From Minisyncoccota bacterium (lineage in GTDB: Bacteria; Patescibacteriota; Minisyncoccia; UBA6257; 2-01-FULL-56-20): a stretch of DNA of 47,274 nt. Both the position numbers and the translations under genes were made by a program. The stretch covers positions 1-47,274 of the forward strand of contig DATKNI010000036.1 in NCBI GenBank assembly GCA_035541415.1, given 5' to 3'. The notes beneath the pieces are model-generated. The model saw only the letters and a list, made by a program, of their open reading frames with translations, was not told the origin of the DNA and searched no databases. This document shows positions 1 through 47,274 of the stretch, piece after piece (position 1 is the stretch's first letter; every line of letters starts with the position of its first letter).

Positions 1-50
1 TTGTTGGAGCGCGTTATTTTTCTCCGGCTTTCTGATAAAATAGAAAGGTA

Positions 51-683
51 ATGTCGCTCAAAAAGATTTTATCCGTCATCGCGCTCGTCGATCTTGTCCT
101 CGCCTTGATCGCATACTTTGTGGTCTTCTATAACACGCCCGGGACGTATGTGGTCGCCAACTCCCCGCTTCCCACGACGAGCACCGTTCTTTCCACATCG
201 ACTGCGGCGACGGCATCCGGCACGGCACCATCGAGCATCCCGACGAGCACGATCTCGATCGGCAGCGGATCAGGCACGGCATACGACACGGAATTCACGC
301 CGCCCTATCCTTTGAATTGGCAGGAAAGCGGCGCGACGATCTCCGTCATGGGCGCAGCGCTCCAAGGGAACCAACTGACGCTCAAACTCGCCGTCGCAAT
401 GGGTAACGCCATGGCCTGCATCCCGCTCAACCTCCGAATGCTCGTGGACGAAGAAGGCAATCTCGCCGCGCCGCTCACGCCGCAATTCACGTTCCCCGAA
501 ACCGATTCCTGCAACGGCTCGCCGGGCGCAACCTATACCGACCAGCAAGTCGTCTTTGGCGTTGATCCGACGGCGATGCCTTTTTTCTTCACGACCGGCG
601 GCGCATCGAATATTTATTTTGAAGTCACGACCAGTTCGAACAACGGCCTCGCCGTATTCCAGCCGAGCGCGAACGGGCAGTAA
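51..683 (+). CDS. Hypothetical membrane-anchored exported protein (N-terminal TM helix, Ser/Thr linker, beta-rich domain with 2 Cys)
   Basis: 210-aa ORF with a hydrophobic N-terminus (ILSVIALVDLVLALIAYFVVFY) and a TTSTVLSTSTAATASGT linker; TGA-TAAAAT at 33-41 upstream. Confidence 0.8.
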   Translation: MSLKKILSVIALVDLVLALIAYFVVFYNTPGTYVVANSPLPTTSTVLSTSTAATASGTAPSSIPTSTISIGSGSGTAYDTEFTPPYPLNWQESGATISVMGAALQGNQLTLKLAVAMGNAMACIPLNLRMLVDEEGNLAAPLTPQFTFPETDSCNGSPGATYTDQQVVFGVDPTAMPFFFTTGGASNIYFEVTTSSNNGLAVFQPSANGQ

Positions 684-740
684 TTCGGCAGCTTGAAATA
701 TCGCTCGCTTTTGATACACTAGTAGACGTTAGTTTAATAT

Positions 741-812
741 TCCGCGATAGCTCAATGGTAGAGCGGCGCCCTGTTAAGGCGATGGTTCCAGGTTCGAGTC
801 CTGGTCGCGGAG
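741..812 (+). tRNA. tRNA-Asn (GTT)
   Basis: Acceptor stem TCCGCGA/TCGCGGA, D arm GCTC..GAGC, anticodon loop CTGTTAA (GTT at 773-775), T arm CCAGG-TTCGAGT-CCTGG, discriminator G; CCA not encoded. Confidence 0.97.
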
Positions 813-820
813 CAAAAAAC

Positions 821-847
821 GGGCATCGCCATTTTTTGGCAATGCCC
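821..847. terminator. Hairpin downstream of tRNA-Asn
   Basis: GGGCATCGCCA / TGGCAATGCCC inverted repeat with a T-rich loop and an upstream A-run. Confidence 0.5.
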
Positions 848-873
848 ATATTCGAAAAATCAACCAAGACTAT

Positions 874-1407
874 GTGCGAGACGCTTGCGTTCGGCTTCTC
901 GCTCTCGTATCCATTTGGCTTCACTCTCGTTACGGAGCGACTTCACAACCCCAGACTGGCACCGCCTATCAAATCCCTTTATCGCTCACGCCGGGAAAAT
1001 ACGAGATTGCAATTGAAAATTGCCTCGGAAAGGGATGTGTCGATTATCCCTTGGGATGGTTCACGGTTACCGTCGCAAATTCATCTTCAGTGCCGACCAT
1101 AAAATCCATCCATCCTCAAGTTATTTCATGGAGCAACGCAGCCGGTTCAGTTCTCACAATATCTGGCACAAATTTTTCTTCGTCTGGAAATTATATAAGT
1201 ATTTCCGGGGTCAACCCGGATTACGATGTCGTGCCCAATTATTATGCGTATGCGGCATCGCTTAGTTCAACCGACACCAAAACTATATCATTGCAGATAT
1301 CCACTGACACCATGTCGGAATTGGAATCAGGAGGAGTAAATTCATTTGCCGTGACCGTATCCAATTCGATGGGAACGAGCAACAGCGTTATAGTCAAATT
1401 ACAATAA
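874..1407 (+). pseudogene. Probable 5'-truncated fragment of an exported protein with an IPT/TIG-like Ig domain
   Basis: AT-richer ORF; VPTIKSIHPQ..GSVLTISGTNF..VTVSNSMGTSNSV resembles IPT/TIG; no signal peptide, RBS or convincing start. Confidence 0.45.
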
Positions 1408-1587
1408 AGCTATTCTGTTCCTATAGCTCAGACCGTCCCAATCCGGAGGCGCGATTTATGTTCTGTGGTTTATTAGGTCTTAATGTTGCATACATAGGCG
1501 TACAGGCGTATACTAGATATGGCGCTTGGAGGGCTTGGCCCTATCACGGTCAATGTTTTCCAAACCGTAACCAAGTGCCGTCAAAGG

Positions 1588-1616
1588 GCACCGCGAGAGC
1601 GGCGCTTTTTGTTTTT
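1588..1616 (+). terminator. Rho-independent terminator
   Basis: GCACCGC-GAGA-GCGGCGC followed by TTTTTGTTTTT. Confidence 0.6.
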
Positions 1617-2091
1617 AGTCCTCACTCGGCTTCCCATTGTGAAGCAATCTCTTACCTGTAATTTTATCCATCTTCCAGAACGGAATGATGCTCCAAAAAT
1701 ACTTCGGTCCATTTTCGACTTGTTTCACGATAATTCTTACCCGCACATCTCTAACAACTGCCACAAATTCAAAATAGGTTGCCGTTCGCATGACGATTTC
1801 CCAGCGATTGTGGGTTTTCTCACGCTCAAAACCTTTCCGCATCGAAATACCCTGTAAGGTATGGGAGGATTGGATGATCTTAGGAGCTAAAGATATCAAC
1901 CTAAAACGAATATATTGATCGCGATGCGATCGAGCTTGCCGTATCGCCTTAAACTTAATATGCTCAATCCCCTTCGCGTTAAAAATGACTTTTTCTTGGA
2001 GGTAGGGACACCATACCTCTCCGATGGTTTTATAAAAACTCTCAGCCTCATCTCGCGCCTTTTCAAATTTTACCTCATCAACATCATTCAT
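1615..2091 (-). CDS. Hypothetical protein, possibly a BECR-fold (Barnase/EndoU/colicin/RelE-like) ribonuclease
   Basis: Basic ORF; start moved to ATG 2091 (TATGGT 8 nt upstream); pattern VIFNAKGIEHIKFK..R..D...R..L...II and a beta-rich C-terminus; family call is recollection only. Confidence 0.6.
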   Translation of the reverse strand: MNDVDEVKFEKARDEAESFYKTIGEVWCPYLQEKVIFNAKGIEHIKFKAIRQARSHRDQYIRFRLISLAPKIIQSSHTLQGISMRKGFEREKTHNRWEIVMRTATYFEFVAVVRDVRVRIIVKQVENGPKYFWSIIPFWKMDKITGKRLLHNGKPSED

Positions 2092-2213
2092 GCCTAATGA
2101 CCATAGGGCATGCCGCAATGGATTTCAATCCAAAACTACAGTGAATAGGACGACGAGCTTCTACTTTCCTATCACATAGCGGTTCGAACATCCTCCACCC
2201 GCCGGAGCAAAAG

Positions 2214-2242
2214 TTGACGACATTGAGAGAATTGCGCATTAT
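2214..2242 (+). promoter_or_regulatory. Putative sigma70 promoter for the 2312 small ORF
   Basis: TTGACG (2214-2219) - 17 nt - CATTAT (2237-2242). Confidence 0.45.
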
Positions 2243-2311
2243 ATCTGCAGCGCGAGTAGTACTCGCGACTTCACGCACAAGGAAGCTAATTCAGCAATCG
2301 AAAGGAATCCC

Positions 2312-2449
2312 GTGGACGAATACGATAGCGGCGACTGTCTTCCTCCGCGAAAGCGATTAAGAGCTAGTACGATGATCTGGGTCGGGATGGGAATTCTTGC
2401 AGTTGTCATCCTTGCCATACTAGATTTCCTCGGAACCGCTCCGCGGTAG
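2312..2449 (+). CDS. Small single-pass membrane protein (45 aa), absent from the ORF track
   Basis: SD AAAGGA at 2301-2306, GTG start, MDEYDSGDCLPPRKRLRASTMIWVGMGILAVVILAILDFLGTAPR, TAG at 2447-2449, terminator follows. Confidence 0.6.
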   Translation: MDEYDSGDCLPPRKRLRASTMIWVGMGILAVVILAILDFLGTAPR

Positions 2450-2463
2450 TCGGTGAGAACAGC

Positions 2464-2497
2464 AAACCACAGGCAGAAATGTTCTGTGGTTTTTTAT
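2464..2497 (+). terminator. Rho-independent terminator
   Basis: AAACCACAG...CTGTGGTTT plus T-run. Confidence 0.65.
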
Positions 2498-2610
2498 TCC
2501 ATTGGGATTTTAGCCCCCACCCGCCGGAGCTGATTATATCTGACGACGAGGTGGTCGTCATTTTCCTCGTTGTCCCTCCTTATAAATCATCTCATCCATG
2601 TAAAACGGCG

Positions 2611-2638
2611 TTGACGTGCGTCCAACTCGTGATAATCT
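2611..2638 (+). promoter_or_regulatory. Putative sigma70 promoter with extended -10
   Basis: TTGACG (2611-2616) - 16 nt - TAATCT (2633-2638) preceded by TGA. Confidence 0.55.
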
Positions 2639-2664
2639 GCAATATAGCTGTTTAGGAGGATGCT

Positions 2665-2856
2665 ATGTCTGGACCCAAATCTGAAACGCACGAAGAAACG
2701 AATATCATCGAGCGAGAGTTCACTGGGGGTTCGCATCATCGAACCACCATCAGCGGAGACGAAGGCAGCGTCTCGAGAACGGGCAACACTGCCGAAGAAG
2801 CAGAAGCAAATGCAAGTGAGGCCTGGGACAATCTGACGGGAGATGAAGACGACTGA
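2665..2856 (+). CDS. Small acidic protein resembling the HicB antitoxin N-terminal domain
   Basis: SD AGGAGGA at 2654-2660; IIERE..GG.....G.VS..GNTAEEAEANASEAW matches the HicB pattern G.T.EEA..NA.EA. Confidence 0.65.
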   Translation: MSGPKSETHEETNIIEREFTGGSHHRTTISGDEGSVSRTGNTAEEAEANASEAWDNLTGDEDD

Positions 2857-2887
2857 CCGGTGACGATTGAGGCATAATCTTCCAATA

Positions 2888-2930
2888 CCCGCCCGGCAAA
2901 ATCAATTTGCCAAGGCGGGCTTTTTATTTT
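2888..2930 (+). terminator. Rho-independent terminator
   Basis: CCCGCC.GGCAAA / TTTGCC..GGCGGG followed by CTTTTTATTTT. Confidence 0.7.
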
Positions 2931-2947
2931 GATCAGGTAGCAATATG

Positions 2948-2975
2948 AAAAGGGCCAGGATATTGCTCCTGGCCC
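2948..2975 (-). terminator. Rho-independent terminator for the PHP gene
   Basis: GGGCCAGGA-tattgc-TCCTGGCCC with an A-run on the + strand left side. Confidence 0.6.
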
Positions 2976-2987
2976 CGTCAATCAGCC

Positions 2988-4121
2988 TCATTCAACTCGC
3001 GCCATTGGCGCAAGCGATGACTGGGAAAACAGCGGCGCAATCGGACGGGCGAGGACGTTGACGGATCTCAAAACGCCAAGCGTCACGTTGGTGGTTGCAA
3101 TCATACGCGAGTGGCTCTTGGCCACCATATCCGTCACCGGGCGGGTAACGCCGTCGGGACAATGATAGAACACGCGGTCGTGCCAATGGACGCGCCCCGC
3201 GAGTTCCGGATAATCCGCGGTAATCGTTTCGGCGTTTGTGGTGTAACGGACCACGAGAGGCTCGCGGTATTGGGGCATGAGGACGATCCGGCTCTTTTTT
3301 TCTTTTCTGATTTCGGAAGCAAAGTCGTCGAATGTTTCCGCATTGGTAACATTGATCGCGCCGTTCGGTTCAAACCCGTGCCGATCCCCTCCCGCCACGA
3401 GCGGCAGGCCAAAATCGTTCGCAATCGCGAAAACGCGCTGGTTCACCGACCACGGCTGCAGGCCATTGATCTCGAGGGCGTGGACATAGCTCCCGTAGGT
3501 TCTCAAAAAATCGTACACGAGCGACGCGTGAATCTCCCGGCCGATTCTTCCCTGGTCCACAAGCGGATGATTGAGCACGATAAGCGAGTTCGGAAGCGAA
3601 TCAATTTCTGCGAGCGCGTGCCGCAACGCCGCGGCGTCGCCGGGATTCGCGGTCACATTCTTCACCATCGCCAGATAATTGCTTGCTTCGGCTTTGGGAA
3701 GATGATGGACGCCAACGTGGAAAATCGCCGACTCATACGGCACGGTCCACTCGAGCGAGACGATGTCATCGCATCCGGCTATTTCATCGTGATCGGTGAT
3801 CGAGACAAGCGCCTGCATGCCGTGCCGGGCGATCTGCTCGGTTTCAAGCGCATACGCCGCCTCGGGCGAGACCGGCGAGGTCCAATATCCGCGGTCATAA
3901 TCGAGCGGCGTCTTCCATTTTTTCAAAAAGGACGCCTCAAGACGCCGCAAGAGGCCCGTTAAAATGCGCGACCGCGCGAAAGTGCCGGGAAGAAATCCAA
4001 GTCCCTCTTTGGAATTCCACGTGTGTCCATGAAGCGACACGCCTGTTGCAAGGCGCCAATCGTCGCGATCATCCCATGCAGAATGGAATGTCGTCTCCGC
4101 GGTATCCCGCTTAAGAGCCAT
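2988..4121 (-). CDS. PHP-family metal-dependent phosphoesterase-like protein
   Basis: Motifs SLHGHT, ITDHD, HVGVH, LNHP, LEING, GGDRHG. Confidence 0.75.
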   Translation of the reverse strand: MALKRDTAETTFHSAWDDRDDWRLATGVSLHGHTWNSKEGLGFLPGTFARSRILTGLLRRLEASFLKKWKTPLDYDRGYWTSPVSPEAAYALETEQIARHGMQALVSITDHDEIAGCDDIVSLEWTVPYESAIFHVGVHHLPKAEASNYLAMVKNVTANPGDAAALRHALAEIDSLPNSLIVLNHPLVDQGRIGREIHASLVYDFLRTYGSYVHALEINGLQPWSVNQRVFAIANDFGLPLVAGGDRHGFEPNGAINVTNAETFDDFASEIRKEKKSRIVLMPQYREPLVVRYTTNAETITADYPELAGRVHWHDRVFYHCPDGVTRPVTDMVAKSHSRMIATTNVTLGVLRSVNVLARPIAPLFSQSSLAPMARVE

Positions 4122-4157
4122 ATTTCTCTATTATACAAAATCACCCTGCGCGGCGGA

Positions 4158-4970
4158 TCATCCCCGGAACCACCGGCTGAACTGACGGAACAGGCTTTCC
4201 GATTCTCGAGCGCCAATCAGGCGCTTGATCTCGGGAATCTTGAGCGTGGCGGCACGGTACCCATGCGCGGCAATCTCGCGCCCCTTTTGAAAGTCCGACG
4301 ACGTGTACTCGTCGAGGCGCGGAACGATCATGATGTCGCCGTCGCCCGGCGGAACATCGTATCGGGACATAATCCGAATCGATTTTTCCATCACGTCCAG
4401 CATATTTTTTGGCATTTCGTGCGACATCCAATGCGTGAGGTTGACGCCGATGCGGATGTCGGCGCCCATTTCGGCGAGTCCCGACATCGGGACATTTTCC
4501 ACGATCCCGCCGTCAACAAAACATTTATCCCCGATCATGACTGGCGTAAAAATAATGGGGATGGCCGCGCTTGCGCGCACCGCCGCAAAAACGCTCCCGC
4601 TGCGGAAGACAACTTTCTCTCCGTTTCCGACGTCGGTCGCAACGATGGCGAGCGGCATATCGGCTTTCTCGATGCGGCGATCGCCGCCCAAAACATCCTC
4701 GAGAACGTTTGCCAGCGCCTCGTTTGAAATGATGCCGAGCTTTGACGGCAGGAATTTTGAAATAGCCCGCCAGTTTAACTGTTCCGCGGCGGACTGCATT
4801 TTTTCTATGGAGACGCCGAAGGCGTAGCATGCCGCGACGACCGCTCCGGCGCTCGTGCCCGCGATGCAATCAATGGGAATGCCGTGGTCGGCAAAACTTT
4901 GCAGGACGCCGAGATGCGCATTGCCGAGAGCAGAACCGCCTCCAAGCGCCAGTCCGATTTTCTTGGCCAT
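4158..4970 (-). CDS. Patatin-like phospholipase (RssA/NTE family)
   Basis: GGGSALG, GTSAG (catalytic Ser) and DGG motifs. Confidence 0.92.
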   Translation of the reverse strand: MAKKIGLALGGGSALGNAHLGVLQSFADHGIPIDCIAGTSAGAVVAACYAFGVSIEKMQSAAEQLNWRAISKFLPSKLGIISNEALANVLEDVLGGDRRIEKADMPLAIVATDVGNGEKVVFRSGSVFAAVRASAAIPIIFTPVMIGDKCFVDGGIVENVPMSGLAEMGADIRIGVNLTHWMSHEMPKNMLDVMEKSIRIMSRYDVPPGDGDIMIVPRLDEYTSSDFQKGREIAAHGYRAATLKIPEIKRLIGARESESLFRQFSRWFRG

Positions 4971-5043
4971 GCATTCATTATAATCCAGAATGATTGACAG
5001 AGCCTCTCTTTATTGGTAACTAAAAAGTAGTAGGAGGTCCGCT

Positions 5044-5412
5044 ATGGGACATGTGATGAAGGCTCCTATGGACGGCCTGGTCGAAAAATTCATTGCATTT
5101 ACCAAGGTCAGGGCCTATTTCCTCTGGAAAGAACGGGTGGAAAAAGGCCTGCCCGGAACGCCGCTCGGCGACTGGCTTGCGGCGCGCAAGTATATCCGGG
5201 AAACATTTCCCTGGCTCGACGATCATCCTGATGGGAATTTTATTCTCAAACCTATGCTCTACGAGCCCGACATCGACGCGGCGCTCTGTTCGGTCTGCGG
5301 ACACTGCCTCAATCAAGGCGAGCTCTTGAAAGGGAGTGTGCAATGCGACTGTTGCGGCGCCATCATTGGACTCTATCGGGATTTACCCCGAAATAACCTT
5401 GCCCATCCTTAG
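5044..5412 (+). CDS. Hypothetical protein: DUF2934-like N-terminus plus C-terminal CxxC/CxxC zinc ribbon
   Basis: SD AGGAGG at 5032-5037; RAYFLW...G....DWLAA; CSVC...CDCC. Confidence 0.7.
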   Translation: MGHVMKAPMDGLVEKFIAFTKVRAYFLWKERVEKGLPGTPLGDWLAARKYIRETFPWLDDHPDGNFILKPMLYEPDIDAALCSVCGHCLNQGELLKGSVQCDCCGAIIGLYRDLPRNNLAHP

Positions 5413-5434
5413 CTATGAGGATGGGCGCTTTTTA
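5401..5434 (+). terminator. Rho-independent terminator
   Basis: GCCCATCCT...AGGATGGGC then GCTTTTTA, overlapping the stop at 5410-5412. Confidence 0.7.
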
Positions 5435-5463
5435 TTGACTAATGATATTTTCCATGATAAAAT
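5435..5463 (+). promoter_or_regulatory. Sigma70 promoter
   Basis: TTGACT - 17 nt - TAAAAT with TGA extension. Confidence 0.7.
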
Positions 5464-5506
5464 ATCTCTTGGAAATATTGATTTAAAAATACGAAAGGAG
5501 AAGGTC

Positions 5507-6055
5507 GTGACCTGGACAATAATTCTTTGGTGGACGCTCATTGCGTTTGGTATCGTTGCTTGTCTGTCGGGCATCAAACTCATCGCTCATATCTACGTCC
5601 GCCATCAGAATTTGCGGATCAAGAGCATCCTGCACGTCAACCTGTTTGAATGTGCCTCGTGCGAAACTCCCGATGAATATTGGGCGATGATACGCAGACA
5701 GTATAAAGAGCACGATCAGCTACTCCGACGACGGGTGCTGCGTTTTGCCGTCGAGTCGCTCCCGCCTCTCGATGAAACACAGTTCAGAGATGCATGTTCC
5801 GGACTGGAAAAGGTGATCATGCGTCCGCGAACCTTGATCACGATTTACGAACGGAAAGATTTGAAAGTGTCCATATTCTGGCCCATCGTCAGAAAGGTCG
5901 TCACCGATCGCACGATTTTGATTGTGGCGCCGGATATGCTGTCCCTTTCATACAACATCTCCAACCCACCCGAGGCGCTCGTTGCGGACATAAAAGACAT
6001 GTTCGAAGCGAGGGTTAGCATCTCCAATCTCGATTGGGACGCTAAACTATCGTGA
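5507..6055 (+). CDS. Hypothetical protein with an N-terminal TM helix (182 aa)
   Basis: Start reassigned to GTG 5507 behind SD AAGGAG and the promoter; the track's 5336 start would run through the terminator. Confidence 0.65.
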   Translation: MTWTIILWWTLIAFGIVACLSGIKLIAHIYVRHQNLRIKSILHVNLFECASCETPDEYWAMIRRQYKEHDQLLRRRVLRFAVESLPPLDETQFRDACSGLEKVIMRPRTLITIYERKDLKVSIFWPIVRKVVTDRTILIVAPDMLSLSYNISNPPEALVADIKDMFEARVSISNLDWDAKLS

Positions 6056-6086
6056 GAACCGTCCGCGCCGAACGCGGGCGCCATGC

Positions 6087-6120
6087 ATCGCCGTTCCTAA
6101 CGGAGCGGCGATTTTTTATT
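6087..6120. terminator. Terminator between convergent genes
   Basis: ATCGCCGTTCC-taac-GGAGCGGCGAT plus T-run. Confidence 0.6.
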
Positions 6121-6691
6121 CTCTGCTCTTCCCGCCGGTGCGATATAAGTACATGATGACGAGCGACATGCAGAGGTGCCACACGGGGAAAATAAACTGC
6201 GGGATGAAGCCGAAAATTTCGAACGTGATGATAATGATGCTGCCCACCGTTCCCGCCGTGATCGCAAAGAGGAACATGCCGCGGATCATGTCGAATGGGA
6301 AAAAGAAAATGCGGATGCCCAAGGAAAGCCCGAGCGCCCAGATGCATCCGCCCACAAAGCACGCGACGTACACGGCGGATAGGGCATTCTCGGAACTGTA
6401 CGCGGCAAAGCTCACAAAGCCATTCATGCCGAGCAGCCATTGCGCCTCAAGGACCGCCGCATAATATGCCGCAACCGAAACGACGATGAATCCAACGAGT
6501 TTCCAAACGATCGGTTCTTTCAAAACAGCCGGGCCGAACGTTCCGAATGCTCGTTTTGAAAACACGACGGCGAGCGTCGCCCCGAAAATCAATCCGGGGG
6601 CGTACACCCATGATCCCGGCCAATACGTCACGATCGCACTTGTCAAAAGTCCGGAAGCGAATCCCCATACCAGAAACCGAGAATTGTTCAT
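6116..6691 (-). CDS. Hypothetical polytopic membrane protein (~6 TM)
   Basis: 191 aa with several hydrophobic segments. Confidence 0.8.
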   Translation of the reverse strand: MNNSRFLVWGFASGLLTSAIVTYWPGSWVYAPGLIFGATLAVVFSKRAFGTFGPAVLKEPIVWKLVGFIVVSVAAYYAAVLEAQWLLGMNGFVSFAAYSSENALSAVYVACFVGGCIWALGLSLGIRIFFFPFDMIRGMFLFAITAGTVGSIIIITFEIFGFIPQFIFPVWHLCMSLVIMYLYRTGGKSRE

Positions 6692-6756
6692 GCGGGTGGT
6701 GCGAGTGGTTTGTTGTAATGCGCGGCTTGGTGCAGTCGATCGGGATCTATTTGTTA

Positions 6757-8946
6757 TTAGTATAGCAGTATTGGCTTTGCTCCAATCGTCACGGTGCCGC
6801 CGCTCACCGTGCAGGCGCTCCCGTCAACCGTCGAGCAGTTCTTGAACCCGTCGGCAGAAACGGTTGCCGGCGTGTCCGCGGAGTTCCATTTAATTTCTTC
6901 CGATACGCCTGCGGACGATGTGAGTGAGCACGTGTAATACGAACCGGATACCGGGCACGGATTTGATTTGGCAAACGACGATCCGACGAGCCATGATTCC
7001 ACGGTGCCATAGGCTTGGCCGGATTCGAGCTCGATGTTTGGATGCTCATTTAGCGAGCCGAATGAGTCGCCTTGATTTCCCCACTGGTACCAATAGTAGC
7101 GGGTAACCCCGTTTGCGGCGACGAGAATATACGACCGCGAGACGAAAGCTGCCATGTTATCCAAACACGTTTGCGAAAATGGCGGGACGTCGCTCGCGGG
7201 GCAGCCCGTGATGATGCTGTTCCGGCCCCAGCTCGATTCCGTGTCGATAAGCGGCAAGGATCCAGCGCCGCTCTGCTGCATTGCGGCGAACATCTTGGAG
7301 ATGAGCGAGACAATGCCTTCTGGATCGGGACTGCCGAGATAGGTATGGAACGTGACGCCGTCCGCAACTGAAGCGCCGGAGATCGTCGAGCCGTTCACAA
7401 CGATAGTTGTCGTGAGATAATATTTCATGCCGTCCTGCGGATTCGTGGTTGTGTAGATATTTTTGGTAAGGAGCGCATTCTTGCAGTTGCAGGTATCCGG
7501 CGTGAGAACGACGGCGCTCGGATCGAACTGCTTGATGATCGTGCGCGCGTCATACGCCATGCGCACGAGCTGCTCAGCCGTGCTGACCCAGAACTGCTTG
7601 TTATTTACTTCGTTCCAAACCTCAAAATATTTGATGTGCTCGCCGGTCTGATTGAGGTGCTGCATGAGCGCCGTCACAAAATCCTTAAAATGCTGGTCGG
7701 TCCCCGTGCCGTCTGCCGCAACGTCGCTTGGCGCATCGCATTCGCCGCCGGTTTTGACCGGCGCCGGCGTCGGTTCGGCGCACGAGGTATCACCCGGGTT
7801 CGAACTCGCCCAGTTTGGATCGCCGCCGAAGGTATAAAGCACGGTCTGCCCGTTCGCCGCGGCTTGATTCACCAATCCGTCGAACGTTGCCCATTTATAG
7901 GTGCCTTCAGAAGGTTCAATCTGATCCCACCGCGTGGCCGTATCCCACATCCGCAGCGAACCAAACGGAACCGGCACCGGTTGCGCGGTCGGCGGCCACG
8001 GCGTCGCCATGTCGTGCACGTTCAGGCTGAAGAAGTCGGCTTGGATTCCTGGACCGCTACTCGCGCTCTTCACCGTGAGTACGAGCGTCTTTGAATCCAT
8101 CCCTGCGGAATTCGTCGCGCTGATCGTTATATTCGATGTCTGGGCTGCCGAAGGCGTCCCCGAAATAGTGGCGGTATTGGCATCGAACGAGAGTCCTGCC
8201 GGCAAACCTTGCGCCGCATAGGTGCAACCCGACGAGCAATTGGTCGCCGTGATGGTGTAGGTGAACGGACTTCCCACCACGCCCGATGCCGTGAGCGCGC
8301 TCGTGATGGCCGGCGGCTGGACGGAGGTCACGCCGCATACCGCGATGCATGATGAAAGCGTGGAGAACGATCCGCCGGACCCGGCAGCCGAACAGCTGTT
8401 ATTTACGCAGTTATACGTCTGCGGAGGAGGCGGGCCAGAACCGCCGCTCGCGCCGTGATACAAAAATTCGATGCAATAATATGGCTCATCGCACGAGGAA
8501 AGCCCTTGCGCGTTGTAGTTCAGAAAATCCGATGGCGGCACATAATTTTTGAAAACATCCGTGCTCGAACTCTCAAGTTTTGCGGCGATCAAATATGATG
8601 TGCCGCTCGCGTTCACGCCGTAATAATACGTTGCGCCGGAATTTGCAAATGGATCGTTCGGCACCGAATTGACATTGATGGCCCGCGATCCCGTGAGCGC
8701 GGCAGTGAGTGCGCTCCAGGTATACGCGCCGCTCGGCCCGCCAGCGCAATTTGCCTGGCCGGGATAGAATCCGCATAGCGCGAAATACACTTCGAGGTCG
8801 GTTGAAACCTGGGTCAGATCCGTAACGCGCCGCTCGTCGCGCGAACCTGTTTGCGGCTTTGAGAGGCCGACGAGGACAATGCCCGAAAGCACCGCAATGA
8901 TGGCGACGACCACAAGAATCTCAACGAGAGAAAATCCTCTTTTCAC
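6757..8946 (-). CDS. Type IV pilin/pseudopilin fused to an Ig-like domain and a clan GH-A (GH39/GH5-like) glycoside hydrolase
   Basis: GTG start; KRGF|SLVEILVVVAIIAVL prepilin motif; VPNDP; GLPAGLSFD..TATISGTP Ig repeat; RMWDT..RWDQIEP, FEVWNE (E at 7609-7611), DTESSWG (E at 7237-7239). Confidence 0.85.
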   Translation of the reverse strand: MKRGFSLVEILVVVAIIAVLSGIVLVGLSKPQTGSRDERRVTDLTQVSTDLEVYFALCGFYPGQANCAGGPSGAYTWSALTAALTGSRAINVNSVPNDPFANSGATYYYGVNASGTSYLIAAKLESSSTDVFKNYVPPSDFLNYNAQGLSSCDEPYYCIEFLYHGASGGSGPPPPQTYNCVNNSCSAAGSGGSFSTLSSCIAVCGVTSVQPPAITSALTASGVVGSPFTYTITATNCSSGCTYAAQGLPAGLSFDANTATISGTPSAAQTSNITISATNSAGMDSKTLVLTVKSASSGPGIQADFFSLNVHDMATPWPPTAQPVPVPFGSLRMWDTATRWDQIEPSEGTYKWATFDGLVNQAAANGQTVLYTFGGDPNWASSNPGDTSCAEPTPAPVKTGGECDAPSDVAADGTGTDQHFKDFVTALMQHLNQTGEHIKYFEVWNEVNNKQFWVSTAEQLVRMAYDARTIIKQFDPSAVVLTPDTCNCKNALLTKNIYTTTNPQDGMKYYLTTTIVVNGSTISGASVADGVTFHTYLGSPDPEGIVSLISKMFAAMQQSGAGSLPLIDTESSWGRNSIITGCPASDVPPFSQTCLDNMAAFVSRSYILVAANGVTRYYWYQWGNQGDSFGSLNEHPNIELESGQAYGTVESWLVGSSFAKSNPCPVSGSYYTCSLTSSAGVSEEIKWNSADTPATVSADGFKNCSTVDGSACTVSGGTVTIGAKPILLY

Positions 8947-10055
8947 TGTTTTATTGTACTATGCCCCGACGCGCGGAACCAGGGAGTAAACGGCGATGCG
9001 GCATAGAACTGCATCATGAGCGAAGCGACCTTCGGCACGCCGTTCGCGATATTCGGATGCGTATAGTCGGCGGTGTTGTAATCAGAAGGAATCCACGCGA
9101 GGCCGTCGCTCCGGGGCGAATTCCCGTCGGCCCAGAAATAGGGACCCCATGCGATCCACGGCGCAACGGCATAACTCAAATCCCCTGCAACGGGATCAAT
9201 CGGAGCTCCGGCAATCTGATCAATCTGTGCGGCGACGAGCCACTTGTTTGCAAATCCATATTCATAGGCAAACGGTTCGGGATTCAAATTTGTGGTTGCG
9301 TAGCCGGCGTAGATGCGGGTGTGTACGAACATCTGCTTCACATTAGGGAACTGCATCTTTGCAAAACGCGCAATGTTCCCCACCTCGCGCTCATAGATGC
9401 AGGCGTCGATCGCCGAATTGGCCGTGCATTGCGTGCTCGACGCCAGGGAATATTTCGGTTGCGGATCGGCGTCTTTAAAGAGAATCACCTGCACCTGTTT
9501 CGCCGATAAACCTTCGGACGACAGGATCTGCACGCACGCGGCATAGTTGCCCTTGCTGTCATCAAGCCATTTTGCCGCGACTTGCGAGCCTTGCGCGCAA
9601 TCAACGATCACGAGATTTGTATGGTTTACGGTTGGGTCGTGCTCAGTCTGGTAGATAAAACTTCCCGGATTGCAATCCTGATTCGTCCGCGGAAGCATAT
9701 TACAAAGCTCAATCGTCCAATTTGACATCCCGATGCCCACCACGACGATTTTCCCCGCGGGCGACGGATTGCCATTCACGTCAAGCGGCTGGATTTCGCT
9801 TGCAAACCGCATCCCATCCGCAGCATGAGCCGCCGGCATGGTGTTCGTGCCGTCGTACAAAAATCCGTCGAAAGCGCCCAAATATTTCTCGCCCGGAGCA
9901 AAATCGGTGAGCGGCACGAGATTGGGAATGCTCGAACTGCTCGCGAGGAGCGTCGCCGGATGCACGCCGGCCGTCCGCGCATAGTGCCGCACCGCGACAA
10001 ATGCCGCAATGCCCAGGATCACGACTCCCGCCGCGATGAGAATATATTTTTTCAT
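8943..10055 (-). CDS. Membrane-anchored SGNH/GDSL-fold hydrolase (carbohydrate esterase-like)
   Basis: N-terminal TM helix; GMSN block I (Ser at 9723-9725); C-terminal DYTHP (DxxH); stop overlaps the pilin start (GTGA). Confidence 0.65.
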   Translation of the reverse strand: MKKYILIAAGVVILGIAAFVAVRHYARTAGVHPATLLASSSSIPNLVPLTDFAPGEKYLGAFDGFLYDGTNTMPAAHAADGMRFASEIQPLDVNGNPSPAGKIVVVGIGMSNWTIELCNMLPRTNQDCNPGSFIYQTEHDPTVNHTNLVIVDCAQGSQVAAKWLDDSKGNYAACVQILSSEGLSAKQVQVILFKDADPQPKYSLASSTQCTANSAIDACIYEREVGNIARFAKMQFPNVKQMFVHTRIYAGYATTNLNPEPFAYEYGFANKWLVAAQIDQIAGAPIDPVAGDLSYAVAPWIAWGPYFWADGNSPRSDGLAWIPSDYNTADYTHPNIANGVPKVASLMMQFYAASPFTPWFRASGHSTIKQ

Positions 10056-10139
10056 GGAAACGCCAACTATACCTTTAACTATACCAAACGAGCGCCGCTC
10101 GCCTCGCCTTCAAACATCATTTTCTGCTATCATCTTTCC

Positions 10140-11183
10140 ATGGAATTTTCTTATGCCTACCACCTTCCCGAGGAATATATCGCCAAGCGACCGGCGACGC
10201 CACGCGATTCGTCAAAGCTTTTTGTTTTTGATACGGCGCGCGACGAAATTACGCTCGATCGGTTCTCAAATCTTGGCGAATACATTCCTCCCCATTCGCT
10301 TCTTGTTTTGAATAACACGAAGGTCGTTCCGGCGCGCACGATCCTCAAAAAAGAAACGGGCGGCAAGGTGGAAGTCCTCTTTTTGGTGAACGAGTGGCGC
10401 AACGGCGGCGCGATTCCGGCCATCGTCGATCGCAAGATTACGGTTGGCGCAACGGTATCGCTCACCACCAATAAAACATTTACGGTGACGAAACAGAACG
10501 AAAATATTTTTTATTTGAAGCCCAACTTCCCTGCCGCGCAGCTCTTTGCCGCACTCCGGAAAAGAGGCGCCATGCCAATCCCGAAATACATAAAAGATTC
10601 GCGGATGAGCGAAGCGGACCTCCGCAGGCGGTATCAGAGCGTGTTCGCAAGCGCATCGGCCTCGGTTGCGGCGCCGACGGCGTCGCTCCACCTCACGGAT
10701 CGGCTCCTCGCAAAGCTTGCACAGCGCGGCGTGCGGCAAACGTTCATCACCCTCGACGTTGGTCTCGGCACCTTCGCTCCCGTGAAAGATGAAAATATTA
10801 TGAAAAATAAATTGCATGAGGAATTTTTGAATATCCCTCGCAACGCCGCGGCGCTCATTCGAAGCTGCAAAAAAGACCACAACCCCATCGTCGCCGTCGG
10901 GACGACCGTCGTTCGCGCGCTCGAGTCGCAAGCTTCAGCCATCATGAAGGCGCGCGGACCAATCTCGGGCACAACGGACATTTTCATCCATCCTCCCTAT
11001 CGATTCGCAATCGTTGACGCGATGATCACCAACTTCCACCTGCCCGAATCCTCGCTCATGATGCTCGTCCAGGCATTCATTGCCCAGAAGGGATCCTCAA
11101 AGAGATTGACGGAGCTGTACGAATTTGCCATGAAACATGTGTTTCGCTTTTATTCATTCGGCGATGCCATGCTCATAACCTAG
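10140..11183 (+). CDS. queA: S-adenosylmethionine:tRNA ribosyltransferase-isomerase
   Basis: YHLPEEYIA..P..PRDSSKL, NNTKVVPAR, AAPTA, GTTVVRALES, TNFHLPESSL, FYSFGDAM; start moved to ATG 10140. Confidence 0.95.
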   Translation: MEFSYAYHLPEEYIAKRPATPRDSSKLFVFDTARDEITLDRFSNLGEYIPPHSLLVLNNTKVVPARTILKKETGGKVEVLFLVNEWRNGGAIPAIVDRKITVGATVSLTTNKTFTVTKQNENIFYLKPNFPAAQLFAALRKRGAMPIPKYIKDSRMSEADLRRRYQSVFASASASVAAPTASLHLTDRLLAKLAQRGVRQTFITLDVGLGTFAPVKDENIMKNKLHEEFLNIPRNAAALIRSCKKDHNPIVAVGTTVVRALESQASAIMKARGPISGTTDIFIHPPYRFAIVDAMITNFHLPESSLMMLVQAFIAQKGSSKRLTELYEFAMKHVFRFYSFGDAMLIT

Positions 11184-11273
11184 CAAATCTCGACGCAAGA
11201 AGCCGACCCGGCCCATGTGGATAAGGATCTCTAATAGCATGAAAAGCTGATATAATAAGGGAAAGATCCTCCC

Positions 11274-11651
11274 ATGTGGAAATACCTCGCAATCATCCTT
11301 ATCGCTCTTGTTCTCGTCGTGGCGATTTTTAAGTTTTCGCTTATCACGAACGACTCGCAAAGCTATTGCGCCTTTGGGCCGTTTGCGAAACATTGCCACG
11401 AGAATGTTTCATATGACGATCTGTACCAAACTTTGCGGGGCATTACGCGCGCCGTGACGCCGAATATCGCGGTCATGGCCTTTCTTTTTGTAGCCATTAC
11501 ACTTTTTGGAACAGTGAAGCAAGCTGCCACGTCTCCGCTTGTCGTCCGATTCGTCGTCCGGCAAGCGCCGCTTAATCTTGCGTCCGCAAAGAAAGATATT
11601 TCCCGCTGGATAGAGCTCCACGAAGGAGGAAGTCCGTCCAACCGCCGCTAG
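11274..11651 (+). CDS. Hypothetical membrane protein (2 TM)
   Basis: 125 aa with two hydrophobic segments; TGA-TATAAT at 11248-11256 upstream. Confidence 0.65.
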   Translation: MWKYLAIILIALVLVVAIFKFSLITNDSQSYCAFGPFAKHCHENVSYDDLYQTLRGITRAVTPNIAVMAFLFVAITLFGTVKQAATSPLVVRFVVRQAPLNLASAKKDISRWIELHEGGSPSNRR

Positions 11652-11736
11652 GTTGCGCTGAACCGTTTTGCGGTTCTTTTGCGCAACCGATATCGGCGGT
11701 TTTTGTTATTTCCTGAAAATTTGTTTGAGCAACGCC

Positions 11737-14070
11737 ATGAAGCAACACCTCGGACAGAATCAAATCAAAACGATTCCAAAAATCAGAAGGGATAAATTTA
11801 TTATCTTTTGTATTGTCGCGTATGCGATGTACCTTGGCTTTGCGTTCGTGTTCAATGCTCACGCCGACCCGCCGTCCAGTCCATTTGCTCCGGGAGCGAC
11901 GCTCGATCCCGGTTGTTCGCCGACCAGCACGAACTGCACGGTTAACCCGCCGCTGTTTAGCTCGACGACACTTCCCATCGGTGGGCTTCTTTTTGTAAAC
12001 GACGCGAGCGGCACGATTACGGCAAACACATCGAGCCTTTACTGGAACAGCGCATCATCAACGCTCCTCGTGAACGGGACACTTTTGACCTCCGGCATCG
12101 CGCTTTCTTCTCTCACCTCTTCCATTCTGGTGACGGACGGCAATGGCAACGTGGGCGCGTTAAGCATCGGATCCGGACTCTCGCTTTCTTCCGGAACGCT
12201 TACCGCAACGGGAGGCGGCGGCGGAAGCGGGCCGCTCGCCATCACGACATCAAGCATCAGTCTCGTCGACGAACTCGATTCCACGACCACCCAAATCACC
12301 ATAAAGAACACGACCGCGACCGGAACGCTCTATTCGTACACCCTGCCGGGAAACACGCTGGGGACAAATGGGGATTTCATCCGCATCAATATGTTCGGGT
12401 ATATTTTTAATAATTCCGGATCAAATCGAACCGTGACGCTTCGATTGTTCTATGGAGGCAAACAGTTCTTTGCCGTGCCGTCGGGGAACATCGCGGCAAA
12501 CGCCGCGACCTCCGGCTGGTCGGCGACCTTCTATATCGCAAATACGTCGTCATCCCAAGCCCAGGTCGGCGAATTCAACGCCCAAGCAAGCCCGGGAAGC
12601 GGGACGGTGAGCGTCACCTGGGGCGGAGGCGGCATTTCATCAGTTGATTCAACCGTCGACCAAAATGTGCAGGTCCAGGCAAGTTTAAGCACCGCGTCGA
12701 CGACCGTGTGGCTGGCTGTGACGAGCGTAAAAACAGAACTGGTCACGGGCAACCAAGTCATCGTCACGAACGTGACTGGGACCGTGAGCGCGGTGACTGC
12801 CACAGGAACTGATTTTTATGTGCCGTATTTCACCGACACAACAACGCTTTCGGAAACGTCATCGATTTTTTATGCGAGCTCCACGGGATTCATCGGCATC
12901 GGCACCACGACGCCGTCGCAGATGCTTACCGTGAACGGCAAAATCAAAGCCGTCGGCGGATTCAACGGCCAATGTCTTTCGAGCGGCGGATTCAACGCCA
13001 CATCTTCCGGTTCATGCAATATGGACGTCGCCGAAGTCTATCCAACATTCGAACCGACTGAGCCAGGCGACGTCGTAGCCATCCCGCCCTACGCGACCGG
13101 AACCGATATCGTTGCCATCGGCCGTTCGCACGGCACCGCGAATGAGACCGTCATCGGCGTCGTGTCAACAAATCCCGGTCTCGTCTTTAATAATGGAGAA
13201 ACTTCAATCGCCGGCGAGAACGACGACCTCACCACGTCGACGCAAGCGGCCATCGCCCTGGTGGGCCGGGTGCCGGTAAAAATATCTTTGGAGAACGGGC
13301 CGATCGCTCCGGGCGATTCGCTTGCCGCATCCACGGATCTTCCCGGCGTTGCCGTAAAAGCGATCGGTCCCGGCCGCGTGATCGGCGAGGCGCTCCAGGC
13401 GTTTGACGAAGCGGATGCACATTCGAGCAATGCGAGCGGGACGCCCCAGATTTTAGTCTTCATTAATCCGCACTGGGATCCAGGAACTCCATCCTCTTCA
13501 TTTTCCATCAATGCCTCGCTTTCACAATTCGTCCAGACTCTCCAAAGCGCCTTGGAGAATTTGGGCATCACCATCAATAACGGCATCGTCACAATAAAAA
13601 ACCTCGTCGTTGAAAAACTTACTGCCGGCGAAGTGGACGCAGACAAAATCTGCCTGAGCGGCACGTGCGTCACCCAAGGCGAGTTGAGTGCGATGTTGGA
13701 AAACCATGTTGCAACCTCTTCCCCAGACACCGCCCCGGCGGCGGCTCCACCGGAAGATTCGACCACAACGATCAGCGCACCAGTCGCATCATCATCAATT
13801 CCGACGTCCACACCCGTATCTGATCTAACTCCGATCGAGACAACCTCGACAACCTCGACCGCCTCAACGACTCCCGCATCTGCTCCCGATCCTGATCTTT
13901 CAACGTCTCTCCCTCCACCTCCACCGCCGTCACCTCCGCCACCACCGCAGCAGCAACAACCTCCTCCGCCTTCTGAGACTTCGCCGTCTTCTTCTCCTTC
14001 TACGCCTCCGCCGCCGCCTCCGTCTTCTCCTTCTCCCTCTCCAAGCGACGCATCGTCAACAACAAATTAA
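11737..14070 (+). CDS. Exported tail-fibre-like protein with a putative intramolecular-chaperone (peptidase G2/S74-like) domain and a Pro-rich tail
   Basis: Signal/TM segment (..FNAHA-DP); GIGTTTP motif; DVAEVY..EPGDVV..VIGVVSTNPG..ALVGRVPVK..GPIAPGD; start uncertain (11737 chosen). Confidence 0.75.
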   Translation: MKQHLGQNQIKTIPKIRRDKFIIFCIVAYAMYLGFAFVFNAHADPPSSPFAPGATLDPGCSPTSTNCTVNPPLFSSTTLPIGGLLFVNDASGTITANTSSLYWNSASSTLLVNGTLLTSGIALSSLTSSILVTDGNGNVGALSIGSGLSLSSGTLTATGGGGGSGPLAITTSSISLVDELDSTTTQITIKNTTATGTLYSYTLPGNTLGTNGDFIRINMFGYIFNNSGSNRTVTLRLFYGGKQFFAVPSGNIAANAATSGWSATFYIANTSSSQAQVGEFNAQASPGSGTVSVTWGGGGISSVDSTVDQNVQVQASLSTASTTVWLAVTSVKTELVTGNQVIVTNVTGTVSAVTATGTDFYVPYFTDTTTLSETSSIFYASSTGFIGIGTTTPSQMLTVNGKIKAVGGFNGQCLSSGGFNATSSGSCNMDVAEVYPTFEPTEPGDVVAIPPYATGTDIVAIGRSHGTANETVIGVVSTNPGLVFNNGETSIAGENDDLTTSTQAAIALVGRVPVKISLENGPIAPGDSLAASTDLPGVAVKAIGPGRVIGEALQAFDEADAHSSNASGTPQILVFINPHWDPGTPSSSFSINASLSQFVQTLQSALENLGITINNGIVTIKNLVVEKLTAGEVDADKICLSGTCVTQGELSAMLENHVATSSPDTAPAAAPPEDSTTTISAPVASSSIPTSTPVSDLTPIETTSTTSTASTTPASAPDPDLSTSLPPPPPPSPPPPPQQQQPPPPSETSPSSSPSTPPPPPPSSPSPSPSDASSTTN
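13905..14045 (+). repeat. Low-complexity Pro/Ser/Gln-coding repeats
   Basis: CCT/CCA/CCG/TCT runs encoding PPPPPPSPPPPPQQQQPPPP. Confidence 0.85.
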
Positions 14071-14199
14071 TTGCGGCGCGTCATCCGGCAAACTTGCTAA
14101 ATTGCTCGTTATTGAGAAGAATGAAACTAGTAAGCTTTGCAATTACATTCGTACCTCTCCTTCACGTCTTCACATCATTCCATCAGAAAGGATGGCTGC

Positions 14200-14961
14200 A
14201 TGCAGATTTGGACCGAAGAAGCGATTGACGCATACAATACGGAACTCGCCTGCTGCAGCCCTCGCGAACGAATCGCTTGGGTCCTCGACAGGTACAAGAA
14301 GCGGGTCTTGATCAACTGCGGGATCGGCGTCGGAAGCGTTGTCCTCATGAAGCTCATCGCCGACGCGGCCGCCAACATCAAGGTCGTTCCCGATATCGTC
14401 ACCATTGATACCGGGATCCGGCTCGCGGGAACGCGGCGGCTCATCAAGAGCCTCCGGCACAAGTTCCGGCTTCCGATACAAGCCCTGCGGCCGTCTGCGG
14501 AGGATCTCGCGACCGTGAGACACCTTCCCAACCTCGCCATCTTCACCGGGCCTCAGGGCCTGGAAGAGCGGCTGCGGTGCTGCAACGTGCGGAAAGAAGC
14601 CCCGCTTCGGCGGAAGCTCAAACAGTATGACGCCTGGATGAACAGCCTCGTGCCCGACGGCGCAACCACCGACCGAACCACCGTTCCATTTGTCCAGATC
14701 GACGAAAAGCATGGCGGCATCCTTAAATTCAATCCGCTTGCCGACCACACCAAACAGGACTTCTGGGACTTCATCCGAAGCCATCGCCTTCCCTACCACC
14801 CGGCATTCGACCTGGGATTCGGCAGCGTCGGTTGCGGCGGATGCTGTACGAGTTCCGGCGAGGACCGCAATGGCCGATGGCCGTGGGAGAAAAATCGCAG
14901 CGGCGCAACGTGCTTTATTAATGACGTGCAGAAGAAGCCAATGGATACCGACAGCGCATGA
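14200..14961 (+). CDS. Divergent PAPS/APS reductase family (CysH-like) protein
   Basis: SD AAAGGA at 14186-14191; IDTG, RCCNVRKEAPL, KFNPLA, SVGCGGC, RNGRW motifs. Confidence 0.8.
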   Translation: MQIWTEEAIDAYNTELACCSPRERIAWVLDRYKKRVLINCGIGVGSVVLMKLIADAAANIKVVPDIVTIDTGIRLAGTRRLIKSLRHKFRLPIQALRPSAEDLATVRHLPNLAIFTGPQGLEERLRCCNVRKEAPLRRKLKQYDAWMNSLVPDGATTDRTTVPFVQIDEKHGGILKFNPLADHTKQDFWDFIRSHRLPYHPAFDLGFGSVGCGGCCTSSGEDRNGRWPWEKNRSGATCFINDVQKKPMDTDSA

Positions 14962-14996
14962 TGAATTGCATGCGCTGTTTTTTTTATGAAATGGCG

Positions 14997-16538
14997 TTAC
15001 ACGAGCGGCTCAGAGCTCGCCACCCAGCGGGCAAGCATATCGCCCGACATGGGCCGGGCAACGCGGAATCCCTGGACGCCGCTGCAGCCGAGTTCGCGAA
15101 GCAGGTTTAATTGCTCCTTTGTTTCCACGCCTTCTCCCACAACCTTGAGGTTGAGGTTCTGTCCGAGCGCGACGATCGTCTGAATGATGGCGCGGTCTTC
15201 TTTGCTCTTCAAACTGCGCCGCACAAATGATTGGTCGATTTTCAATTTATCCACGGAAAGATCTTTCAAATATCCGAGCGACGAATATCCCATGCCGAAA
15301 TCGTCGATGGCAATCGTAATGCCAAGCTTGTGGAACGCCTTGAACCGGTCTTTCGCAAGGTCGATGTTTTCCATCGCAAGGCTTTCCACAATTTCAAATT
15401 CAAGCAGGGTCGGCGAAATTTCAAACTCATCGAGCATGCTGCGGAGCTTTTCCATAAAAGTGCGGTCGGTGAATTCCCGGGTTGAAAGGTTGACGGCGAC
15501 GCGGATGCGCGAAACGCCCTGCCTCTGCCAGGTCCTCTGGCTCTGCAGGACGCCCCGCAGGGTGCTTTCGCCAAGCATGCGCATGATGCCGTGATCGTAC
15601 GCGAGCGGTATGAAGTCGTGCGCTTCGATGAGTCCCTGCTCCGGATGCCGCCAACGGAGCAGGGCTTCGGCATTCATGATGCGGTTCGTCGAAAAATCAA
15701 CAACCGGCTGGTAATAAATTTCCATCTGCTCCGAAGCGACCGCGTGCCGCAGCTCCTGCACCACCTGCATGCGCGACGACGCTTCGCGATTCATCATCGC
15801 CCGATAGAAACGAAAGTGATTGCGGCCCGCATGCTTGGCTTGGAGGAGCGCGACATCGGAATTCGCGACGAGCGTCGAGAGCTCGCGGCCATCGCGCGGG
15901 AACATGGCAACGCCCATGCTGGTCGAAAGGAAAAGGGTTTTTGATTCGATCGACATCGGAGATTCAAGAGCGGTCACGACGCGCTTCAAAATATTCGAAA
16001 CATCGGTTTGCGATTTCACCTTATGAAGGACGACGAGAAATTCGTCGCCTCCGAGGCGCGCAAAAAGGCTTCCCGGCGGGAGCACTTCGTCAACGCGCCC
16101 GGCAAACTCCTTGAGCAGCATGTCGCCGACCTGATGGCCGTAGACGTCGTTGATCTGCTTGAAGCGATCGAGGTCGAAATAAACAACCGCCATTTTCTGA
16201 TCGTCCCGGAATGCATTTTGGAAAACTTCGGCGAGCCGCTCCTCAAGCAATTTTCGGTTCGGCAATCCGGTCAGCGGATCATGAAGCGCCTGATGCCGGA
16301 TGCGCTCCTCGATGATCTTGCGGTCGGCGATTTCGTTCTCCAATTCGCCGATCCGCTCGCGGATGACCTCGATCATCACCTGGATGCCGGTTGCGAGTTC
16401 GGCAAATTCCTCGTTGTCCTCAGGAATGGCAACGTCCTCGGAATACTCGCCGATGGAGGCCTTCGCGAAAATAGTGCGGAACGAATCGAGGCGTTCTTTT
16501 ACGTACTTCTTATAGGAGTCGAGTGATTCTATTGCCAT
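14997..16538 (-). CDS. Cytoplasmic HAMP-GGDEF-EAL diguanylate cyclase/phosphodiesterase
   Basis: HDPLTGLPNR, DLDRFKQINDVYGH..GD, RLGGDEF; EALLRW, VNLS, DDFGMGYSSL, LKIDQSF, EGVE; HAMP-like N-terminus without a TM helix. Confidence 0.95.
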   Translation of the reverse strand: MAIESLDSYKKYVKERLDSFRTIFAKASIGEYSEDVAIPEDNEEFAELATGIQVMIEVIRERIGELENEIADRKIIEERIRHQALHDPLTGLPNRKLLEERLAEVFQNAFRDDQKMAVVYFDLDRFKQINDVYGHQVGDMLLKEFAGRVDEVLPPGSLFARLGGDEFLVVLHKVKSQTDVSNILKRVVTALESPMSIESKTLFLSTSMGVAMFPRDGRELSTLVANSDVALLQAKHAGRNHFRFYRAMMNREASSRMQVVQELRHAVASEQMEIYYQPVVDFSTNRIMNAEALLRWRHPEQGLIEAHDFIPLAYDHGIMRMLGESTLRGVLQSQRTWQRQGVSRIRVAVNLSTREFTDRTFMEKLRSMLDEFEISPTLLEFEIVESLAMENIDLAKDRFKAFHKLGITIAIDDFGMGYSSLGYLKDLSVDKLKIDQSFVRRSLKSKEDRAIIQTIVALGQNLNLKVVGEGVETKEQLNLLRELGCSGVQGFRVARPMSGDMLARWVASSEPLV

Positions 16539-17071
16539 TCAATGGTGTAGCCATGGACCTTGCTCTCGATGATCCGGGGCGTGATCGCGCCCGTAAGCCC
16601 GCAGTATTCCATCCACGCCTGAAAGAGACCTTTGAAGTGATCGATGGGATAATCGGTGTTGCTCATCACGAGATAAACGGTTTTGGGACCCAATTCTTCG
16701 CTCGCAAATTTAACGCCCTGGAACACATGGGCGCCGAGATAACGCGCCCGGAGCAGGATAAGCCGATAATTATTTTTGAAAAACGGGAGGGTGAGCCGCC
16801 CGAGCGGCGTTTGTGAAAAATTTTTAAAATGGACTTTCCCCGCTTCGTACGCAATCCTGTCTTCCGGAATCGGATGGTCCGCGAGGATGCGAGTGGCGCA
16901 TTCAATAAGCCGTGATTCGTCCTTGACGGGAATCGTGTCCGAGACTTTGAAGGCGAGTGATTTCCCGTAGCAGGCCTCGAGTGCGCGCACGCCTTCTTCT
17001 CCCTTTGCGCGAAAAACGGCTTGCACGTGGCTCTTCATAAAAATACCTTTTATCGATGGCTCGAGTGACAT
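16529..17071 (-). CDS. DUF2378/TIGR02265-like (V4R/HNOB-like fold) protein
   Basis: IKGIF, P..D..RL...A..IL, AYEAG..HF..F.QT.LGR, G...V.L.......P..HF.GL, Y.IEW pattern; 10-nt overlap with the DGC/PDE gene. Confidence 0.65.
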   Translation of the reverse strand: MSLEPSIKGIFMKSHVQAVFRAKGEEGVRALEACYGKSLAFKVSDTIPVKDESRLIECATRILADHPIPEDRIAYEAGKVHFKNFSQTPLGRLTLPFFKNNYRLILLRARYLGAHVFQGVKFASEELGPKTVYLVMSNTDYPIDHFKGLFQAWMEYCGLTGAITPRIIESKVHGYTIEWQ

Positions 17072-17106
17072 GCAGGTTTATCGTAGCACAACTCTGAAAT
17101 TGAAAG

Positions 17107-17122
17107 GATTCAGATCTGAATC
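17107..17122. promoter_or_regulatory. Perfect 16-bp palindrome, candidate operator
   Basis: GATTCAGATCTGAATC equals its own reverse complement; lies in the 74-bp divergent intergenic region. Confidence 0.6.
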
Positions 17123-17145
17123 TTGTAATATCTTGTACACAGCCC

Positions 17146-17574
17146 ATGGAACACGCTAGAATGAATGTTATGAACGAACAAAAGAATCAGGAGCGCAGAA
17201 GATTCCCGCGCATACCTTCGCGCTTGAACGAGCACGAAGTCGCAGCGATCAGAAAAATGAAACAGGACGATCCTGACATTACGCCGCAGGAGCTCGCCAC
17301 CCGCTTCCGGGTTTCCATCAGCCATATGCGGAATATCCTGAACGGCCTCTCGTGGCGGCCGCGCGAAGACGGATCATCGGTGCAGGATGACCGCCGCCGG
17401 TACTCCCGCATCCCGTCCCGCCTCACGCCGGAAGAAGTTGAAACGATCCGCCGGCTCAAGCAGGAAAATCCCCGCCTCACGGCCCGCGAGCTCGCCGTTC
17501 GATTCAAAGTTTCCGCAACCCACATCTACGACATCTGGAAAGGAAGGACGTGGCGCAGCGGGAGCCAGCCTTAA
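17146..17574 (+). CDS. Tandem-repeat HTH protein, each repeat preceded by an RRRxxR motif
   Basis: Two ~56-aa repeats with a 66-aa period: RRRxxRIPSRL...V..IR..KQ..P..T..ELA.RF.VS..H...I..G..WR; start could be 17161 or 17170. Confidence 0.8.
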   Translation: MEHARMNVMNEQKNQERRRFPRIPSRLNEHEVAAIRKMKQDDPDITPQELATRFRVSISHMRNILNGLSWRPREDGSSVQDDRRRYSRIPSRLTPEEVETIRRLKQENPRLTARELAVRFKVSATHIYDIWKGRTWRSGSQP

Positions 17575-17597
17575 CCGCCGTTACGGCGGTTTTTGGT
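17573..17597 (+). terminator. Rho-independent terminator
   Basis: AACCGCCG-tta-CGGCGGTT-TTT. Confidence 0.7.
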
Positions 17598-17765
17598 TGC
17601 GGAAATTTTTAAACCGGTGTACGATGTATCAGCAAGGTTAATAGAGAACGAGCTCCTGTCGTTCTTTTTATTTTCATGTTTTATTATCTTCTTCTCGCAT
17701 TTGTTGCCGGCATGGTCGTCGGCATGATCATCCTCTGGAAAATTTCCAAAAAATTCTAGCCGCAC

Positions 17766-18080
17766 TCACCGCGTCCCGCTTGCCGTACTGGTTGCCGGAG
17801 GCACGATGATGATCATCGTTTCCCCCGGTTTTTTATAATTGAACCGGGCGCGAAGCTCCTTCTCGAGATTTGCGGGGTTTGCGAGATACTGCGAGTCGGC
17901 CTGGAGGCTTGCGGCGTCAGCCTGAGCCTTGGTGAGGCGCGCTTCGATGTCGGTTAAATCGCCGCCAAGCCGGCTTTCCTGAACGGCAAAGCCGTAAACT
18001 TGGGCGCCGATCACGATGAGTAACATGAAAAGCAGGATGGCGCCGGTGATTTTGAGGCCATTCGACATGTTCTTATTCAA
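17766..18080 (-). CDS. Septum formation initiator (FtsB/DivIC-like)
   Basis: TM helix, coiled coil, L.NP..LEKELR.RFNYKKPGE. Confidence 0.8.
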   Translation of the reverse strand: MNKNMSNGLKITGAILLFMLLIVIGAQVYGFAVQESRLGGDLTDIEARLTKAQADAASLQADSQYLANPANLEKELRARFNYKKPGETMIIIVPPATSTASGTR

Positions 18081-18118
18081 AGAATACGTCCGGACCCTGC
18101 AAAACGCAAAACGCTTAA

Positions 18119-19888
18119 TTATTTTTTAAGGATTTCACGGAAGACTTCCGGCGAGATGTCGACGCGGGCCATGCTCTCGAGTTTTTCTTTGCCGCGCTGC
18201 TGCTTCTTCCAAAGCTTCATTTTGCGCGTGCGATCGCCGCCGTTCTTGCCAAAATCGCCAAGCTTTTTCTTGAGCGCCGGAATCGTTTCGCGGGCAATGA
18301 TGCGGCCCTGCGATTTTGCCTGGATCGCCTGGGTGAATTGCTCCTTCGGCAAAAGCTCCTTTAACCGTTCAACCGTCTGCCGGCCTTCGCGTTCGAGATC
18401 TTTTTTGGGGACGATCCGCGTGAGCGCCGGAACGACTTCCTCGACAACGAGGATTTCGAGCTTCTCGACTTCCGCTTCGCGCTCCCCTTCGAGTTCATAT
18501 GTAAACGAGGCGTATCCCTGCGATGCGGATTTCAAACGGTCGTCGAAGTCGCGGATGAGTTCGCGGAGCGGCATCTTGGCTTCGATGAGCAGATTTTCGC
18601 CAAAGTTCTTCACTTCGGCCACTTCAATGTCGAACACGTTCTGCAAATTGACGACGGCGCTCAGATAATTCTGCGGGGTGAGCATTTCGAGGTTCACGAT
18701 CGGCTCCCAGACTTTTTCCGGCTTGTCAGGAAAATCCTGCGGCTGTTTGATCACGAACTGCTGCCCTTTTTCCTGCACCCGGTACGCAATCGACGGGAAG
18801 CTCGTGAGGAACTGCAGGCCGTATTCGCGCTCCAACCGGCTCGATGTAATTTCAAAATGAAGCTGGCCGAGGAAGCCGACTTTGAGCCCGCGGCCCAGCG
18901 CTTCGTTCGAGTCCGGTTCAAAGCTTAACGCGGCATCGTTGAGGCGCAATTTTTCAAATGCCCGCTTGAGGTCGTCGTATTTCGTGACGCCGTCGGGATA
19001 AAACGAAATGAAAACCACCGGTCCCGGCTCGCGATATCCGGCAAGCGGCTCGACGCCGGCGCTTGCGCGCGTGAGGATCACGGTGTCGCCGATCTTCACA
19101 AGCGACGGCTCCTTGAGTCCGGTTGCGATGTAACCGATTTCCCCCGCCTCGATCTTCGGCGCAACCTTGAGTGACGGCGAAAAATAACCGACTTCTTTCG
19201 GCTTGAACGTGATGCCATTCGCCATAAAGCGCATTTCTTCGGCGACAAACGAACCGCCAAATACGCGGATATTCGCGATGATTCCTTTGTGGTCGTCGTA
19301 GAGCGAATCAAAAATGAGCGCGCGCGGCTTTGCCTCGAGCTTGGGCGGAGGGATTTTTTCAATGACGGCGGCCAAGAGTTCGGCGACGCCCGCGCCGGTT
19401 TTTGCAGAAACGCGCAACACCGTTTCTTTGGGAACGCCAAGCAATTCTGCCGTAGCTTCGGCGATCCGGTCGATCTGCGGCAGGGCAAGGTCGATTTTAT
19501 TCACGGCAGGAATGATGACGAGGCCAGCCTTCTGCGCGGCGCGCAGATTCGAGAGCGTCTGCGCCTGAATGCCTTTCGTTCCGTCAATCAAAAGAACGGC
19601 GCCTTCAACGGCATTCAAAGCGCGCGAAACCTCATAAGAAAAATCGGAATGTCCCGGGGTGTCGATGAGGTTCATGACGTATTCCTTCCCCTCGAACGCA
19701 TAGTGCATCCGCACCGGCGCCATTTTGATCGTAATGCCGCGCTCGCGTTCCAAATCAAGCCGGTCAAGATATTGCGGCTGCATGCTGCGCATGGGAACCG
19801 TTCCTGTGATTTCCAAAAGGCGATCGGCGAGCGTCGATTTCCCCGAGTCGATATGAGCGATAATGACGAAATTGCGGATATGCTCCAT
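18119..19888 (-). CDS. lepA: Elongation factor 4 (LepA)
   Basis: IRNFVIIAHIDSGKSTLADRL, LERERGITIK, NLIDTPGHSDFSYEVSRAL, NKID, GFLGQLH, GGDRTRKMKL; start at ATG 19888. Confidence 0.95.
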   Translation of the reverse strand: MEHIRNFVIIAHIDSGKSTLADRLLEITGTVPMRSMQPQYLDRLDLERERGITIKMAPVRMHYAFEGKEYVMNLIDTPGHSDFSYEVSRALNAVEGAVLLIDGTKGIQAQTLSNLRAAQKAGLVIIPAVNKIDLALPQIDRIAEATAELLGVPKETVLRVSAKTGAGVAELLAAVIEKIPPPKLEAKPRALIFDSLYDDHKGIIANIRVFGGSFVAEEMRFMANGITFKPKEVGYFSPSLKVAPKIEAGEIGYIATGLKEPSLVKIGDTVILTRASAGVEPLAGYREPGPVVFISFYPDGVTKYDDLKRAFEKLRLNDAALSFEPDSNEALGRGLKVGFLGQLHFEITSSRLEREYGLQFLTSFPSIAYRVQEKGQQFVIKQPQDFPDKPEKVWEPIVNLEMLTPQNYLSAVVNLQNVFDIEVAEVKNFGENLLIEAKMPLRELIRDFDDRLKSASQGYASFTYELEGEREAEVEKLEILVVEEVVPALTRIVPKKDLEREGRQTVERLKELLPKEQFTQAIQAKSQGRIIARETIPALKKKLGDFGKNGGDRTRKMKLWKKQQRGKEKLESMARVDISPEVFREILKK

Positions 19889-19957
19889 GCGCATCAGCAT
19901 ATCGTATCTCACGCAAATAAGAAAGTTGTTGCGCTCGCGCCGCCCGCCAGCAACCTG

Positions 19958-22084
19958 TTAATAATTATTTAATTTTTGCAGGGTGAGCGTCACTGCCAAC
20001 CGCCCCGGCGGATTGACCGAAGAATAGGTGTAGGCCGCAAGATTATTTTCGGCAAAGACATAGCCGAGGGGCGCATCAATCTCGAATTGATACGTTCCCG
20101 ATGCGCCGGCCTGTTTCTCAAAAATAAATTGGTACTGCACGCCGCTCGCCGGCGCCGCAAAAAGATGATGGGTGTAGTCGAGGACGATCTGCGTGCTCGC
20201 GCCTTTCTGCACCCGCGACCATAGGTCGAACACTTCTTTCCCGAATTGTTCCTGGGTGGAAACCGCCGGATACGCGAAAAGCTGGATTGTGCTGGTTTCG
20301 ATGGCGGCGATCGCCGGATCGGTGGCATAGTTTTTCTTTGCGTAATCGATCGGCGCGGGAACGGTGCGCTTGATCCCGCCATTCTCGTTGGTGAGCGAGC
20401 TTCCGGGCGGAACAAATACTTGGAGATAGTCTTGGTTTGTGGTTTGGTACCACCAATACGGGCTCGTGTTGCCGGTATGCTCTCGGTTGATGATGAGATG
20501 ATCGGTCATGGTGCCGTCACTCCCGATCTGCGCATCAAAATTGATATCCTGCTTCACGTATAATTCCGACTTGTCGGCGTTGATATCGGAGTTCACGACG
20601 GCGAGATATTCGCCGTTAAAATTCTGGGGCAATTGGTACACGTCGCCCGTTGCGCCGTAATTCCGCGCAAACTCTTCAAAGCCGTGATCTTTGAAATACA
20701 CCATGACATCTTTGCCTTCGATCCACTGCAATACGAACGCGAGGAGTTCTTTGCCTGTCGATGAAGCCATCGTTGACGAAACCATCGTTGACGAGGCCAT
20801 CTGAGCGCCCTCGGTTGACGTGGAGCTCGGCGCACTCGTTGCGCCCACGAGGTTGGTAAAGAGAGTTTGGGCAAGCACGCGGATGATTTGCTTGGGATAG
20901 GTCGCTCCCGTTGCCTGTCCGTTCTGCACGATTTTCTGCGTCTGTGTCACAAAATTATCCGCCGTGAACGTGACGGCGCGCGTTCCCGTGCCCACGGTGA
21001 CGGGCCCGGTGATGGCGAGCAGATCGGAAACCACTTTCGGCGATACGGCGATCGCCCCGTCAAACGCGGTACCGCTCGCGGAGTAAAGATCGGAGCGCTC
21101 GAACATCGAGATCGTTTCCGAGGCCGACGCCGGGAAGTCAAAGAACCAATTCGCATCCGCCGGGCGGAACCGCGTCGTTTCGAGCTGGAGCGGAACCGGC
21201 GGGATGATGTTTGGCTTGAACGCGCTGTCGACGTCCGCAACGTCACGGATCGAAACGTCGGTCACAGTGCCGCTCGCAAGCGTGATGTCGGCATAGCTTC
21301 CCAAGAATCCGCCGGCGGGTTTCTCTTCGGATGGATTCTCAAATAACACGAGCACATGGTGTGGCGTCGGAGAAGAAAACCACGGGATAAAACCGCTGAG
21401 GAATTCCTGGACACCTTGCACCTGGGCTTTGAGCGGAAGATATGCTGCAGCGAGCTGGTTTGTGGCGCCCGAACCGAGCGACGGGATCACCGCGCCGAGC
21501 GAGTTGCTGTCGGCGTCGATGTTTGCGAGGTCGTTCTTGATGTTCGTGAGATCAGCGATAAATCCCGATCCGTTGCCGGTTGAGAATAAGGTAAACGTCG
21601 ACGCCTGCAGGGAGTCGGTGTGGCCGGCGAGCGCGGAGAGCCACTTGGACATATCGGCGAAAGATTGATAGGCGGTGTTCCCTCCTTTAAATATGAAACT
21701 GAATGCGCTGAGGATCCCGCCCAGGTCGGGCGTGCTGTCGAGGTTTTGGAACTGGCCCTGGGCGGATTGAGGGTCTAGATTCTGGAGGTCCGCAACTCCC
21801 TGCTGGAGCGTCGTAACCTGCGAAGATATCTCCCGAACGACGCGCCCCTTGATGACGTAATACGAAATGGCAAATCCAACAATAAAAATCACAACGAGCC
21901 CGACGATCGCCCAGACCAGGCCCCGCGGAAGCGTGCGCCGATGAGCAACGGGCACGGGAACGCCTTCGAGCGCTTCGTCCCGTTCTTCCGAGCCGATCGT
22001 CTTCGCGAGGGCGTTTACGTCGATCTCCTCGTCGCGACGATGGAACTGGAGCCGCTTTTTCGGTTTTTTGTCGAAGGGAGGCAT
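19958..22084 (-). CDS. DUF4012-domain membrane-anchored protein
   Basis: TM helix; FENPSEEKPAGGFLGSY, ANWFFDFP motifs; start at ATG 22084. Confidence 0.75.
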   Translation of the reverse strand: MPPFDKKPKKRLQFHRRDEEIDVNALAKTIGSEERDEALEGVPVPVAHRRTLPRGLVWAIVGLVVIFIVGFAISYYVIKGRVVREISSQVTTLQQGVADLQNLDPQSAQGQFQNLDSTPDLGGILSAFSFIFKGGNTAYQSFADMSKWLSALAGHTDSLQASTFTLFSTGNGSGFIADLTNIKNDLANIDADSNSLGAVIPSLGSGATNQLAAAYLPLKAQVQGVQEFLSGFIPWFSSPTPHHVLVLFENPSEEKPAGGFLGSYADITLASGTVTDVSIRDVADVDSAFKPNIIPPVPLQLETTRFRPADANWFFDFPASASETISMFERSDLYSASGTAFDGAIAVSPKVVSDLLAITGPVTVGTGTRAVTFTADNFVTQTQKIVQNGQATGATYPKQIIRVLAQTLFTNLVGATSAPSSTSTEGAQMASSTMVSSTMASSTGKELLAFVLQWIEGKDVMVYFKDHGFEEFARNYGATGDVYQLPQNFNGEYLAVVNSDINADKSELYVKQDINFDAQIGSDGTMTDHLIINREHTGNTSPYWWYQTTNQDYLQVFVPPGSSLTNENGGIKRTVPAPIDYAKKNYATDPAIAAIETSTIQLFAYPAVSTQEQFGKEVFDLWSRVQKGASTQIVLDYTHHLFAAPASGVQYQFIFEKQAGASGTYQFEIDAPLGYVFAENNLAAYTYSSVNPPGRLAVTLTLQKLNNY

Positions 22085-22124
22085 ATAAGAACATTTTAAC
22101 CGATGCCTTTTGTATAATGAAAGT

Positions 22125-24110
22125 ATGCTCACCACCCTCCGTTCGATTTCCGCGAAGACGGCGCTTTTCGTCCTCGCGCTCGTTTGCGCCGCTTCCTTTG
22201 CTCTTATGATGTGGGCGGCGCACACCGATTCCGCCATTGACGACGAACTTGCCCATATTCCCGCAGGGTATGGCTATGTGCACAATCTGGATTATCGCTT
22301 GAATCCGGAACATCCGCCTCTCGTGAAAGCGCTCGCCATGCTGCCCGTGCTCTTGCTGCAACCGAATTACCCCACCACCAACCCCGCGTGGACTACGGCG
22401 ATTAACGGACAGTGGGACATGGGAACCGCGTTCCTCTACCAGTCGGGCAATGATGCAAATGCGATCATTCAAACCGCGCGCATCTTCCCGATCATCATCA
22501 CGCTTCTTGCAATCCTCCTCGCGTATTTTCTGGCGCGCAAAATCATGGGGCCATGGTGGGCGCTCCTGCCGGCATTCCTTTTTGCCTTCGATCCGACGGT
22601 CCTCGCCCACGGGCACTACGTGACAACCGACGTCGGCGCGGCATTCGGCGTCCTCCTCTCGCTTTTCTTTTTTGTTAAATATATAAAAAATCCATCCACG
22701 CGGAATCTCTGGTATGCCGGCCTCGCGTTCGGCGTTGCGCAAATCGCAAAATTCTCCACGCCGCTCCTCATCCCCCTCTACATATTCCTCGTAATCGCCC
22801 TTTGGGCCCGCGACATGGTTTTGCAATGGCCGCACACGGCGCATCGGTTTAAGAAATTTTTCATGTCGCTCATCCGCTATGGATGGCGCCTCATCCTTAT
22901 CGGCGTCATCGGGTATGTCTTTATCGTGTATCCCGTCTATTTCCTGTTCACGATCAACTATCCGATCTCGCGACAAGTATCCGACACTACGCAGATCCTT
23001 GCTTCATTCGCGAACGGTCCCACGCCGGCCGGCCAGCTGTGCCACGGCATGCGCTGCCTCGCCGAGCTCGATATTAGGATGGCCGGCAATCCAGTGCTTC
23101 GGCCCTATGCGCAGTATCTTCTCGGACTGTTGATGGTGCTCCAGCGTTCCGATGCCGGCAATACGATCTATTTCTTGGGCGCCGTGCGCGGGAGCGGCGG
23201 TTGGACATACTTCCCGACGCTCTACCTTTTGAAAGAGCCCATCCCCACGCTCATCATTGTTTTTGCCGCGCTCATCGTGGCTGCCTGGTGGATCATGAAA
23301 AAATTCATCAAAGGCGTCGCCCATCGGGCGCCGGGCGTCGCACGCCAAATCGCCGACTATATCGGGACGAATTTTACCCAATTCTCCATGGCCTCATTCA
23401 TCGTGCTCTATTGGACGTATAGCATGCGCAGTCCGCTCAACATCGGCATCCGGCACCTCATGCCGACGATCCCGCTCATCCTTATCCTTGCCGCAAGCAT
23501 GTGGAAGCAGTGGATTTTTAAGATTAACTTTTCATTAAAAGGTTTTCTTGCCAACATTTCGCCCGAAAGCATGCTGATGAGCATGCGAAGCACCGCGCGC
23601 TCCTTCATTTTTTCCGCCATCAAATATGCGGTCCTCGTTATCCTCGTATTCTGGCTTTTCCTTGAAACAATTTTTGCCGCCCCCTATTTTCTCTCGTATT
23701 TCAACGAATTCGGCGGAGGCACATCGAACGGCTACCACTACGTGACCGATTCCAACTACGACTGGGGCCAAGATCTTTTGCGCCTGCAGGCATTCGTGAA
23801 CGAACATCCGGAGATCGACACCATCGCCGTCGATTATTTTGGCGGCGGCAGTCCGAAATATTATTTGGGAAACAAGGAAGTTGATTGGTGGTCGAGCAAA
23901 GGCAATCCGGCCGACCACGGCATCCATTGGTATGCGGTTTCCGTAAACCAGCTTGAGGGCGGAACCCAGCCACTCCTCCCCGGCGAAACGCGCAACGCGT
24001 CCGACAGCTATTCGTGGCTCACCTCGCTCCGTCCCGTTCCGCCCGGCATGGGCAGCCTTCCCCCGCCGGACTTCCGGGTTGGAACGTCAATCTTCGTCTA
24101 TCATTTGTAA
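22125..24110 (+). CDS. GT-C glycosyltransferase (ArnT/PMT, GT39-like)
   Basis: IDDELAH, NPEHPPLVK, TTDV, DSNYDWGQD motifs; multiple TM helices; start at ATG 22125. Confidence 0.88.
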   Translation: MLTTLRSISAKTALFVLALVCAASFALMMWAAHTDSAIDDELAHIPAGYGYVHNLDYRLNPEHPPLVKALAMLPVLLLQPNYPTTNPAWTTAINGQWDMGTAFLYQSGNDANAIIQTARIFPIIITLLAILLAYFLARKIMGPWWALLPAFLFAFDPTVLAHGHYVTTDVGAAFGVLLSLFFFVKYIKNPSTRNLWYAGLAFGVAQIAKFSTPLLIPLYIFLVIALWARDMVLQWPHTAHRFKKFFMSLIRYGWRLILIGVIGYVFIVYPVYFLFTINYPISRQVSDTTQILASFANGPTPAGQLCHGMRCLAELDIRMAGNPVLRPYAQYLLGLLMVLQRSDAGNTIYFLGAVRGSGGWTYFPTLYLLKEPIPTLIIVFAALIVAAWWIMKKFIKGVAHRAPGVARQIADYIGTNFTQFSMASFIVLYWTYSMRSPLNIGIRHLMPTIPLILILAASMWKQWIFKINFSLKGFLANISPESMLMSMRSTARSFIFSAIKYAVLVILVFWLFLETIFAAPYFLSYFNEFGGGTSNGYHYVTDSNYDWGQDLLRLQAFVNEHPEIDTIAVDYFGGGSPKYYLGNKEVDWWSSKGNPADHGIHWYAVSVNQLEGGTQPLLPGETRNASDSYSWLTSLRPVPPGMGSLPPPDFRVGTSIFVYHL

Positions 24111-24925
24111 TACACGCGGTTCTCCGTGCGGCAATCCACGTATGCGATTTTGTGCCACATGGTTTGATTTTCCATCAGCTGATTGATCACGTCGAGATAA
24201 TTGTCGGCCGGGAAGCGCAAACTGAAATAAAGAGAAGGGCCGTTCAGCGTTGTCACATTGAGCTCTTCGAGCGAGAGGTCGTTCAGCGCGATAGTGGCCA
24301 CATTCACGTGTGAATTTTTGATAACGTGGATAATTGAAATGAGATTTGCCACAAACGGCTCGGGAAGGATCGGCTGGTTCACGCCGGTCGGCTTCCCGGA
24401 GAAATCATGGACGACGGTGATGACGTTCCCCTGCGTATCATAGGTCCGTTCAAACTTATCGCCCGTGCCGTCAAACCAAAAGCATTGTTCGTCGCCGCTT
24501 TCCTTCGGCATATAGCACCACACGGCAAGTGGCGTCCGCTCGGTCACGGTGATGGTGATCGTATGCGAAAAATAATCCCTGCCGATGCTCACGCTTGAAA
24601 GTTGAGGAATCCATGCGAGCGAACGTGAGGGAATCGACGACGGCCATATCAGCATATTTTTGTAACCGATGATCGATGCCATCGAGAGCGCGTGATTCGG
24701 GGGCATCATGGTCGATTCGACGAGCGAGACGACGGCATCGCTCGACACAGACGTGTTGCCGTTCACCACGATGTGGTTCACGGAGAAAAATGGCGATCGG
24801 TAGAGAAACCAGAGCCATCCAAGGACAAGAAAATATGCGATGAAAAGCGCACTCGTCCAAACGAAGTAGAAACGGCGCTTCTGCCGCCGGCGCCTTTCCT
24901 CGGGAATATACGAGCGGACCTGCAT
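24101..24925 (-). CDS. ftsQ: Cell division protein FtsQ/DivIB (POTRA domain)
   Basis: Basic N-terminus, TM helix, SPFFSVNHIVVNGN POTRA start, ITVTER.P, C-terminal YVDCR. Confidence 0.8.
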   Translation of the reverse strand: MQVRSYIPEERRRRQKRRFYFVWTSALFIAYFLVLGWLWFLYRSPFFSVNHIVVNGNTSVSSDAVVSLVESTMMPPNHALSMASIIGYKNMLIWPSSIPSRSLAWIPQLSSVSIGRDYFSHTITITVTERTPLAVWCYMPKESGDEQCFWFDGTGDKFERTYDTQGNVITVVHDFSGKPTGVNQPILPEPFVANLISIIHVIKNSHVNVATIALNDLSLEELNVTTLNGPSLYFSLRFPADNYLDVINQLMENQTMWHKIAYVDCRTENRVYYK

Positions 24926-24952
24926 AGCTATAGATTACCACGCACAACCTCC

Positions 24953-26104
24953 CTACTTCACCATGCGCTCCATGAGCGGGTTGAGGCGCGTGAGGAATTC
25001 GTAGGCGGTCGTTCCGGATTTTTCTGCAAGCTCTTCTGCGCCGATGACCGCCTTTCCATCCCGTCCGATGATCGTGGCAACGTCGCCCACGTTTGCGGAT
25101 TGCGGAAGGAAAACAACCGCCATGTCCATAGAAACGCGGCCGAGTATTTTTGCGCGCGCGCCATTGATGAGAACCGCGCCGGTCGAAGAGAGCGACCGGG
25201 ACAGGCCGTGCCAATAGCCGATCGGCAGGACGGCGATCTTCCCGGTGCGCGGCGCCGCTTCGGTGCGATCATAGCCGATGCTGTCGCCTTTTTTGATGCT
25301 CTTCACTTCGCTCACCACCGTGCGCCACGCAAGCACCGGATGCAGCGGCATCTTTTTTGAAAGCTGCTTGCGCAATTCTTCAGAAGGCCAGACGCCGTAC
25401 ATGCCGATGCCCACCCGAACCGCATCAAGATGGTAACGCGGGCCGAGCAATGCGCCGCCCGTCGCCGACGCGTGCCGCAAGAGTTTGGTAAAACCAGCTT
25501 TTTCGAAAAGCGCAAGCGCCGCTTCATATTTTTTTAATTGTTCGTCGGTATAGGCCGTATCGCGGCGATTTTTTGCAGCAGCAAAATGCGTGAAAAGGCC
25601 CTTGCAATGCTTGCCCAAACGAGAATTCCGTGCGGCGAGCAGCGCAATGACCTTCGGAATGTCGCGAAGGTAAAATCCCTGCCGATGCATGCCCGTGTCG
25701 ATCTTAATATGAAAGTCCGGGATATGGCGCGCCGTTGCGAGCGCACGCAACGCTTCGAAATTGGAAATGGAAACAATGATCTTATGCGTTGCGGCGTCGG
25801 CATAGCGCGACGGCAAAGTGAATCCCAAAACCAGAATCGGCTTCTTGATTCCTTCGCGCCGGAGCGCAAGCGCTTCCGTAATGCTGTCGACGCACAGCCC
25901 GTCGATGCCGAACCGCGCCATCAATTTTGAAAATGCAAAAACATTGTGGCCGTAGGCGTTTGATTTCACGACCGACCACAACTGCACGCGGCGGCGATTT
26001 GCGCTGCCGTGATTGAGCAGCCGACGGAACGCATCGTAATTCCTCTTCGCCGCTTTTGAATCAATTTCCACCCAGGTGCGAATATGATTCGGCGACGTTT
26101 TCAT
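24953..26104 (-). CDS. alr: Alanine racemase
   Basis: VVKSNAYGH, HIKIDTGMHRQG, VRVGIGMYG, IGYWHG, GRVSMD. Confidence 0.95.
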   Translation of the reverse strand: MKTSPNHIRTWVEIDSKAAKRNYDAFRRLLNHGSANRRRVQLWSVVKSNAYGHNVFAFSKLMARFGIDGLCVDSITEALALRREGIKKPILVLGFTLPSRYADAATHKIIVSISNFEALRALATARHIPDFHIKIDTGMHRQGFYLRDIPKVIALLAARNSRLGKHCKGLFTHFAAAKNRRDTAYTDEQLKKYEAALALFEKAGFTKLLRHASATGGALLGPRYHLDAVRVGIGMYGVWPSEELRKQLSKKMPLHPVLAWRTVVSEVKSIKKGDSIGYDRTEAAPRTGKIAVLPIGYWHGLSRSLSSTGAVLINGARAKILGRVSMDMAVVFLPQSANVGDVATIIGRDGKAVIGAEELAEKSGTTAYEFLTRLNPLMERMVK

Positions 26105-26133
26105 TCAAAAAAATTTATGCGTAGATTTGCCTC

Positions 26134-27471
26134 CTAACCGATAACTTCTTTGCCAACAAAGGGTTGCAGGACTTTGGGAACCTTCACCTTCCCGTCTTTG
26201 GTCTGATAATTTTCAAGGATGGCGATGAAGATGCGCGGGCTCGGCAGCGCCGTATTGTTGAGCATGTATACGAACTTCTTGTCGCCGTTCGCATCAACAT
26301 ATTTCACGTTGAGCCGGCGGGACTGCCAATCGAGGAAATTGCTCGCCGATCCGGTCTCCGCCCACCGGTTCATGCCGGGGAGCCACGCCTCGGTGTCGAA
26401 CTGGCGGTACTTTCCGGCGCCGAGGTCGCCCGTGCAGATGAGCAACCGGCGATACGGCAAGCCAAGTTCGCGGTGCATTTCGGCGGAGATATCGAGCATC
26501 TCTTCTTGCAATTTATTCGTAAGCTCGATATCCGCAGGAGCAAGAATCACCTGCTCAACTTTCATAAACTCATGCACGCGGTACATCCCTTTGACATCTT
26601 TGCCGTAGCTTCCGATCTCGCTCCGATAGCATTGGCTGTATCCGGAATGTTTGAGCGGCAGCTGGTCGGCTTTCAAAACCTGATCGGCGTAATACGCAAG
26701 GAGCGAGGGTTCGGCGGTACCGACCAAAAACTTCTTGTCTTTGCTTGCTTCCCCGCTCGCTTCCTTATCGGCGGTTGCAACTTCGTAAATCTCGTCTTTC
26801 TCCGGGTCGTACTCATCGAATTTGAAATATCCCGTGCCGAACAACGCGAATTCTTTGACGAGCGTCGGCGGGATCATCGGTGCGTAGCCCTTTTCAACCA
26901 TCTTTTTTACGGCGTACATCATGACGCCCATCGCGAGGAGAACGCCGTCGTTCTTTAAATAATAGCCGCGGAACCCGGCGACTTTTGTGCCGGCTTCAAA
27001 ATCCACAATGTCGAGCGACTCGCCAAGTTCGATGTGCGTCTTTGGTTTGAAATCAAACGGGTTCGGAAGCTTACTTTCGTCGCTGTAAATGGGGGCGCTG
27101 CTCGGCTTGGTGTGCGCCTCGCCGGGAATCCAGCGCACAACTTCTTGGTTATCATTCTCGCCGTCGCCTACGGGAACATCCGGCGCAATGATGTTCGGCA
27201 CCCACGACATGAGCGTCTTGTATTTCCGCTCGATCGCATCAAAATGACTTTCGGATTCAATCTTTTTGAACTCCTCTTTGAGGCGGGCCCCTTCGGCGCG
27301 ATCTTTCGCTTTTTTCTGTTCGGCGCGGATATTCTCGAGTTTGGTCATGATCTCCCGGCGTTCCTTGTCGGTCTCGAGAAGATCGTCCAGGACTGCGGGA
27401 TCGAGTCCCTTTTTCTTTGCCGCATCCCTCACTTCGTCCGCATGTTCCCGGATAAATTTGATATCTAACAT
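26134..27471 (-). CDS. serS: Serine--tRNA ligase
   Basis: MLDIKFIRE, GTAEPSL, YRSEIGSYGKD..G.YRVHEF.KVEQ, LNNTALPSPR. Confidence 0.97.
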   Translation of the reverse strand: MLDIKFIREHADEVRDAAKKKGLDPAVLDDLLETDKERREIMTKLENIRAEQKKAKDRAEGARLKEEFKKIESESHFDAIERKYKTLMSWVPNIIAPDVPVGDGENDNQEVVRWIPGEAHTKPSSAPIYSDESKLPNPFDFKPKTHIELGESLDIVDFEAGTKVAGFRGYYLKNDGVLLAMGVMMYAVKKMVEKGYAPMIPPTLVKEFALFGTGYFKFDEYDPEKDEIYEVATADKEASGEASKDKKFLVGTAEPSLLAYYADQVLKADQLPLKHSGYSQCYRSEIGSYGKDVKGMYRVHEFMKVEQVILAPADIELTNKLQEEMLDISAEMHRELGLPYRRLLICTGDLGAGKYRQFDTEAWLPGMNRWAETGSASNFLDWQSRRLNVKYVDANGDKKFVYMLNNTALPSPRIFIAILENYQTKDGKVKVPKVLQPFVGKEVIG

Positions 27472-27511
27472 AATGCGTTTATTGTAGCGCGAACCGGCCA
27501 AATTTCAATGA

Positions 27512-27540
27512 TTGACGCCGAAGCTGAATCGGTCTACGCT
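27512..27540 (+). promoter_or_regulatory. thrS promoter, leaderless-type
   Basis: TTGACG - 17 nt - TACGCT, 6 nt before ATG 27547. Confidence 0.6.
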
Positions 27541-27546
27541 GGACTA

Positions 27547-29298
27547 ATGGCCAAAGAAGCCAATCCCAAAGATCTTGACGGCATCCGCCACTCGCTGGCA
27601 CACCTCCTCGCGGCGGCGGTCCTCGAAAAGTTTCCCAATGCCAAACTGGGCGTCGGCCCCGTCATTGAAAACGGCTTCTATTATGATTTCGACCTCCCCC
27701 GCCCGCTCACGCCCGACGATCTTAAGGACCTTGAGAAATCGATGCACAAGCTCGTCAACAAAAAGCTTCCCTTCACCGGACGCGAAGTTTCCGCTGCCGA
27801 AGCCAAAAAACTTTTTACACAGCAGCCGTTTAAGCTCGATTTAATAAAAGAATTTTCGGCCGAAGGGCAGAAGCTCACGGTTTATGAAACCGGCACCGTC
27901 TTTATGGATCTCTGCCGCGGCGGCCACGTTGAAAACACGTCCGAGATTCCGGCCGATGCGTTCACGCTCGACAAGATTGCCGGAGCCTACTGGCGCGGCG
28001 ATGAAAAGAATCCCATGCTCCAGCGCATCTATGGACTGGCTTTTGCGAACAAAGACGCCTTGAACGATTATCTCGCGATGCGCGAAGAAGCCAAGAAGCG
28101 CGACCATAAAGTGCTCGGCCCGGCGCTCGATCTCTTCACGTTTTCGGAACTCGTTGGCCCCGGTTTGCCGCTCTGGACGCCAAAGGGCACGCTCGTGCGC
28201 AACCTCCTCGATGATTTTGTCTGGAGCCTCCGCAAAAAGCGCGGCTACATGAAAGTGGAAATCCCGCACATCACCAAAAAAGATCTCTATGTGGTGAGCG
28301 GCCATTGGGATAAATATAAGGATGAGCTCTTCCGGTTTAAGACGCGCGAAGGACATGAATTTGCCATGAAGCCGATGAACTGCCCGCACCACACGCAAAT
28401 CTACGCCCGCCGCCCGTGGAGTTATCGCGAGCTTCCTCAGCGATACGCGAATACCACCGTCTGTTATCGCGATGAACAAACCGGCGAACTTTCAGGCCTC
28501 TCGCGCGTCCGCGCATTCGCGCAAGACGACGCGCACGTGTTCGCCCGCATGGCGCAAGCCAAAGAAGAGTTTTTGAAGATCTGGGATATCGTGCACGAAT
28601 TTTATGGCGCGTTCGGATTCGCCCTTCGCGTGCGGCTTTCGCTCCACGATCCGGCGCATCCCGAAAACATCATCGGCGACGAAAAACATTGGAAGCTCGC
28701 CGAGGACATGCTTCGCAAAATTGCCGAGGAGAAAAAAGCGGACGCGTTCGAAGGCATCGGTGAAGCCGCCTTCTACGGCCCCAAGCTCGATTTCATGGTG
28801 AAAGATGCGCTCGGCCGCGATTGGCAGGTCGCCACGATCCAGCTCGACTTCAACCAGCCGGAACGCTTTGACCTCACCTGCACCAACGAGAAAGGCGAGA
28901 AGGAGCGCATCGTCATGATCCATGCGGCAATCATGGGCTCGCTCGAACGCTTCCTTTCGATCCTCATCGAACACACCGGCGGCCAATTCCCCGTTTGGCT
29001 TGCACCAGTGCAGGCCGTTATCGTTCCCGTGAGCGACAAGTTCGCCGATTATGCGAACGCCGTGCACAACGAGCTCGAAGCAGCTGGCGTCCGTTCGGAA
29101 CTCGCCGACGCCAATGAGTCGCTCGGCAAGCGCATCCGCGCCGCGGAGCTCATGAAAGTCCCCTACGTGCTCGTCGTCGGCGAAAAGGAAGTCGCCGCAC
29201 GGAGCGTCGCGGTGCGCAGCCGCAAAGGTGATGAAGGCGCGATGCCCGCACAAGATTTTATTAAAAAAATCGAAAAGGAAATTATAGAAAAGAAATAG
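27547..29298 (+). CDS. thrS: Threonine--tRNA ligase (no N-terminal TGS domain)
   Basis: RHSLAHLLA, DLCRGGH, LQRIYG, KPMNCPHH, GLSRVRAFAQDDAH, FYGPKLD, HAAIMGSLERF. Confidence 0.97.
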   Translation: MAKEANPKDLDGIRHSLAHLLAAAVLEKFPNAKLGVGPVIENGFYYDFDLPRPLTPDDLKDLEKSMHKLVNKKLPFTGREVSAAEAKKLFTQQPFKLDLIKEFSAEGQKLTVYETGTVFMDLCRGGHVENTSEIPADAFTLDKIAGAYWRGDEKNPMLQRIYGLAFANKDALNDYLAMREEAKKRDHKVLGPALDLFTFSELVGPGLPLWTPKGTLVRNLLDDFVWSLRKKRGYMKVEIPHITKKDLYVVSGHWDKYKDELFRFKTREGHEFAMKPMNCPHHTQIYARRPWSYRELPQRYANTTVCYRDEQTGELSGLSRVRAFAQDDAHVFARMAQAKEEFLKIWDIVHEFYGAFGFALRVRLSLHDPAHPENIIGDEKHWKLAEDMLRKIAEEKKADAFEGIGEAAFYGPKLDFMVKDALGRDWQVATIQLDFNQPERFDLTCTNEKGEKERIVMIHAAIMGSLERFLSILIEHTGGQFPVWLAPVQAVIVPVSDKFADYANAVHNELEAAGVRSELADANESLGKRIRAAELMKVPYVLVVGEKEVAARSVAVRSRKGDEGAMPAQDFIKKIEKEIIEKK

Positions 29299-29332
29299 AC
29301 CCCACAGCAGATGCCGTGGGGTCTTTTGTTTT
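29298..29332 (+). terminator. thrS terminator
   Basis: GACCCCAC...GTGGGGTC-TTTTGTTTT. Confidence 0.75.
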
Positions 29333-29352
29333 GCACGCGAGGGGGTATTGGA

Positions 29353-29706
29353 TCAGTGTATCAATTCTGCGCGTTGGTCGATCGTTGAGATCCTCCGAAA
29401 GAAGACAGCGTCCTTCCGGCAGGTTTCAAATACGCCGGTAGGCCGATCGAATTTGTCGACAAGCTCAAAAAGCACGATGGGGGCAACTGGCTTCTTGCCC
29501 TTTTTTCCGACAAGCCGCTGAACTCCGTGTGAACGCCCGAACCTGATTTTGCCGGAAGATTTTATCCAGCCGAATACAATCTCTTGATTTCTGAAATTGA
29601 TAGGCTGCTTGAGGGGAATGCACGAGGTCCTTACAAGATCCGCACATGCTTGCCGTTCATCTTCCAATTGGCTCGTTTCAAAATATCTCGTTCTTTCTGC
29701 GCTCAT
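29353..29706 (-). CDS. Hypothetical protein (117 aa)
   Basis: ORF with GGAG SD and a consensus promoter upstream. Confidence 0.6.
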   Translation of the reverse strand: MSAERTRYFETSQLEDERQACADLVRTSCIPLKQPINFRNQEIVFGWIKSSGKIRFGRSHGVQRLVGKKGKKPVAPIVLFELVDKFDRPTGVFETCRKDAVFFRRISTIDQRAELIH

Positions 29707-29746
29707 ATGAACGCTCCCTTCTGTGGGGTTTTAAAATTCCATTATC

Positions 29747-29774
29747 ATTATACTACATATTATCTATATGTCAA
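29747..29774 (-). promoter_or_regulatory. Consensus sigma70 promoter
   Basis: TTGACA (29774-29769) - 16 nt - TATAAT (29752-29747). Confidence 0.75.
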
Positions 29775-29784
29775 TGTCCGGCTA

Positions 29785-29812
29785 TTGACGGCCATTTAAA
29801 ATATGATAAAAT
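29785..29812 (+). promoter_or_regulatory. Sigma70 promoter
   Basis: TTGACG - 16 nt - TAAAAT with TGA extension. Confidence 0.7.
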
Positions 29813-29854
29813 ATATACCAGTCCCTCGTACGTCCCATCGTTAGGAGGCATGCT

Positions 29855-30352
29855 GTGTCCGAAAAGACCAAACTCCCCGATTACACCACGCTGCTCGCGC
29901 GTGTCCGCGGCACCAAACAGACCAATTCACTCGCCTTCCACATCGAAGGCATCCTGTCCCAATCGAGGATCAAAAATCGCGACGAGCGCATGGCGCTCCT
30001 CACTGAACTTCATTTTGAAGTCAGCGGCAAGGAACTCCGCATCAACCAAAAGCCGGACATCCTTCCGGAAACCCAGTTGGACAAAGTGAGGACCATCGCC
30101 GACCGCGCCGCTTCCCTCTATAGGCGTGGCTTCAAGGAGATGATCGCCGAAAAACCTGCCTTGAAAGCTGTTGATGCTTCAATGCGGCACTTCAACATTC
30201 CCGAAGATGATCAACCCGATCTTCGTTCGGCCGTACTCAAAGAACTTGCCTATCGCAGCAACGGCGGCCGGCCTTCAACAAAAACAGCAAAGTCCGCCCA
30301 GGATTTCGTCGACTCCCCGAGGGGTCTCATCCCGCTCAGCCTAACAAGCTGA
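29855..30352 (+). CDS. Hypothetical protein (165 aa, predicted helical)
   Basis: SD AGGAGG at 29843-29848, GTG start 6 nt later. Confidence 0.7.
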   Translation: MSEKTKLPDYTTLLARVRGTKQTNSLAFHIEGILSQSRIKNRDERMALLTELHFEVSGKELRINQKPDILPETQLDKVRTIADRAASLYRRGFKEMIAEKPALKAVDASMRHFNIPEDDQPDLRSAVLKELAYRSNGGRPSTKTAKSAQDFVDSPRGLIPLSLTS

Positions 30353-30374
30353 GCGGTTTATATTTTTTTAATGA

Positions 30375-30860
30375 TTAATTATTCCCAAAAACAACCGGTA
30401 TGCTGAATGACATATCGTTCTGCGGCGCGCCGGACGGGTTATCTTTTGCGAACACGATCATGCCGTTTGCCGTATCCGGTTTTGTGAATGATATGGTCGC
30501 CGTAAACGGCACGGTGCCGGTGGTCGTCCAATCTCCTTGCGCCTGCGCCTGACCCCGCCCGAGAATCGCGCCGTTCGAATCCATCACTTTCACCGGGAAT
30601 GTCGCTTCAAAGAACCAGCCGCCGCCCGTCACCGATCCCTTGATGGTTAGGGGCGACGCAACGGTCGAACTTGGCAAAGGCTCGGTCACGACAACATGCG
30701 CATCGGGCGATACCACGCCTTGCGTGGTTGACGTGCTGTCCGCCGTTGACGTGCGCACGCCCCCTCCCGGATGCGCCGGAGCTGGTTTCGGATTATAAAA
30801 GAAAAGAACCGCAAGAAGCGCAAAAATAACGACGCCAAGAGTTATGACCAAAGTTTTCAT
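30375..30860 (-). CDS. Membrane-anchored Gmad2 (spore-germination Ig-like) domain protein
   Basis: TM helix; P.P...VASPL.I.G...G.WFFEATFPV...D.NG; F...DNPSG; start at ATG 30860. Confidence 0.85.
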   Translation of the reverse strand: MKTLVITLGVVIFALLAVLFFYNPKPAPAHPGGGVRTSTADSTSTTQGVVSPDAHVVVTEPLPSSTVASPLTIKGSVTGGGWFFEATFPVKVMDSNGAILGRGQAQAQGDWTTTGTVPFTATISFTKPDTANGMIVFAKDNPSGAPQNDMSFSIPVVFGNN

Positions 30861-30901
30861 GCCGGTGTACATCGACATATACGAATCTGGTGCAGGAATG
30901 G

Positions 30902-31177
30902 TTAAGGGTGGATCGCGCCCTCTTTTTTGAGTATTTCGATTTTCTTCTTGGTGCCCCGCGCATACCCTCCAACCGAGCCGTCGGAACGGACCACGCGGTG
31001 ACACGGAACGCGCTGGGTGTCTGGATTGTTGTGCATGATATTGCCGACGGCACGGGCGGCTCGCGGACTTCCGGCGCGACGGGCGACTTCAGCATAGGTC
31101 ATCGTCTTCCCTTTCGGGATCGCTGCGACCACGTCGTAGACCCGTTCGGTAAATGATTTTTGAACCGGGTATTTCAT
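30902..31177 (-). CDS. Single-domain methylated-DNA--protein-cysteine methyltransferase (MGMT family)
   Basis: IPKGKTMTYAEVA...GSPRAARAVG, VPCHRVV active-site motif. Confidence 0.92.
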   Translation of the reverse strand: MKYPVQKSFTERVYDVVAAIPKGKTMTYAEVARRAGSPRAARAVGNIMHNNPDTQRVPCHRVVRSDGSVGGYARGTKKKIEILKKEGAIHP

Positions 31178-31201
31178 GTCTCTATTATATACCTTTACTA
31201 C

Positions 31202-31234
31202 AAAATAAAAGGGCCGGGTTGTGGTACCCGGCCC
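31202..31234 (-). terminator. Rho-independent terminator
   Basis: GGGCCGGGT...ACCCGGCCC with an A-run on the left. Confidence 0.7.
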
Positions 31235-31252
31235 GTTGGTTTTGATGCACTC

Positions 31253-31669
31253 TTACGGAACGACTTGCAATAATCCATCGTTCCGAATCACGAGCATGAT
31301 GATGGGGCATCCTGGAAATCGACCGCTAACGAGCTCGCCAATCTGCCTCAAAATTCGCTCTGATTCCGCTTCTGATTCCCCTTCGGTCGCGCTGTTTACA
31401 AGAATAATTTTCTGGGCTCCATCCTTCAATACCTCGTCGATCTGATCCAGAATGTCGTCCCGTTGAAACCTGCTCTTCAGCATCCGCCGGGCGCCGCCCA
31501 AGTTATTCACCTCAGTGAATGGAGTTCCCGCTCCAAACATTTTGGCGAAATATTTTTTCATGATGCCTCTGAATCGAGAACTGCCGCTCGCGACAACGCA
31601 AGCTCGCGGACGGACAGTGGCTTCTTCCTTGTCGGCAAGCCTGACCCGCAACACCATTTTCAAAGCCAT
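31253..31669 (-). CDS. Carbonic-anhydrase-like paralog lacking the zinc ligands
   Basis: Aligns by eye with the adjacent CA-like protein; CxDxR replaced by SGSSR and HxxC replaced by SATE. Confidence 0.6.
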   Translation of the reverse strand: MALKMVLRVRLADKEEATVRPRACVVASGSSRFRGIMKKYFAKMFGAGTPFTEVNNLGGARRMLKSRFQRDDILDQIDEVLKDGAQKIILVNSATEGESEAESERILRQIGELVSGRFPGCPIIMLVIRNDGLLQVVP

Positions 31670-31701
31670 AACCCCTCTCGAAAAATTAATTTGCCGGGAA
31701 T

Positions 31702-31730
31702 ATTATATTTGCATTCTTGCTGAATTGCAA
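31702..31730 (-). promoter_or_regulatory. Sigma70 promoter
   Basis: TTGCAA - 17 nt - TATAAT. Confidence 0.7.
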
Positions 31731-31746
31731 GATCTCCGAGGCAAGT

Positions 31747-31772
31747 AAAAAGCCGGGACGCGCGGTCCCGGC
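31747..31772 (-). terminator. Terminator of the atp/CA transcript
   Basis: GCCGGGAC-gcgcg-GTCCCGGC followed by TTTTT on the minus strand. Confidence 0.75.
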
Positions 31773-31788
31773 CTGTATGAAGTTAGCG

Positions 31789-32232
31789 TTACGCCCGATG
31801 AGCGCCGTCGAAATCAAGCAAATATGACTCGACTGGCATTCCCGGGAATTCTTTCTTGAGAAGGCCCGCGGCTTTCTCCATCTCTTCACTTTGGAAAGCG
31901 TACTCCGCTTCCTGAGTGATGAAATTCTTGGAACCGCCGTAGGCTCCGCAGTCGCGGTGAGGCATAAGCACAATCTTGCGGGCGTGATGGAGGGCAATCG
32001 AGATTCTGATTTGCTCAAAAATAAATTTCCGCTCCGCGTCGCTTCCCTGGGTAATCGCCTTTATCCCTCCGGCGACTTCCACCACATCAGGATGCTTGAA
32101 TCCCAACTGTTTCACAAATGCCTTTCGGACTTTATAAATGCGATTATCAAAACACGTTATGATAACCGCTTCGGCGGGGTGGTGGTCGGGTGATGAATCA
32201 AATTCAAAAACTTTTTCCATTGCTACCTGCAT
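31789..32232 (-). CDS. Putative beta-class carbonic anhydrase
   Basis: TCFDNR (CxDxR), VAGG, PHRDCG (HxxC); start overlaps the atpC stop (TAATG). Confidence 0.85.
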   Translation of the reverse strand: MQVAMEKVFEFDSSPDHHPAEAVIITCFDNRIYKVRKAFVKQLGFKHPDVVEVAGGIKAITQGSDAERKFIFEQIRISIALHHARKIVLMPHRDCGAYGGSKNFITQEAEYAFQSEEMEKAAGLLKKEFPGMPVESYLLDFDGAHRA

Positions 32233-32480
32233 TACGCTCGTTCCTCCTCGACGAGAAATCGTCCTTCATTTTGTTTGAATTCCAAAAAACCAGAACTTAC
32301 CGGAATATAATGCTCCTTGGCTTCGTTGTCAACGATTTTCATCGTGCCGCGGTCGAGAATCGAAATGATCGGCTCGTGATTCTGGAGAATGGTGATCTCG
32401 CCGATTTTGGTGCGGCAATTCACCTCGCGGGCTTCGCCCTGGTATAAAACTTTATCGAGTGAATAGACGCCGATTTTCAT
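32232..32480 (-). CDS. atpC: F-type ATP synthase epsilon subunit (N-terminal domain only)
   Basis: GEITILQNHEP, PVSSGFLE; last atp gene; 82 aa. Confidence 0.85.
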   Translation of the reverse strand: MKIGVYSLDKVLYQGEAREVNCRTKIGEITILQNHEPIISILDRGTMKIVDNEAKEHYIPVSSGFLEFKQNEGRFLVEEERA

Positions 32481-32536
32481 AGTATGTTCAAGGTCGTAAT
32501 TTCACACATGGACCAAACGGCATGCTGCACGCGGCG

Positions 32537-33931
<1,395 letters not shown>

Positions 33932-34867
33932 TTAATTTACGGCTGTGGTCCCGGACGTGACCTCGATGATCTGGTTCGTGATCGCGGCCTGGCGTTGTTT
34001 GTTATATACGACGTTTAAGGTTTCTCCAAGATCGCTCGCGTTGTCCGAGGCATTCTTCATCGCCACGCGGCGTGCGGAATGTTCGGATGCGTTCGCTTCG
34101 AGGATCATATGATAGATGCGGATCTTGAGGAGCTGCGGCGCGAGTTCGGCAAGAACCTGGGCTGGCGCCGGCTCAATGATAAATTTTAGATCTTTTTCAT
34201 CAAAAAATGACTCGGATTTTGCGTATTCGGAATAGCGCCCCGCGCGCGGAATCGTTTCTTCGATGGATTCTTTGATCTTTTCATAGCTGATCGGCAAAAA
34301 TTCACGGACAACGGCATCCTGGCGAAGCGCCGTGACGAACGTGGTGAAAAATGCCATCACGCTGTCGAATTCATGGTTCACATATCCCTCGATAAGGGCG
34401 CTCGCGATCGGATCGGCATCCTTCATCTTCATGAGATCGCCGACCCGGATGAACGCGAGGATCACGTTCACTCCTTTGCGCTCGAGATAGGTCTTCGCTT
34501 TCTGGCCAATGGCAACGAACGAATAGCGCGGATCGTGGATGTCGATTCCATTTTCGCGGATATAGCTTTCAAAACGGCGGATGACGGCGCCGTTGAACGA
34601 TCCGGCGAGGCCTTTGTCGGACGTCATAAGAAGGAAGGCGGTCTTTTCCACCGGGCGCGCCTTCAAGAGTTCCGGCATGGGAACGTCTTCCATTTTGGAG
34701 AGCAATCCCAGGAGCTCGAGCGCGGCATAGGCGTACGGGCGCGAATTCAAAGCGGCCTCCTGGCTGCGGCGCATCTTGGTCGCGGCCACGAGCTCCATCG
34801 CTTTGGTGATCTGCCCGATATTTTTAACGCTTCGTATGCGCCGTTGTAAGCTCTGTCCCGATTCCAT
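33932..34867 (-). CDS. atpG: F-type ATP synthase gamma subunit
   Basis: ITKAMELVAATK, SDKGLAG, SEHSARRVAMKNASDNA, RQAAIT. Confidence 0.97.
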   Translation of the reverse strand: MESGQSLQRRIRSVKNIGQITKAMELVAATKMRRSQEAALNSRPYAYAALELLGLLSKMEDVPMPELLKARPVEKTAFLLMTSDKGLAGSFNGAVIRRFESYIRENGIDIHDPRYSFVAIGQKAKTYLERKGVNVILAFIRVGDLMKMKDADPIASALIEGYVNHEFDSVMAFFTTFVTALRQDAVVREFLPISYEKIKESIEETIPRAGRYSEYAKSESFFDEKDLKFIIEPAPAQVLAELAPQLLKIRIYHMILEANASEHSARRVAMKNASDNASDLGETLNVVYNKQRQAAITNQIIEVTSGTTAVN

Positions 34868-34868
34868 G

Positions 34869-36419
<1,551 letters not shown>

Positions 36420-36426
36420 GGTTTAA

Positions 36427-36819
36427 TTAAATATTTTTGAAAACATTGTCGAGTTTGCCGCGCAGGGATCCGTCGAACTGCATTTCGTCGTTCACGACGA
36501 GCCGGATGCCGGCGATAAGCGCGGGGTCGATCGTCCGTTCGACGATGTCGTCTGCCGTGAGGAACTTTGCGATTTCTTTCTCTTGCGCCGCGTTGAGCGG
36601 CCGCGCCGATTCGATGGAAACCTTCCTGATCCCCCCGGCACCGCGGGCGAACCGCCCGGCTTCTTCAAGAATTTTATGGAGATGCACTTCGTCGCCATTG
36701 CGGCGCACCAGCTCCAAAAAATTTTTGACGATCTTGTCCGAATCTTTTTCTCCTTGCTTCTTCGACGCTATAATCACCTCCGCAAGCGCCTTGGCATAGG
36801 TGTGCGTAGGATATTTCAT
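36427..36819 (-). CDS. atpH: F-type ATP synthase delta subunit (short)
   Basis: YAKAL, IDPALIAGI..V.D...DGSL; sits between atpF and atpA. Confidence 0.85.
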   Translation of the reverse strand: MKYPTHTYAKALAEVIIASKKQGEKDSDKIVKNFLELVRRNGDEVHLHKILEEAGRFARGAGGIRKVSIESARPLNAAQEKEIAKFLTADDIVERTIDPALIAGIRLVVNDEMQFDGSLRGKLDNVFKNI

Positions 36820-37316
36820 GAGCGGCTCACTTCTTTTACTGCCCGCGCAATCAGGGCGTCGTCGATTTTATCCGGCGAAAGCTCGACGGTCTTTGCAATC
36901 GCCATCCGAACCATTGCGGCGGCTTCCCGCTCCATGCCCCGCCGCGACTCTTCTTCTTTTGCGCGGATCGTTGCTTGGGTTGCAGCAAGCTCTTCCGCTT
37001 CTTTGCGCCGGGCTTCGGCCAAAAGCTTTGCCTCAAGCTCCTTTGCGTCGCTTTCCGTTTTCTTGAGGATGCTCATCGCTTTTGCCTCGCCTTCATGGAT
37101 CTTCTCTTTCTTCATCTGCTCCGCTTCGAGCAGGCGCCGGTCGGCTTCATCGGCCTTCGTGAGGCCCTCTTCGATCCGCTGCCGGCGCTCATGCAGCAAC
37201 TTCAAAAGCGGCTGGTAGGCAAAGAAACGCAACGCGATCAAGAGCAATGCAAAATTGACCGCTTGGCTTATAAGCAGGTGCCAATCAATGCCAAGTTGGG
37301 AAATAAGTTGCTGCAT
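36816..37316 (-). CDS. atpF: F-type ATP synthase b subunit
   Basis: LGIDWHLLISQAVNF, PLLKLLHERRQRIEEGL coiled coil. Confidence 0.95.
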   Translation of the reverse strand: MQQLISQLGIDWHLLISQAVNFALLLIALRFFAYQPLLKLLHERRQRIEEGLTKADEADRRLLEAEQMKKEKIHEGEAKAMSILKKTESDAKELEAKLLAEARRKEAEELAATQATIRAKEEESRRGMEREAAAMVRMAIAKTVELSPDKIDDALIARAVKEVSRS

Positions 37317-37322
37317 GCGTTA

Positions 37323-37553
37323 CTAGGCGACGAACTTTAAGATGAGCGCCACGACGAGCGCGTAGATTGCGATAGCTTCGGCGAAGGCGATGGCCAAGAT
37401 AGCCATCGTCTGCACGCGCGAAGCGGCCTCCGGGTTGCGTCCGATGGCATCAACCGCTTTGGAACCGATCCAACCGATCGCGAGCGCGGGAACAATCGTA
37501 CCCATGCCGATAGCGGCCGCGGTGGCGATCAAACGAATACTCTGTACATCCAT
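37323..37553 (-). CDS. atpE: F-type ATP synthase c subunit
   Basis: GRNPEA loop, AFAEAIAIY with the ion-binding Glu. Confidence 0.95.
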   Translation of the reverse strand: MDVQSIRLIATAAAIGMGTIVPALAIGWIGSKAVDAIGRNPEAASRVQTMAILAIAFAEAIAIYALVVALILKFVA

Positions 37554-37579
37554 AGATTTGGTTAGTAAATTTTTAATGA

Positions 37580-38344
37580 TTAGTGGGCGACCTTTGGTTG
37601 ATGTTCCTCATGCTCTCCTCCGTGCTGGACGATAGCCATTGCAACGAAGACGAGCGTGAGCATCCCGAAAATGAACGCCTGGATGAATCCGACGAAAATT
37701 TCGAGGAACATAAACGGCAACGGCACGAGATATGGTACCAAAAAGGCCATGATGGCCAGAAGGACTTCGCCCGCGAAAACATTGCCGAAAAGACGGAACG
37801 AGAACGAGATTATCTTAGCAAATTCCGAGATAAGTTCAAGAATTCCGATAAAGAAATCGATTGGCCCGTGGAAGTTGAAGAATACCGACAAGCGTCCTTT
37901 GATCCCGATTGCGGCAGCTCCCAAGATGTTGACGAGCGTGACTGCAATGAGCGCAAGCGCCAATGTGAAATTAAGATCGCTCGCGGGTGAGCGCAAAAGC
38001 GGCACCGAATCGGCTCCCTGCCGTACAACGATCGAACCGACGCCCGGCAAAAGGCCGAACCAGTTTGAAAAGAGCACAAATAAAAAGATGGTGAAAACGA
38101 GCGGAAGATATTTTTCGGACGTGCGGCGTTCGCCAAGCACGGAATCCATCATGGTGAGCGCCCCTTCAAGCATGAGCTCAAAAACGCTCTGCATCATGCC
38201 TGGGACCATCGAAAGTTTCCGGCGCAAGACGTAGGCAAGGACGGCGAGTGTGACGAGCACAATTGTGGAGAGCAAAACAGCATTGGTCACCGGCCAGCTC
38301 CCAATATGAAAAATCTCTTCAGCTCGGAGAGAAATTTGCAACAT
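37580..38344 (-). CDS. atpB: F-type ATP synthase a subunit
   Basis: SPASDLN, SFRLFGNVFAGE, LEIFVGFIQAFIF. Confidence 0.96.
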   Translation of the reverse strand: MLQISLRAEEIFHIGSWPVTNAVLLSTIVLVTLAVLAYVLRRKLSMVPGMMQSVFELMLEGALTMMDSVLGERRTSEKYLPLVFTIFLFVLFSNWFGLLPGVGSIVVRQGADSVPLLRSPASDLNFTLALALIAVTLVNILGAAAIGIKGRLSVFFNFHGPIDFFIGILELISEFAKIISFSFRLFGNVFAGEVLLAIMAFLVPYLVPLPFMFLEIFVGFIQAFIFGMLTLVFVAMAIVQHGGEHEEHQPKVAH

Positions 38345-38391
38345 ATGCTGGAATTATAGCAAAAAATGCCGATTTTGCTAGGGTGAACAAC

Positions 38392-41300
38392 CTACCACTT
38401 TCCCTGCATATAGGCTCTCGTCTTCGGTCCTAGAATACCTGATGCCGGGGTAATGCCATTCGCTGCCTGCCACTTGGCAAGAGCAGCCTGCGTCTTGCCG
38501 CCAAAGTACATGACTTCATTACCCGGAGATCCAGCTCCGCTTGGGGATATGGTATATCCATTGTCATTCAGGAAAAGCTGGAGGTTCTTTACATCTTGGC
38601 CTGAGCTTCCGATCGTGAGGGTTCGGGTGAAGCTTGCTACCAATTGATGGTTCAATTGGGCAATCAATGCTTGGAGTTCTGCGATGAGGGATTGAAGTAA
38701 TGCTTCAAGACCGGATTGGGATGTGGGGAGGGTTGAGGAAGAGGAAGAGGAAGAGCCGGAGCTGGAAGAACCTGAACCCGATGAGCCTGAACCAGATCCG
38801 GAGCTGCCGGAAGAACCTCCACCGGAACTACCGCTGCCCGATCCACCAGATGAGCCACCACCCCCACCCGATCCGCCGCCTCCCGACGAACCGCCACCTC
38901 CTCCGCCGCCGCCACCACCGCCTGATACGACGGTGTTGCTCACGGTGACGGTGATTGCCGTTGTGTTGGTGTTGCCGGAAGAATCCGTTGCCTTGGCGGT
39001 AATCGTATGGGCGGCGTTGCTCAAACTGGTGGTATCAAGGGAATAGGTCCAACTGGTTGTGCCTTGCACTGCCTGGTAACTGCCTCCATCAATGCTCACT
39101 TGGACATTTGCTACGGACACATTGTCACTCGCACTGCCCTGGATCGTAATCGTGTTCGCAACAACCTGATTGTTGGTGGGGCTGACGATCGCGATGCTCG
39201 GTAGGGTTGTATCGCCCTGGACAATACCTTGGGTTGTCCCTTGGATTTGGGTTGATTGCGCTGACGTGTTTCCTGCGGCGTCATATGCGGAAACGGTGTA
39301 GCTGTAGGTGGTGGATGCGGTGAGGGCGGTGTCCGTGAATGCGTTCGTTGCATTGGTACCGATCTGGGTGCCTCCCCGATATATCTTGTATCCGGTGACG
39401 CCTACGTTGTCCGTTGAAGGATTCCAGGTGAGGGAAATAGTTGAAGTTGTCGTGCCTTGGACATTGAGTCCGGTGGGAACCGTGGGGGGCTGGGTGTCAG
39501 ACGGCGGTGGGTTGTTCACGGTGACGGTGACGGCGCCTGACGTTGTCTGGTTGTTTGATGTATCTTTTGCAAGAGCCGTAATCGTATGGGTTCCATTGGC
39601 CACCTGGGTAGAGTCCCAGGCAAAGGTATATGGCGATGTGGTGTCGGGAGAGCCGACAAAGCTTCCATCAACTTTGAATTGCACCGATTGTATGGCCACA
39701 TTGTCTGATGCGGTTGCCTGGAGCGTGATCGTGCTTGATACGGTTGCGTTGTTAGTGGGAGATGTCACGGACACCGTGGGAGGCGTCGTATCCTGGAACT
39801 TAGTTGTTCCCGTGACTGCTGATGACTGGACAGAATTGTTTCCTGCGGCGTCATATGCACTCACGGTGTAGCTGTAGGTGGTGGATTGATTGAGGCCAAC
39901 ATCCGTGAAAGACGTTGCTGCCGTCGTTCCAATCTGGGTGCCTCCTCTATATATCTTGTATCCCGTGACAGCGATGTTGTCGGTGGAAGCAGTCCACGAG
40001 AGAGAAACGGTTGAGGTGGTTACCGTACCCACAGTGAGGCCCGTGGGGACCGAGGGAGGTGTGGTATCAGGATTGTTTACGATGACCGTGACTTGTTGGG
40101 TATTTGTGTTGTTCGAGGAATCGGTTGCCTTGGCCGTGATGGTATGGGTGCCATTCGTAAGAAGCGTGGTGTTCCAACTGAAGGTCCACGAGGTGGTGCC
40201 TGCGGTTGCAACATATGCTCCCCCATCAATGGAGATCGCAACCGAAGAGACGGATATGTTGTCGGATGCGGTGCCGTTGATATTCACCGTGCCTTGGACG
40301 GTTGCATTGTTTGTGGGAGACGTGATGGCAACCGAGGGAGGCGTGGTATCGAGAACCGTGTTTGAAACGGTTACCCCGACGTTTGCACTCGTGCCCACGT
40401 TGCCTGCCGCATCATATGCCTTGGTAGACAAGGTATGGGATCCGTTCGTTGACGATGCTGTGTTCCAGCTCCAGGTGTAGGGAGAAGAAAGACTGGTGGA
40501 TTGGAGCGCAGAGTCAAGGTAGAACTCAACTTTCGTGACGCCGACATTGTCGGAAGCAGAGGCTTGGACGGCAATGGTTGAGGAGGCGGTCGAACCGGAA
40601 GTGGGAGCAGTAAGGGAAATCGTGGGCGGCGTGGTGTCGCCGCCGCCGCCGGAAGCATATTGGTAGGCACCGATGGTTGGAACAGAAGCTAAGAGCACTT
40701 GCGTGCCATCGGAATCTTTATAGAGATACACGGGAGCACCAACGGTACGCGAGATCGGTGATGCAAGCGTGATGACGTTCGTGGCGTAATTAATAGAGGC
40801 AATCTGCACAATGTTGTTAGTCGAACCCACAGCGATCCAGTCGGGTTGAACACCCGCAATACCATAGCCATCCTGGAAAAAGCTCGCATCATTCACGACA
40901 AGCGACGTGCCGGAACCAGAATCGCCCGAAGCAACATTCGTGAGCGGACCGCCTGCACCGATTGCCTGCGAACCAGCCTGAAGGTGCAGATCCGAGGCGC
41001 TTGTGAAGAGCGGATTCAAGTTAAGCTTGTCCGTTGAATCATAATTACTTGGCCCCGTGCCGGTGGACGGCCCATGCCACGCTCCGGAATAATTGTCGTT
41101 ATAGCAGATGTTGTTATGTTCCACAAAACCGGGCATCGAACTTGAGTCAACGTACATGCACCAAGAAACGCCGCTCAAGTTCGACATGTCCATAAAAATA
41201 TTATTGATAACTTTTGCATTCGTATCGCCATTCGTCCATGAATTAGCTTCATAATCCTGCGTGCCTGTCCATCGCACTGATTCGTTATAAATGCGCTCAC

Positions 41301-43170
41301 CGATTGAATTAGTATCGTTCGCCATATAATAGCTTCCGATATTGATATATTTGTTATACCGAATGATCTGATTCGCTTGGCCGCAGCTATTCACGTCCCG
41401 CAACAAAAATCCATGCGCATTCGAAGCGCCCCAGTCCTGGACGGTGTTATTCTCAAAAACCAGGCGCGTGAGCGGGATGTCGGTGTTTCCCGGAACACAC
41501 GTCGCAGACGATTCGAGCGCGTCCGGATGAGCAGACCCGTATTCTGACGCAAGCACCGGACCAAAATGATTGTTGCGGACCACGTTGTTGCCGCCATAAA
41601 GCGCTATTCCGTCTTCTACGTGTGAAATCGTATTGCCATCAAACAAATTATTATTCCCTTCCATTAAAATTCCTTGTGCAGTCGCGTTGTCGCAATACGT
41701 TATGGTGTTGTTCAAAAATGCATTAAAGCTCGCTGCCTGATAATTTCCGCTGAGCGGGGCCTGAAAACATCTGGCGCTTGTGTTGTGGACATAATTATTC
41801 TGGATGATGACATGGCTCATGGTCGTCCACGATGTCACTCCGGTGATTTCAAAACCTTGGCTCGCCAAAATTCCTCCTATCGTTATGTAGGAAGCGCTTC
41901 CAAGCGTGATGCCAGAGTTGATGACCACGGTATCACCAGGATTTTTCTGGAACGTTATCGGGCTCCCGGCGCTGCCGCTCGTGGTCTGGTTCCACCCGGC
42001 ATACGTTCCTGCATAGACCACGCACGTATCCCCCGCAACGGCGGCATTTGAACAGGCCTGGATCGTCGTGAAATTGCCCGTACCGTCTTTTTTCACCGTA
42101 TATGTATGCGGCCCGCTGCTTTGCTGGGTTGTTGCGTTCACACTGCCCGACTGCGCAGACGTATTGAGTGCGGCGTCGGTCGCAGAGATCGTGTATGAAT
42201 ACGTTGTGCCGGCAGCAAGACCGGTATCGCTATAGCTCGTTGCCCCCGCGGAGGTCGTTGTTATCTTTGTCCCGTTCCGATACAGGTTGTACGTAATCTG
42301 GTTTTGCGCAGAAACATTGTCCGTGGAAGCAGTCCAGGAAAGGTTGATTTGGGTTTGAGAAACAGCCGCGGCCGCGAGGTTGGTCGGGACCGAAGGAGGC
42401 GTCGTGTCAGTGCTCGTACTGCCGCCGCTCGCAGACTTAAAGGCTGCAATTTCTGCCACCATTCCCGTTGCTCCGGTTTCCGTCCATGTGGGATTCTGCG
42501 CGGAGGCATCGGAGGAAATGTAATAAGCGGACTGCATCGAATCAGTAATACTGCTCGCAATTCCGAAATCGCTTTGATCAAGAACGAACGGCGTCGATAT
42601 AGAGCCAGAGCTTGGAAGCCGCGCCGAACTCCAGCCGGTCACGAACAGATCACCCGTCTGCGAAGGAGTTGAAATTCCCGTCTGGACGGAAGTCCCATCG
42701 ATACTCCCCCATGAAAATGAACCAGCATCATACACTGCGCTCGTGGTGAGCGTTCCGGAATAGGCTTCGATAAGGGCGCGCATATTGGTTGCAGTGTTCC
42801 CAACGTGAATGTGGAATGTTTGGTTTGCCCCGACAGTAGGATTGTAGACATAATACATCCGCTGATAGCCAGAATGATTCACTACGGCAGGATCGGCTTG
42901 CCAGCCTCCGATGCCATTCCAAATATTGTTATTGCTGTCACTCACGGTTAAGGTCGATGTGCCGCTTCGGGTATGGACAATAAAGACAAGGAGTGTCGCC
43001 CCCGAAGTGTTCATCGCCGTGGAGGTTGCGTCTACCGTTGCATCACAGCAGGTGTATGATATCTGCCCGCTCGTCACTAAACCGATAGCGGCGTGAGCAT
43101 TATTTATGGCGAAGGGTAAGAGTAGTAATAAAAATAAGGCCAAAATAACGGCGCTTCGGAGCTTTGTCAT
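38392..43170 (-). CDS. Giant exported protein: N-terminal beta domain, FN3, right-handed beta-helix (pectin-lyase-like), 4 Ig-like plus 2 further FN3 repeats, Gly/Ser linker, C-terminal peptidoglycan-binding domain
   Basis: Signal peptide (..NNAHA-AI); seven DTxP-initiated modules; TVKKDGTGNFTTIQ..AGDT..V..GTY; LTIGSSGQDVKNLQ.FL..YFG.KT.AAL.KWQ..G.LGPKTR; start at ATG 43170. Confidence 0.88.
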   Translation of the reverse strand: MTKLRSAVILALFLLLLLPFAINNAHAAIGLVTSGQISYTCCDATVDATSTAMNTSGATLLVFIVHTRSGTSTLTVSDSNNNIWNGIGGWQADPAVVNHSGYQRMYYVYNPTVGANQTFHIHVGNTATNMRALIEAYSGTLTTSAVYDAGSFSWGSIDGTSVQTGISTPSQTGDLFVTGWSSARLPSSGSISTPFVLDQSDFGIASSITDSMQSAYYISSDASAQNPTWTETGATGMVAEIAAFKSASGGSTSTDTTPPSVPTNLAAAAVSQTQINLSWTASTDNVSAQNQITYNLYRNGTKITTTSAGATSYSDTGLAAGTTYSYTISATDAALNTSAQSGSVNATTQQSSGPHTYTVKKDGTGNFTTIQACSNAAVAGDTCVVYAGTYAGWNQTTSGSAGSPITFQKNPGDTVVINSGITLGSASYITIGGILASQGFEITGVTSWTTMSHVIIQNNYVHNTSARCFQAPLSGNYQAASFNAFLNNTITYCDNATAQGILMEGNNNLFDGNTISHVEDGIALYGGNNVVRNNHFGPVLASEYGSAHPDALESSATCVPGNTDIPLTRLVFENNTVQDWGASNAHGFLLRDVNSCGQANQIIRYNKYINIGSYYMANDTNSIGERIYNESVRWTGTQDYEANSWTNGDTNAKVINNIFMDMSNLSGVSWCMYVDSSSMPGFVEHNNICYNDNYSGAWHGPSTGTGPSNYDSTDKLNLNPLFTSASDLHLQAGSQAIGAGGPLTNVASGDSGSGTSLVVNDASFFQDGYGIAGVQPDWIAVGSTNNIVQIASINYATNVITLASPISRTVGAPVYLYKDSDGTQVLLASVPTIGAYQYASGGGGDTTPPTISLTAPTSGSTASSTIAVQASASDNVGVTKVEFYLDSALQSTSLSSPYTWSWNTASSTNGSHTLSTKAYDAAGNVGTSANVGVTVSNTVLDTTPPSVAITSPTNNATVQGTVNINGTASDNISVSSVAISIDGGAYVATAGTTSWTFSWNTTLLTNGTHTITAKATDSSNNTNTQQVTVIVNNPDTTPPSVPTGLTVGTVTTSTVSLSWTASTDNIAVTGYKIYRGGTQIGTTAATSFTDVGLNQSTTYSYTVSAYDAAGNNSVQSSAVTGTTKFQDTTPPTVSVTSPTNNATVSSTITLQATASDNVAIQSVQFKVDGSFVGSPDTTSPYTFAWDSTQVANGTHTITALAKDTSNNQTTSGAVTVTVNNPPPSDTQPPTVPTGLNVQGTTTSTISLTWNPSTDNVGVTGYKIYRGGTQIGTNATNAFTDTALTASTTYSYTVSAYDAAGNTSAQSTQIQGTTQGIVQGDTTLPSIAIVSPTNNQVVANTITIQGSASDNVSVANVQVSIDGGSYQAVQGTTSWTYSLDTTSLSNAAHTITAKATDSSGNTNTTAITVTVSNTVVSGGGGGGGGGGGSSGGGGSGGGGGSSGGSGSGSSGGGSSGSSGSGSGSSGSGSSSSGSSSSSSSTLPTSQSGLEALLQSLIAELQALIAQLNHQLVASFTRTLTIGSSGQDVKNLQLFLNDNGYTISPSGAGSPGNEVMYFGGKTQAALAKWQAANGITPASGILGPKTRAYMQGKW
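38734..38921 (-). repeat. Low-complexity Gly/Ser linker repeats
   Basis: GAGGAA x3 and CCG/CCA runs on the + strand encoding GGGGGGG..SSGSGS..SSSSSS. Confidence 0.85.
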
Positions 43171-43215
43171 ATATTTCATTCTAGCAAATAGAAATAAGGC
43201 AGTCTGGAGCAAAAA

Positions 43216-44118
43216 CTAATCCGCAAGGCACGCATTGAACGCGTTCACCTGCGTGTTGTATTGCGAAATTTCCTGCTTGAGCTGGGTTGTGAGAGCGTTG
43301 TATTGCTGGACGAGGGCGTTATAGGCGCCAACTTTCTGGTTGTAATCGGGGCCGTATTTCTGCTCCGTCGCGTTGATAGCGGCATCGTCATTCGAGAGCT
43401 CCGTCGCCATGGCGTTCAGCGTATTCTGCCCGACATCGATCGACGTTTTGAGATCAGGATCAACGGACGGACATGCCGATGCGGGCCGGCCGAACACCTG
43501 CACCGCAATCCACTCGTCTTCTCCTTTAAACATCCCCTTTCCGACGGCGACCCCGATTTCGCTGTAGTGCTTCTCCAAAATATTCGCGCGATGGCCGGGG
43601 CTGTTCATCCATGCCGCAACAACGCCGGCGTCGCCGGAGAAATCGCCGAGCGCGAGATTTTCACCGAGGCCGAGATAGGAATAGCCGACGTCGCTCGCAA
43701 CGGTGAGCGCGCTTTCGCCCGTCGGCGATACGTGCGCAAAATATTGGTTCGCAAACATGTCTTCCAAGCGGAGCGTCGCAATGTCGTCGAGCAATTGGTT
43801 TTCGGCGAGCGGCGGCAGGCTTCCATTGTTTTCTCGCTGGATGTTCGTCTGCGCGATGACGCCTTCCTCGGTCAGCGGCGTCGGTTCAATGAACGGCTTG
43901 CGGACGCCCGTGCTCGTTGCCGTGAGCGGCGGCGGAGCGAGGAATGATTTCGTCGCTTCGACGGCGGCAAACTGCTCGATCGAATTGCCGATGAGCGTCA
44001 CTTCGCTGAGCGACGAATACGCCGCGAAATACCAAATCGCCGCGCCCGCAACGCAGACGATTACCGAGAGAACCACCAATCGATGCTTCGCCCGCTTTTT
44101 GTAATGCTCAGCGTTCAT
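43216..44118 (-). CDS. CAP (SCP/YkwD-like) domain protein with a TM anchor and C-terminal coiled coil
   Basis: YFAHVSP, GENLA, WMNSPGHRANIL. Confidence 0.9.
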   Translation of the reverse strand: MNAEHYKKRAKHRLVVLSVIVCVAGAAIWYFAAYSSLSEVTLIGNSIEQFAAVEATKSFLAPPPLTATSTGVRKPFIEPTPLTEEGVIAQTNIQRENNGSLPPLAENQLLDDIATLRLEDMFANQYFAHVSPTGESALTVASDVGYSYLGLGENLALGDFSGDAGVVAAWMNSPGHRANILEKHYSEIGVAVGKGMFKGEDEWIAVQVFGRPASACPSVDPDLKTSIDVGQNTLNAMATELSNDDAAINATEQKYGPDYNQKVGAYNALVQQYNALTTQLKQEISQYNTQVNAFNACLAD

Positions 44119-44150
44119 GGCCGAATGGCAGGGATAATAAAGAAAAGGTG

Positions 44151-45059
44151 CTAATTGCGCAAGTAGCGGCGGACGGCGATAAAGCTCGAGAGAGCTCCGA
44201 TGACCACGCCGAAGAGCAATTCATAGAGCAGAAGGAGCGGCAGATGCGTGTAGAAATACTGGAAGATATTGAGGCCCGGGATAAAGCGATCGAGATAAGG
44301 GCTTGTGAAATAGACTGCCGGCGCGGCGATCACGAGGCTCACGACGGCCGCGATCGCGCCGCAAATCATGCCCTCCACGACGTACGGACCGCGCACCATG
44401 CTGTTCGACGCGCCCACCACGCGCATGACGCCGATCTCGTCGCGGTTGGAATAAATGGCGAGGCGGATCGTGTTGAAGATCACGAGGCCCGCGATGAGAG
44501 CAAGGAGGAGCGTGATCACGAATCCTCCGGTCTCGATCGTGCGCACGATTGTTGCAAGGCGGTTGATCACGTCTTGGTTCTGCGTGTAGCTCACCGTGTC
44601 GATGTAGGGCGCGAGATTCGGCGATGCAAGATAATCGGCGATTGCGCCGTACTGGCTCGGATCCTTTGCCTTGACGTTGAGCGACGCCTCAAGCGGATTC
44701 GTATCGAGTTCCTGGATGGCTTGCGTCACCGTCGGATCACTCGCGTGGTTCGCCTCGAACGTGGCGAGCGCCTGGTCGCGCGATACGTAATCGACGCTCT
44801 GCACTTCGGACAAACTCTGGAGGGATTGCTGGATATTCAGGATCTGGTCCTCCGATGTATTCGTGTTGAAATAAACGCTGATGTCGATTTTATCCTGTAT
44901 CGACGAAGCCGCCGCTTTCGTGATGACGCCGAACATGATGAGCCCGGCAAGCACGGTGAGCGCGACGGTCATGATGGCGACGGTTGCCGTGGAGAGCCAG
45001 CCGTTGCGCCAAAAGTTTTTGAACCCATAATGGAAGATCCTTGAAATGATGGTGAACAT
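44151..45059 (-). CDS. ftsX: Cell division permease FtsX
   Basis: NFWRNGWLS, NTIRLAIYSNRDEI.VMR.VGAS...VRGP..VEG. Confidence 0.93.
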   Translation of the reverse strand: MFTIISRIFHYGFKNFWRNGWLSTATVAIMTVALTVLAGLIMFGVITKAAASSIQDKIDISVYFNTNTSEDQILNIQQSLQSLSEVQSVDYVSRDQALATFEANHASDPTVTQAIQELDTNPLEASLNVKAKDPSQYGAIADYLASPNLAPYIDTVSYTQNQDVINRLATIVRTIETGGFVITLLLALIAGLVIFNTIRLAIYSNRDEIGVMRVVGASNSMVRGPYVVEGMICGAIAAVVSLVIAAPAVYFTSPYLDRFIPGLNIFQYFYTHLPLLLLYELLFGVVIGALSSFIAVRRYLRN

Positions 45060-45095
45060 GGTTGTTGTTGTAAAAAAGCGCCGAGACGCGCGCCG

Positions 45096-45779
45096 TTATA
45101 CTAAAATATATTTCCCTTTCTTTTCGTCGCGGATGACGTGGCCTTTGTCGAGCGTGATCACGCGTCGCTCAAGCGAATTGATGACTTCGCGATCATGCGT
45201 TGCGAGGACGACCGTCGTGCCGAGCTGATTGATCTTCTCGAGAAGTTTGACGATTTCAAACGTATGGAACGGATCGAGGTTTCCCGTCGGCTCGTCGGCG
45301 ATCACGACTTCGGGACGATGAATCATGGCGCGAGCGATCGCGACGCGCTGCCGTTCGCCGCCGGAAAGCTCGTGCGGAAAATTCTTCATTTTATCGCCCA
45401 ACCCCACCATGTCGAGCACCTGCGGAACGAGCTCCGCGATTTCACGCTGCGGCCGTCCGGCGACTTCGAGCGCAAATGCGACGTTTTCATAAGCGTTTTT
45501 GGTCGGCAAAAGGCGGAAGTCCTGGAACACCACGCCGATGTGGCGGCGGAATGCCGGAAGGTCGTTATCCTTTAATTTGTTGACTTCGTATTGGCCGAAA
45601 AAAACACGGCCTTTGCTTGGTTTTTCTTCGCCGATAAGCAGTTTGATGATGGTGGATTTGCCGGCGCCTGAGCGGCCCGCAAGAGAAACAAATTCCCCGG
45701 GATCAATCTGGAAATCGACTTCTTCGAGTGCAACGCCGTGGCTGGGATAATGTTTTGAAACGCCCTGGAAAACGATCAT
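45096..45779 (-). CDS. ftsE: Cell division ATP-binding protein FtsE
   Basis: GRSGAGKST, GVVFQDFRLL, LSGGERQRVAIARA, ADEPTGNLDP. Confidence 0.95.
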   Translation of the reverse strand: MIVFQGVSKHYPSHGVALEEVDFQIDPGEFVSLAGRSGAGKSTIIKLLIGEEKPSKGRVFFGQYEVNKLKDNDLPAFRRHIGVVFQDFRLLPTKNAYENVAFALEVAGRPQREIAELVPQVLDMVGLGDKMKNFPHELSGGERQRVAIARAMIHRPEVVIADEPTGNLDPFHTFEIVKLLEKINQLGTTVVLATHDREVINSLERRVITLDKGHVIRDEKKGKYILV

Positions 45780-45871
45780 ACGCGTTCTCTTATTGTAGCA
45801 TTTTCAGGAAAGAATAAAAAAAGAACGCGAGATTATATTCGCAAAACCACCGATTCGCGAACAAAATTCGA

Positions 45872-46934
45872 TTATTTTTCAAGCATCGCTTCGATAAAAA
45901 GATCGATGTCGCCGGCCAAAACGTCGTCCACTCGGGCGGTTTCTGCGTCGGTTCGATGGTCTTTCACCATTTGATACGGATTAAGGACGTACGAACGTAA
46001 CTGGCTCCCCCATTCTGGCTTTACTTTGGTACGCAAAGCGCTTATTTCATTAACTTTTTCCTTCTCCATAAGCTGGAAAAGTTTGGCTTTGAGGAGCTTC
46101 ATGGCATGCTCGCGGTTCTGCTGCTGGCTCCGCTCGGCGCGGGCGCTCACGGCAATGCCGGTCGGAATATGCACGATCCGGACGGCAGTTTCCACTTTAT
46201 TTACGTTCTGTCCGCCCGGACCGCCCGATCGGGAAAGCTCAAGCTTCAGATCGCTTTCGGGAATCTGCAATTTGGACTCCTCAAGCGGCGGCAAGTCGGG
46301 AATGACTTCGACAAGCGCGAACGAGGTATGCCGCAATTTTTTCGGCGAGAAGGGCGATATACGCACAAGCCGGTGCACGCCCGATTCGTTCTTTAAATAT
46401 CCATACGCATGGTCGCCTTTGATCTCGATCGTGCGCGATCGGATATTATCGTCGATCACTTTTATCTTCCATCCGCGGCGTTTTGCATATCCTTCATACA
46501 TGAGGCCGAGCATGCGCGCCCAGTCTTCGGCGTCTTCACCGCCGACTCCCGGATAAATCGAGAGCACCGCCGACTGTGCGTCGTAGCGGCCCGTAAACAG
46601 CGTTTCCAATTCGAGCGCGCGGAACGCACGTTTCACGTCGTGGAATTTATTTTCTTCCGAGCTTCCCGCCGCAATCGTATCGCCATTCCTTTTTACCGAT
46701 TCACTGAGCTCGCGCAGGCCATTCTCAATCGATTTATATTTTTCTATCATGTCATTCAAAATACCGAGCTCTTTTATTTTCCCGTCGGCAGCTTCGCGAT
46801 TCTTCCAAAAATCCGGCGCAGCCATTTCCGCCGTGAGTTCCGCGGCGCGCTTTTCTTTTCCCGCAATGTCAAAGCCGCCCGCCGAGCCGGCGGGCTTCTT
46901 CTTGCAATGCTTCGAATGATTCTATGTCGTTCAT
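45872..46934 (-). CDS. prfB: Peptide chain release factor 2 with +1 programmed frameshift
   Basis: 21 codons from ATG 46934 ending CTT TGA C (46874-46868), continuing +1 into DIAGKEK..AAPDFW; SPF and GGQ motifs. Confidence 0.95.
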
Positions 46935-47261
46935 CTAACGCTCATTCTTATATCGCTTCACATGGTCGTCAACCATCTCCGGAGGAACGTCTTCAAAAGG
47001 CTGGCTTTCTGTTTGGGAGCCTTTCTTGGAACTTTCCTGCCATTTCCACAGCAAGGCATTAGCGTAGTCGTGGAGGCCGTCCTCGCCCACCCGCTCAACC
47101 GTTGCCGGATCGTTTTCGCGCAGATACGCAATCATTTCCTCAACCGTCGTGACGCTTTCTCGCTTTGCCTGCTTCGCCTGGAATTGTTCAACCGCCTTTT
47201 GAATCGCTTCCGGGGAGTTATCATTTTCCCCTTCAAAATTAAAATGCAACTGTTCTTTCAT
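46935..47261 (-). CDS. Hypothetical protein (108 aa)
   Basis: ORF whose TAG abuts the prfB ATG. Confidence 0.65.
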   Translation of the reverse strand: MKEQLHFNFEGENDNSPEAIQKAVEQFQAKQAKRESVTTVEEMIAYLRENDPATVERVGEDGLHDYANALLWKWQESSKKGSQTESQPFEDVPPEMVDDHVKRYKNER

Positions 47262-47274
47262 AATTTTTTAATTC

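Follow-up and report, generated by a model that had tools for sequence, protein, structure and literature searches.

A predicted exported SGNH-fold esterase of an unannotated family, encoded in overlap with a pilin-borne PslG-like glycosidase in a Paceibacterota genome

De-acylation of an exopolysaccharide goes together with its hydrolysis in the Pel and PNAG systems, where PelA and PgaB carry a CE4 metal-dependent N-deacetylase and a hydrolase (GH166 and GH153) fused in one protein and encoded in biosynthetic operons. The two genes described here, ORF A and ORF B, share with them the concept, i.e., de-acylation plus glycosidic cleavage of an exopolysaccharide, but they code for a putative SGNH Ser-esterase and a GH39-like enzyme as two proteins, and no exopolysaccharide biosynthesis or export genes adjoin them. 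PelA and PgaB had been invoked as a precedent in the initial annotation; since they are CE4 N-deacetylases and not SGNH O-esterases, the analogy is conceptual only. Pfam scans of ORF A and its homologs gave no match to a CE4 domain, the modelled fold of ORF A being that of SGNH enzymes.

With the carbohydrate esterases of the SASA/CE6 type (PF03629; NanS of E. coli, At4g34215 of Arabidopsis, 2apj, and the C. acetobutylicum protein 1zmb) ORF A would share the SGNH fold and a G-x-S-N nucleophile motif (GMSN in ORF A, GQSN in a few members of its family), and the family has the block II segment "C/G-A-x-G-G-x...W" from which its recurrent weak Pfam matches stem. However, ORF A has a far larger domain, in which a conserved N-terminal extension of 55 residues is joined by long inserts, three predicted disulfides and a full Asp-x-x-His. 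The best structural matches of ORF A are GDSL/SGNH esterases and peptidoglycan O-acetyl enzymes (EstL5, 8ik1; Cj0610c, 8gr2; PatB, 8tlb; TesA, 5tic). As in classical GDSL/SGNH esterases, the Ser closes strand 1 and the DxxH precedes the last helix; ORF A differs from these enzymes by its low identity (~10–13%), the lack of a GDS motif, a block III Asn that is not conserved and a catalytic part ~120 residues larger. The tail-fibre and tailspike SGNH esterases of phages (SFP21A Gp09, 9lna, and BFVD matches) are likewise extracellular SGNH modules, used by an entity that faces the surface glycans of another cell. This is an analogy only, because ORF A has just the fold in common with them, with no sequence relationship and no fibre or spike domains.

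The best structural match of ORF B is PslG, the GH39 endoglycosidase of the P. aeruginosa Psl system. Unlike PslG, to which it is ~15% identical, ORF B begins with a prepilin leader, contains a He_PIG domain and is not set in a psl-like operon. Its architecture, in which modules are grafted behind a class III signal peptide, resembles that of the modular type IV pilins (Raynaud et al., 2021; PMC8179133). There, PF05345 (He_PIG) ranks in the top 15 of the grafted domains by frequency, CPR examples are listed, and the modules reported include lectin, vWA and peptidase; the main text of that paper names no glycoside hydrolase module and does not contain the word "hydrolase".

The gene pair and its surroundings

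Both genes lie on the minus strand of the window, i.e., the whole stretch of DNA that was analysed (47,274 nucleotides; Table 1). The overlap of the ORF A stop with the start of the pilin gene, claimed in the initial annotation, is borne out and ORF A is a real gene: its TGA stop (8945..8943) and the GTG start of ORF B (8946..8944) have the four bases GTGA in common. Because of an in-frame TAG at 8961..8959, upstream of this GTG, it is the sole start that retains the prepilin leader of ORF B. The gene caller of the source contig had chosen GTG 8913, a start that does away with the overlap and with the pilin motif. The same junction was found in an independent JGI assembly (L099, 99.8% identity) and is therefore not an assembly artefact.

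Given the 4-nt overlap, co-transcription and translational coupling of ORF A and ORF B are the default expectation, and co-transcription appears to be favoured by this overlap and by the absence of any terminator or scored promoter between the two genes. A TACAAT hexamer had been proposed as a promoter of the pilin gene itself. Its position was given correctly, but the window contains 8 copies of the hexamer where 10.65 would be expected, and no −35/−10 pair was scored at this site, so that it provides no evidence of a promoter. The sequence was present in only two DNA runs, from a wetland metagenome, and in no RNA run.

Table 1. Coordinates of the features discussed in the text (a slash marks the prepilin cleavage site).
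Feature	Position	Strand	Remarks
ORF A	8943..10055 (10055->8943)	minus	370 aa, ATG start; predicted serine esterase, exported, with an SGNH fold; family unannotated
N-terminal hydrophobic helix, ORF A residues 1-28	9972..10055	minus	signal anchor or Sec signal peptide
Block I motif G109-M-S111-N112 (GMSN, residues 109-112)	9720..9731	minus	Ser111, predicted nucleophile, between strand 102-109 and helix 111-117
Block V motif D330-Y-T-H333-P334 (DYTHP)	9054..9068	minus	predicted triad Asp/His; followed by C-terminal helix 339-353
TACAAT hexamer	8953..8958	minus	within the ORF A 3' end, 6 nt before the ORF B GTG; chance level
GTGA overlap, ORF A stop/ORF B start	8943..8946	minus	translational-coupling geometry
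ORF B	6757..8946	minus	729 aa; modular pilin bearing a PslG-like GH39 glycosidase
Class III (prepilin) signal MKRG/FSLVEILVVVAIIAVLSGIVL	8872..8946	minus	Pfam N_methyl E 5.8e-6, TIGR02532 E 6.8e-7, both residues 2-25
He_PIG Ig-like domain, ORF B residues 211-292	8071..8316	minus	Pfam PF05345 E 1.8e-13
GH39-like (beta/alpha)8 barrel and C-terminal beta-sandwich, ORF B residues 300-729	6760..8049	minus	profile and structure matches
ORF B Glu446, acid/base	7609..7611	minus	codon confirmed
ORF B Glu570, nucleophile	7237..7239	minus	codon confirmed
ORF C	6116..6691	minus	191 aa, hydrophobic, apparently a membrane protein; 65 nt downstream of ORF B
Terminator-like hairpin	6087..6112	plus	
Patatin-like phospholipase gene	4158..4970		~4 kb away

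As a conserved unit the two-enzyme pair proposed in the initial annotation did not stand. None of 83 other loci of the ORF A family had a GH39-like ORF within 6 kb, and the nine annotated contexts of homologs, in each of which the family gene lies amid unrelated housekeeping genes, contained no GH of any kind and no other CAZyme neighbour. The most recurrent neighbour family was present at no more than 7 of the 83 loci. There was no GH neighbour in the likely CPR-type homologs P0036 and P0060, no esterase beside the closest homologs of the ORF B glycosidase (P0123 and P0125), and in the closest Paceibacterota relatives the whole block is missing at the syntenic position. At the level of the family there is thus no co-occurrence with GH genes, the outcome that had been named beforehand as speaking against the proposal. 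The pairing is lineage-specific: it was found in this Paceibacterota (CPR) genome only, in every sample examined. Since it was found nowhere else, a joint function of ORF A and ORF B is plausible but unproven.

The adjacency might then be incidental, with ORF A a stand-alone exported esterase that has its own substrate and merely shares a transcript with ORF B in a compact genome. Besides the contexts just described, this would agree with the tight packing of the window genes in general and with the family being evidently stand-alone in hundreds of other species. However, a 4-nt stop/start overlap is a minority arrangement, overlaps being found in about 2 of 12 same-strand neighbour pairs of a 21-kb gene list, and both products are predicted to be extracytoplasmic hydrolases. 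Moreover, esterases and GHs are well known to work productively together in the breakdown of glycans. We consider an incidental adjacency possible, although on the unlikely side.

A pilin with a PslG-like glycosidase module

The N-terminus of ORF B has the features of a class III signal peptide, i.e., a short basic leader, Gly at −1, Phe at +1 and Glu at +5 of the cleavage site (MKRG/FSLVE), and ~20 hydrophobic residues. Its C-terminal part combines a barrel and a beta-sandwich with an acid/base Glu in N-E-x-N and a nucleophile Glu in T-E, as in GH39/PslG-like enzymes, and E446 and E570 were invariant in 21 sequences. When the profile was compared with the PDB, XynB (1w91) was matched with an E-value of 7.7e-14, both Glu being aligned (WNE(P/V)N and (I)TE), and PslG with 5.8e-11, again with the two catalytic Glu aligned. 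The AF2 model (pLDDT 90) had PslG as its best Foldseek match (E 1.4e-19, TM 0.69–0.73), and homologs of ORF B bear the JGI name PslG. The Pfam threshold for GH39 was not reached (PF01229, E 0.15, 11.3 bits vs. 26), and the other Pfam matches were weak and fell in several families of clan GH-A. The identity of ORF B as a pilin-GH, read earlier from the sequence, is upheld by the prepilin leader together with a PslG-like GH39 module that has both catalytic Glu. The scanned ORFs of the window included no prepilin peptidase or pilus assembly genes. The GH module may be displayed on a pilus.

The SGNH fold and the family of ORF A

ORF A itself had no significant sequence match in Pfam, NCBIfam or the PDB. 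Its AlphaFold (AF2) model, with a pLDDT of 91.6, was compared with the PDB by Foldseek, the check that the initial annotation had suggested, and the best 24 matches were all SGNH hydrolases. Among them were PatB, GDSL esterases, sialate O-acetylesterases, CE2 enzymes and the SASA/CE6-type structures 2apj and 1zmb. The TM-scores against solved SGNH structures were moderate (0.5–0.6 relative to the target). In a viral structure library all the top matches with a name were SGNH/GDSL-type esterases, lipases or phage tail proteins; about one third of the top matches had no name. The model contains the three-layer alpha/beta/alpha arrangement of SGNH enzymes with its five-stranded parallel sheet (strands 102-109, 148-152, 188-194, 241-245 and 300-303) and follows the order of the SGNH blocks, with strand 102-109, Ser111 at the start of a helix, strand 148-152 and a Gly-rich loop, strand 188-194 and the DxxH before the last helix.

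Conservation was counted over 117 homologs of ORF A. In block I, G109 was present in all 117, S111 in 116 and N112 in 109; in block V, D330 was found in 116 and H333 in 117. For GMSN and DYTHP this goes far beyond chance. Their earlier interpretation as the SGNH Ser and Asp-x-x-His motifs is thus sustained by the fold matches and by this conservation, and the model supports an SGNH fold in which the Ser/Asp-x-x-His arrangement is conserved. The block II loop after strand 2 (A154-x-G156-S157), where SGNH enzymes have the Gly of the oxyanion hole, had Gly at position 156 in 71/117 and at position 157 in 90/117 homologs. The Asn of block III (G-x-N-D, after strand 3) was not conserved: ORF A has Asp197, and the homologs have Asn (53/117), Asp (37/117) or Leu (15/117). 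Asn112, next to the putative nucleophile, might be a stand-in for it. Alignments by hhalign with TesA and NanS were weak (probability ≤2%); in one of them D330 and H333 fell on the Asp-x-x-His of the DDGIHPN motif of E. coli TesA, its catalytic Asp154 and His157.

The only strongly hydrophobic stretch of ORF A comprises residues 4-22 (Kyte–Doolittle mean over 19 residues of 2.74), where the model has a helix (residues 2-28), and its homologs bear signal or lipoprotein leaders. Three pairs of cysteines covary: C153/C174 were both present or both absent in all 117 sequences, C210/C219 in 116, and C118/C128 were both present in 110. Together with the N-terminal helix, these pairs indicate what is probably an exported enzyme. 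ORF A had been described as membrane-anchored; export agrees with these features, which are equally those of an anchor and of a cleavable Sec signal peptide.

We found 1078 homologs of ORF A. The family comprises 3,488 clusters at 50% identity and is present in at least 575 GTDB species from a wide range of soil and water phyla (Acidobacteriota, Gemmatimonadota, Planctomycetota, Myxococcota, Actinomycetota, Chloroflexota and Patescibacteria). It has no Pfam or NCBIfam model, and ORF A is a member of a large, unnamed SGNH branch. Matches to the SASA model of Pfam, always in the block II region, were obtained for 8 of 40 family members and for P0053, all of them (13.8–20.3 bits) below the gathering threshold of 24.8 bits; ORF A itself gave none. 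They faintly suggest a distant relationship to the SASA/CE6 carbohydrate O-acetylesterases. Fusions to SLH, dockerin, TIG, Ig-like and PG_binding domains occur in the family (the dockerin in one member, P0103), and none to a CBM or CAZyme was seen. That the substrate of ORF A is probably a carbohydrate is based on the faint SASA similarity, one fusion to a dockerin and the one GH nearby; the acetylated host polysaccharide of the initial annotation would be a candidate.

A GDSL-type lipase, a lysophospholipase or a broad esterase acting on lipids, e.g., host membrane lipids, would also fit part of these data. EstL5, GDSL lipases, TesA and phospholipase A1 are among the Foldseek matches in the PDB, the homolog P0096 is named "Lipolytic protein G-D-S-L family" in UniRef, and a patatin-like phospholipase gene is found not far from ORF A (Table 1). 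However, the sole recurrent Pfam similarity is to a family of carbohydrate esterases, many Trp and Tyr residues are invariant in the ORF A family, one member carries a dockerin and the immediate partner is a GH. Lipids are, in our view, an unlikely substrate.

Fold and triad are common to SGNH transferases and hydrolases, and the top Foldseek match in the PDB was the peptidoglycan O-acetyltransferase PatB (8tlb, 7tlv and 7tjb), so that ORF A could be thought of as an extracytoplasmic O-acyltransferase of the PatB, AlgX or OatA-C type that adds an acyl group to a glycan. Yet the E-values for esterases equal those for PatB, and no MBOAT or AT3 acyl-donor partner was found near ORF A or in the nine homolog contexts, which makes this reading highly improbable. 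Hardly any credit can be given to coincidental motifs in a non-catalytic binding or structural protein, as the lack of a significant sequence match to SGNH models and the variable block III might suggest, since the fold searches in two libraries gave essentially only SGNH enzymes and the putative triad is (nearly) invariant over the 117 homologs while surrounding positions vary.

Proposed action of ORF A and ORF B

We therefore regard it as fairly probable that ORF A is an extracytoplasmic SGNH esterase with the triad Ser111/His333/Asp330, likely removing O-acetyl groups from a glycan and coupled to the pilin-GH39 ORF B, with sequential action of the two being plausible. The enlarged SGNH fold, a catalytic part of ~320 aa behind the N-terminal signal or anchor helix, would be stabilised by three disulfides. 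Ser111, placed where the helix after the first beta-strand begins, would be the nucleophile, activated by His333, which Asp330 would orient. The esterase would take off an ester-linked group, most likely O-acetyl, from an extracellular substrate that is probably a glycan, and the C-terminal module of ORF B would be a retaining glycosidase with Glu446 and Glu570 in the roles given in Table 1. From the GTGA coupling of ORF A to the modular pilin ORF B it follows that both are probably made together and both act outside the membrane. They may thus cooperate, de-O-acylation being followed by glycosidic cleavage of one polysaccharide.

In a more far-reaching scenario, which we consider improbable, the two genes would equip an episymbiotic Paceibacterota cell with a surface kit specific to the strain and functionally analogous to the tailspike esterases and depolymerases of phages. 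A membrane-tethered O-acetylesterase of a new carbohydrate-esterase family would deacylate the exopolysaccharide of a neighbour or host, and an "enzymatic pilin", the PslG-like glycosidase on a type IV pilus, would cut it.

As matters stand, esterase and GH make up a presumed operon of ordinary CAZyme style that is seen in one lineage only. If the esterase activity and a glycan substrate hold true, the ORF A family would become annotated, possibly as a carbohydrate-esterase family of its own, which would put a name to thousands of "hypothetical proteins". The exported esterase, produced jointly with the pilin-borne PslG-like glycosidase, would then also offer a testable handle on how ultra-small CPR cells process or breach extracellular polysaccharides.

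The genes around the pair code for QueA, a membrane protein, the patatin-like protein and proteins of unknown function. ORF C, which had no Pfam match, is possibly a third gene of the ORF A/ORF B unit, and the terminator-like hairpin scored on the opposite strand is located just past its end.

The SGNH-fold family of ORF A

ORF A, the esterase candidate, gave no significant match in Pfam, NCBIfam or (with phmmer) the PDB, and neither did the profile of its homologs, here called family A, against the PDB. An AlphaFold2 model built on 40 homologs reached a pLDDT of 91.6 and a pTM of 0.85, and when it was compared with the PDB by Foldseek the first 24 matches were all SGNH enzymes. The PDB matches (E-values 7e-5 to 7e-3, TM-scores relative to target 0.5–0.6) include the peptidoglycan O-acetyltransferase PatB, the esterases EstL5 and Cj0610c, Bacteroides acylhydrolases, sialate O-acetylesterases, a CE2 esterase and the SASA/CE6-type entries 2apj and 1zmb. 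In BFVD the named top matches were all SGNH/GDSL-type esterases, lipases or phage tail proteins, about a third of the matches being without a name. Both searches agree with the SGNH fold claimed in the initial annotation.

The two motifs named there are also present, GMSN (block I) at residues 109–112 (9720..9731) and DYTHP (block V) at residues 330–334 (9054..9068). In the model, strand 102–109 is followed by Ser111, which opens helix 111–117 (block I), and strand 148–152 by an A-x-G-G loop (block II); then come strand 188–194, strands 241–245 and 300–303 and, at the end, Asp330-x-x-His333 before helix 339–353, a predicted order that agrees with that of the SGNH blocks. Across 117 homologs G109 and H333 are kept in all, S111 and D330 in 116 and N112 in 109; no such conservation is seen for the Asn of block III (Asp197 in ORF A, Asn in 53 of the 117). 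Alignment of the family profile by hhalign placed D330/H333 on the Asp-x-x-His of the DDGIHPN motif of E. coli TesA, the site of the catalytic Asp and His of that enzyme, and aligned block II with E. coli NanS; both matches were short and of low probability, i.e., motif-consistent hints only. We therefore assign ORF A to the serine hydrolases with the SGNH fold, within a family that is large and unannotated. Acyltransferase activity as the primary reading was rejected because the genes around ORF A include neither an MBOAT nor an AT3 partner.

ORF A is strongly hydrophobic over residues 4–22 only, signal peptides or lipoprotein leaders are found on family A homologs, its six cysteines fall into three pairs that covary, and fusion partners in the family comprise SLH, TIG, dockerin, Ig-like, FG-GAP and PG_binding_1 domains, all of which points to an extracytoplasmic product whose N-terminal helix may be cleaved or uncleaved. 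Among the 117 homologs, C153/C174 are both present in 67, both absent in 50 and never found one alone, C210/C219 are both present in 67 and both absent in 49 with a single exception, and C118/C128 are both present in 110. By the first two pairs the family is split into a six-cysteine and a two-cysteine subgroup. No CBM or catalytic CAZyme domain was found in the long members, which have only Ig-like, FG-GAP, DUF11, fn3 and PG_binding domains.

A word-indexed search returned 1,078 homologs of ORF A, and a profile search covering 1.84 billion representatives returned 3,488 clusters at E ≤ 1e-3, 1,575 of them at ≤ 1e-30. Almost all members are unnamed (one UniRef name is “Lipolytic protein G-D-S-L family”), our literature search found no paper on the family, and a GTDB-wide scan placed relatives in many phyla, with at least 575 species. 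Pfam SASA (PF03629), which comprises carbohydrate or sialate O-acetylesterases, matched 8 of 40 homologs and the homolog P0053 below threshold, always over the block II segment. We conclude that SASA/CE6 is the nearest known family, ORF A not being a member by the Pfam criterion.

Identity within family A is 40–58% among Patescibacteria, Terriglobia, Gemmatimonadota, Planctomycetota, Myxococcota and Micromonospora, a cross-phylum conservation for which a shared substrate or frequent transfer could be the reason. The genes stand nearly always alone among housekeeping genes. Tandem two-copy proteins also occur (P0365–P0373), and in the homolog P0475, a giant surface protein of 1459 aa, the family domain (residues 600–920) lies inside fn3, Big_7, Big_13 and PG_binding_1 modules. 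A 1606-aa ORF of the window (38392..43212, minus strand) has the same architecture as P0475, and similar proteins are found in related Paceibacterota (L093, one of the two closest relatives).

The modular pilin and its junction with ORF A

ORF B consists of a prepilin leader, a linker, an He_PIG Ig-like domain (residues 211–292, E 1.8e-13) and a 430-residue C-terminal region. A profile built from 20 homologs of this last region matched the GH39 beta-xylosidase XynB (1w91, E 7.7e-14) and PslG (E 5.8e-11); in the alignment VWNEVN and DTESSW stand against the XynB segments that hold the acid/base and nucleophile Glu. E446 and E570 are invariant in the homolog alignment. For the AlphaFold2 model (pLDDT 90) the closest structure was P. 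aeruginosa PslG (E 1.4e-19, TM 0.69–0.73), followed by Bacteroides GH39 and other clan GH-A enzymes. Residues 2–25 match Pfam N_methyl (E 5.8e-6) and TIGR02532 (E 6.8e-7), and with the GH39 profile and the PslG structural match the description of this gene as a pilin carrying a glycoside hydrolase stands.

The closest GH homologs (P0122–P0125, 55–57% identity) have Big_7, Big_13 or fn3 N-termini without a pilin, and among the GH39-like homologs compared the pilin and He_PIG front end was found in the window protein only, which suggests a module swap or acquisition. These homologs lie in genomes that look Gram-negative, with a BBP2 porin and ECF sigma as neighbours. Among modular pilins with grafted domains, several of which come from CPR, He_PIG is one of the commonest modules, and the main text of the survey that described them names no glycoside hydrolase module (Raynaud et al., 2021; PMC8179133). 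In other organisms the Ig-like modules PF22073 (Cep192_D4), PF15780 (ASH) and PF22544 are fused to the GH-family protein P0153, and the same set is found on the esterase-family proteins P0040, P0046, P0049 and P0052. These common modules suggest that both enzyme types are carried on similar surface scaffolds elsewhere.

The stop TGA of ORF A and the start GTG of ORF B share bases in the sequence GTGA, as had been claimed, and the identical junction recurs in an independent JGI assembly (L099, 99.8% identity). From this GTG the N-terminus of ORF B reads MKRG followed by FSLVEILVVVAIIAVL; because of an in-frame TAG at 8961..8959, it is the sole start that keeps the MKRG leader. The automatic call of the source contig opens ORF B at GTG 8913 (718 aa), by which both the prepilin leader (MKRG before FSLVE) and the overlap with ORF A are lost, and systematic start errors may affect pilin-type proteins in the gene calls of such genomes. 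Since only two of about 12 same-strand neighbour pairs overlap (21-kb gene list), the overlap speaks to some extent for real coupling rather than for compaction alone.

A promoter of its own had been considered for the pilin gene from the hexamer TACAAT. The hexamer is indeed found 6 nt upstream of the GTG (8953..8958), but it occurs 8 times in the window versus 10.65 expected and no −35/−10 combination was scored at this site, so that we treat it as chance and reject the internal promoter. The divergent spacer between ORF A and queA (84 nt) holds two TATAGT hexamers and no scored promoter-like pair. A search for RNA-seq runs that would bear on co-transcription yielded only two runs with the window sequence, both of them DNA from a wetland metagenome.

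Coordinates of features in the window
Feature	Coordinates	Strand	Remarks
ORF A	start ATG 10055, stop TGA 8945..8943	minus	370 codons
ORF B	start GTG 8946..8944, end 6757	minus	729 codons
GGDEF-EAL protein gene	14997..16538	minus	overlaps DUF2378 gene by 10 nt
DUF2378 gene	16529..17071	minus	overlaps GGDEF-EAL gene by 10 nt
Patatin-like phospholipase	4158..4970	minus	E 5e-30
800-codon ORF (called as 777 aa)	11668..14070	plus	no Pfam match
tRNA gene	741..812	plus	sole Rfam match at gathering threshold in window

Conservation of the pair and its possible action

The initial annotation had read the two genes as a deacetylase–hydrolase pair, and the other neighbourhoods of family A do not show such a pairing. 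By tblastn with ORF B in 85 family A loci nothing was found beside the family gene except at the window's own locus, a GH-domain HMM detected no GH39-like ORF within 6 kb of the family gene in 83 loci, and when all ORFs within the same distance in these loci were clustered, none of the neighbour families was shared by more than 7 of the 83, clusters being formed by the family gene and its shadow ORFs alone. Nine neighbourhoods with precomputed Pfam annotation, two of them in CPR-like genomes (P0036 and P0060), contained no GH at all, no esterase neighbour was found beside the closest GH homologs, and when metagenomes were scanned for close relatives, nothing appeared but the same organism (99.8%) and a 54% homolog that lacks a GH. 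The initial annotation had named an absence of co-occurrence with GH genes as a refutation of the pair, and such an absence is what these searches show at the level of the family. The pair is not conserved and stands as a tightly coupled arrangement of a single lineage.

The comparison with PelA and PgaB is a conceptual one only. In these proteins a CE4 N-deacetylase is joined to a GH166 or GH153 domain, and their genes belong to biosynthetic operons; none of these defining features is found in ORF A–ORF B. Closer functional analogies are the CE+GH clusters of polysaccharide-utilisation loci and the phage tailspike esterases/depolymerases.

In the mechanism that we propose, both genes would be transcribed from upstream of 10055 and their translation would be coupled. 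The ORF A product would be exported by Sec, fold with three disulfides, be tethered or released, and hydrolyze ester bonds through Ser111, His333 and Asp330. ORF B would be inserted via its class III signal, with presumed cleavage between G4 and F5, and would expose its Ig and GH39 modules, possibly mounted on a pilus or pseudopilus, the latter module performing retaining glycosidic cleavage through E446 and E570. It is plausible, if unproven, that A and then B attack the same O-acylated polysaccharide. Just as well, the substrate may be an environmental one (plant or fungal) or the exopolysaccharide of a neighbour, or the two enzymes may have unrelated substrates. What was observed is confirmed, and its interpretation has partial support: the ORF A family is new and unannotated, of a known enzyme kind, and is found here beside a PslG-like modular pilin. 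The finding is modest unless biochemistry shows a defined glycan substrate and synergy.

The variable block after DivIC

The LepA of the window shares 79–88% identity with proteins that bear the names Candidatus Paceibacterota, Minisyncoccia or Patescibacteria. In L092 and L093, the two closest relatives (contigs of 0.83 and 0.91 Mb; LepA 86–88%), the stretch with the PMT glycosyltransferase, LepA and DivIC is syntenic with the window. L092 keeps a longer run (ThrRS-SerRS-Alr-PMT-DUF4012-LepA-DivIC), and in L093 the synteny begins at Alr, with two extra genes ahead of DUF4012. After DivIC (window about 2900..17100) both relatives have other genes at the syntenic position. The block of the window contains an HTH protein, DUF2378, GGDEF-EAL, a PAPS reductase, two unknown proteins and QueA, together with ORF A, ORF B, a membrane protein and the patatin-like protein. 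The block has the look of a strain-variable region and shows no anomaly in GC, base composition giving no sign of horizontal transfer (GC of ORF A–ORF B 0.54–0.58 versus a window range of 0.48–0.58).

Cyclic-di-GMP signalling genes such as the GGDEF-EAL gene of this block are uncommon in reduced CPR genomes. The 800-codon ORF, which also belongs to the block, ends in a long Pro/Ser/Gln-rich tail of low complexity (PPPPPPSPPPPPQQQQPPPP...). The patatin-like gene, located about 4 kb downstream of the A–B unit and beside a 377-aa protein without a family, is a further secreted-hydrolase candidate in the variable block.

Follow-up and report, generated by a model that had tools for sequence, protein, structure and literature searches.

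A tandem-HTH protein with PilZ- and CleD-like arginine arms, encoded back to back with a GGDEF-EAL operon, as a candidate c-di-GMP-sensing regulator in Candidatus Paceibacterota

The small HTH protein encoded in the 47,274-nucleotide stretch of Minisyncoccota DNA analysed here (the window) may represent a new kind of regulator that senses c-di-GMP, a credible though unproven reading, since its gene is linked back to back with that of a c-di-GMP enzyme and its two arms copy the sequences of c-di-GMP-binding peptides. Taken as a whole, the locus was best explained by a domesticated two-HTH regulator attached to a c-di-GMP module, with the arms capturing the ligand, and we put the probability of this reading at roughly 0.4. 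That the arms bind c-di-GMP directly, which would make the HTH protein a c-di-GMP-sensing regulator, is a tentative claim to which the sequence lends somewhat less than an even chance. In the proposed mechanism, the DNA-binding repeat of homing endonucleases would have been domesticated in one Paceibacterota clade as the regulator of a c-di-GMP module, giving a monomeric protein with two HTHs that is small and, with a pI of 11, very basic. The DUF2378 protein, with its predicted H-NOX fold, would set the balance of the adjacent GGDEF-EAL enzyme, and c-di-GMP, probably as an intercalated dimer, would be captured by two disordered arms of the form [E/D]RRx[F/Y]xR...SR, in which the acidic residue and the paired Arg would read the guanine edges and the aromatic residue would stack, as in the N-termini of PilZ proteins and in the CleD peptide. 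The ligand might either lock the two HTH units in a fixed geometry or withdraw the arms from the DNA, and would thereby change the occupancy of the divergent promoter region, where the 16-bp palindrome lies and TTGTA repeats cover the -35 element, and in relatives also that of the promoter of a PgaC/IcaA-like operon with the same -35 motif. The DNA targets, the binding of the ligand and the direction of regulation are the parts of this scheme that we infer.

The features of the locus are listed in Table 1. The plus-strand ORF of 142 aa at 17146-17574, from which the original prediction started, exists as described, but the true start is probably ATG 17170 rather than 17146, giving 134 residues. 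This start was favoured because all homologues begin about 8-17 residues ahead of the arm, and because the promoter-like element TGTACA-17-TAGAAT reaches downstream of 17146. With this promoter the mRNA would be leaderless or near-leaderless (predicted start at about 17169), an arrangement common in the window. The encoded protein has a pI of 11.1 and contains 17% Arg. Its gene showed a dN/dS of 0.06-0.15, and dS was saturated (>1.5) between all lineages. The window is otherwise ordinary chromosome, carrying genes for ATP synthase, tRNA synthetases and LepA.

The two predicted repeats, each consisting of an arm, an HTH and a terminal WR, were borne out by a self-alignment that ran without gaps over 56 residues (52% identical, 75% similar, E 1e-21). 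The Pfam family HTH_32 (homeodomain-like) matched in two stretches with 45.2 bits against a gathering score of 33.7, and the protein belongs to the homeodomain-like HTH superfamily and to the homing-endonuclease HTH-repeat family. In the AlphaFold2 (AF2) model built from the family alignment, the all-helical protein formed two three-helix bundles with pLDDT of 80-87, while the arms (about 50 for arm 1), the 18-residue linker and the tails were of low confidence. The recognition helices of the two repeats have diverged (SISHMRNILNG vs SATHIYDIWKG). No further sensory domain was seen in the HTH protein by the Pfam scan or in the AF2 model. The Foldseek search with the two-domain model gave nothing significant (best E 0.12), which is attributed to the flexible linker spoiling the global superposition; the best-ranked of these non-significant entries were bipartite HTH DNA binders, namely the Pax8 paired domain, SETMAR/Mos1 and a CRISPR-repeat-binding protein. 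A profile search of the PDB with the family alignment returned marginal generic HTH matches only and no solved relative by sequence, and the 22-aa arm peptide, too short a query to be informative, matched no PDB sequence.

Table 1. Features of the tandem-HTH locus (positions in the window).
Feature	Position	Strand	Details
Tandem-HTH protein gene	17170..17574	+	134 aa from ATG 17170 (probable start); longest ORF 17146..17574, 142 aa
Repeat 1, ERRRFPRIPSRL-HTH-WR	17191-17358	+	
Arm 1, ERRRFPRIPSRL	17191..17226	+	142-aa ORF residues 16-27; candidate for contacts with c-di-GMP or with the minor groove
HTH unit 1, three helices	17230..17340	+	AF2 helices 21-33, 39-46, 50-57 (134-aa numbering); recognition helix VSISHMRNILNG
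Repeat 2, DRRRYSRIPSRL-HTH-WR	17389-17556	+	
Arm 2, DRRRYSRIPSRL	17389..17424	+	Residues 82-93; begins DRRR[FY], like the CleD peptide (DRRRF)
HTH unit 2, three helices	17428..17538	+	AF2 helices 87-99, 105-112, 116-123 (134-aa numbering); recognition helix VSATHIYDIWKG
Promoter-like TGTACA-17-TAGAAT	17134..17162	+	Equal geometry at homologous loci
Direct repeat ATCTTGTA x2	17120..17137		10-bp spacing, over the -35; presumed candidate site for the two HTH units
Perfect 16-bp palindrome GATTCAGATCTGAATC	17107..17122		Between the divergent promoters; candidate operator
Intrinsic terminator-like hairpin and T-run	17573..17591	+	After the HTH stop
Membrane micro-ORF	17676..17759	+	27 aa, conserved, 3' of the HTH gene; L001 and L002 have it there too
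DUF2378/TIGR02265 protein	16529..17071	-	Putative sensor, heading the divergent operon; family by Pfam and NCBIfam
GGDEF-EAL protein	14997..16538	-	Intact GGDEF, EAL, DDFGxGYS and EGVE motifs

The arms were the best-conserved segment between the two repeats (69%, vs 48% for the HTH cores), and the consensus [E/D]RR[R/K/Q][F/Y]xR[ILVM]xSRL was found in 16 of 16 arms, that is, in both repeats of all 8 family members. When 277 generic homing-endonuclease HTH units were aligned, their arms had the consensus x(R/K)(R/K)GE(R/K)(H/N)xx(S/A)KLTE, and RRxxxR occurred in register in 2 of the 277 (anywhere in the arm in 3) vs all 16 arms of the window family, in each of which Arg also stands in place of the generic Lys. 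Judged by this alignment, the invariant acidic residue, the aromatic residue and the Arg for generic Lys are derived features of the window family, and its arm is a rewritten positional homologue of the generic arm, with the changes G to R, E to F/Y, H/N to R and K to R and a new invariant acidic residue. Since the register is that of the generic arm, the arm would have arisen by substitution, as a convergence on the motif and not by transfer of a domain. The idea of a PilZ-type arginine motif grafted onto an HTH is thus only half right: the RRxxxR motif is conserved, family-specific and present in both repeats, but an arm that keeps the generic register was not grafted. Among the 277 generic units, other R-rich arms were found in P0075, P0018 and P0100; the contig of P0075 carries no c-di-GMP genes and, at 2.5 kb, is too short to be informative.

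Arm 1 (ERRRFPRI) was identical at 7 of 8 residues to residues 7-14 of PA4608 (ERRRFHRI), whose N-terminus reads DERRRFHRIAFD in PDB 2L74/5XLY and is its c-di-GMP-binding segment. PilZ domains are defined by the motifs RxxxR and DxSxxG (PMC12564702). The RRxxxR feature was present as RR[RKQ][FY]xR in all 16 arms. No (D/N)xSxxG, which in PilZ domains stands 20-30 residues beyond RxxxR, followed the arms, and a pattern scan of the real ORFs of the window and the loci gave no PilZ pattern; Pfam PilZ (PF07238) did not match the HTH protein even at E<=1, and its AF2 model contained no beta-barrel. The expectation that both the PilZ barrel and the D/NxSxxG motif would be missing was therefore confirmed by Pfam, by the sequence and by the all-helical model, and a PilZ identity was rejected because two of the three testable defining features fail. 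What the protein has in common with the PilZ receptors (PA4608/MapZ, PDB 2L74; MrkH as a PilZ transcription factor) is the flexible N-terminal (E)RRxxxR, and also the neighbourhood, in which c-di-GMP enzymes are encoded beside the HTH gene. In PilZ proteins, however, the motif precedes a six-stranded beta-barrel, whereas here it precedes an all-helical HTH, twice.

The second point of comparison is CleD, whose peptide DRRRFNSADYKGPRRRKAD (starting DRRRF) is unfolded when free and binds intercalated (c-di-GMP)2 with a Kd of 108-177 nM, through contacts of D154, R155 and R156 together with R169/D172 and aromatic stacking; the Asp of DRR contacts the Watson-Crick edge of guanine and the two Arg its Hoogsteen edges, and peptides without the second motif stop binding (PMC7382256). 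The [E/D]RR of this DRR-type motif was invariant in both arms of all 8 proteins. The second motif of CleD, [R/K]RxxD, lies about 11 residues downstream in a helical turn. In its place the arms have SRLNE in repeat 1, with the pattern RxxE, and SRLTPE in repeat 2, with RxxxE, both located at the helix-1 N-cap and 7 residues beyond RR; the acidic residue and the spacing differ from those of CleD. The arms are like CleD in being a linear motif with a predicted disordered apo state and the DRRR[F/Y] start, in combining an acidic residue, two Arg and an aromatic residue, and in having no folded pocket. The CleD motif is a C-terminal extension of a CheY-like receiver, whereas the arms are carried in two copies on an HTH protein in which Pfam found no receiver domain. 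With c-di-GMP-linked regulators such as BldD, the HTH protein would share the logic from second messenger through DNA-binding protein to polysaccharide or biofilm genes, and the ligand could likewise bridge two DNA-binding modules; its fold and putative binding motif are unrelated to theirs, and it is much smaller (134 aa), monomeric with its modules in tandem, and found in Patescibacteria. As an alternative effector, a c-di-GMP riboswitch was sought and none was found in the window or in six loci. The literature search turned up no account of c-di-GMP signalling in Patescibacteria, and likewise none of this HTH family or of any c-di-GMP effector with a tandem HTH.

The HTH gene is transcribed divergently from the DUF2378 gene (16529-17071, minus strand) and the GGDEF-EAL gene (14997-16538, minus strand), which overlap each other by 10 nt, in agreement with the divergent DGC/PDE operon of the original prediction. 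About 8 homologues, with 69-87% identity and all from Candidatus Paceibacterota MAGs, were found among 5.8 billion proteins, and the gene was present in only 3 GTDB species representatives, one of them a complete 827-kb chromosome. Co-localisation of homologues with GGDEF/EAL genes, proposed beforehand as a check, held in every lineage that could be examined: the orthologous GGDEF-EAL gene was divergent from the HTH gene in every context with enough flank (L001-L013), and GGDEF, EAL, DDFGxGYS and EGVE were kept in 7 of 7 orthologues of the enzyme. The DUF2378 gene lies between the two genes in the window, L001, L003, L007 and L012 and is absent in L002 and L004, and the outer flanks differ among contexts (PAPS reductase, pilin-like genes with fn3 giants, or others). 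Because dS is saturated (>1.5), the linkage and the intergenic motifs reflect selection and not recent ancestry; because the family is confined to one narrow clade, the 8 contexts are not fully independent. In a distant DUF2378-GGDEF-EAL operon (L017, 48% identity), a gene for a 92-aa membrane protein takes the place of the HTH gene, which makes the HTH protein a later addition to an older sensor-enzyme pair. On the other side of the HTH gene, the micro-ORF of Table 1 is an uncertain member of the module.

Between the divergent promoters, the palindrome and the repeats over the -35 are candidate operators by their sequence, and the HTH protein would presumably be the binding protein. The 14-bp core of the palindrome, ATTCAGATCTGAAT, was identical in the window, L001 and L003 despite the saturated dS and occurred nowhere else in the window or the loci. 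TTGTAC or GTAACAAA was found in relatives at the position equivalent to that of the direct repeat, and the -35 of the HTH gene is TTGTAC(A) in the window, L003 and L001 instead of GTAACRAA. In L002, L004, L007 and L012, the HTH gene and a GT2 operon each have the latter sequence at their -35, followed about 18 nt further on by a TATnnT box; L001 has it at the GT2 promoter only, in L003 the GT2 promoter has the variant GTAACGCA, and in the window it was absent. The 8-mer was almost restricted to those two promoters within loci of 10-16 kb. That GTAACRAA or TTGTAC is a general -35 element was rejected, as other promoters of the window have TATAAT 7-12 nt before the ATG without it.

The GT2 operon was found near the HTH gene in all relatives, either directly downstream of it or after an inserted sortase pair, and encodes a small membrane protein (about 95-104 aa), a GT2 of 413-456 aa and a third protein of a few hundred residues that, where scanned, had no Pfam family. 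The GT2 is PgaC/IcaA-like, matching TIGR03937 at 1e-53 over the full model length but below the equivalog cut-off, and synthesis of PgaC/IcaA-like polysaccharide is a classic output of c-di-GMP signalling. The small protein ahead of the GT2 was considered as a PilZ protein and rejected, being a membrane protein without a Pfam family. In the window the cluster is missing: nothing corresponding to L003:8387-12596 lies between the HTH gene and DivIC/LepA, and the rest of the 47 kb contained no homologue.

The origin of the HTH unit was traced by a profile search of 1.84 billion protein representatives, which gave 822 relatives, only two of them close. The others were proteins of 200-1250 aa with 2-11 tandem copies of the unit, and in a Pfam scan of eight of them HNH_3 was found N-terminal to the array in four (one also with NUMOD4) and GIY-YIG in two, the other two being HTH-only arrays. 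The best PHROGs matches of the HTH protein were endonuclease/HNH families. The resemblance to the HTHs of phage HNH endonucleases, put forward in the original prediction, was thus correct, since HNH_3 and GIY-YIG domains front arrays of this very unit. Common to the HTH protein and the homing-endonuclease arrays (HNH_3/NUMOD4, GIY-YIG; Pfam HTH_7, HTH_23, HTH_38, Mor) are a unit of about 56-66 aa and the pattern ...(S/A)(K/R)L(T/N)ExxVxxIR...ELAxxFxVSxxxIxxIxxGxxW. Unlike these arrays, the HTH protein has no nuclease domain and only two units, its gene stays at one chromosomal locus and evolves under purifying selection, and the arm contains RR[FY]xR in place of RGExH. Pfam gave no HNH or GIY-YIG match in the 142-aa protein, and its identity as a homing endonuclease was rejected for want of the nuclease domain. 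Mor/C phage activator, the name given to P0002 by one source, was also rejected, as Mor (PF08765) was not among the matches at E<=1.

The main rival to c-di-GMP sensing is a plain minor-groove arm. The HTH protein would then be an ordinary local transcription factor that regulates the divergent operon and itself (and in relatives the GT2 operon), with arms that contact only DNA, in the minor groove or at phosphates beside the half-sites, and with an activity set by its own expression level; we regard this as a possible explanation with about one chance in three. The N-terminal basic arms of HTH_7 and homeodomain-like domains commonly lie in the DNA minor groove, as in Hin and the homeodomains, and the protein combines an HTH_32/HTH_7-type fold with such arms. 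The generic homing-endonuclease units likewise have basic arms, and with its pI of 11.1 and 17% Arg the protein may simply use its arms for DNA. The promoter offers candidate sites in the direct repeats spaced by 10 bp and in the conserved palindrome, and the best-ranked, non-significant Foldseek matches, the Pax paired domain and SETMAR/Mos1, are bipartite DNA binders. This explanation leaves several observations aside, however: the gain of invariant acidic and aromatic residues in both arms, which are expected for guanine recognition and not for contacts with the DNA backbone; the arm being the best-conserved part between the repeats; the match to the ligand-contact residues of PilZ proteins and CleD (7 of 8 residues of PA4608, and the DRRR[F/Y] start); and a regulator without an input domain that is kept strictly beside a second-messenger enzyme. 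Direct sensing of c-di-GMP by the arms is further favoured by their being both derived (2/277 vs 16/16) and constrained (69% vs 48%), by the intact catalytic motifs in the 7 orthologues of the strictly linked GGDEF-EAL enzyme, by the lack of a rival receptor nearby (PilZ pattern, riboswitch) or another input domain, and by the GTAACRAA -35 shared with the PgaC/IcaA-like GT2 operon in 4 lineages. Against it, the arms lack the second half of the PilZ and CleD motifs or have it only in imperfect form, with a shorter spacer than in CleD, the L017 operon works without such an HTH neighbour, the genome of the window has neither the GT2 operon nor GTAACRAA, the whole family is one narrow clade, and the perfect palindrome suits a homodimer better than two unlike HTH units.

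The strict pairing with the GGDEF-EAL gene, the two intact catalytic domains and the absence of a folded ligand-binding domain from the HTH protein would also fit a trigger-enzyme partnership, in which the EAL/GGDEF domain or DUF2378 senses c-di-GMP and controls the HTH protein by contact, the arms being a docking or DNA element. In E. coli, PdeR controls MlrA by such protein-protein contact. We consider this arrangement improbable here, because it leaves the match of the arms to direct c-di-GMP binders unexplained and because disordered Arg arms are, to our knowledge, not a docking element for EAL domains. Much less probable still is that the gene is left over from a homing endonuclease or mobile element, as a nuclease-less DNA-binding array without any role in c-di-GMP signalling. 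The closest relatives outside the family, HNH_3/GIY-YIG endonucleases with arrays of the same HTH unit, speak for this origin, but synteny and dN/dS largely refute it: although dS is saturated, every lineage has the gene at one and the same place in the chromosome, and purifying selection on it is strong (dN/dS 0.06-0.15). The gene also has its own promoter and terminator, and no nuclease domain or element boundaries were found, the window being ordinary chromosome.

If c-di-GMP sensing by the arms is real, the protein would represent a new minimal receptor class, in which two PilZ/CleD-like arms, evolved in situ on a tandem HTH, clamp a c-di-GMP dimer and switch DNA binding; we hold this view tentatively, at rather less than even odds. 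It would be the first described c-di-GMP circuit in Patescibacteria (CPR), running from H-NOX-fold DUF2378 through GGDEF-EAL and the tandem HTH to a PNAG-like polysaccharide operon, and would show that genome-reduced CPR bacteria can have a circuit complete from sensor and enzyme to effector and output; it would also document a homing-endonuclease DNA-binding module domesticated as a cellular regulator. Binding by the arms would mean that a few substitutions to (E/D)RRx(F/Y)xR could make an ordinary HTH a second-messenger sensor, would extend the "linear motif" principle of CleD to transcription factors and would provide a sequence rule for hidden c-di-GMP effectors. With binding demonstrated, the HTH family could become a new receptor class among the c-di-GMP-linked transcription regulators.

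Whatever the ligand of the HTH protein, the sensor part of the proposed sensor-cyclase-effector system gained support from the DUF2378 partner. The literature search gave mentions of DUF2378 in myxobacterial transcriptomics only, and no PDB relatives were found by sequence. An AF2 model was built on 20 Patescibacteria homologues (pLDDT 92), and in a Foldseek search with it the top 38 matches were all H-NOX, with E values down to 1.4e-7, TM scores of 0.6-0.73 and full-length coverage; by this model, DUF2378 has the H-NOX fold. In H-NOX/HaCE pairs, for example those of Shewanella woodyi and Legionella, the gene of an H-NOX sensor adjoins that of a GGDEF-EAL enzyme. Likewise, the H-NOX-fold protein of about 180 aa is encoded here immediately upstream of the GGDEF-EAL enzyme and is translationally coupled to it. 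The family, however, is DUF2378 and not HNOB, and the YxSxR heme-propionate motif is absent; of its invariant histidines, H115 is found roughly where the proximal His would be expected. In another Patescibacterium, the DUF2378 gene stands directly ahead of a PAS histidine kinase, two receivers and a Crp-like factor, and the H-NOX fold together with the GGDEF-EAL and histidine-kinase neighbours gives this orphan family a testable role.

The product of the DUF2378/TIGR02265 gene has the H-NOX fold (AF2 model, pLDDT 92), and the best 38 Foldseek matches of this model in the PDB were all H-NOX proteins. The YxSxR heme motif was absent from its sequence. The gene overlaps the GGDEF-EAL gene by 10 nt and is thus translationally coupled to it, an arrangement resembling that of the H-NOX/HaCE pairs. 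In another Patescibacterium (L021:1333-5029), a DUF2378 gene is immediately followed by the genes for a histidine kinase with a PAS domain, two receivers and a Crp-like regulator. DUF2378 thus appears to be a portable input module serving various signalling outputs. On the side of the partner, residues 1-80 of the GGDEF-EAL protein contained a conserved N-terminal helical region of about 75 residues (…FAKAS.GDYSED…F.ELA.GIQVMIEVIRERI.ELE…) with no Pfam match, which is possibly the docking site for the DUF2378 sensor. The inhibitory-site RxxD of GGDEF-EAL was found in only some orthologues (L007, L002).

Comparison with the closest relative, L003, revealed a clean 4.2-kb difference in gene content (window 17575-17765 versus L003:8387-12596). 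Between the HTH gene and DivIC-LepA, L003 carries genes for a sortase, a small membrane protein, a PgaC/IcaA-like GT2 and a 382-aa protein, whereas this cluster is missing from the window's genome. A conserved micro-ORF follows the HTH gene in the window, and counterparts follow the HTH gene of the relatives L001 (8419-8496) and L002 (8470-8547); it was left uncalled in the gene annotation.

Among the loci of relatives L001-L013, the 8-mer GTAACRAA was common to the -35 regions of the HTH gene and GT2 operon promoters, and in L001, L004 and L007 its inverted partner CGTTAC precedes the GT2 operon; together they look like the signature of a small regulon. A looser pattern found a similar promoter-like layout on the related 8-mer GTAACGGA at L003:1656 (-). 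Many window genes (with starts at e.g. 4121, 4970, 11274, 38344, 45779) lacked a Shine-Dalgarno sequence and had a TATAAT-like box just 7-12 nt 5' of the ATG, which suggests that leaderless or near-leaderless transcripts are widespread in this organism.

The window also encodes an 800-aa protein without a Pfam match, which is likely a surface protein.

Coordinates of the features in the window
Feature	Position	Strand	Remarks
Pilin-like N_methyl/He_PIG protein	6757-8946	-	
800-aa protein	11668-14070	+	Long Pro/Ser/Thr/Gln-rich C-terminal tail (…PPPPPPSPPPPPQQQQPPPPS…)
GGDEF-EAL protein	14997-16538	-	
DUF2378/TIGR02265 protein	16529-17071	-	
Micro-ORF, 27 codons, MFYYLLLAFVAGMVVGMIILWKISKKF	17676-17759	+	Conserved; one membrane helix; downstream of HTH gene
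1606-aa Big_7/fn3/PG_binding giant	38392-43212	-

Follow-up and report, generated by a model that had tools for sequence, protein, structure and literature searches.

The window analysed here is a stretch of 47,274 nt from an uncultured, ultra-small Minisyncoccota bacterium (positions 1 to 47,274 of contig DATKNI010000036.1, assembly GCA_035541415.1). The locus of interest is encoded on the minus strand and begins with atpC; the remaining genes of the atp operon are located upstream of atpC on the same strand. In the direction of transcription, the following features are found:

32232..32480, minus strand: atpC, encoding the ATP synthase epsilon subunit (PF02823, E 1.7e-18), the final canonical member of the F1Fo atp operon
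31789..32232, minus strand: ORF A, 147 aa, a putative beta-class carbonic anhydrase of the Pfam family Pro_CA_2 (PF20393)
31750..31774, minus strand: terminator-like hairpin of the intrinsic type with a T-run, immediately 3' of ORF A, read from the sequence
31702..31730, minus strand: sigma-70-like promoter of ORF B, TTGCAA-17-TATAAT, with 10 of 12 consensus positions matched
31672..31679, minus strand: ribosome-binding site GAGAGGGG, 2 nt 5' of the ORF B ATG, read from the sequence
31253..31669, minus strand: ORF B, 138 aa, a very probable metal-ligand-less paralog of Pro_CA_2, from its hhalign alignment to that family
31211..31234, minus strand: terminator-like hairpin of the intrinsic type (9 bp, 8 GC) with a T-run, 3' of ORF B, read from the sequence
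30902..31177, minus strand: O6-methylguanine-DNA methyltransferase (MGMT)-type domain protein, 91 aa, with a PCHRV motif (PF01035, E 1.2e-32)

The start of ORF A adjoins or overlaps the stop codon of atpC. Homologs of ORF A use a start corresponding to MEKVF, i.e., the ATG at 32220, which gives a protein of 143 aa. Because the gap between atpC and ORF A is only 0–12 nt and atpC is not followed by a terminator, ORF A is probably co-transcribed with the atp operon. The MGMT-type gene lies outside the A/B pair and provides a downstream synteny anchor; in most of the related loci, it likewise follows the pair.

ORF A scores 47.4 bits against PF20393 ("putative carbonic anhydrase"; cut-off 30), and 17.6 bits against the classical family PF00484, below the cut-off of 25.7, which places it outside the classical model. 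The CxDxR and HxxCG motifs are intact (C23-F-D25-N-R27 and H88-R-D-C91-G in the 143-aa numbering), and the zinc and catalytic ligands are invariant across 37 aligned Pro_CA_2 homologs. An AlphaFold2 model of ORF A (pLDDT 86.8) retrieves exclusively beta-class carbonic anhydrases (beta-CAs) among its top 17 Foldseek matches, with TM scores of 0.5–0.64; the best matches are 6y04 (E 3.4e-5) and 1g5c, "Cab" (E 2.2e-4). According to the predicted model, ORF A thus has the alpha/beta fold of beta-CAs. Its assignment as a carbonic anhydrase is putative and rests on the PF20393 score; the literature searched contained no enzyme activity or biochemical data for the PF20393 family, and no paper citing it.

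Homology and ligand loss in ORF B

The sequence-only reading had paired five segments of ORF A and ORF B by eye, and all five pairs are reproduced in the same register by BLASTP, MAFFT, and profile–profile alignment. BLASTP aligns the two proteins with 26% identity over 111 residues (E 4e-4 as a single comparison), and the Smith–Waterman score is 56, compared with 26.8 +/- 4.5 for shuffled versions of ORF B (z 6.6; 1 of 2000 shuffles reaches 56). In the profile alignment that had been proposed as a check, hhalign aligns the B family and Pro_CA_2 end to end over 134 columns at a probability of 98.2% and an E-value of 3.3e-14. When all ORFs of 41 loci were searched, the matches of the B-family HMM were confined to canonical Pro_CA_2 proteins, at least 30 of them, with E-values down to 1.6e-16, and the Pro_CA_2 HMM matched one member of the B family (P0008) at 2.9e-10.

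ORF B has no match above cut-offs in Pfam or NCBIfam and no PDB sequence match, the Pfam Pro_CA_2 model detects no member of the B family, and a profile of ORF B searched against PDB sequences finds no beta-CA. Weak matches to Pup (Pfam E 0.045; TIGR03687 E 0.0033) are far below the cut-offs and cover only an acidic helix (residues 70–86), and ORF B does not have the C-terminal GGQ/GGE, by which this identity is ruled out. Matches of the Pro_CA_2 profile to BurrH in the PDB are likewise dismissed as a repeat artefact, consisting of many sub-threshold matches to "DIVKIAG". In the AlphaFold2 model of ORF B (pLDDT 80.6), the secondary-structure elements follow one another as in that of ORF A, b-a-b-a-a-b-a-b-b, and only to this extent do the models bear on the earlier suggestion of a retained fold. 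In Foldseek, the top 50 matches to the B model contain no beta-CA and consist of generic flavodoxin-like alpha/beta folds (best E 6e-3). Since neither Foldseek nor the PDB profile search connects ORF B with beta-CAs, the link is transitive and passes through Pro_CA_2.

The modest pairwise identity, the missing Foldseek link, and the failure of the Pfam model could be taken to mean that the likeness between A and B is due to chance or fold-level convergence, and that B is unrelated to carbonic anhydrases. This alternative is effectively refuted by the full-length profile–profile match, the reciprocal HMM matches with zero false positives, the common genomic slot and the ligand-bearing intermediates described below, and the identical order of secondary-structure elements. 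Judged from these alignments, ORF B and the adjoining beta-CA-like gene are true paralogs that have diverged strongly, and we are confident in describing it as a retained, ligand-less member of the Pro_CA_2 lineage.

Residues Cys23, Asp25, His88, and Cys91 of ORF A align with Ser28, Ser30, Ser93, and Glu96 of ORF B. Only the arginine of the CxDxR motif is kept, as Arg32, and this position is variable across the B family (R/K/A/E), as are the former His (S/P/T) and Cys (E/Q/R) positions. Independently of any alignment, ORF B contains no histidine and two cysteines (Cys24 and Cys121), so that a Cys-His-Cys zinc site is impossible and the protein cannot hydrate CO2 in the manner of beta-CAs. The loss of all four residues, as noted earlier from the sequence, is thus confirmed. 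A loop of ~12 residues behind the former HxxC motif has also been deleted. Invariant residues of the B family include Ser28, which takes the place of the first Cys ligand, as well as G59-A60-R61, L107, and G132, and the residue following the GG pair is basic in both proteins, Lys in A and Arg in B. The string "ICSDSGK" of the L001 ortholog does not represent retained Cys and Asp ligands, as it is shifted by one position in the alignments and Ser occupies the column of the Cys ligand. ORF B is thus related to an enzyme family whose catalytic and cofactor residues it has lost, as expected of a pseudoenzyme, and on the sequence evidence it would be a carbonic-anhydrase-related pseudoenzyme that is probably non-catalytic.

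Distribution, ancestry, and apparent maintenance of ORF B

The B family has seven known members. An exhaustive HMMER search of 1.84 billion representatives gave four homologs, a profile search gave three members besides the protein of the window, a word-indexed search returned the query alone, and two metagenome scans for B members returned none. In most of the Paceibacterota sampled, the atp operon ends with a conserved beta-CA-like gene, which is usually followed by a second beta-CA-like paralog. The order atpC, Pro_CA_2, B, (PIG-L), MGMT recurs in four related loci (L001, L004, L008, and L012), synteny being one of the checks proposed in the sequence-only reading. In a further locus, L011, B follows directly after atpC with no A gene between them, and the contig ends right after B.

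The second slot is plastic in related genomes, where it holds different paralogs, in either orientation, or is empty. Like B, the proteins P0006 (in L006), group B0 (in L014, L019, L022, and L026), and group C (~195 aa) are Pro_CA_2 homologs encoded in the slot after atpC and Pro_CA_2, but unlike B they keep the Cys, Asp, Arg, His, and Cys residues in register. The P-G-G and R-F-P motifs are common to B and group B0, and B0 matches A and B with hhalign probabilities of 98.5% and 94.6%, respectively. Two other neighbour groups, D (L017 and L020) and E (355 aa; L016 and L021), contain CxD/HxxC-like strings and gave no significant profile match. In a neighbour-joining tree with 300 bootstraps, B and B0 cluster in 83% of the replicates, a grouping that may be due to long-branch attraction. 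B never groups with the A clade of the window in any of the 300 replicates, and an origin as a recent duplicate of the neighbouring A gene is thus rejected. The description of B as its neighbour's own paralog therefore stands insofar as B is a true, diverged paralog, but not in the sense of a recent copy: from the tree, B belongs to an older paralog lineage of the Paceibacterota, which are CPR bacteria.

The reading frame of B is intact, with 132–148 codons, in seven lineages. Comparison of the orthologs gives pS values of 0.65–0.89, i.e., saturation, and pN values of 0.29–0.58, with pN below pS; the apparent dN/dS is 0.2–0.7 where computable, many dS values being undefined. Because the synonymous sites are saturated, dN/dS was dropped as proof of selection, and only pN < pS and the retention of the ORF can be used. 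The chance of a single open frame of 138 codons in random sequence is ~0.0013. At the protein level, B orthologs are 20–55% identical, compared with 71–87% for atpC and 57–70% for A within the clade of the window. Relative to the window, identities of A and B are 70% and 25% in L004, and 57% and 25% in L001; B changes ~2–3 times faster than A when the window is compared with its two closest relatives.

The spacer between A and B contains a terminator, a TTGnnn-17-TATAnT promoter, and a ribosome-binding site in all five genomes with the A-then-B order. A hairpin equivalent to that following A is present in L001, L004, L008, and L012, and the four related genomes have TTGnnn-17-TATACT at the matching place. 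The promoter and terminator that had been assigned to B in the window are thus part of a recurrent arrangement, and the suggestion that the gene is maintained agrees with the intact frames at saturated dS, with pN < pS, and with the invariant motifs; B looks retained rather than decaying. A search for close strains located the region in just two wetland-metagenome runs, both identical in sequence. The B gene was not found in the RNA runs searched, and its expression is predicted from the signals in the DNA.

Possible roles of ORF B

In the scenario that we tentatively favour, the beta-CA-like gene that closes the atp operon would have undergone an ancient tandem duplication in the Paceibacterota, giving rise to the second slot. 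The Cys/Asp/Arg/His/Cys set would have survived in the second copy of some lineages, while in the lineage of the window this copy would have undergone the changes Cys to Ser, Asp to Ser, His to Ser, and Cys to Glu, together with loss of the ~12 loop residues, but with the beta-alpha-beta core preserved. The best-conserved residues of B follow the first three strands: Ser28 follows strand 1, the GGAR segment strand 2, and Thr95 strand 3. In the predicted model, all of them are positioned at the C-terminal edge of the sheet, corresponding to the location of the ancestral active site. B would fold like A, and from this placement we infer that it binds rather than catalyses, using the old active-site crevice and/or the old dimer surface. 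Beta-CAs are obligate dimers with the active site at the dimer interface, and the leading candidate partner would be the adjacent Pro_CA_2 protein, with B acting as a regulatory or heteromeric partner produced from its own promoter. We regard the full reading, a pseudoenzyme descendant of Pro_CA_2 that is a non-catalytic binder with A as leading partner, as plausible at somewhat less than an even chance, and the specific claim that B is a partner or regulator of A as tentative. An obligate, stoichiometric A–B complex is argued against by the predicted separate transcription, by the L011 locus, where no A gene lies between atpC and B, and by the faster evolution of B, as a protein that shares an interface with a conserved enzyme and co-evolves tightly with it would not be expected to diverge in this way.

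Alternatively, B could be a stand-alone binder or sensor of a small ligand (anion), e.g., bicarbonate, phosphate, or a carboxylate, that functions independently of A. The remodelled pocket would then consist of Ser28, Gly-Gly-Ala-Arg61, Thr95, and, in the window, also Arg32. The clustering of family-invariant residues in the loops after strands 1, 2, and 3, at the ancestral active site, and the conserved basic residue after GG fit this reading, as do the B promoter and terminator in five of five genomes, the absence of an intervening A gene in L011, and a rate of change that is uncoupled from that of A. However, only ~7 of ~138 positions are invariant, neither Arg32 nor the former His and Cys positions are among them, and there is no evident output domain or partner gene, and we consider an independent sensor rather unlikely. 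Another reading would be an enzyme with different chemistry, either a metal-independent hydrolase or lyase based on Ser, Thr, and Arg, or a protein with another metal site. The beta-CA fold also hosts other reactions, such as those of COS and CS2 hydrolases, and the invariant Ser at the first Cys-ligand position has a conserved Thr and Arg close by. The residues around this Ser vary, no conserved acid/base or nucleophile triad can be discerned, B lacks similarity to enzyme families in Pfam, NCBIfam, and the PDB, and its high substitution rate would be unusual for an enzyme active site, all of which makes a new activity highly improbable.

It is also conceivable that B is an evolutionary leftover, i.e., a redundant duplicate without specific function that drifts towards loss under strongly relaxed constraint, its frame being kept open mainly by chance or by weak selection, for instance for non-toxic folding. 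The low identity among B orthologs relative to atpC and A, the pN values and apparent dN/dS, the tiny phylogenetic range, and the plasticity of the slot are all in line with such a fate. Against it, a frame of similar length is open in seven lineages at saturated synonymous divergence, where even one such frame would have a low probability in random sequence, the Ser, GAR, and C-terminal Gly residues are invariant, and promoter, ribosome-binding site, and terminator are conserved in five genomes. Furthermore, CPR genomes are streamlined (~0.8–0.9 Mb for these bacteria) and tend not to carry dead genes. We therefore judge a leftover to be unlikely, and retain the non-catalytic binder, with A as its possible partner, as our working interpretation.

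The atp-operon context may matter more than the A/B pair itself, since it hints at a previously unrecognised link between CO2, bicarbonate, or proton handling and ATP synthase in the reduced, uncultured Paceibacterota. In its most far-reaching form, which we consider very unlikely, the atp operons of these bacteria would carry a dedicated beta-CA-like module in which a catalytic Pro_CA_2 is paired with a second, variable beta-CA-like protein and which acts together with ATP synthase, for example in local buffering or supply of protons and bicarbonate at the membrane of cells without a respiratory chain. The second protein in the lineage of the window would then be a metal-free regulatory subunit, or a CO2- or bicarbonate-responsive switch, under its own promoter.

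Comparison with known carbonic anhydrase systems

Pro_CA_2 is a short (~143 aa) beta-CA-like family, closest to the "Cab"-type beta-CAs (1g5c), of which ORF A is a member. ORF B resembles this family over its whole length and in the order of secondary-structure elements, but differs in being missed by the Pfam model, in lacking the Cys/Asp/His/Cys set, and in the ~12-residue loop deletion. The literature searched held nothing on beta-CA pseudoenzymes like B, nor on carbonic anhydrases in Patescibacteria atp operons. Because the slot holds proteins with ligands either intact or all lost, the locus offers a natural series for the dismantling of a metalloenzyme site.

In the carboxysomal beta-CA CsoSCA, the C-terminal domain reportedly arose by internal duplication, with one copy having lost the zinc site, as work by Sawaya et al. 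in 2006 is said to have shown. As in the A/B pair, a duplicate without zinc ligands persists beside a ligand-bearing copy; the duplicate of CsoSCA has the beta-CA fold, accompanies an active copy, and replaces the second protomer of the canonical dimer. The inactive copy of CsoSCA is, however, fused to the active one in a single polypeptide and is an obligate structural partner, while B is encoded apart from A, by a gene that has a promoter and terminator of its own, evolves very fast, and is only proposed to be a partner of A.

Stand-alone carbonic anhydrase paralogs without metal ligands are otherwise represented by the carbonic-anhydrase-related proteins (CARPs) VIII, X, and XI of the alpha class, and by the gamma-CA-like (CAL) subunits of plant mitochondrial complex I. 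These are binding or structural proteins, and the gamma-CAL subunits assemble with ligand-bearing gamma-CAs into heteromers that sit on a bioenergetic complex, which echoes the atp-operon context of A and B. If real, the module considered above would be the bacterial counterpart, within the beta class, of the gamma-CA/CAL module found on complex I of plants. CARPs and CAL belong to the alpha and gamma classes, with the corresponding folds, and are eukaryotic and well conserved, whereas B is derived from the beta class, found in CPR bacteria, and poorly conserved. Inactive paralogs are known in the alpha class, as CARPs, and in the gamma class, as CAL and CcmM, and to our knowledge the only example from the beta class is the domain fused within CsoSCA. 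A bacterial beta-CA-like protein that is metal-free, stands alone, and is transcribed separately would bring the beta class under the pseudoenzyme concept.

A beta-CA-like gene at the end of the atp operon

ORF A is followed by ORF B and preceded, on the same strand, by the full set of F1Fo ATP synthase genes in one operon (a, b, delta, alpha, gamma, beta, and epsilon).

Features of the locus (promoter and hairpins from a consensus scan)
31789-32232, minus: ORF A, 147 aa, or 143 aa from the MEKVF methionine
31774..31750, minus: terminator-like hairpin after A
31730..31702, minus: promoter, TTGCAA-17-TATAAT
31253-31669, minus: ORF B, 138 aa
31234..31211, minus: terminator-like hairpin after B

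In the 147-residue reading, the ATG of A shares bases with the stop codon of atpC (TAATG); the MEKVF methionine, 12 nt further on, is the start in all homologs. Since the consensus scan finds no terminator between atpC and A, A probably closes the atp operon as its final cistron. The operon is adjoined by a 1606-residue ORF (38392-43212, minus) with four Big_7 and three fn3 domains, Big_13 and RGI-lyase beta domains, and a peptidoglycan-binding domain at the C terminus; its product is probably a giant adhesion or surface protein, as is typical of CPR (Patescibacteria) episymbionts. On the 3' side of B are a 91-residue MGMT-type protein (PF01035) and a Gmad2-domain protein. The MGMT-type gene (30902-31177, minus) encodes a stand-alone DNA-binding/active-site domain (PCHRV), has a TATAAT box just past the terminator of B, and is conserved 3' of the CA-like pair across most related genomes; in several relatives, a PIG-L-family deacetylase gene sits between it and B, which is absent there in the window. 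The closest genomes are MAGs labelled Candidatus Paceibacterota, Parcubacteria, or Minisyncoccia (CPR/Patescibacteria), with chromosomes of ~0.8–0.9 Mb, and the sequence of the window is present in two wetland metagenomes.

A matches Pfam PF20393 (‘Pro_CA_2, putative carbonic anhydrase’; E = 2.6e-12, 47.4 bits, cut-off 30), whereas its score of 17.6 bits against the classical beta-CA family PF00484 is under the cut-off of 25.7. Across an alignment of 37 Pro_CA_2 sequences, no substitution occurs at Cys, Asp, or Arg in CxDxR, nor at His or Cys in HxxC. With the AlphaFold2 model of A (pLDDT 86.8, pTM 0.82) as Foldseek query, the best 17 matches are all solved beta-CAs, including 6y04 (E = 3.4e-5) and the ‘Cab’ enzyme 1g5c (E = 2.2e-4). 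A is thus a PF20393 member and, judged by sequence and model, a putative short ‘Cab’-type beta-CA in its mode of action. We found no open-access paper mentioning the Pro_CA_2 family. In the genome of P0010, a relative of B, the gene in this first slot (L008:3387-3878) is a strongly diverged 163-residue Pro_CA_2, which falls under the Pfam threshold (E = 0.0045) and retains CIDWR and HRDCGAYG; its divergence implies that the ‘catalytic’ copy, too, can evolve fast in some lineages.

Metal site, homology, and fold of ORF B

The sequence-only reading had described B as a paralog of A that has lost Cys, Asp, His, and Cys, and both parts of this description hold. In the MAFFT and hhalign register, the CxDxR Cys, Asp, and Arg positions are occupied by Ser28, Ser30, and Arg32, the HxxC positions by Ser93 and Glu96, and ~12 residues of the loop behind HxxC (CGAYGGSKxF...) are missing. 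Independently of alignment, the only cysteines of B are C24 and C121, and histidine is absent altogether, which makes a Cys-His-Cys zinc site impossible; judged by this composition, B therefore cannot hydrate CO2 through the beta-CA mechanism. Among the seven known ligand-less members of the B family, the first-ligand position is Ser in six, with a Ser placed there by MAFFT in the seventh, while the former His is S, P, or T and the former HxxC Cys is E, Q, or R. B lacks the defining beta-CA features (the ligands and the Asp-Arg dyad) and should not be filed as a beta-CA; it is a candidate Pro_CA_2-derived pseudoenzyme.

BLASTP aligns A and B with 26% identity across 111 residues (E = 4e-4, single comparison), and their Smith-Waterman score is 56, compared with 26.8 ± 4.5 for 2000 shuffles of B (z = 6.6). 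All segment pairs previously matched by eye are recovered by MAFFT and by profile-profile alignment (AVIITCFDNR/ACVVASGSSR, VAGG/LGGA, ERKFIFEQI/QRDDILDQI, ARKIVLMPHRDCG/AQKIILVNSATEG, and EFPGMPV..DFDG/RFPGCPI..RNDG). A profile alignment had been proposed as a check, and hhalign of the seven-member B family against six Pro_CA_2 sequences gives a probability of 98.2% (E = 3.3e-14) over 134 of ~138 columns. Specificity was controlled by running an HMM from each alignment on every stop-to-stop ORF (minimum length 60 aa) of 41 loci. The B HMM matches >30 canonical Pro_CA_2 proteins, the best at E = 1.6e-16, but none of these ORFs outside the two gene slots; conversely, the Pro_CA_2 HMM matches B members (P0008 at E = 2.9e-10). 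Given the shuffling, hhalign, and reciprocal HMM results, a chance resemblance between A and B is hardly credible.

B has no significant match in Pfam or NCBIfam, and a word-indexed search of 5.8 billion proteins returns the window's own protein only. Exhaustive HMMER searching of 1.84 billion representatives yields four relatives (P0007–P0010, 26–42% identity), and two further members are genes adjoining Pro_CA_2 in related contigs. B is a near-orphan protein, and its family is tiny and fast evolving. A Pup-like assignment, based on sub-threshold matches of the acidic helix DDILDQIDEVLKDGAQ (residues 70–86, window 31459-31506) to the C-terminal part of Pup (TIGR03687, E = 0.0033), was rejected, the similarity being judged compositional and not homologous.

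Retention of the fold pattern, as claimed earlier, is supported but not proven. The AlphaFold2 models of A and B (for B, pLDDT 80.6, pTM 0.75) are of useful confidence and have an identical succession of elements (beta-alpha-beta-alpha-alpha-beta-alpha-beta-beta), but Foldseek with the B model returns generic three-layer alpha/beta folds only (E = 6e-3 or worse), with no beta-CA among them. Because a search of the B profile against PDB sequences finds no beta-CA either, B is, by these comparisons, tied to carbonic anhydrases only transitively, via Pro_CA_2.

Maintenance of B and plasticity of the second slot

The promoter and terminator attributed to B in the sequence-only reading are both located by the scan, and B is apparently maintained, as had been suggested. 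In 5/5 genomes with A followed by B, the 100–130-nt spacer contains a GC-rich hairpin and T-run, then TTGnnn-17-TATA(A/C)T, and then a GGAG-type RBS, signals that are conserved while the spacer sequences themselves differ. B is thus predicted to be transcribed independently of the ligand-bearing gene next to it. Since synonymous sites are saturated between all available B orthologs (pS 0.65–0.89), dN/dS is unreliable for B; pN is smaller than pS in every pair. An open frame of 132–148 codons is retained in 7/7 lineages, where a random 138-codon frame stays open with a probability of ~0.0013, and G59-A60-R61, L107, and G132 are invariant, as is Ser28 with the seventh member by MAFFT placement. 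The fast evolution of B counts against strong constraint: identities to locus L004 are 78% for atpC, 70% for A, and 25% for B, and to L001 78%, 57%, and 25%. No RNA data set containing B was found, and the two DNA runs in which it occurs display no variants.

Of the 28 species-representative Paceibacterota/Parcubacteria genomes recovered, 26 have Pro_CA_2 behind atpC, an order also seen in the metagenomic contigs; in the other two, no atpC was detected upstream of Pro_CA_2. The gene lies 0–20 nt behind atpC as the last F1Fo atp gene (window 31789-32480, minus; loci L013–L039). The slot behind Pro_CA_2 is plastic, and its usual occupant is another beta-CA-like gene.

Occupants of the second slot
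Window, L001, L004, L008, L012: ligand-less B-family gene
L006: intact second Pro_CA_2 (P0006)
L014:1731-2222, L019:4463-4963, L022:4461-4943, L026:4526-4957: group B0, GCSDRR and HNECxAC intact
L018, L023, L027, L028, L030-L033, L035, L036, about 4450-5300, either strand: group C, ~195 aa

None of these listed paralogs is recognised by Pfam. Group B0 is very diverged from Pro_CA_2 (hhalign 98.5% to Pro_CA_2 and 94.6% to B). Group C carries the motif TCSDGDRF...WHGG...HAxCGAA...VDYG; hhalign pairs it with Pro_CA_2 at 93.4% and sets its Cys, Asp, His, and Cys against the Pro_CA_2 ligands, which makes it one more beta-CA-like family that is undescribed. The same slot holds group D (~188 aa, ‘CCDPKIR...GHDLC’; L017:4447-5010, L020:4439-4996) and group E (~355 aa, ‘CMDGR...’; L016:4490-5554, L021:4514-5605), which have CxD/HxxC-like strings yet no significant profile match to Pro_CA_2. 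At L011:384-1050, B-family P0008 lies directly behind atpC, with a 22-nt spacer that carries an RBS and neither a promoter nor an intervening Pro_CA_2; the contig stops just past P0008.

In neighbour-joining bootstraps, B is monophyletic in 88% (most aberrant member left out) and groups with B0 in 83%. It joins the clade of the window's own A in 0/300, and a recent copy of the neighbouring gene was rejected. By these groupings, B belongs to an old lineage of second-slot paralogs, one branch of which lost the ligands, and B0 may resemble the ligand-bearing ancestral state of B. The B and B0 grouping could also be due to long-branch attraction.

Possible roles and known systems

Conservation in B is highest at Ser28 (end of strand 1), GGAR (just past strand 2), and Thr95 (just past strand 3); the model would place these residues along the C-terminal edge of its parallel strands, where beta-CAs have their active site. 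This placement, and the conserved basic residue behind GG (Lys in A, Arg in B), suggests that the old crevice may still be in use for binding, not catalysis; a changed catalytic chemistry is quite improbable. Because beta-CAs are obligate dimers, and a second beta-CA-like gene beside Pro_CA_2 is the rule in the Paceibacterota clade sampled, our leading hypothesis, held tentatively and at less than an even chance, is that B would serve as a non-catalytic partner or regulator of Pro_CA_2.

An obligate A–B heteromer is somewhat disfavoured, since B is predicted to be a transcription unit apart from A, changes at a rate uncoupled from A's, and at L011 follows atpC with no A between. The same observations argue for an autonomous ligand-binding role, which is possible if rather doubtful, and keep alive a slow decay of B, which is unlikely for a gene that appears maintained. 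The atp-operon-linked beta-CA-like gene with its variable second paralog across Paceibacterota is a more intriguing lead than B itself.

Among open-access papers, we found none reporting CA genes within atp operons of CPR bacteria, and none on a bacterial CA-related protein of the beta class that is free-standing. The nearest precedents for B are the alpha-class CARPs, the gamma-CA-like subunits of plant complex I, and the carboxysomal CsoSCA, a beta-class protein with a zinc-less C-terminal domain. B and this domain are of the same class and both zinc-less, but the latter is fused in CsoSCA, whereas B is free-standing.
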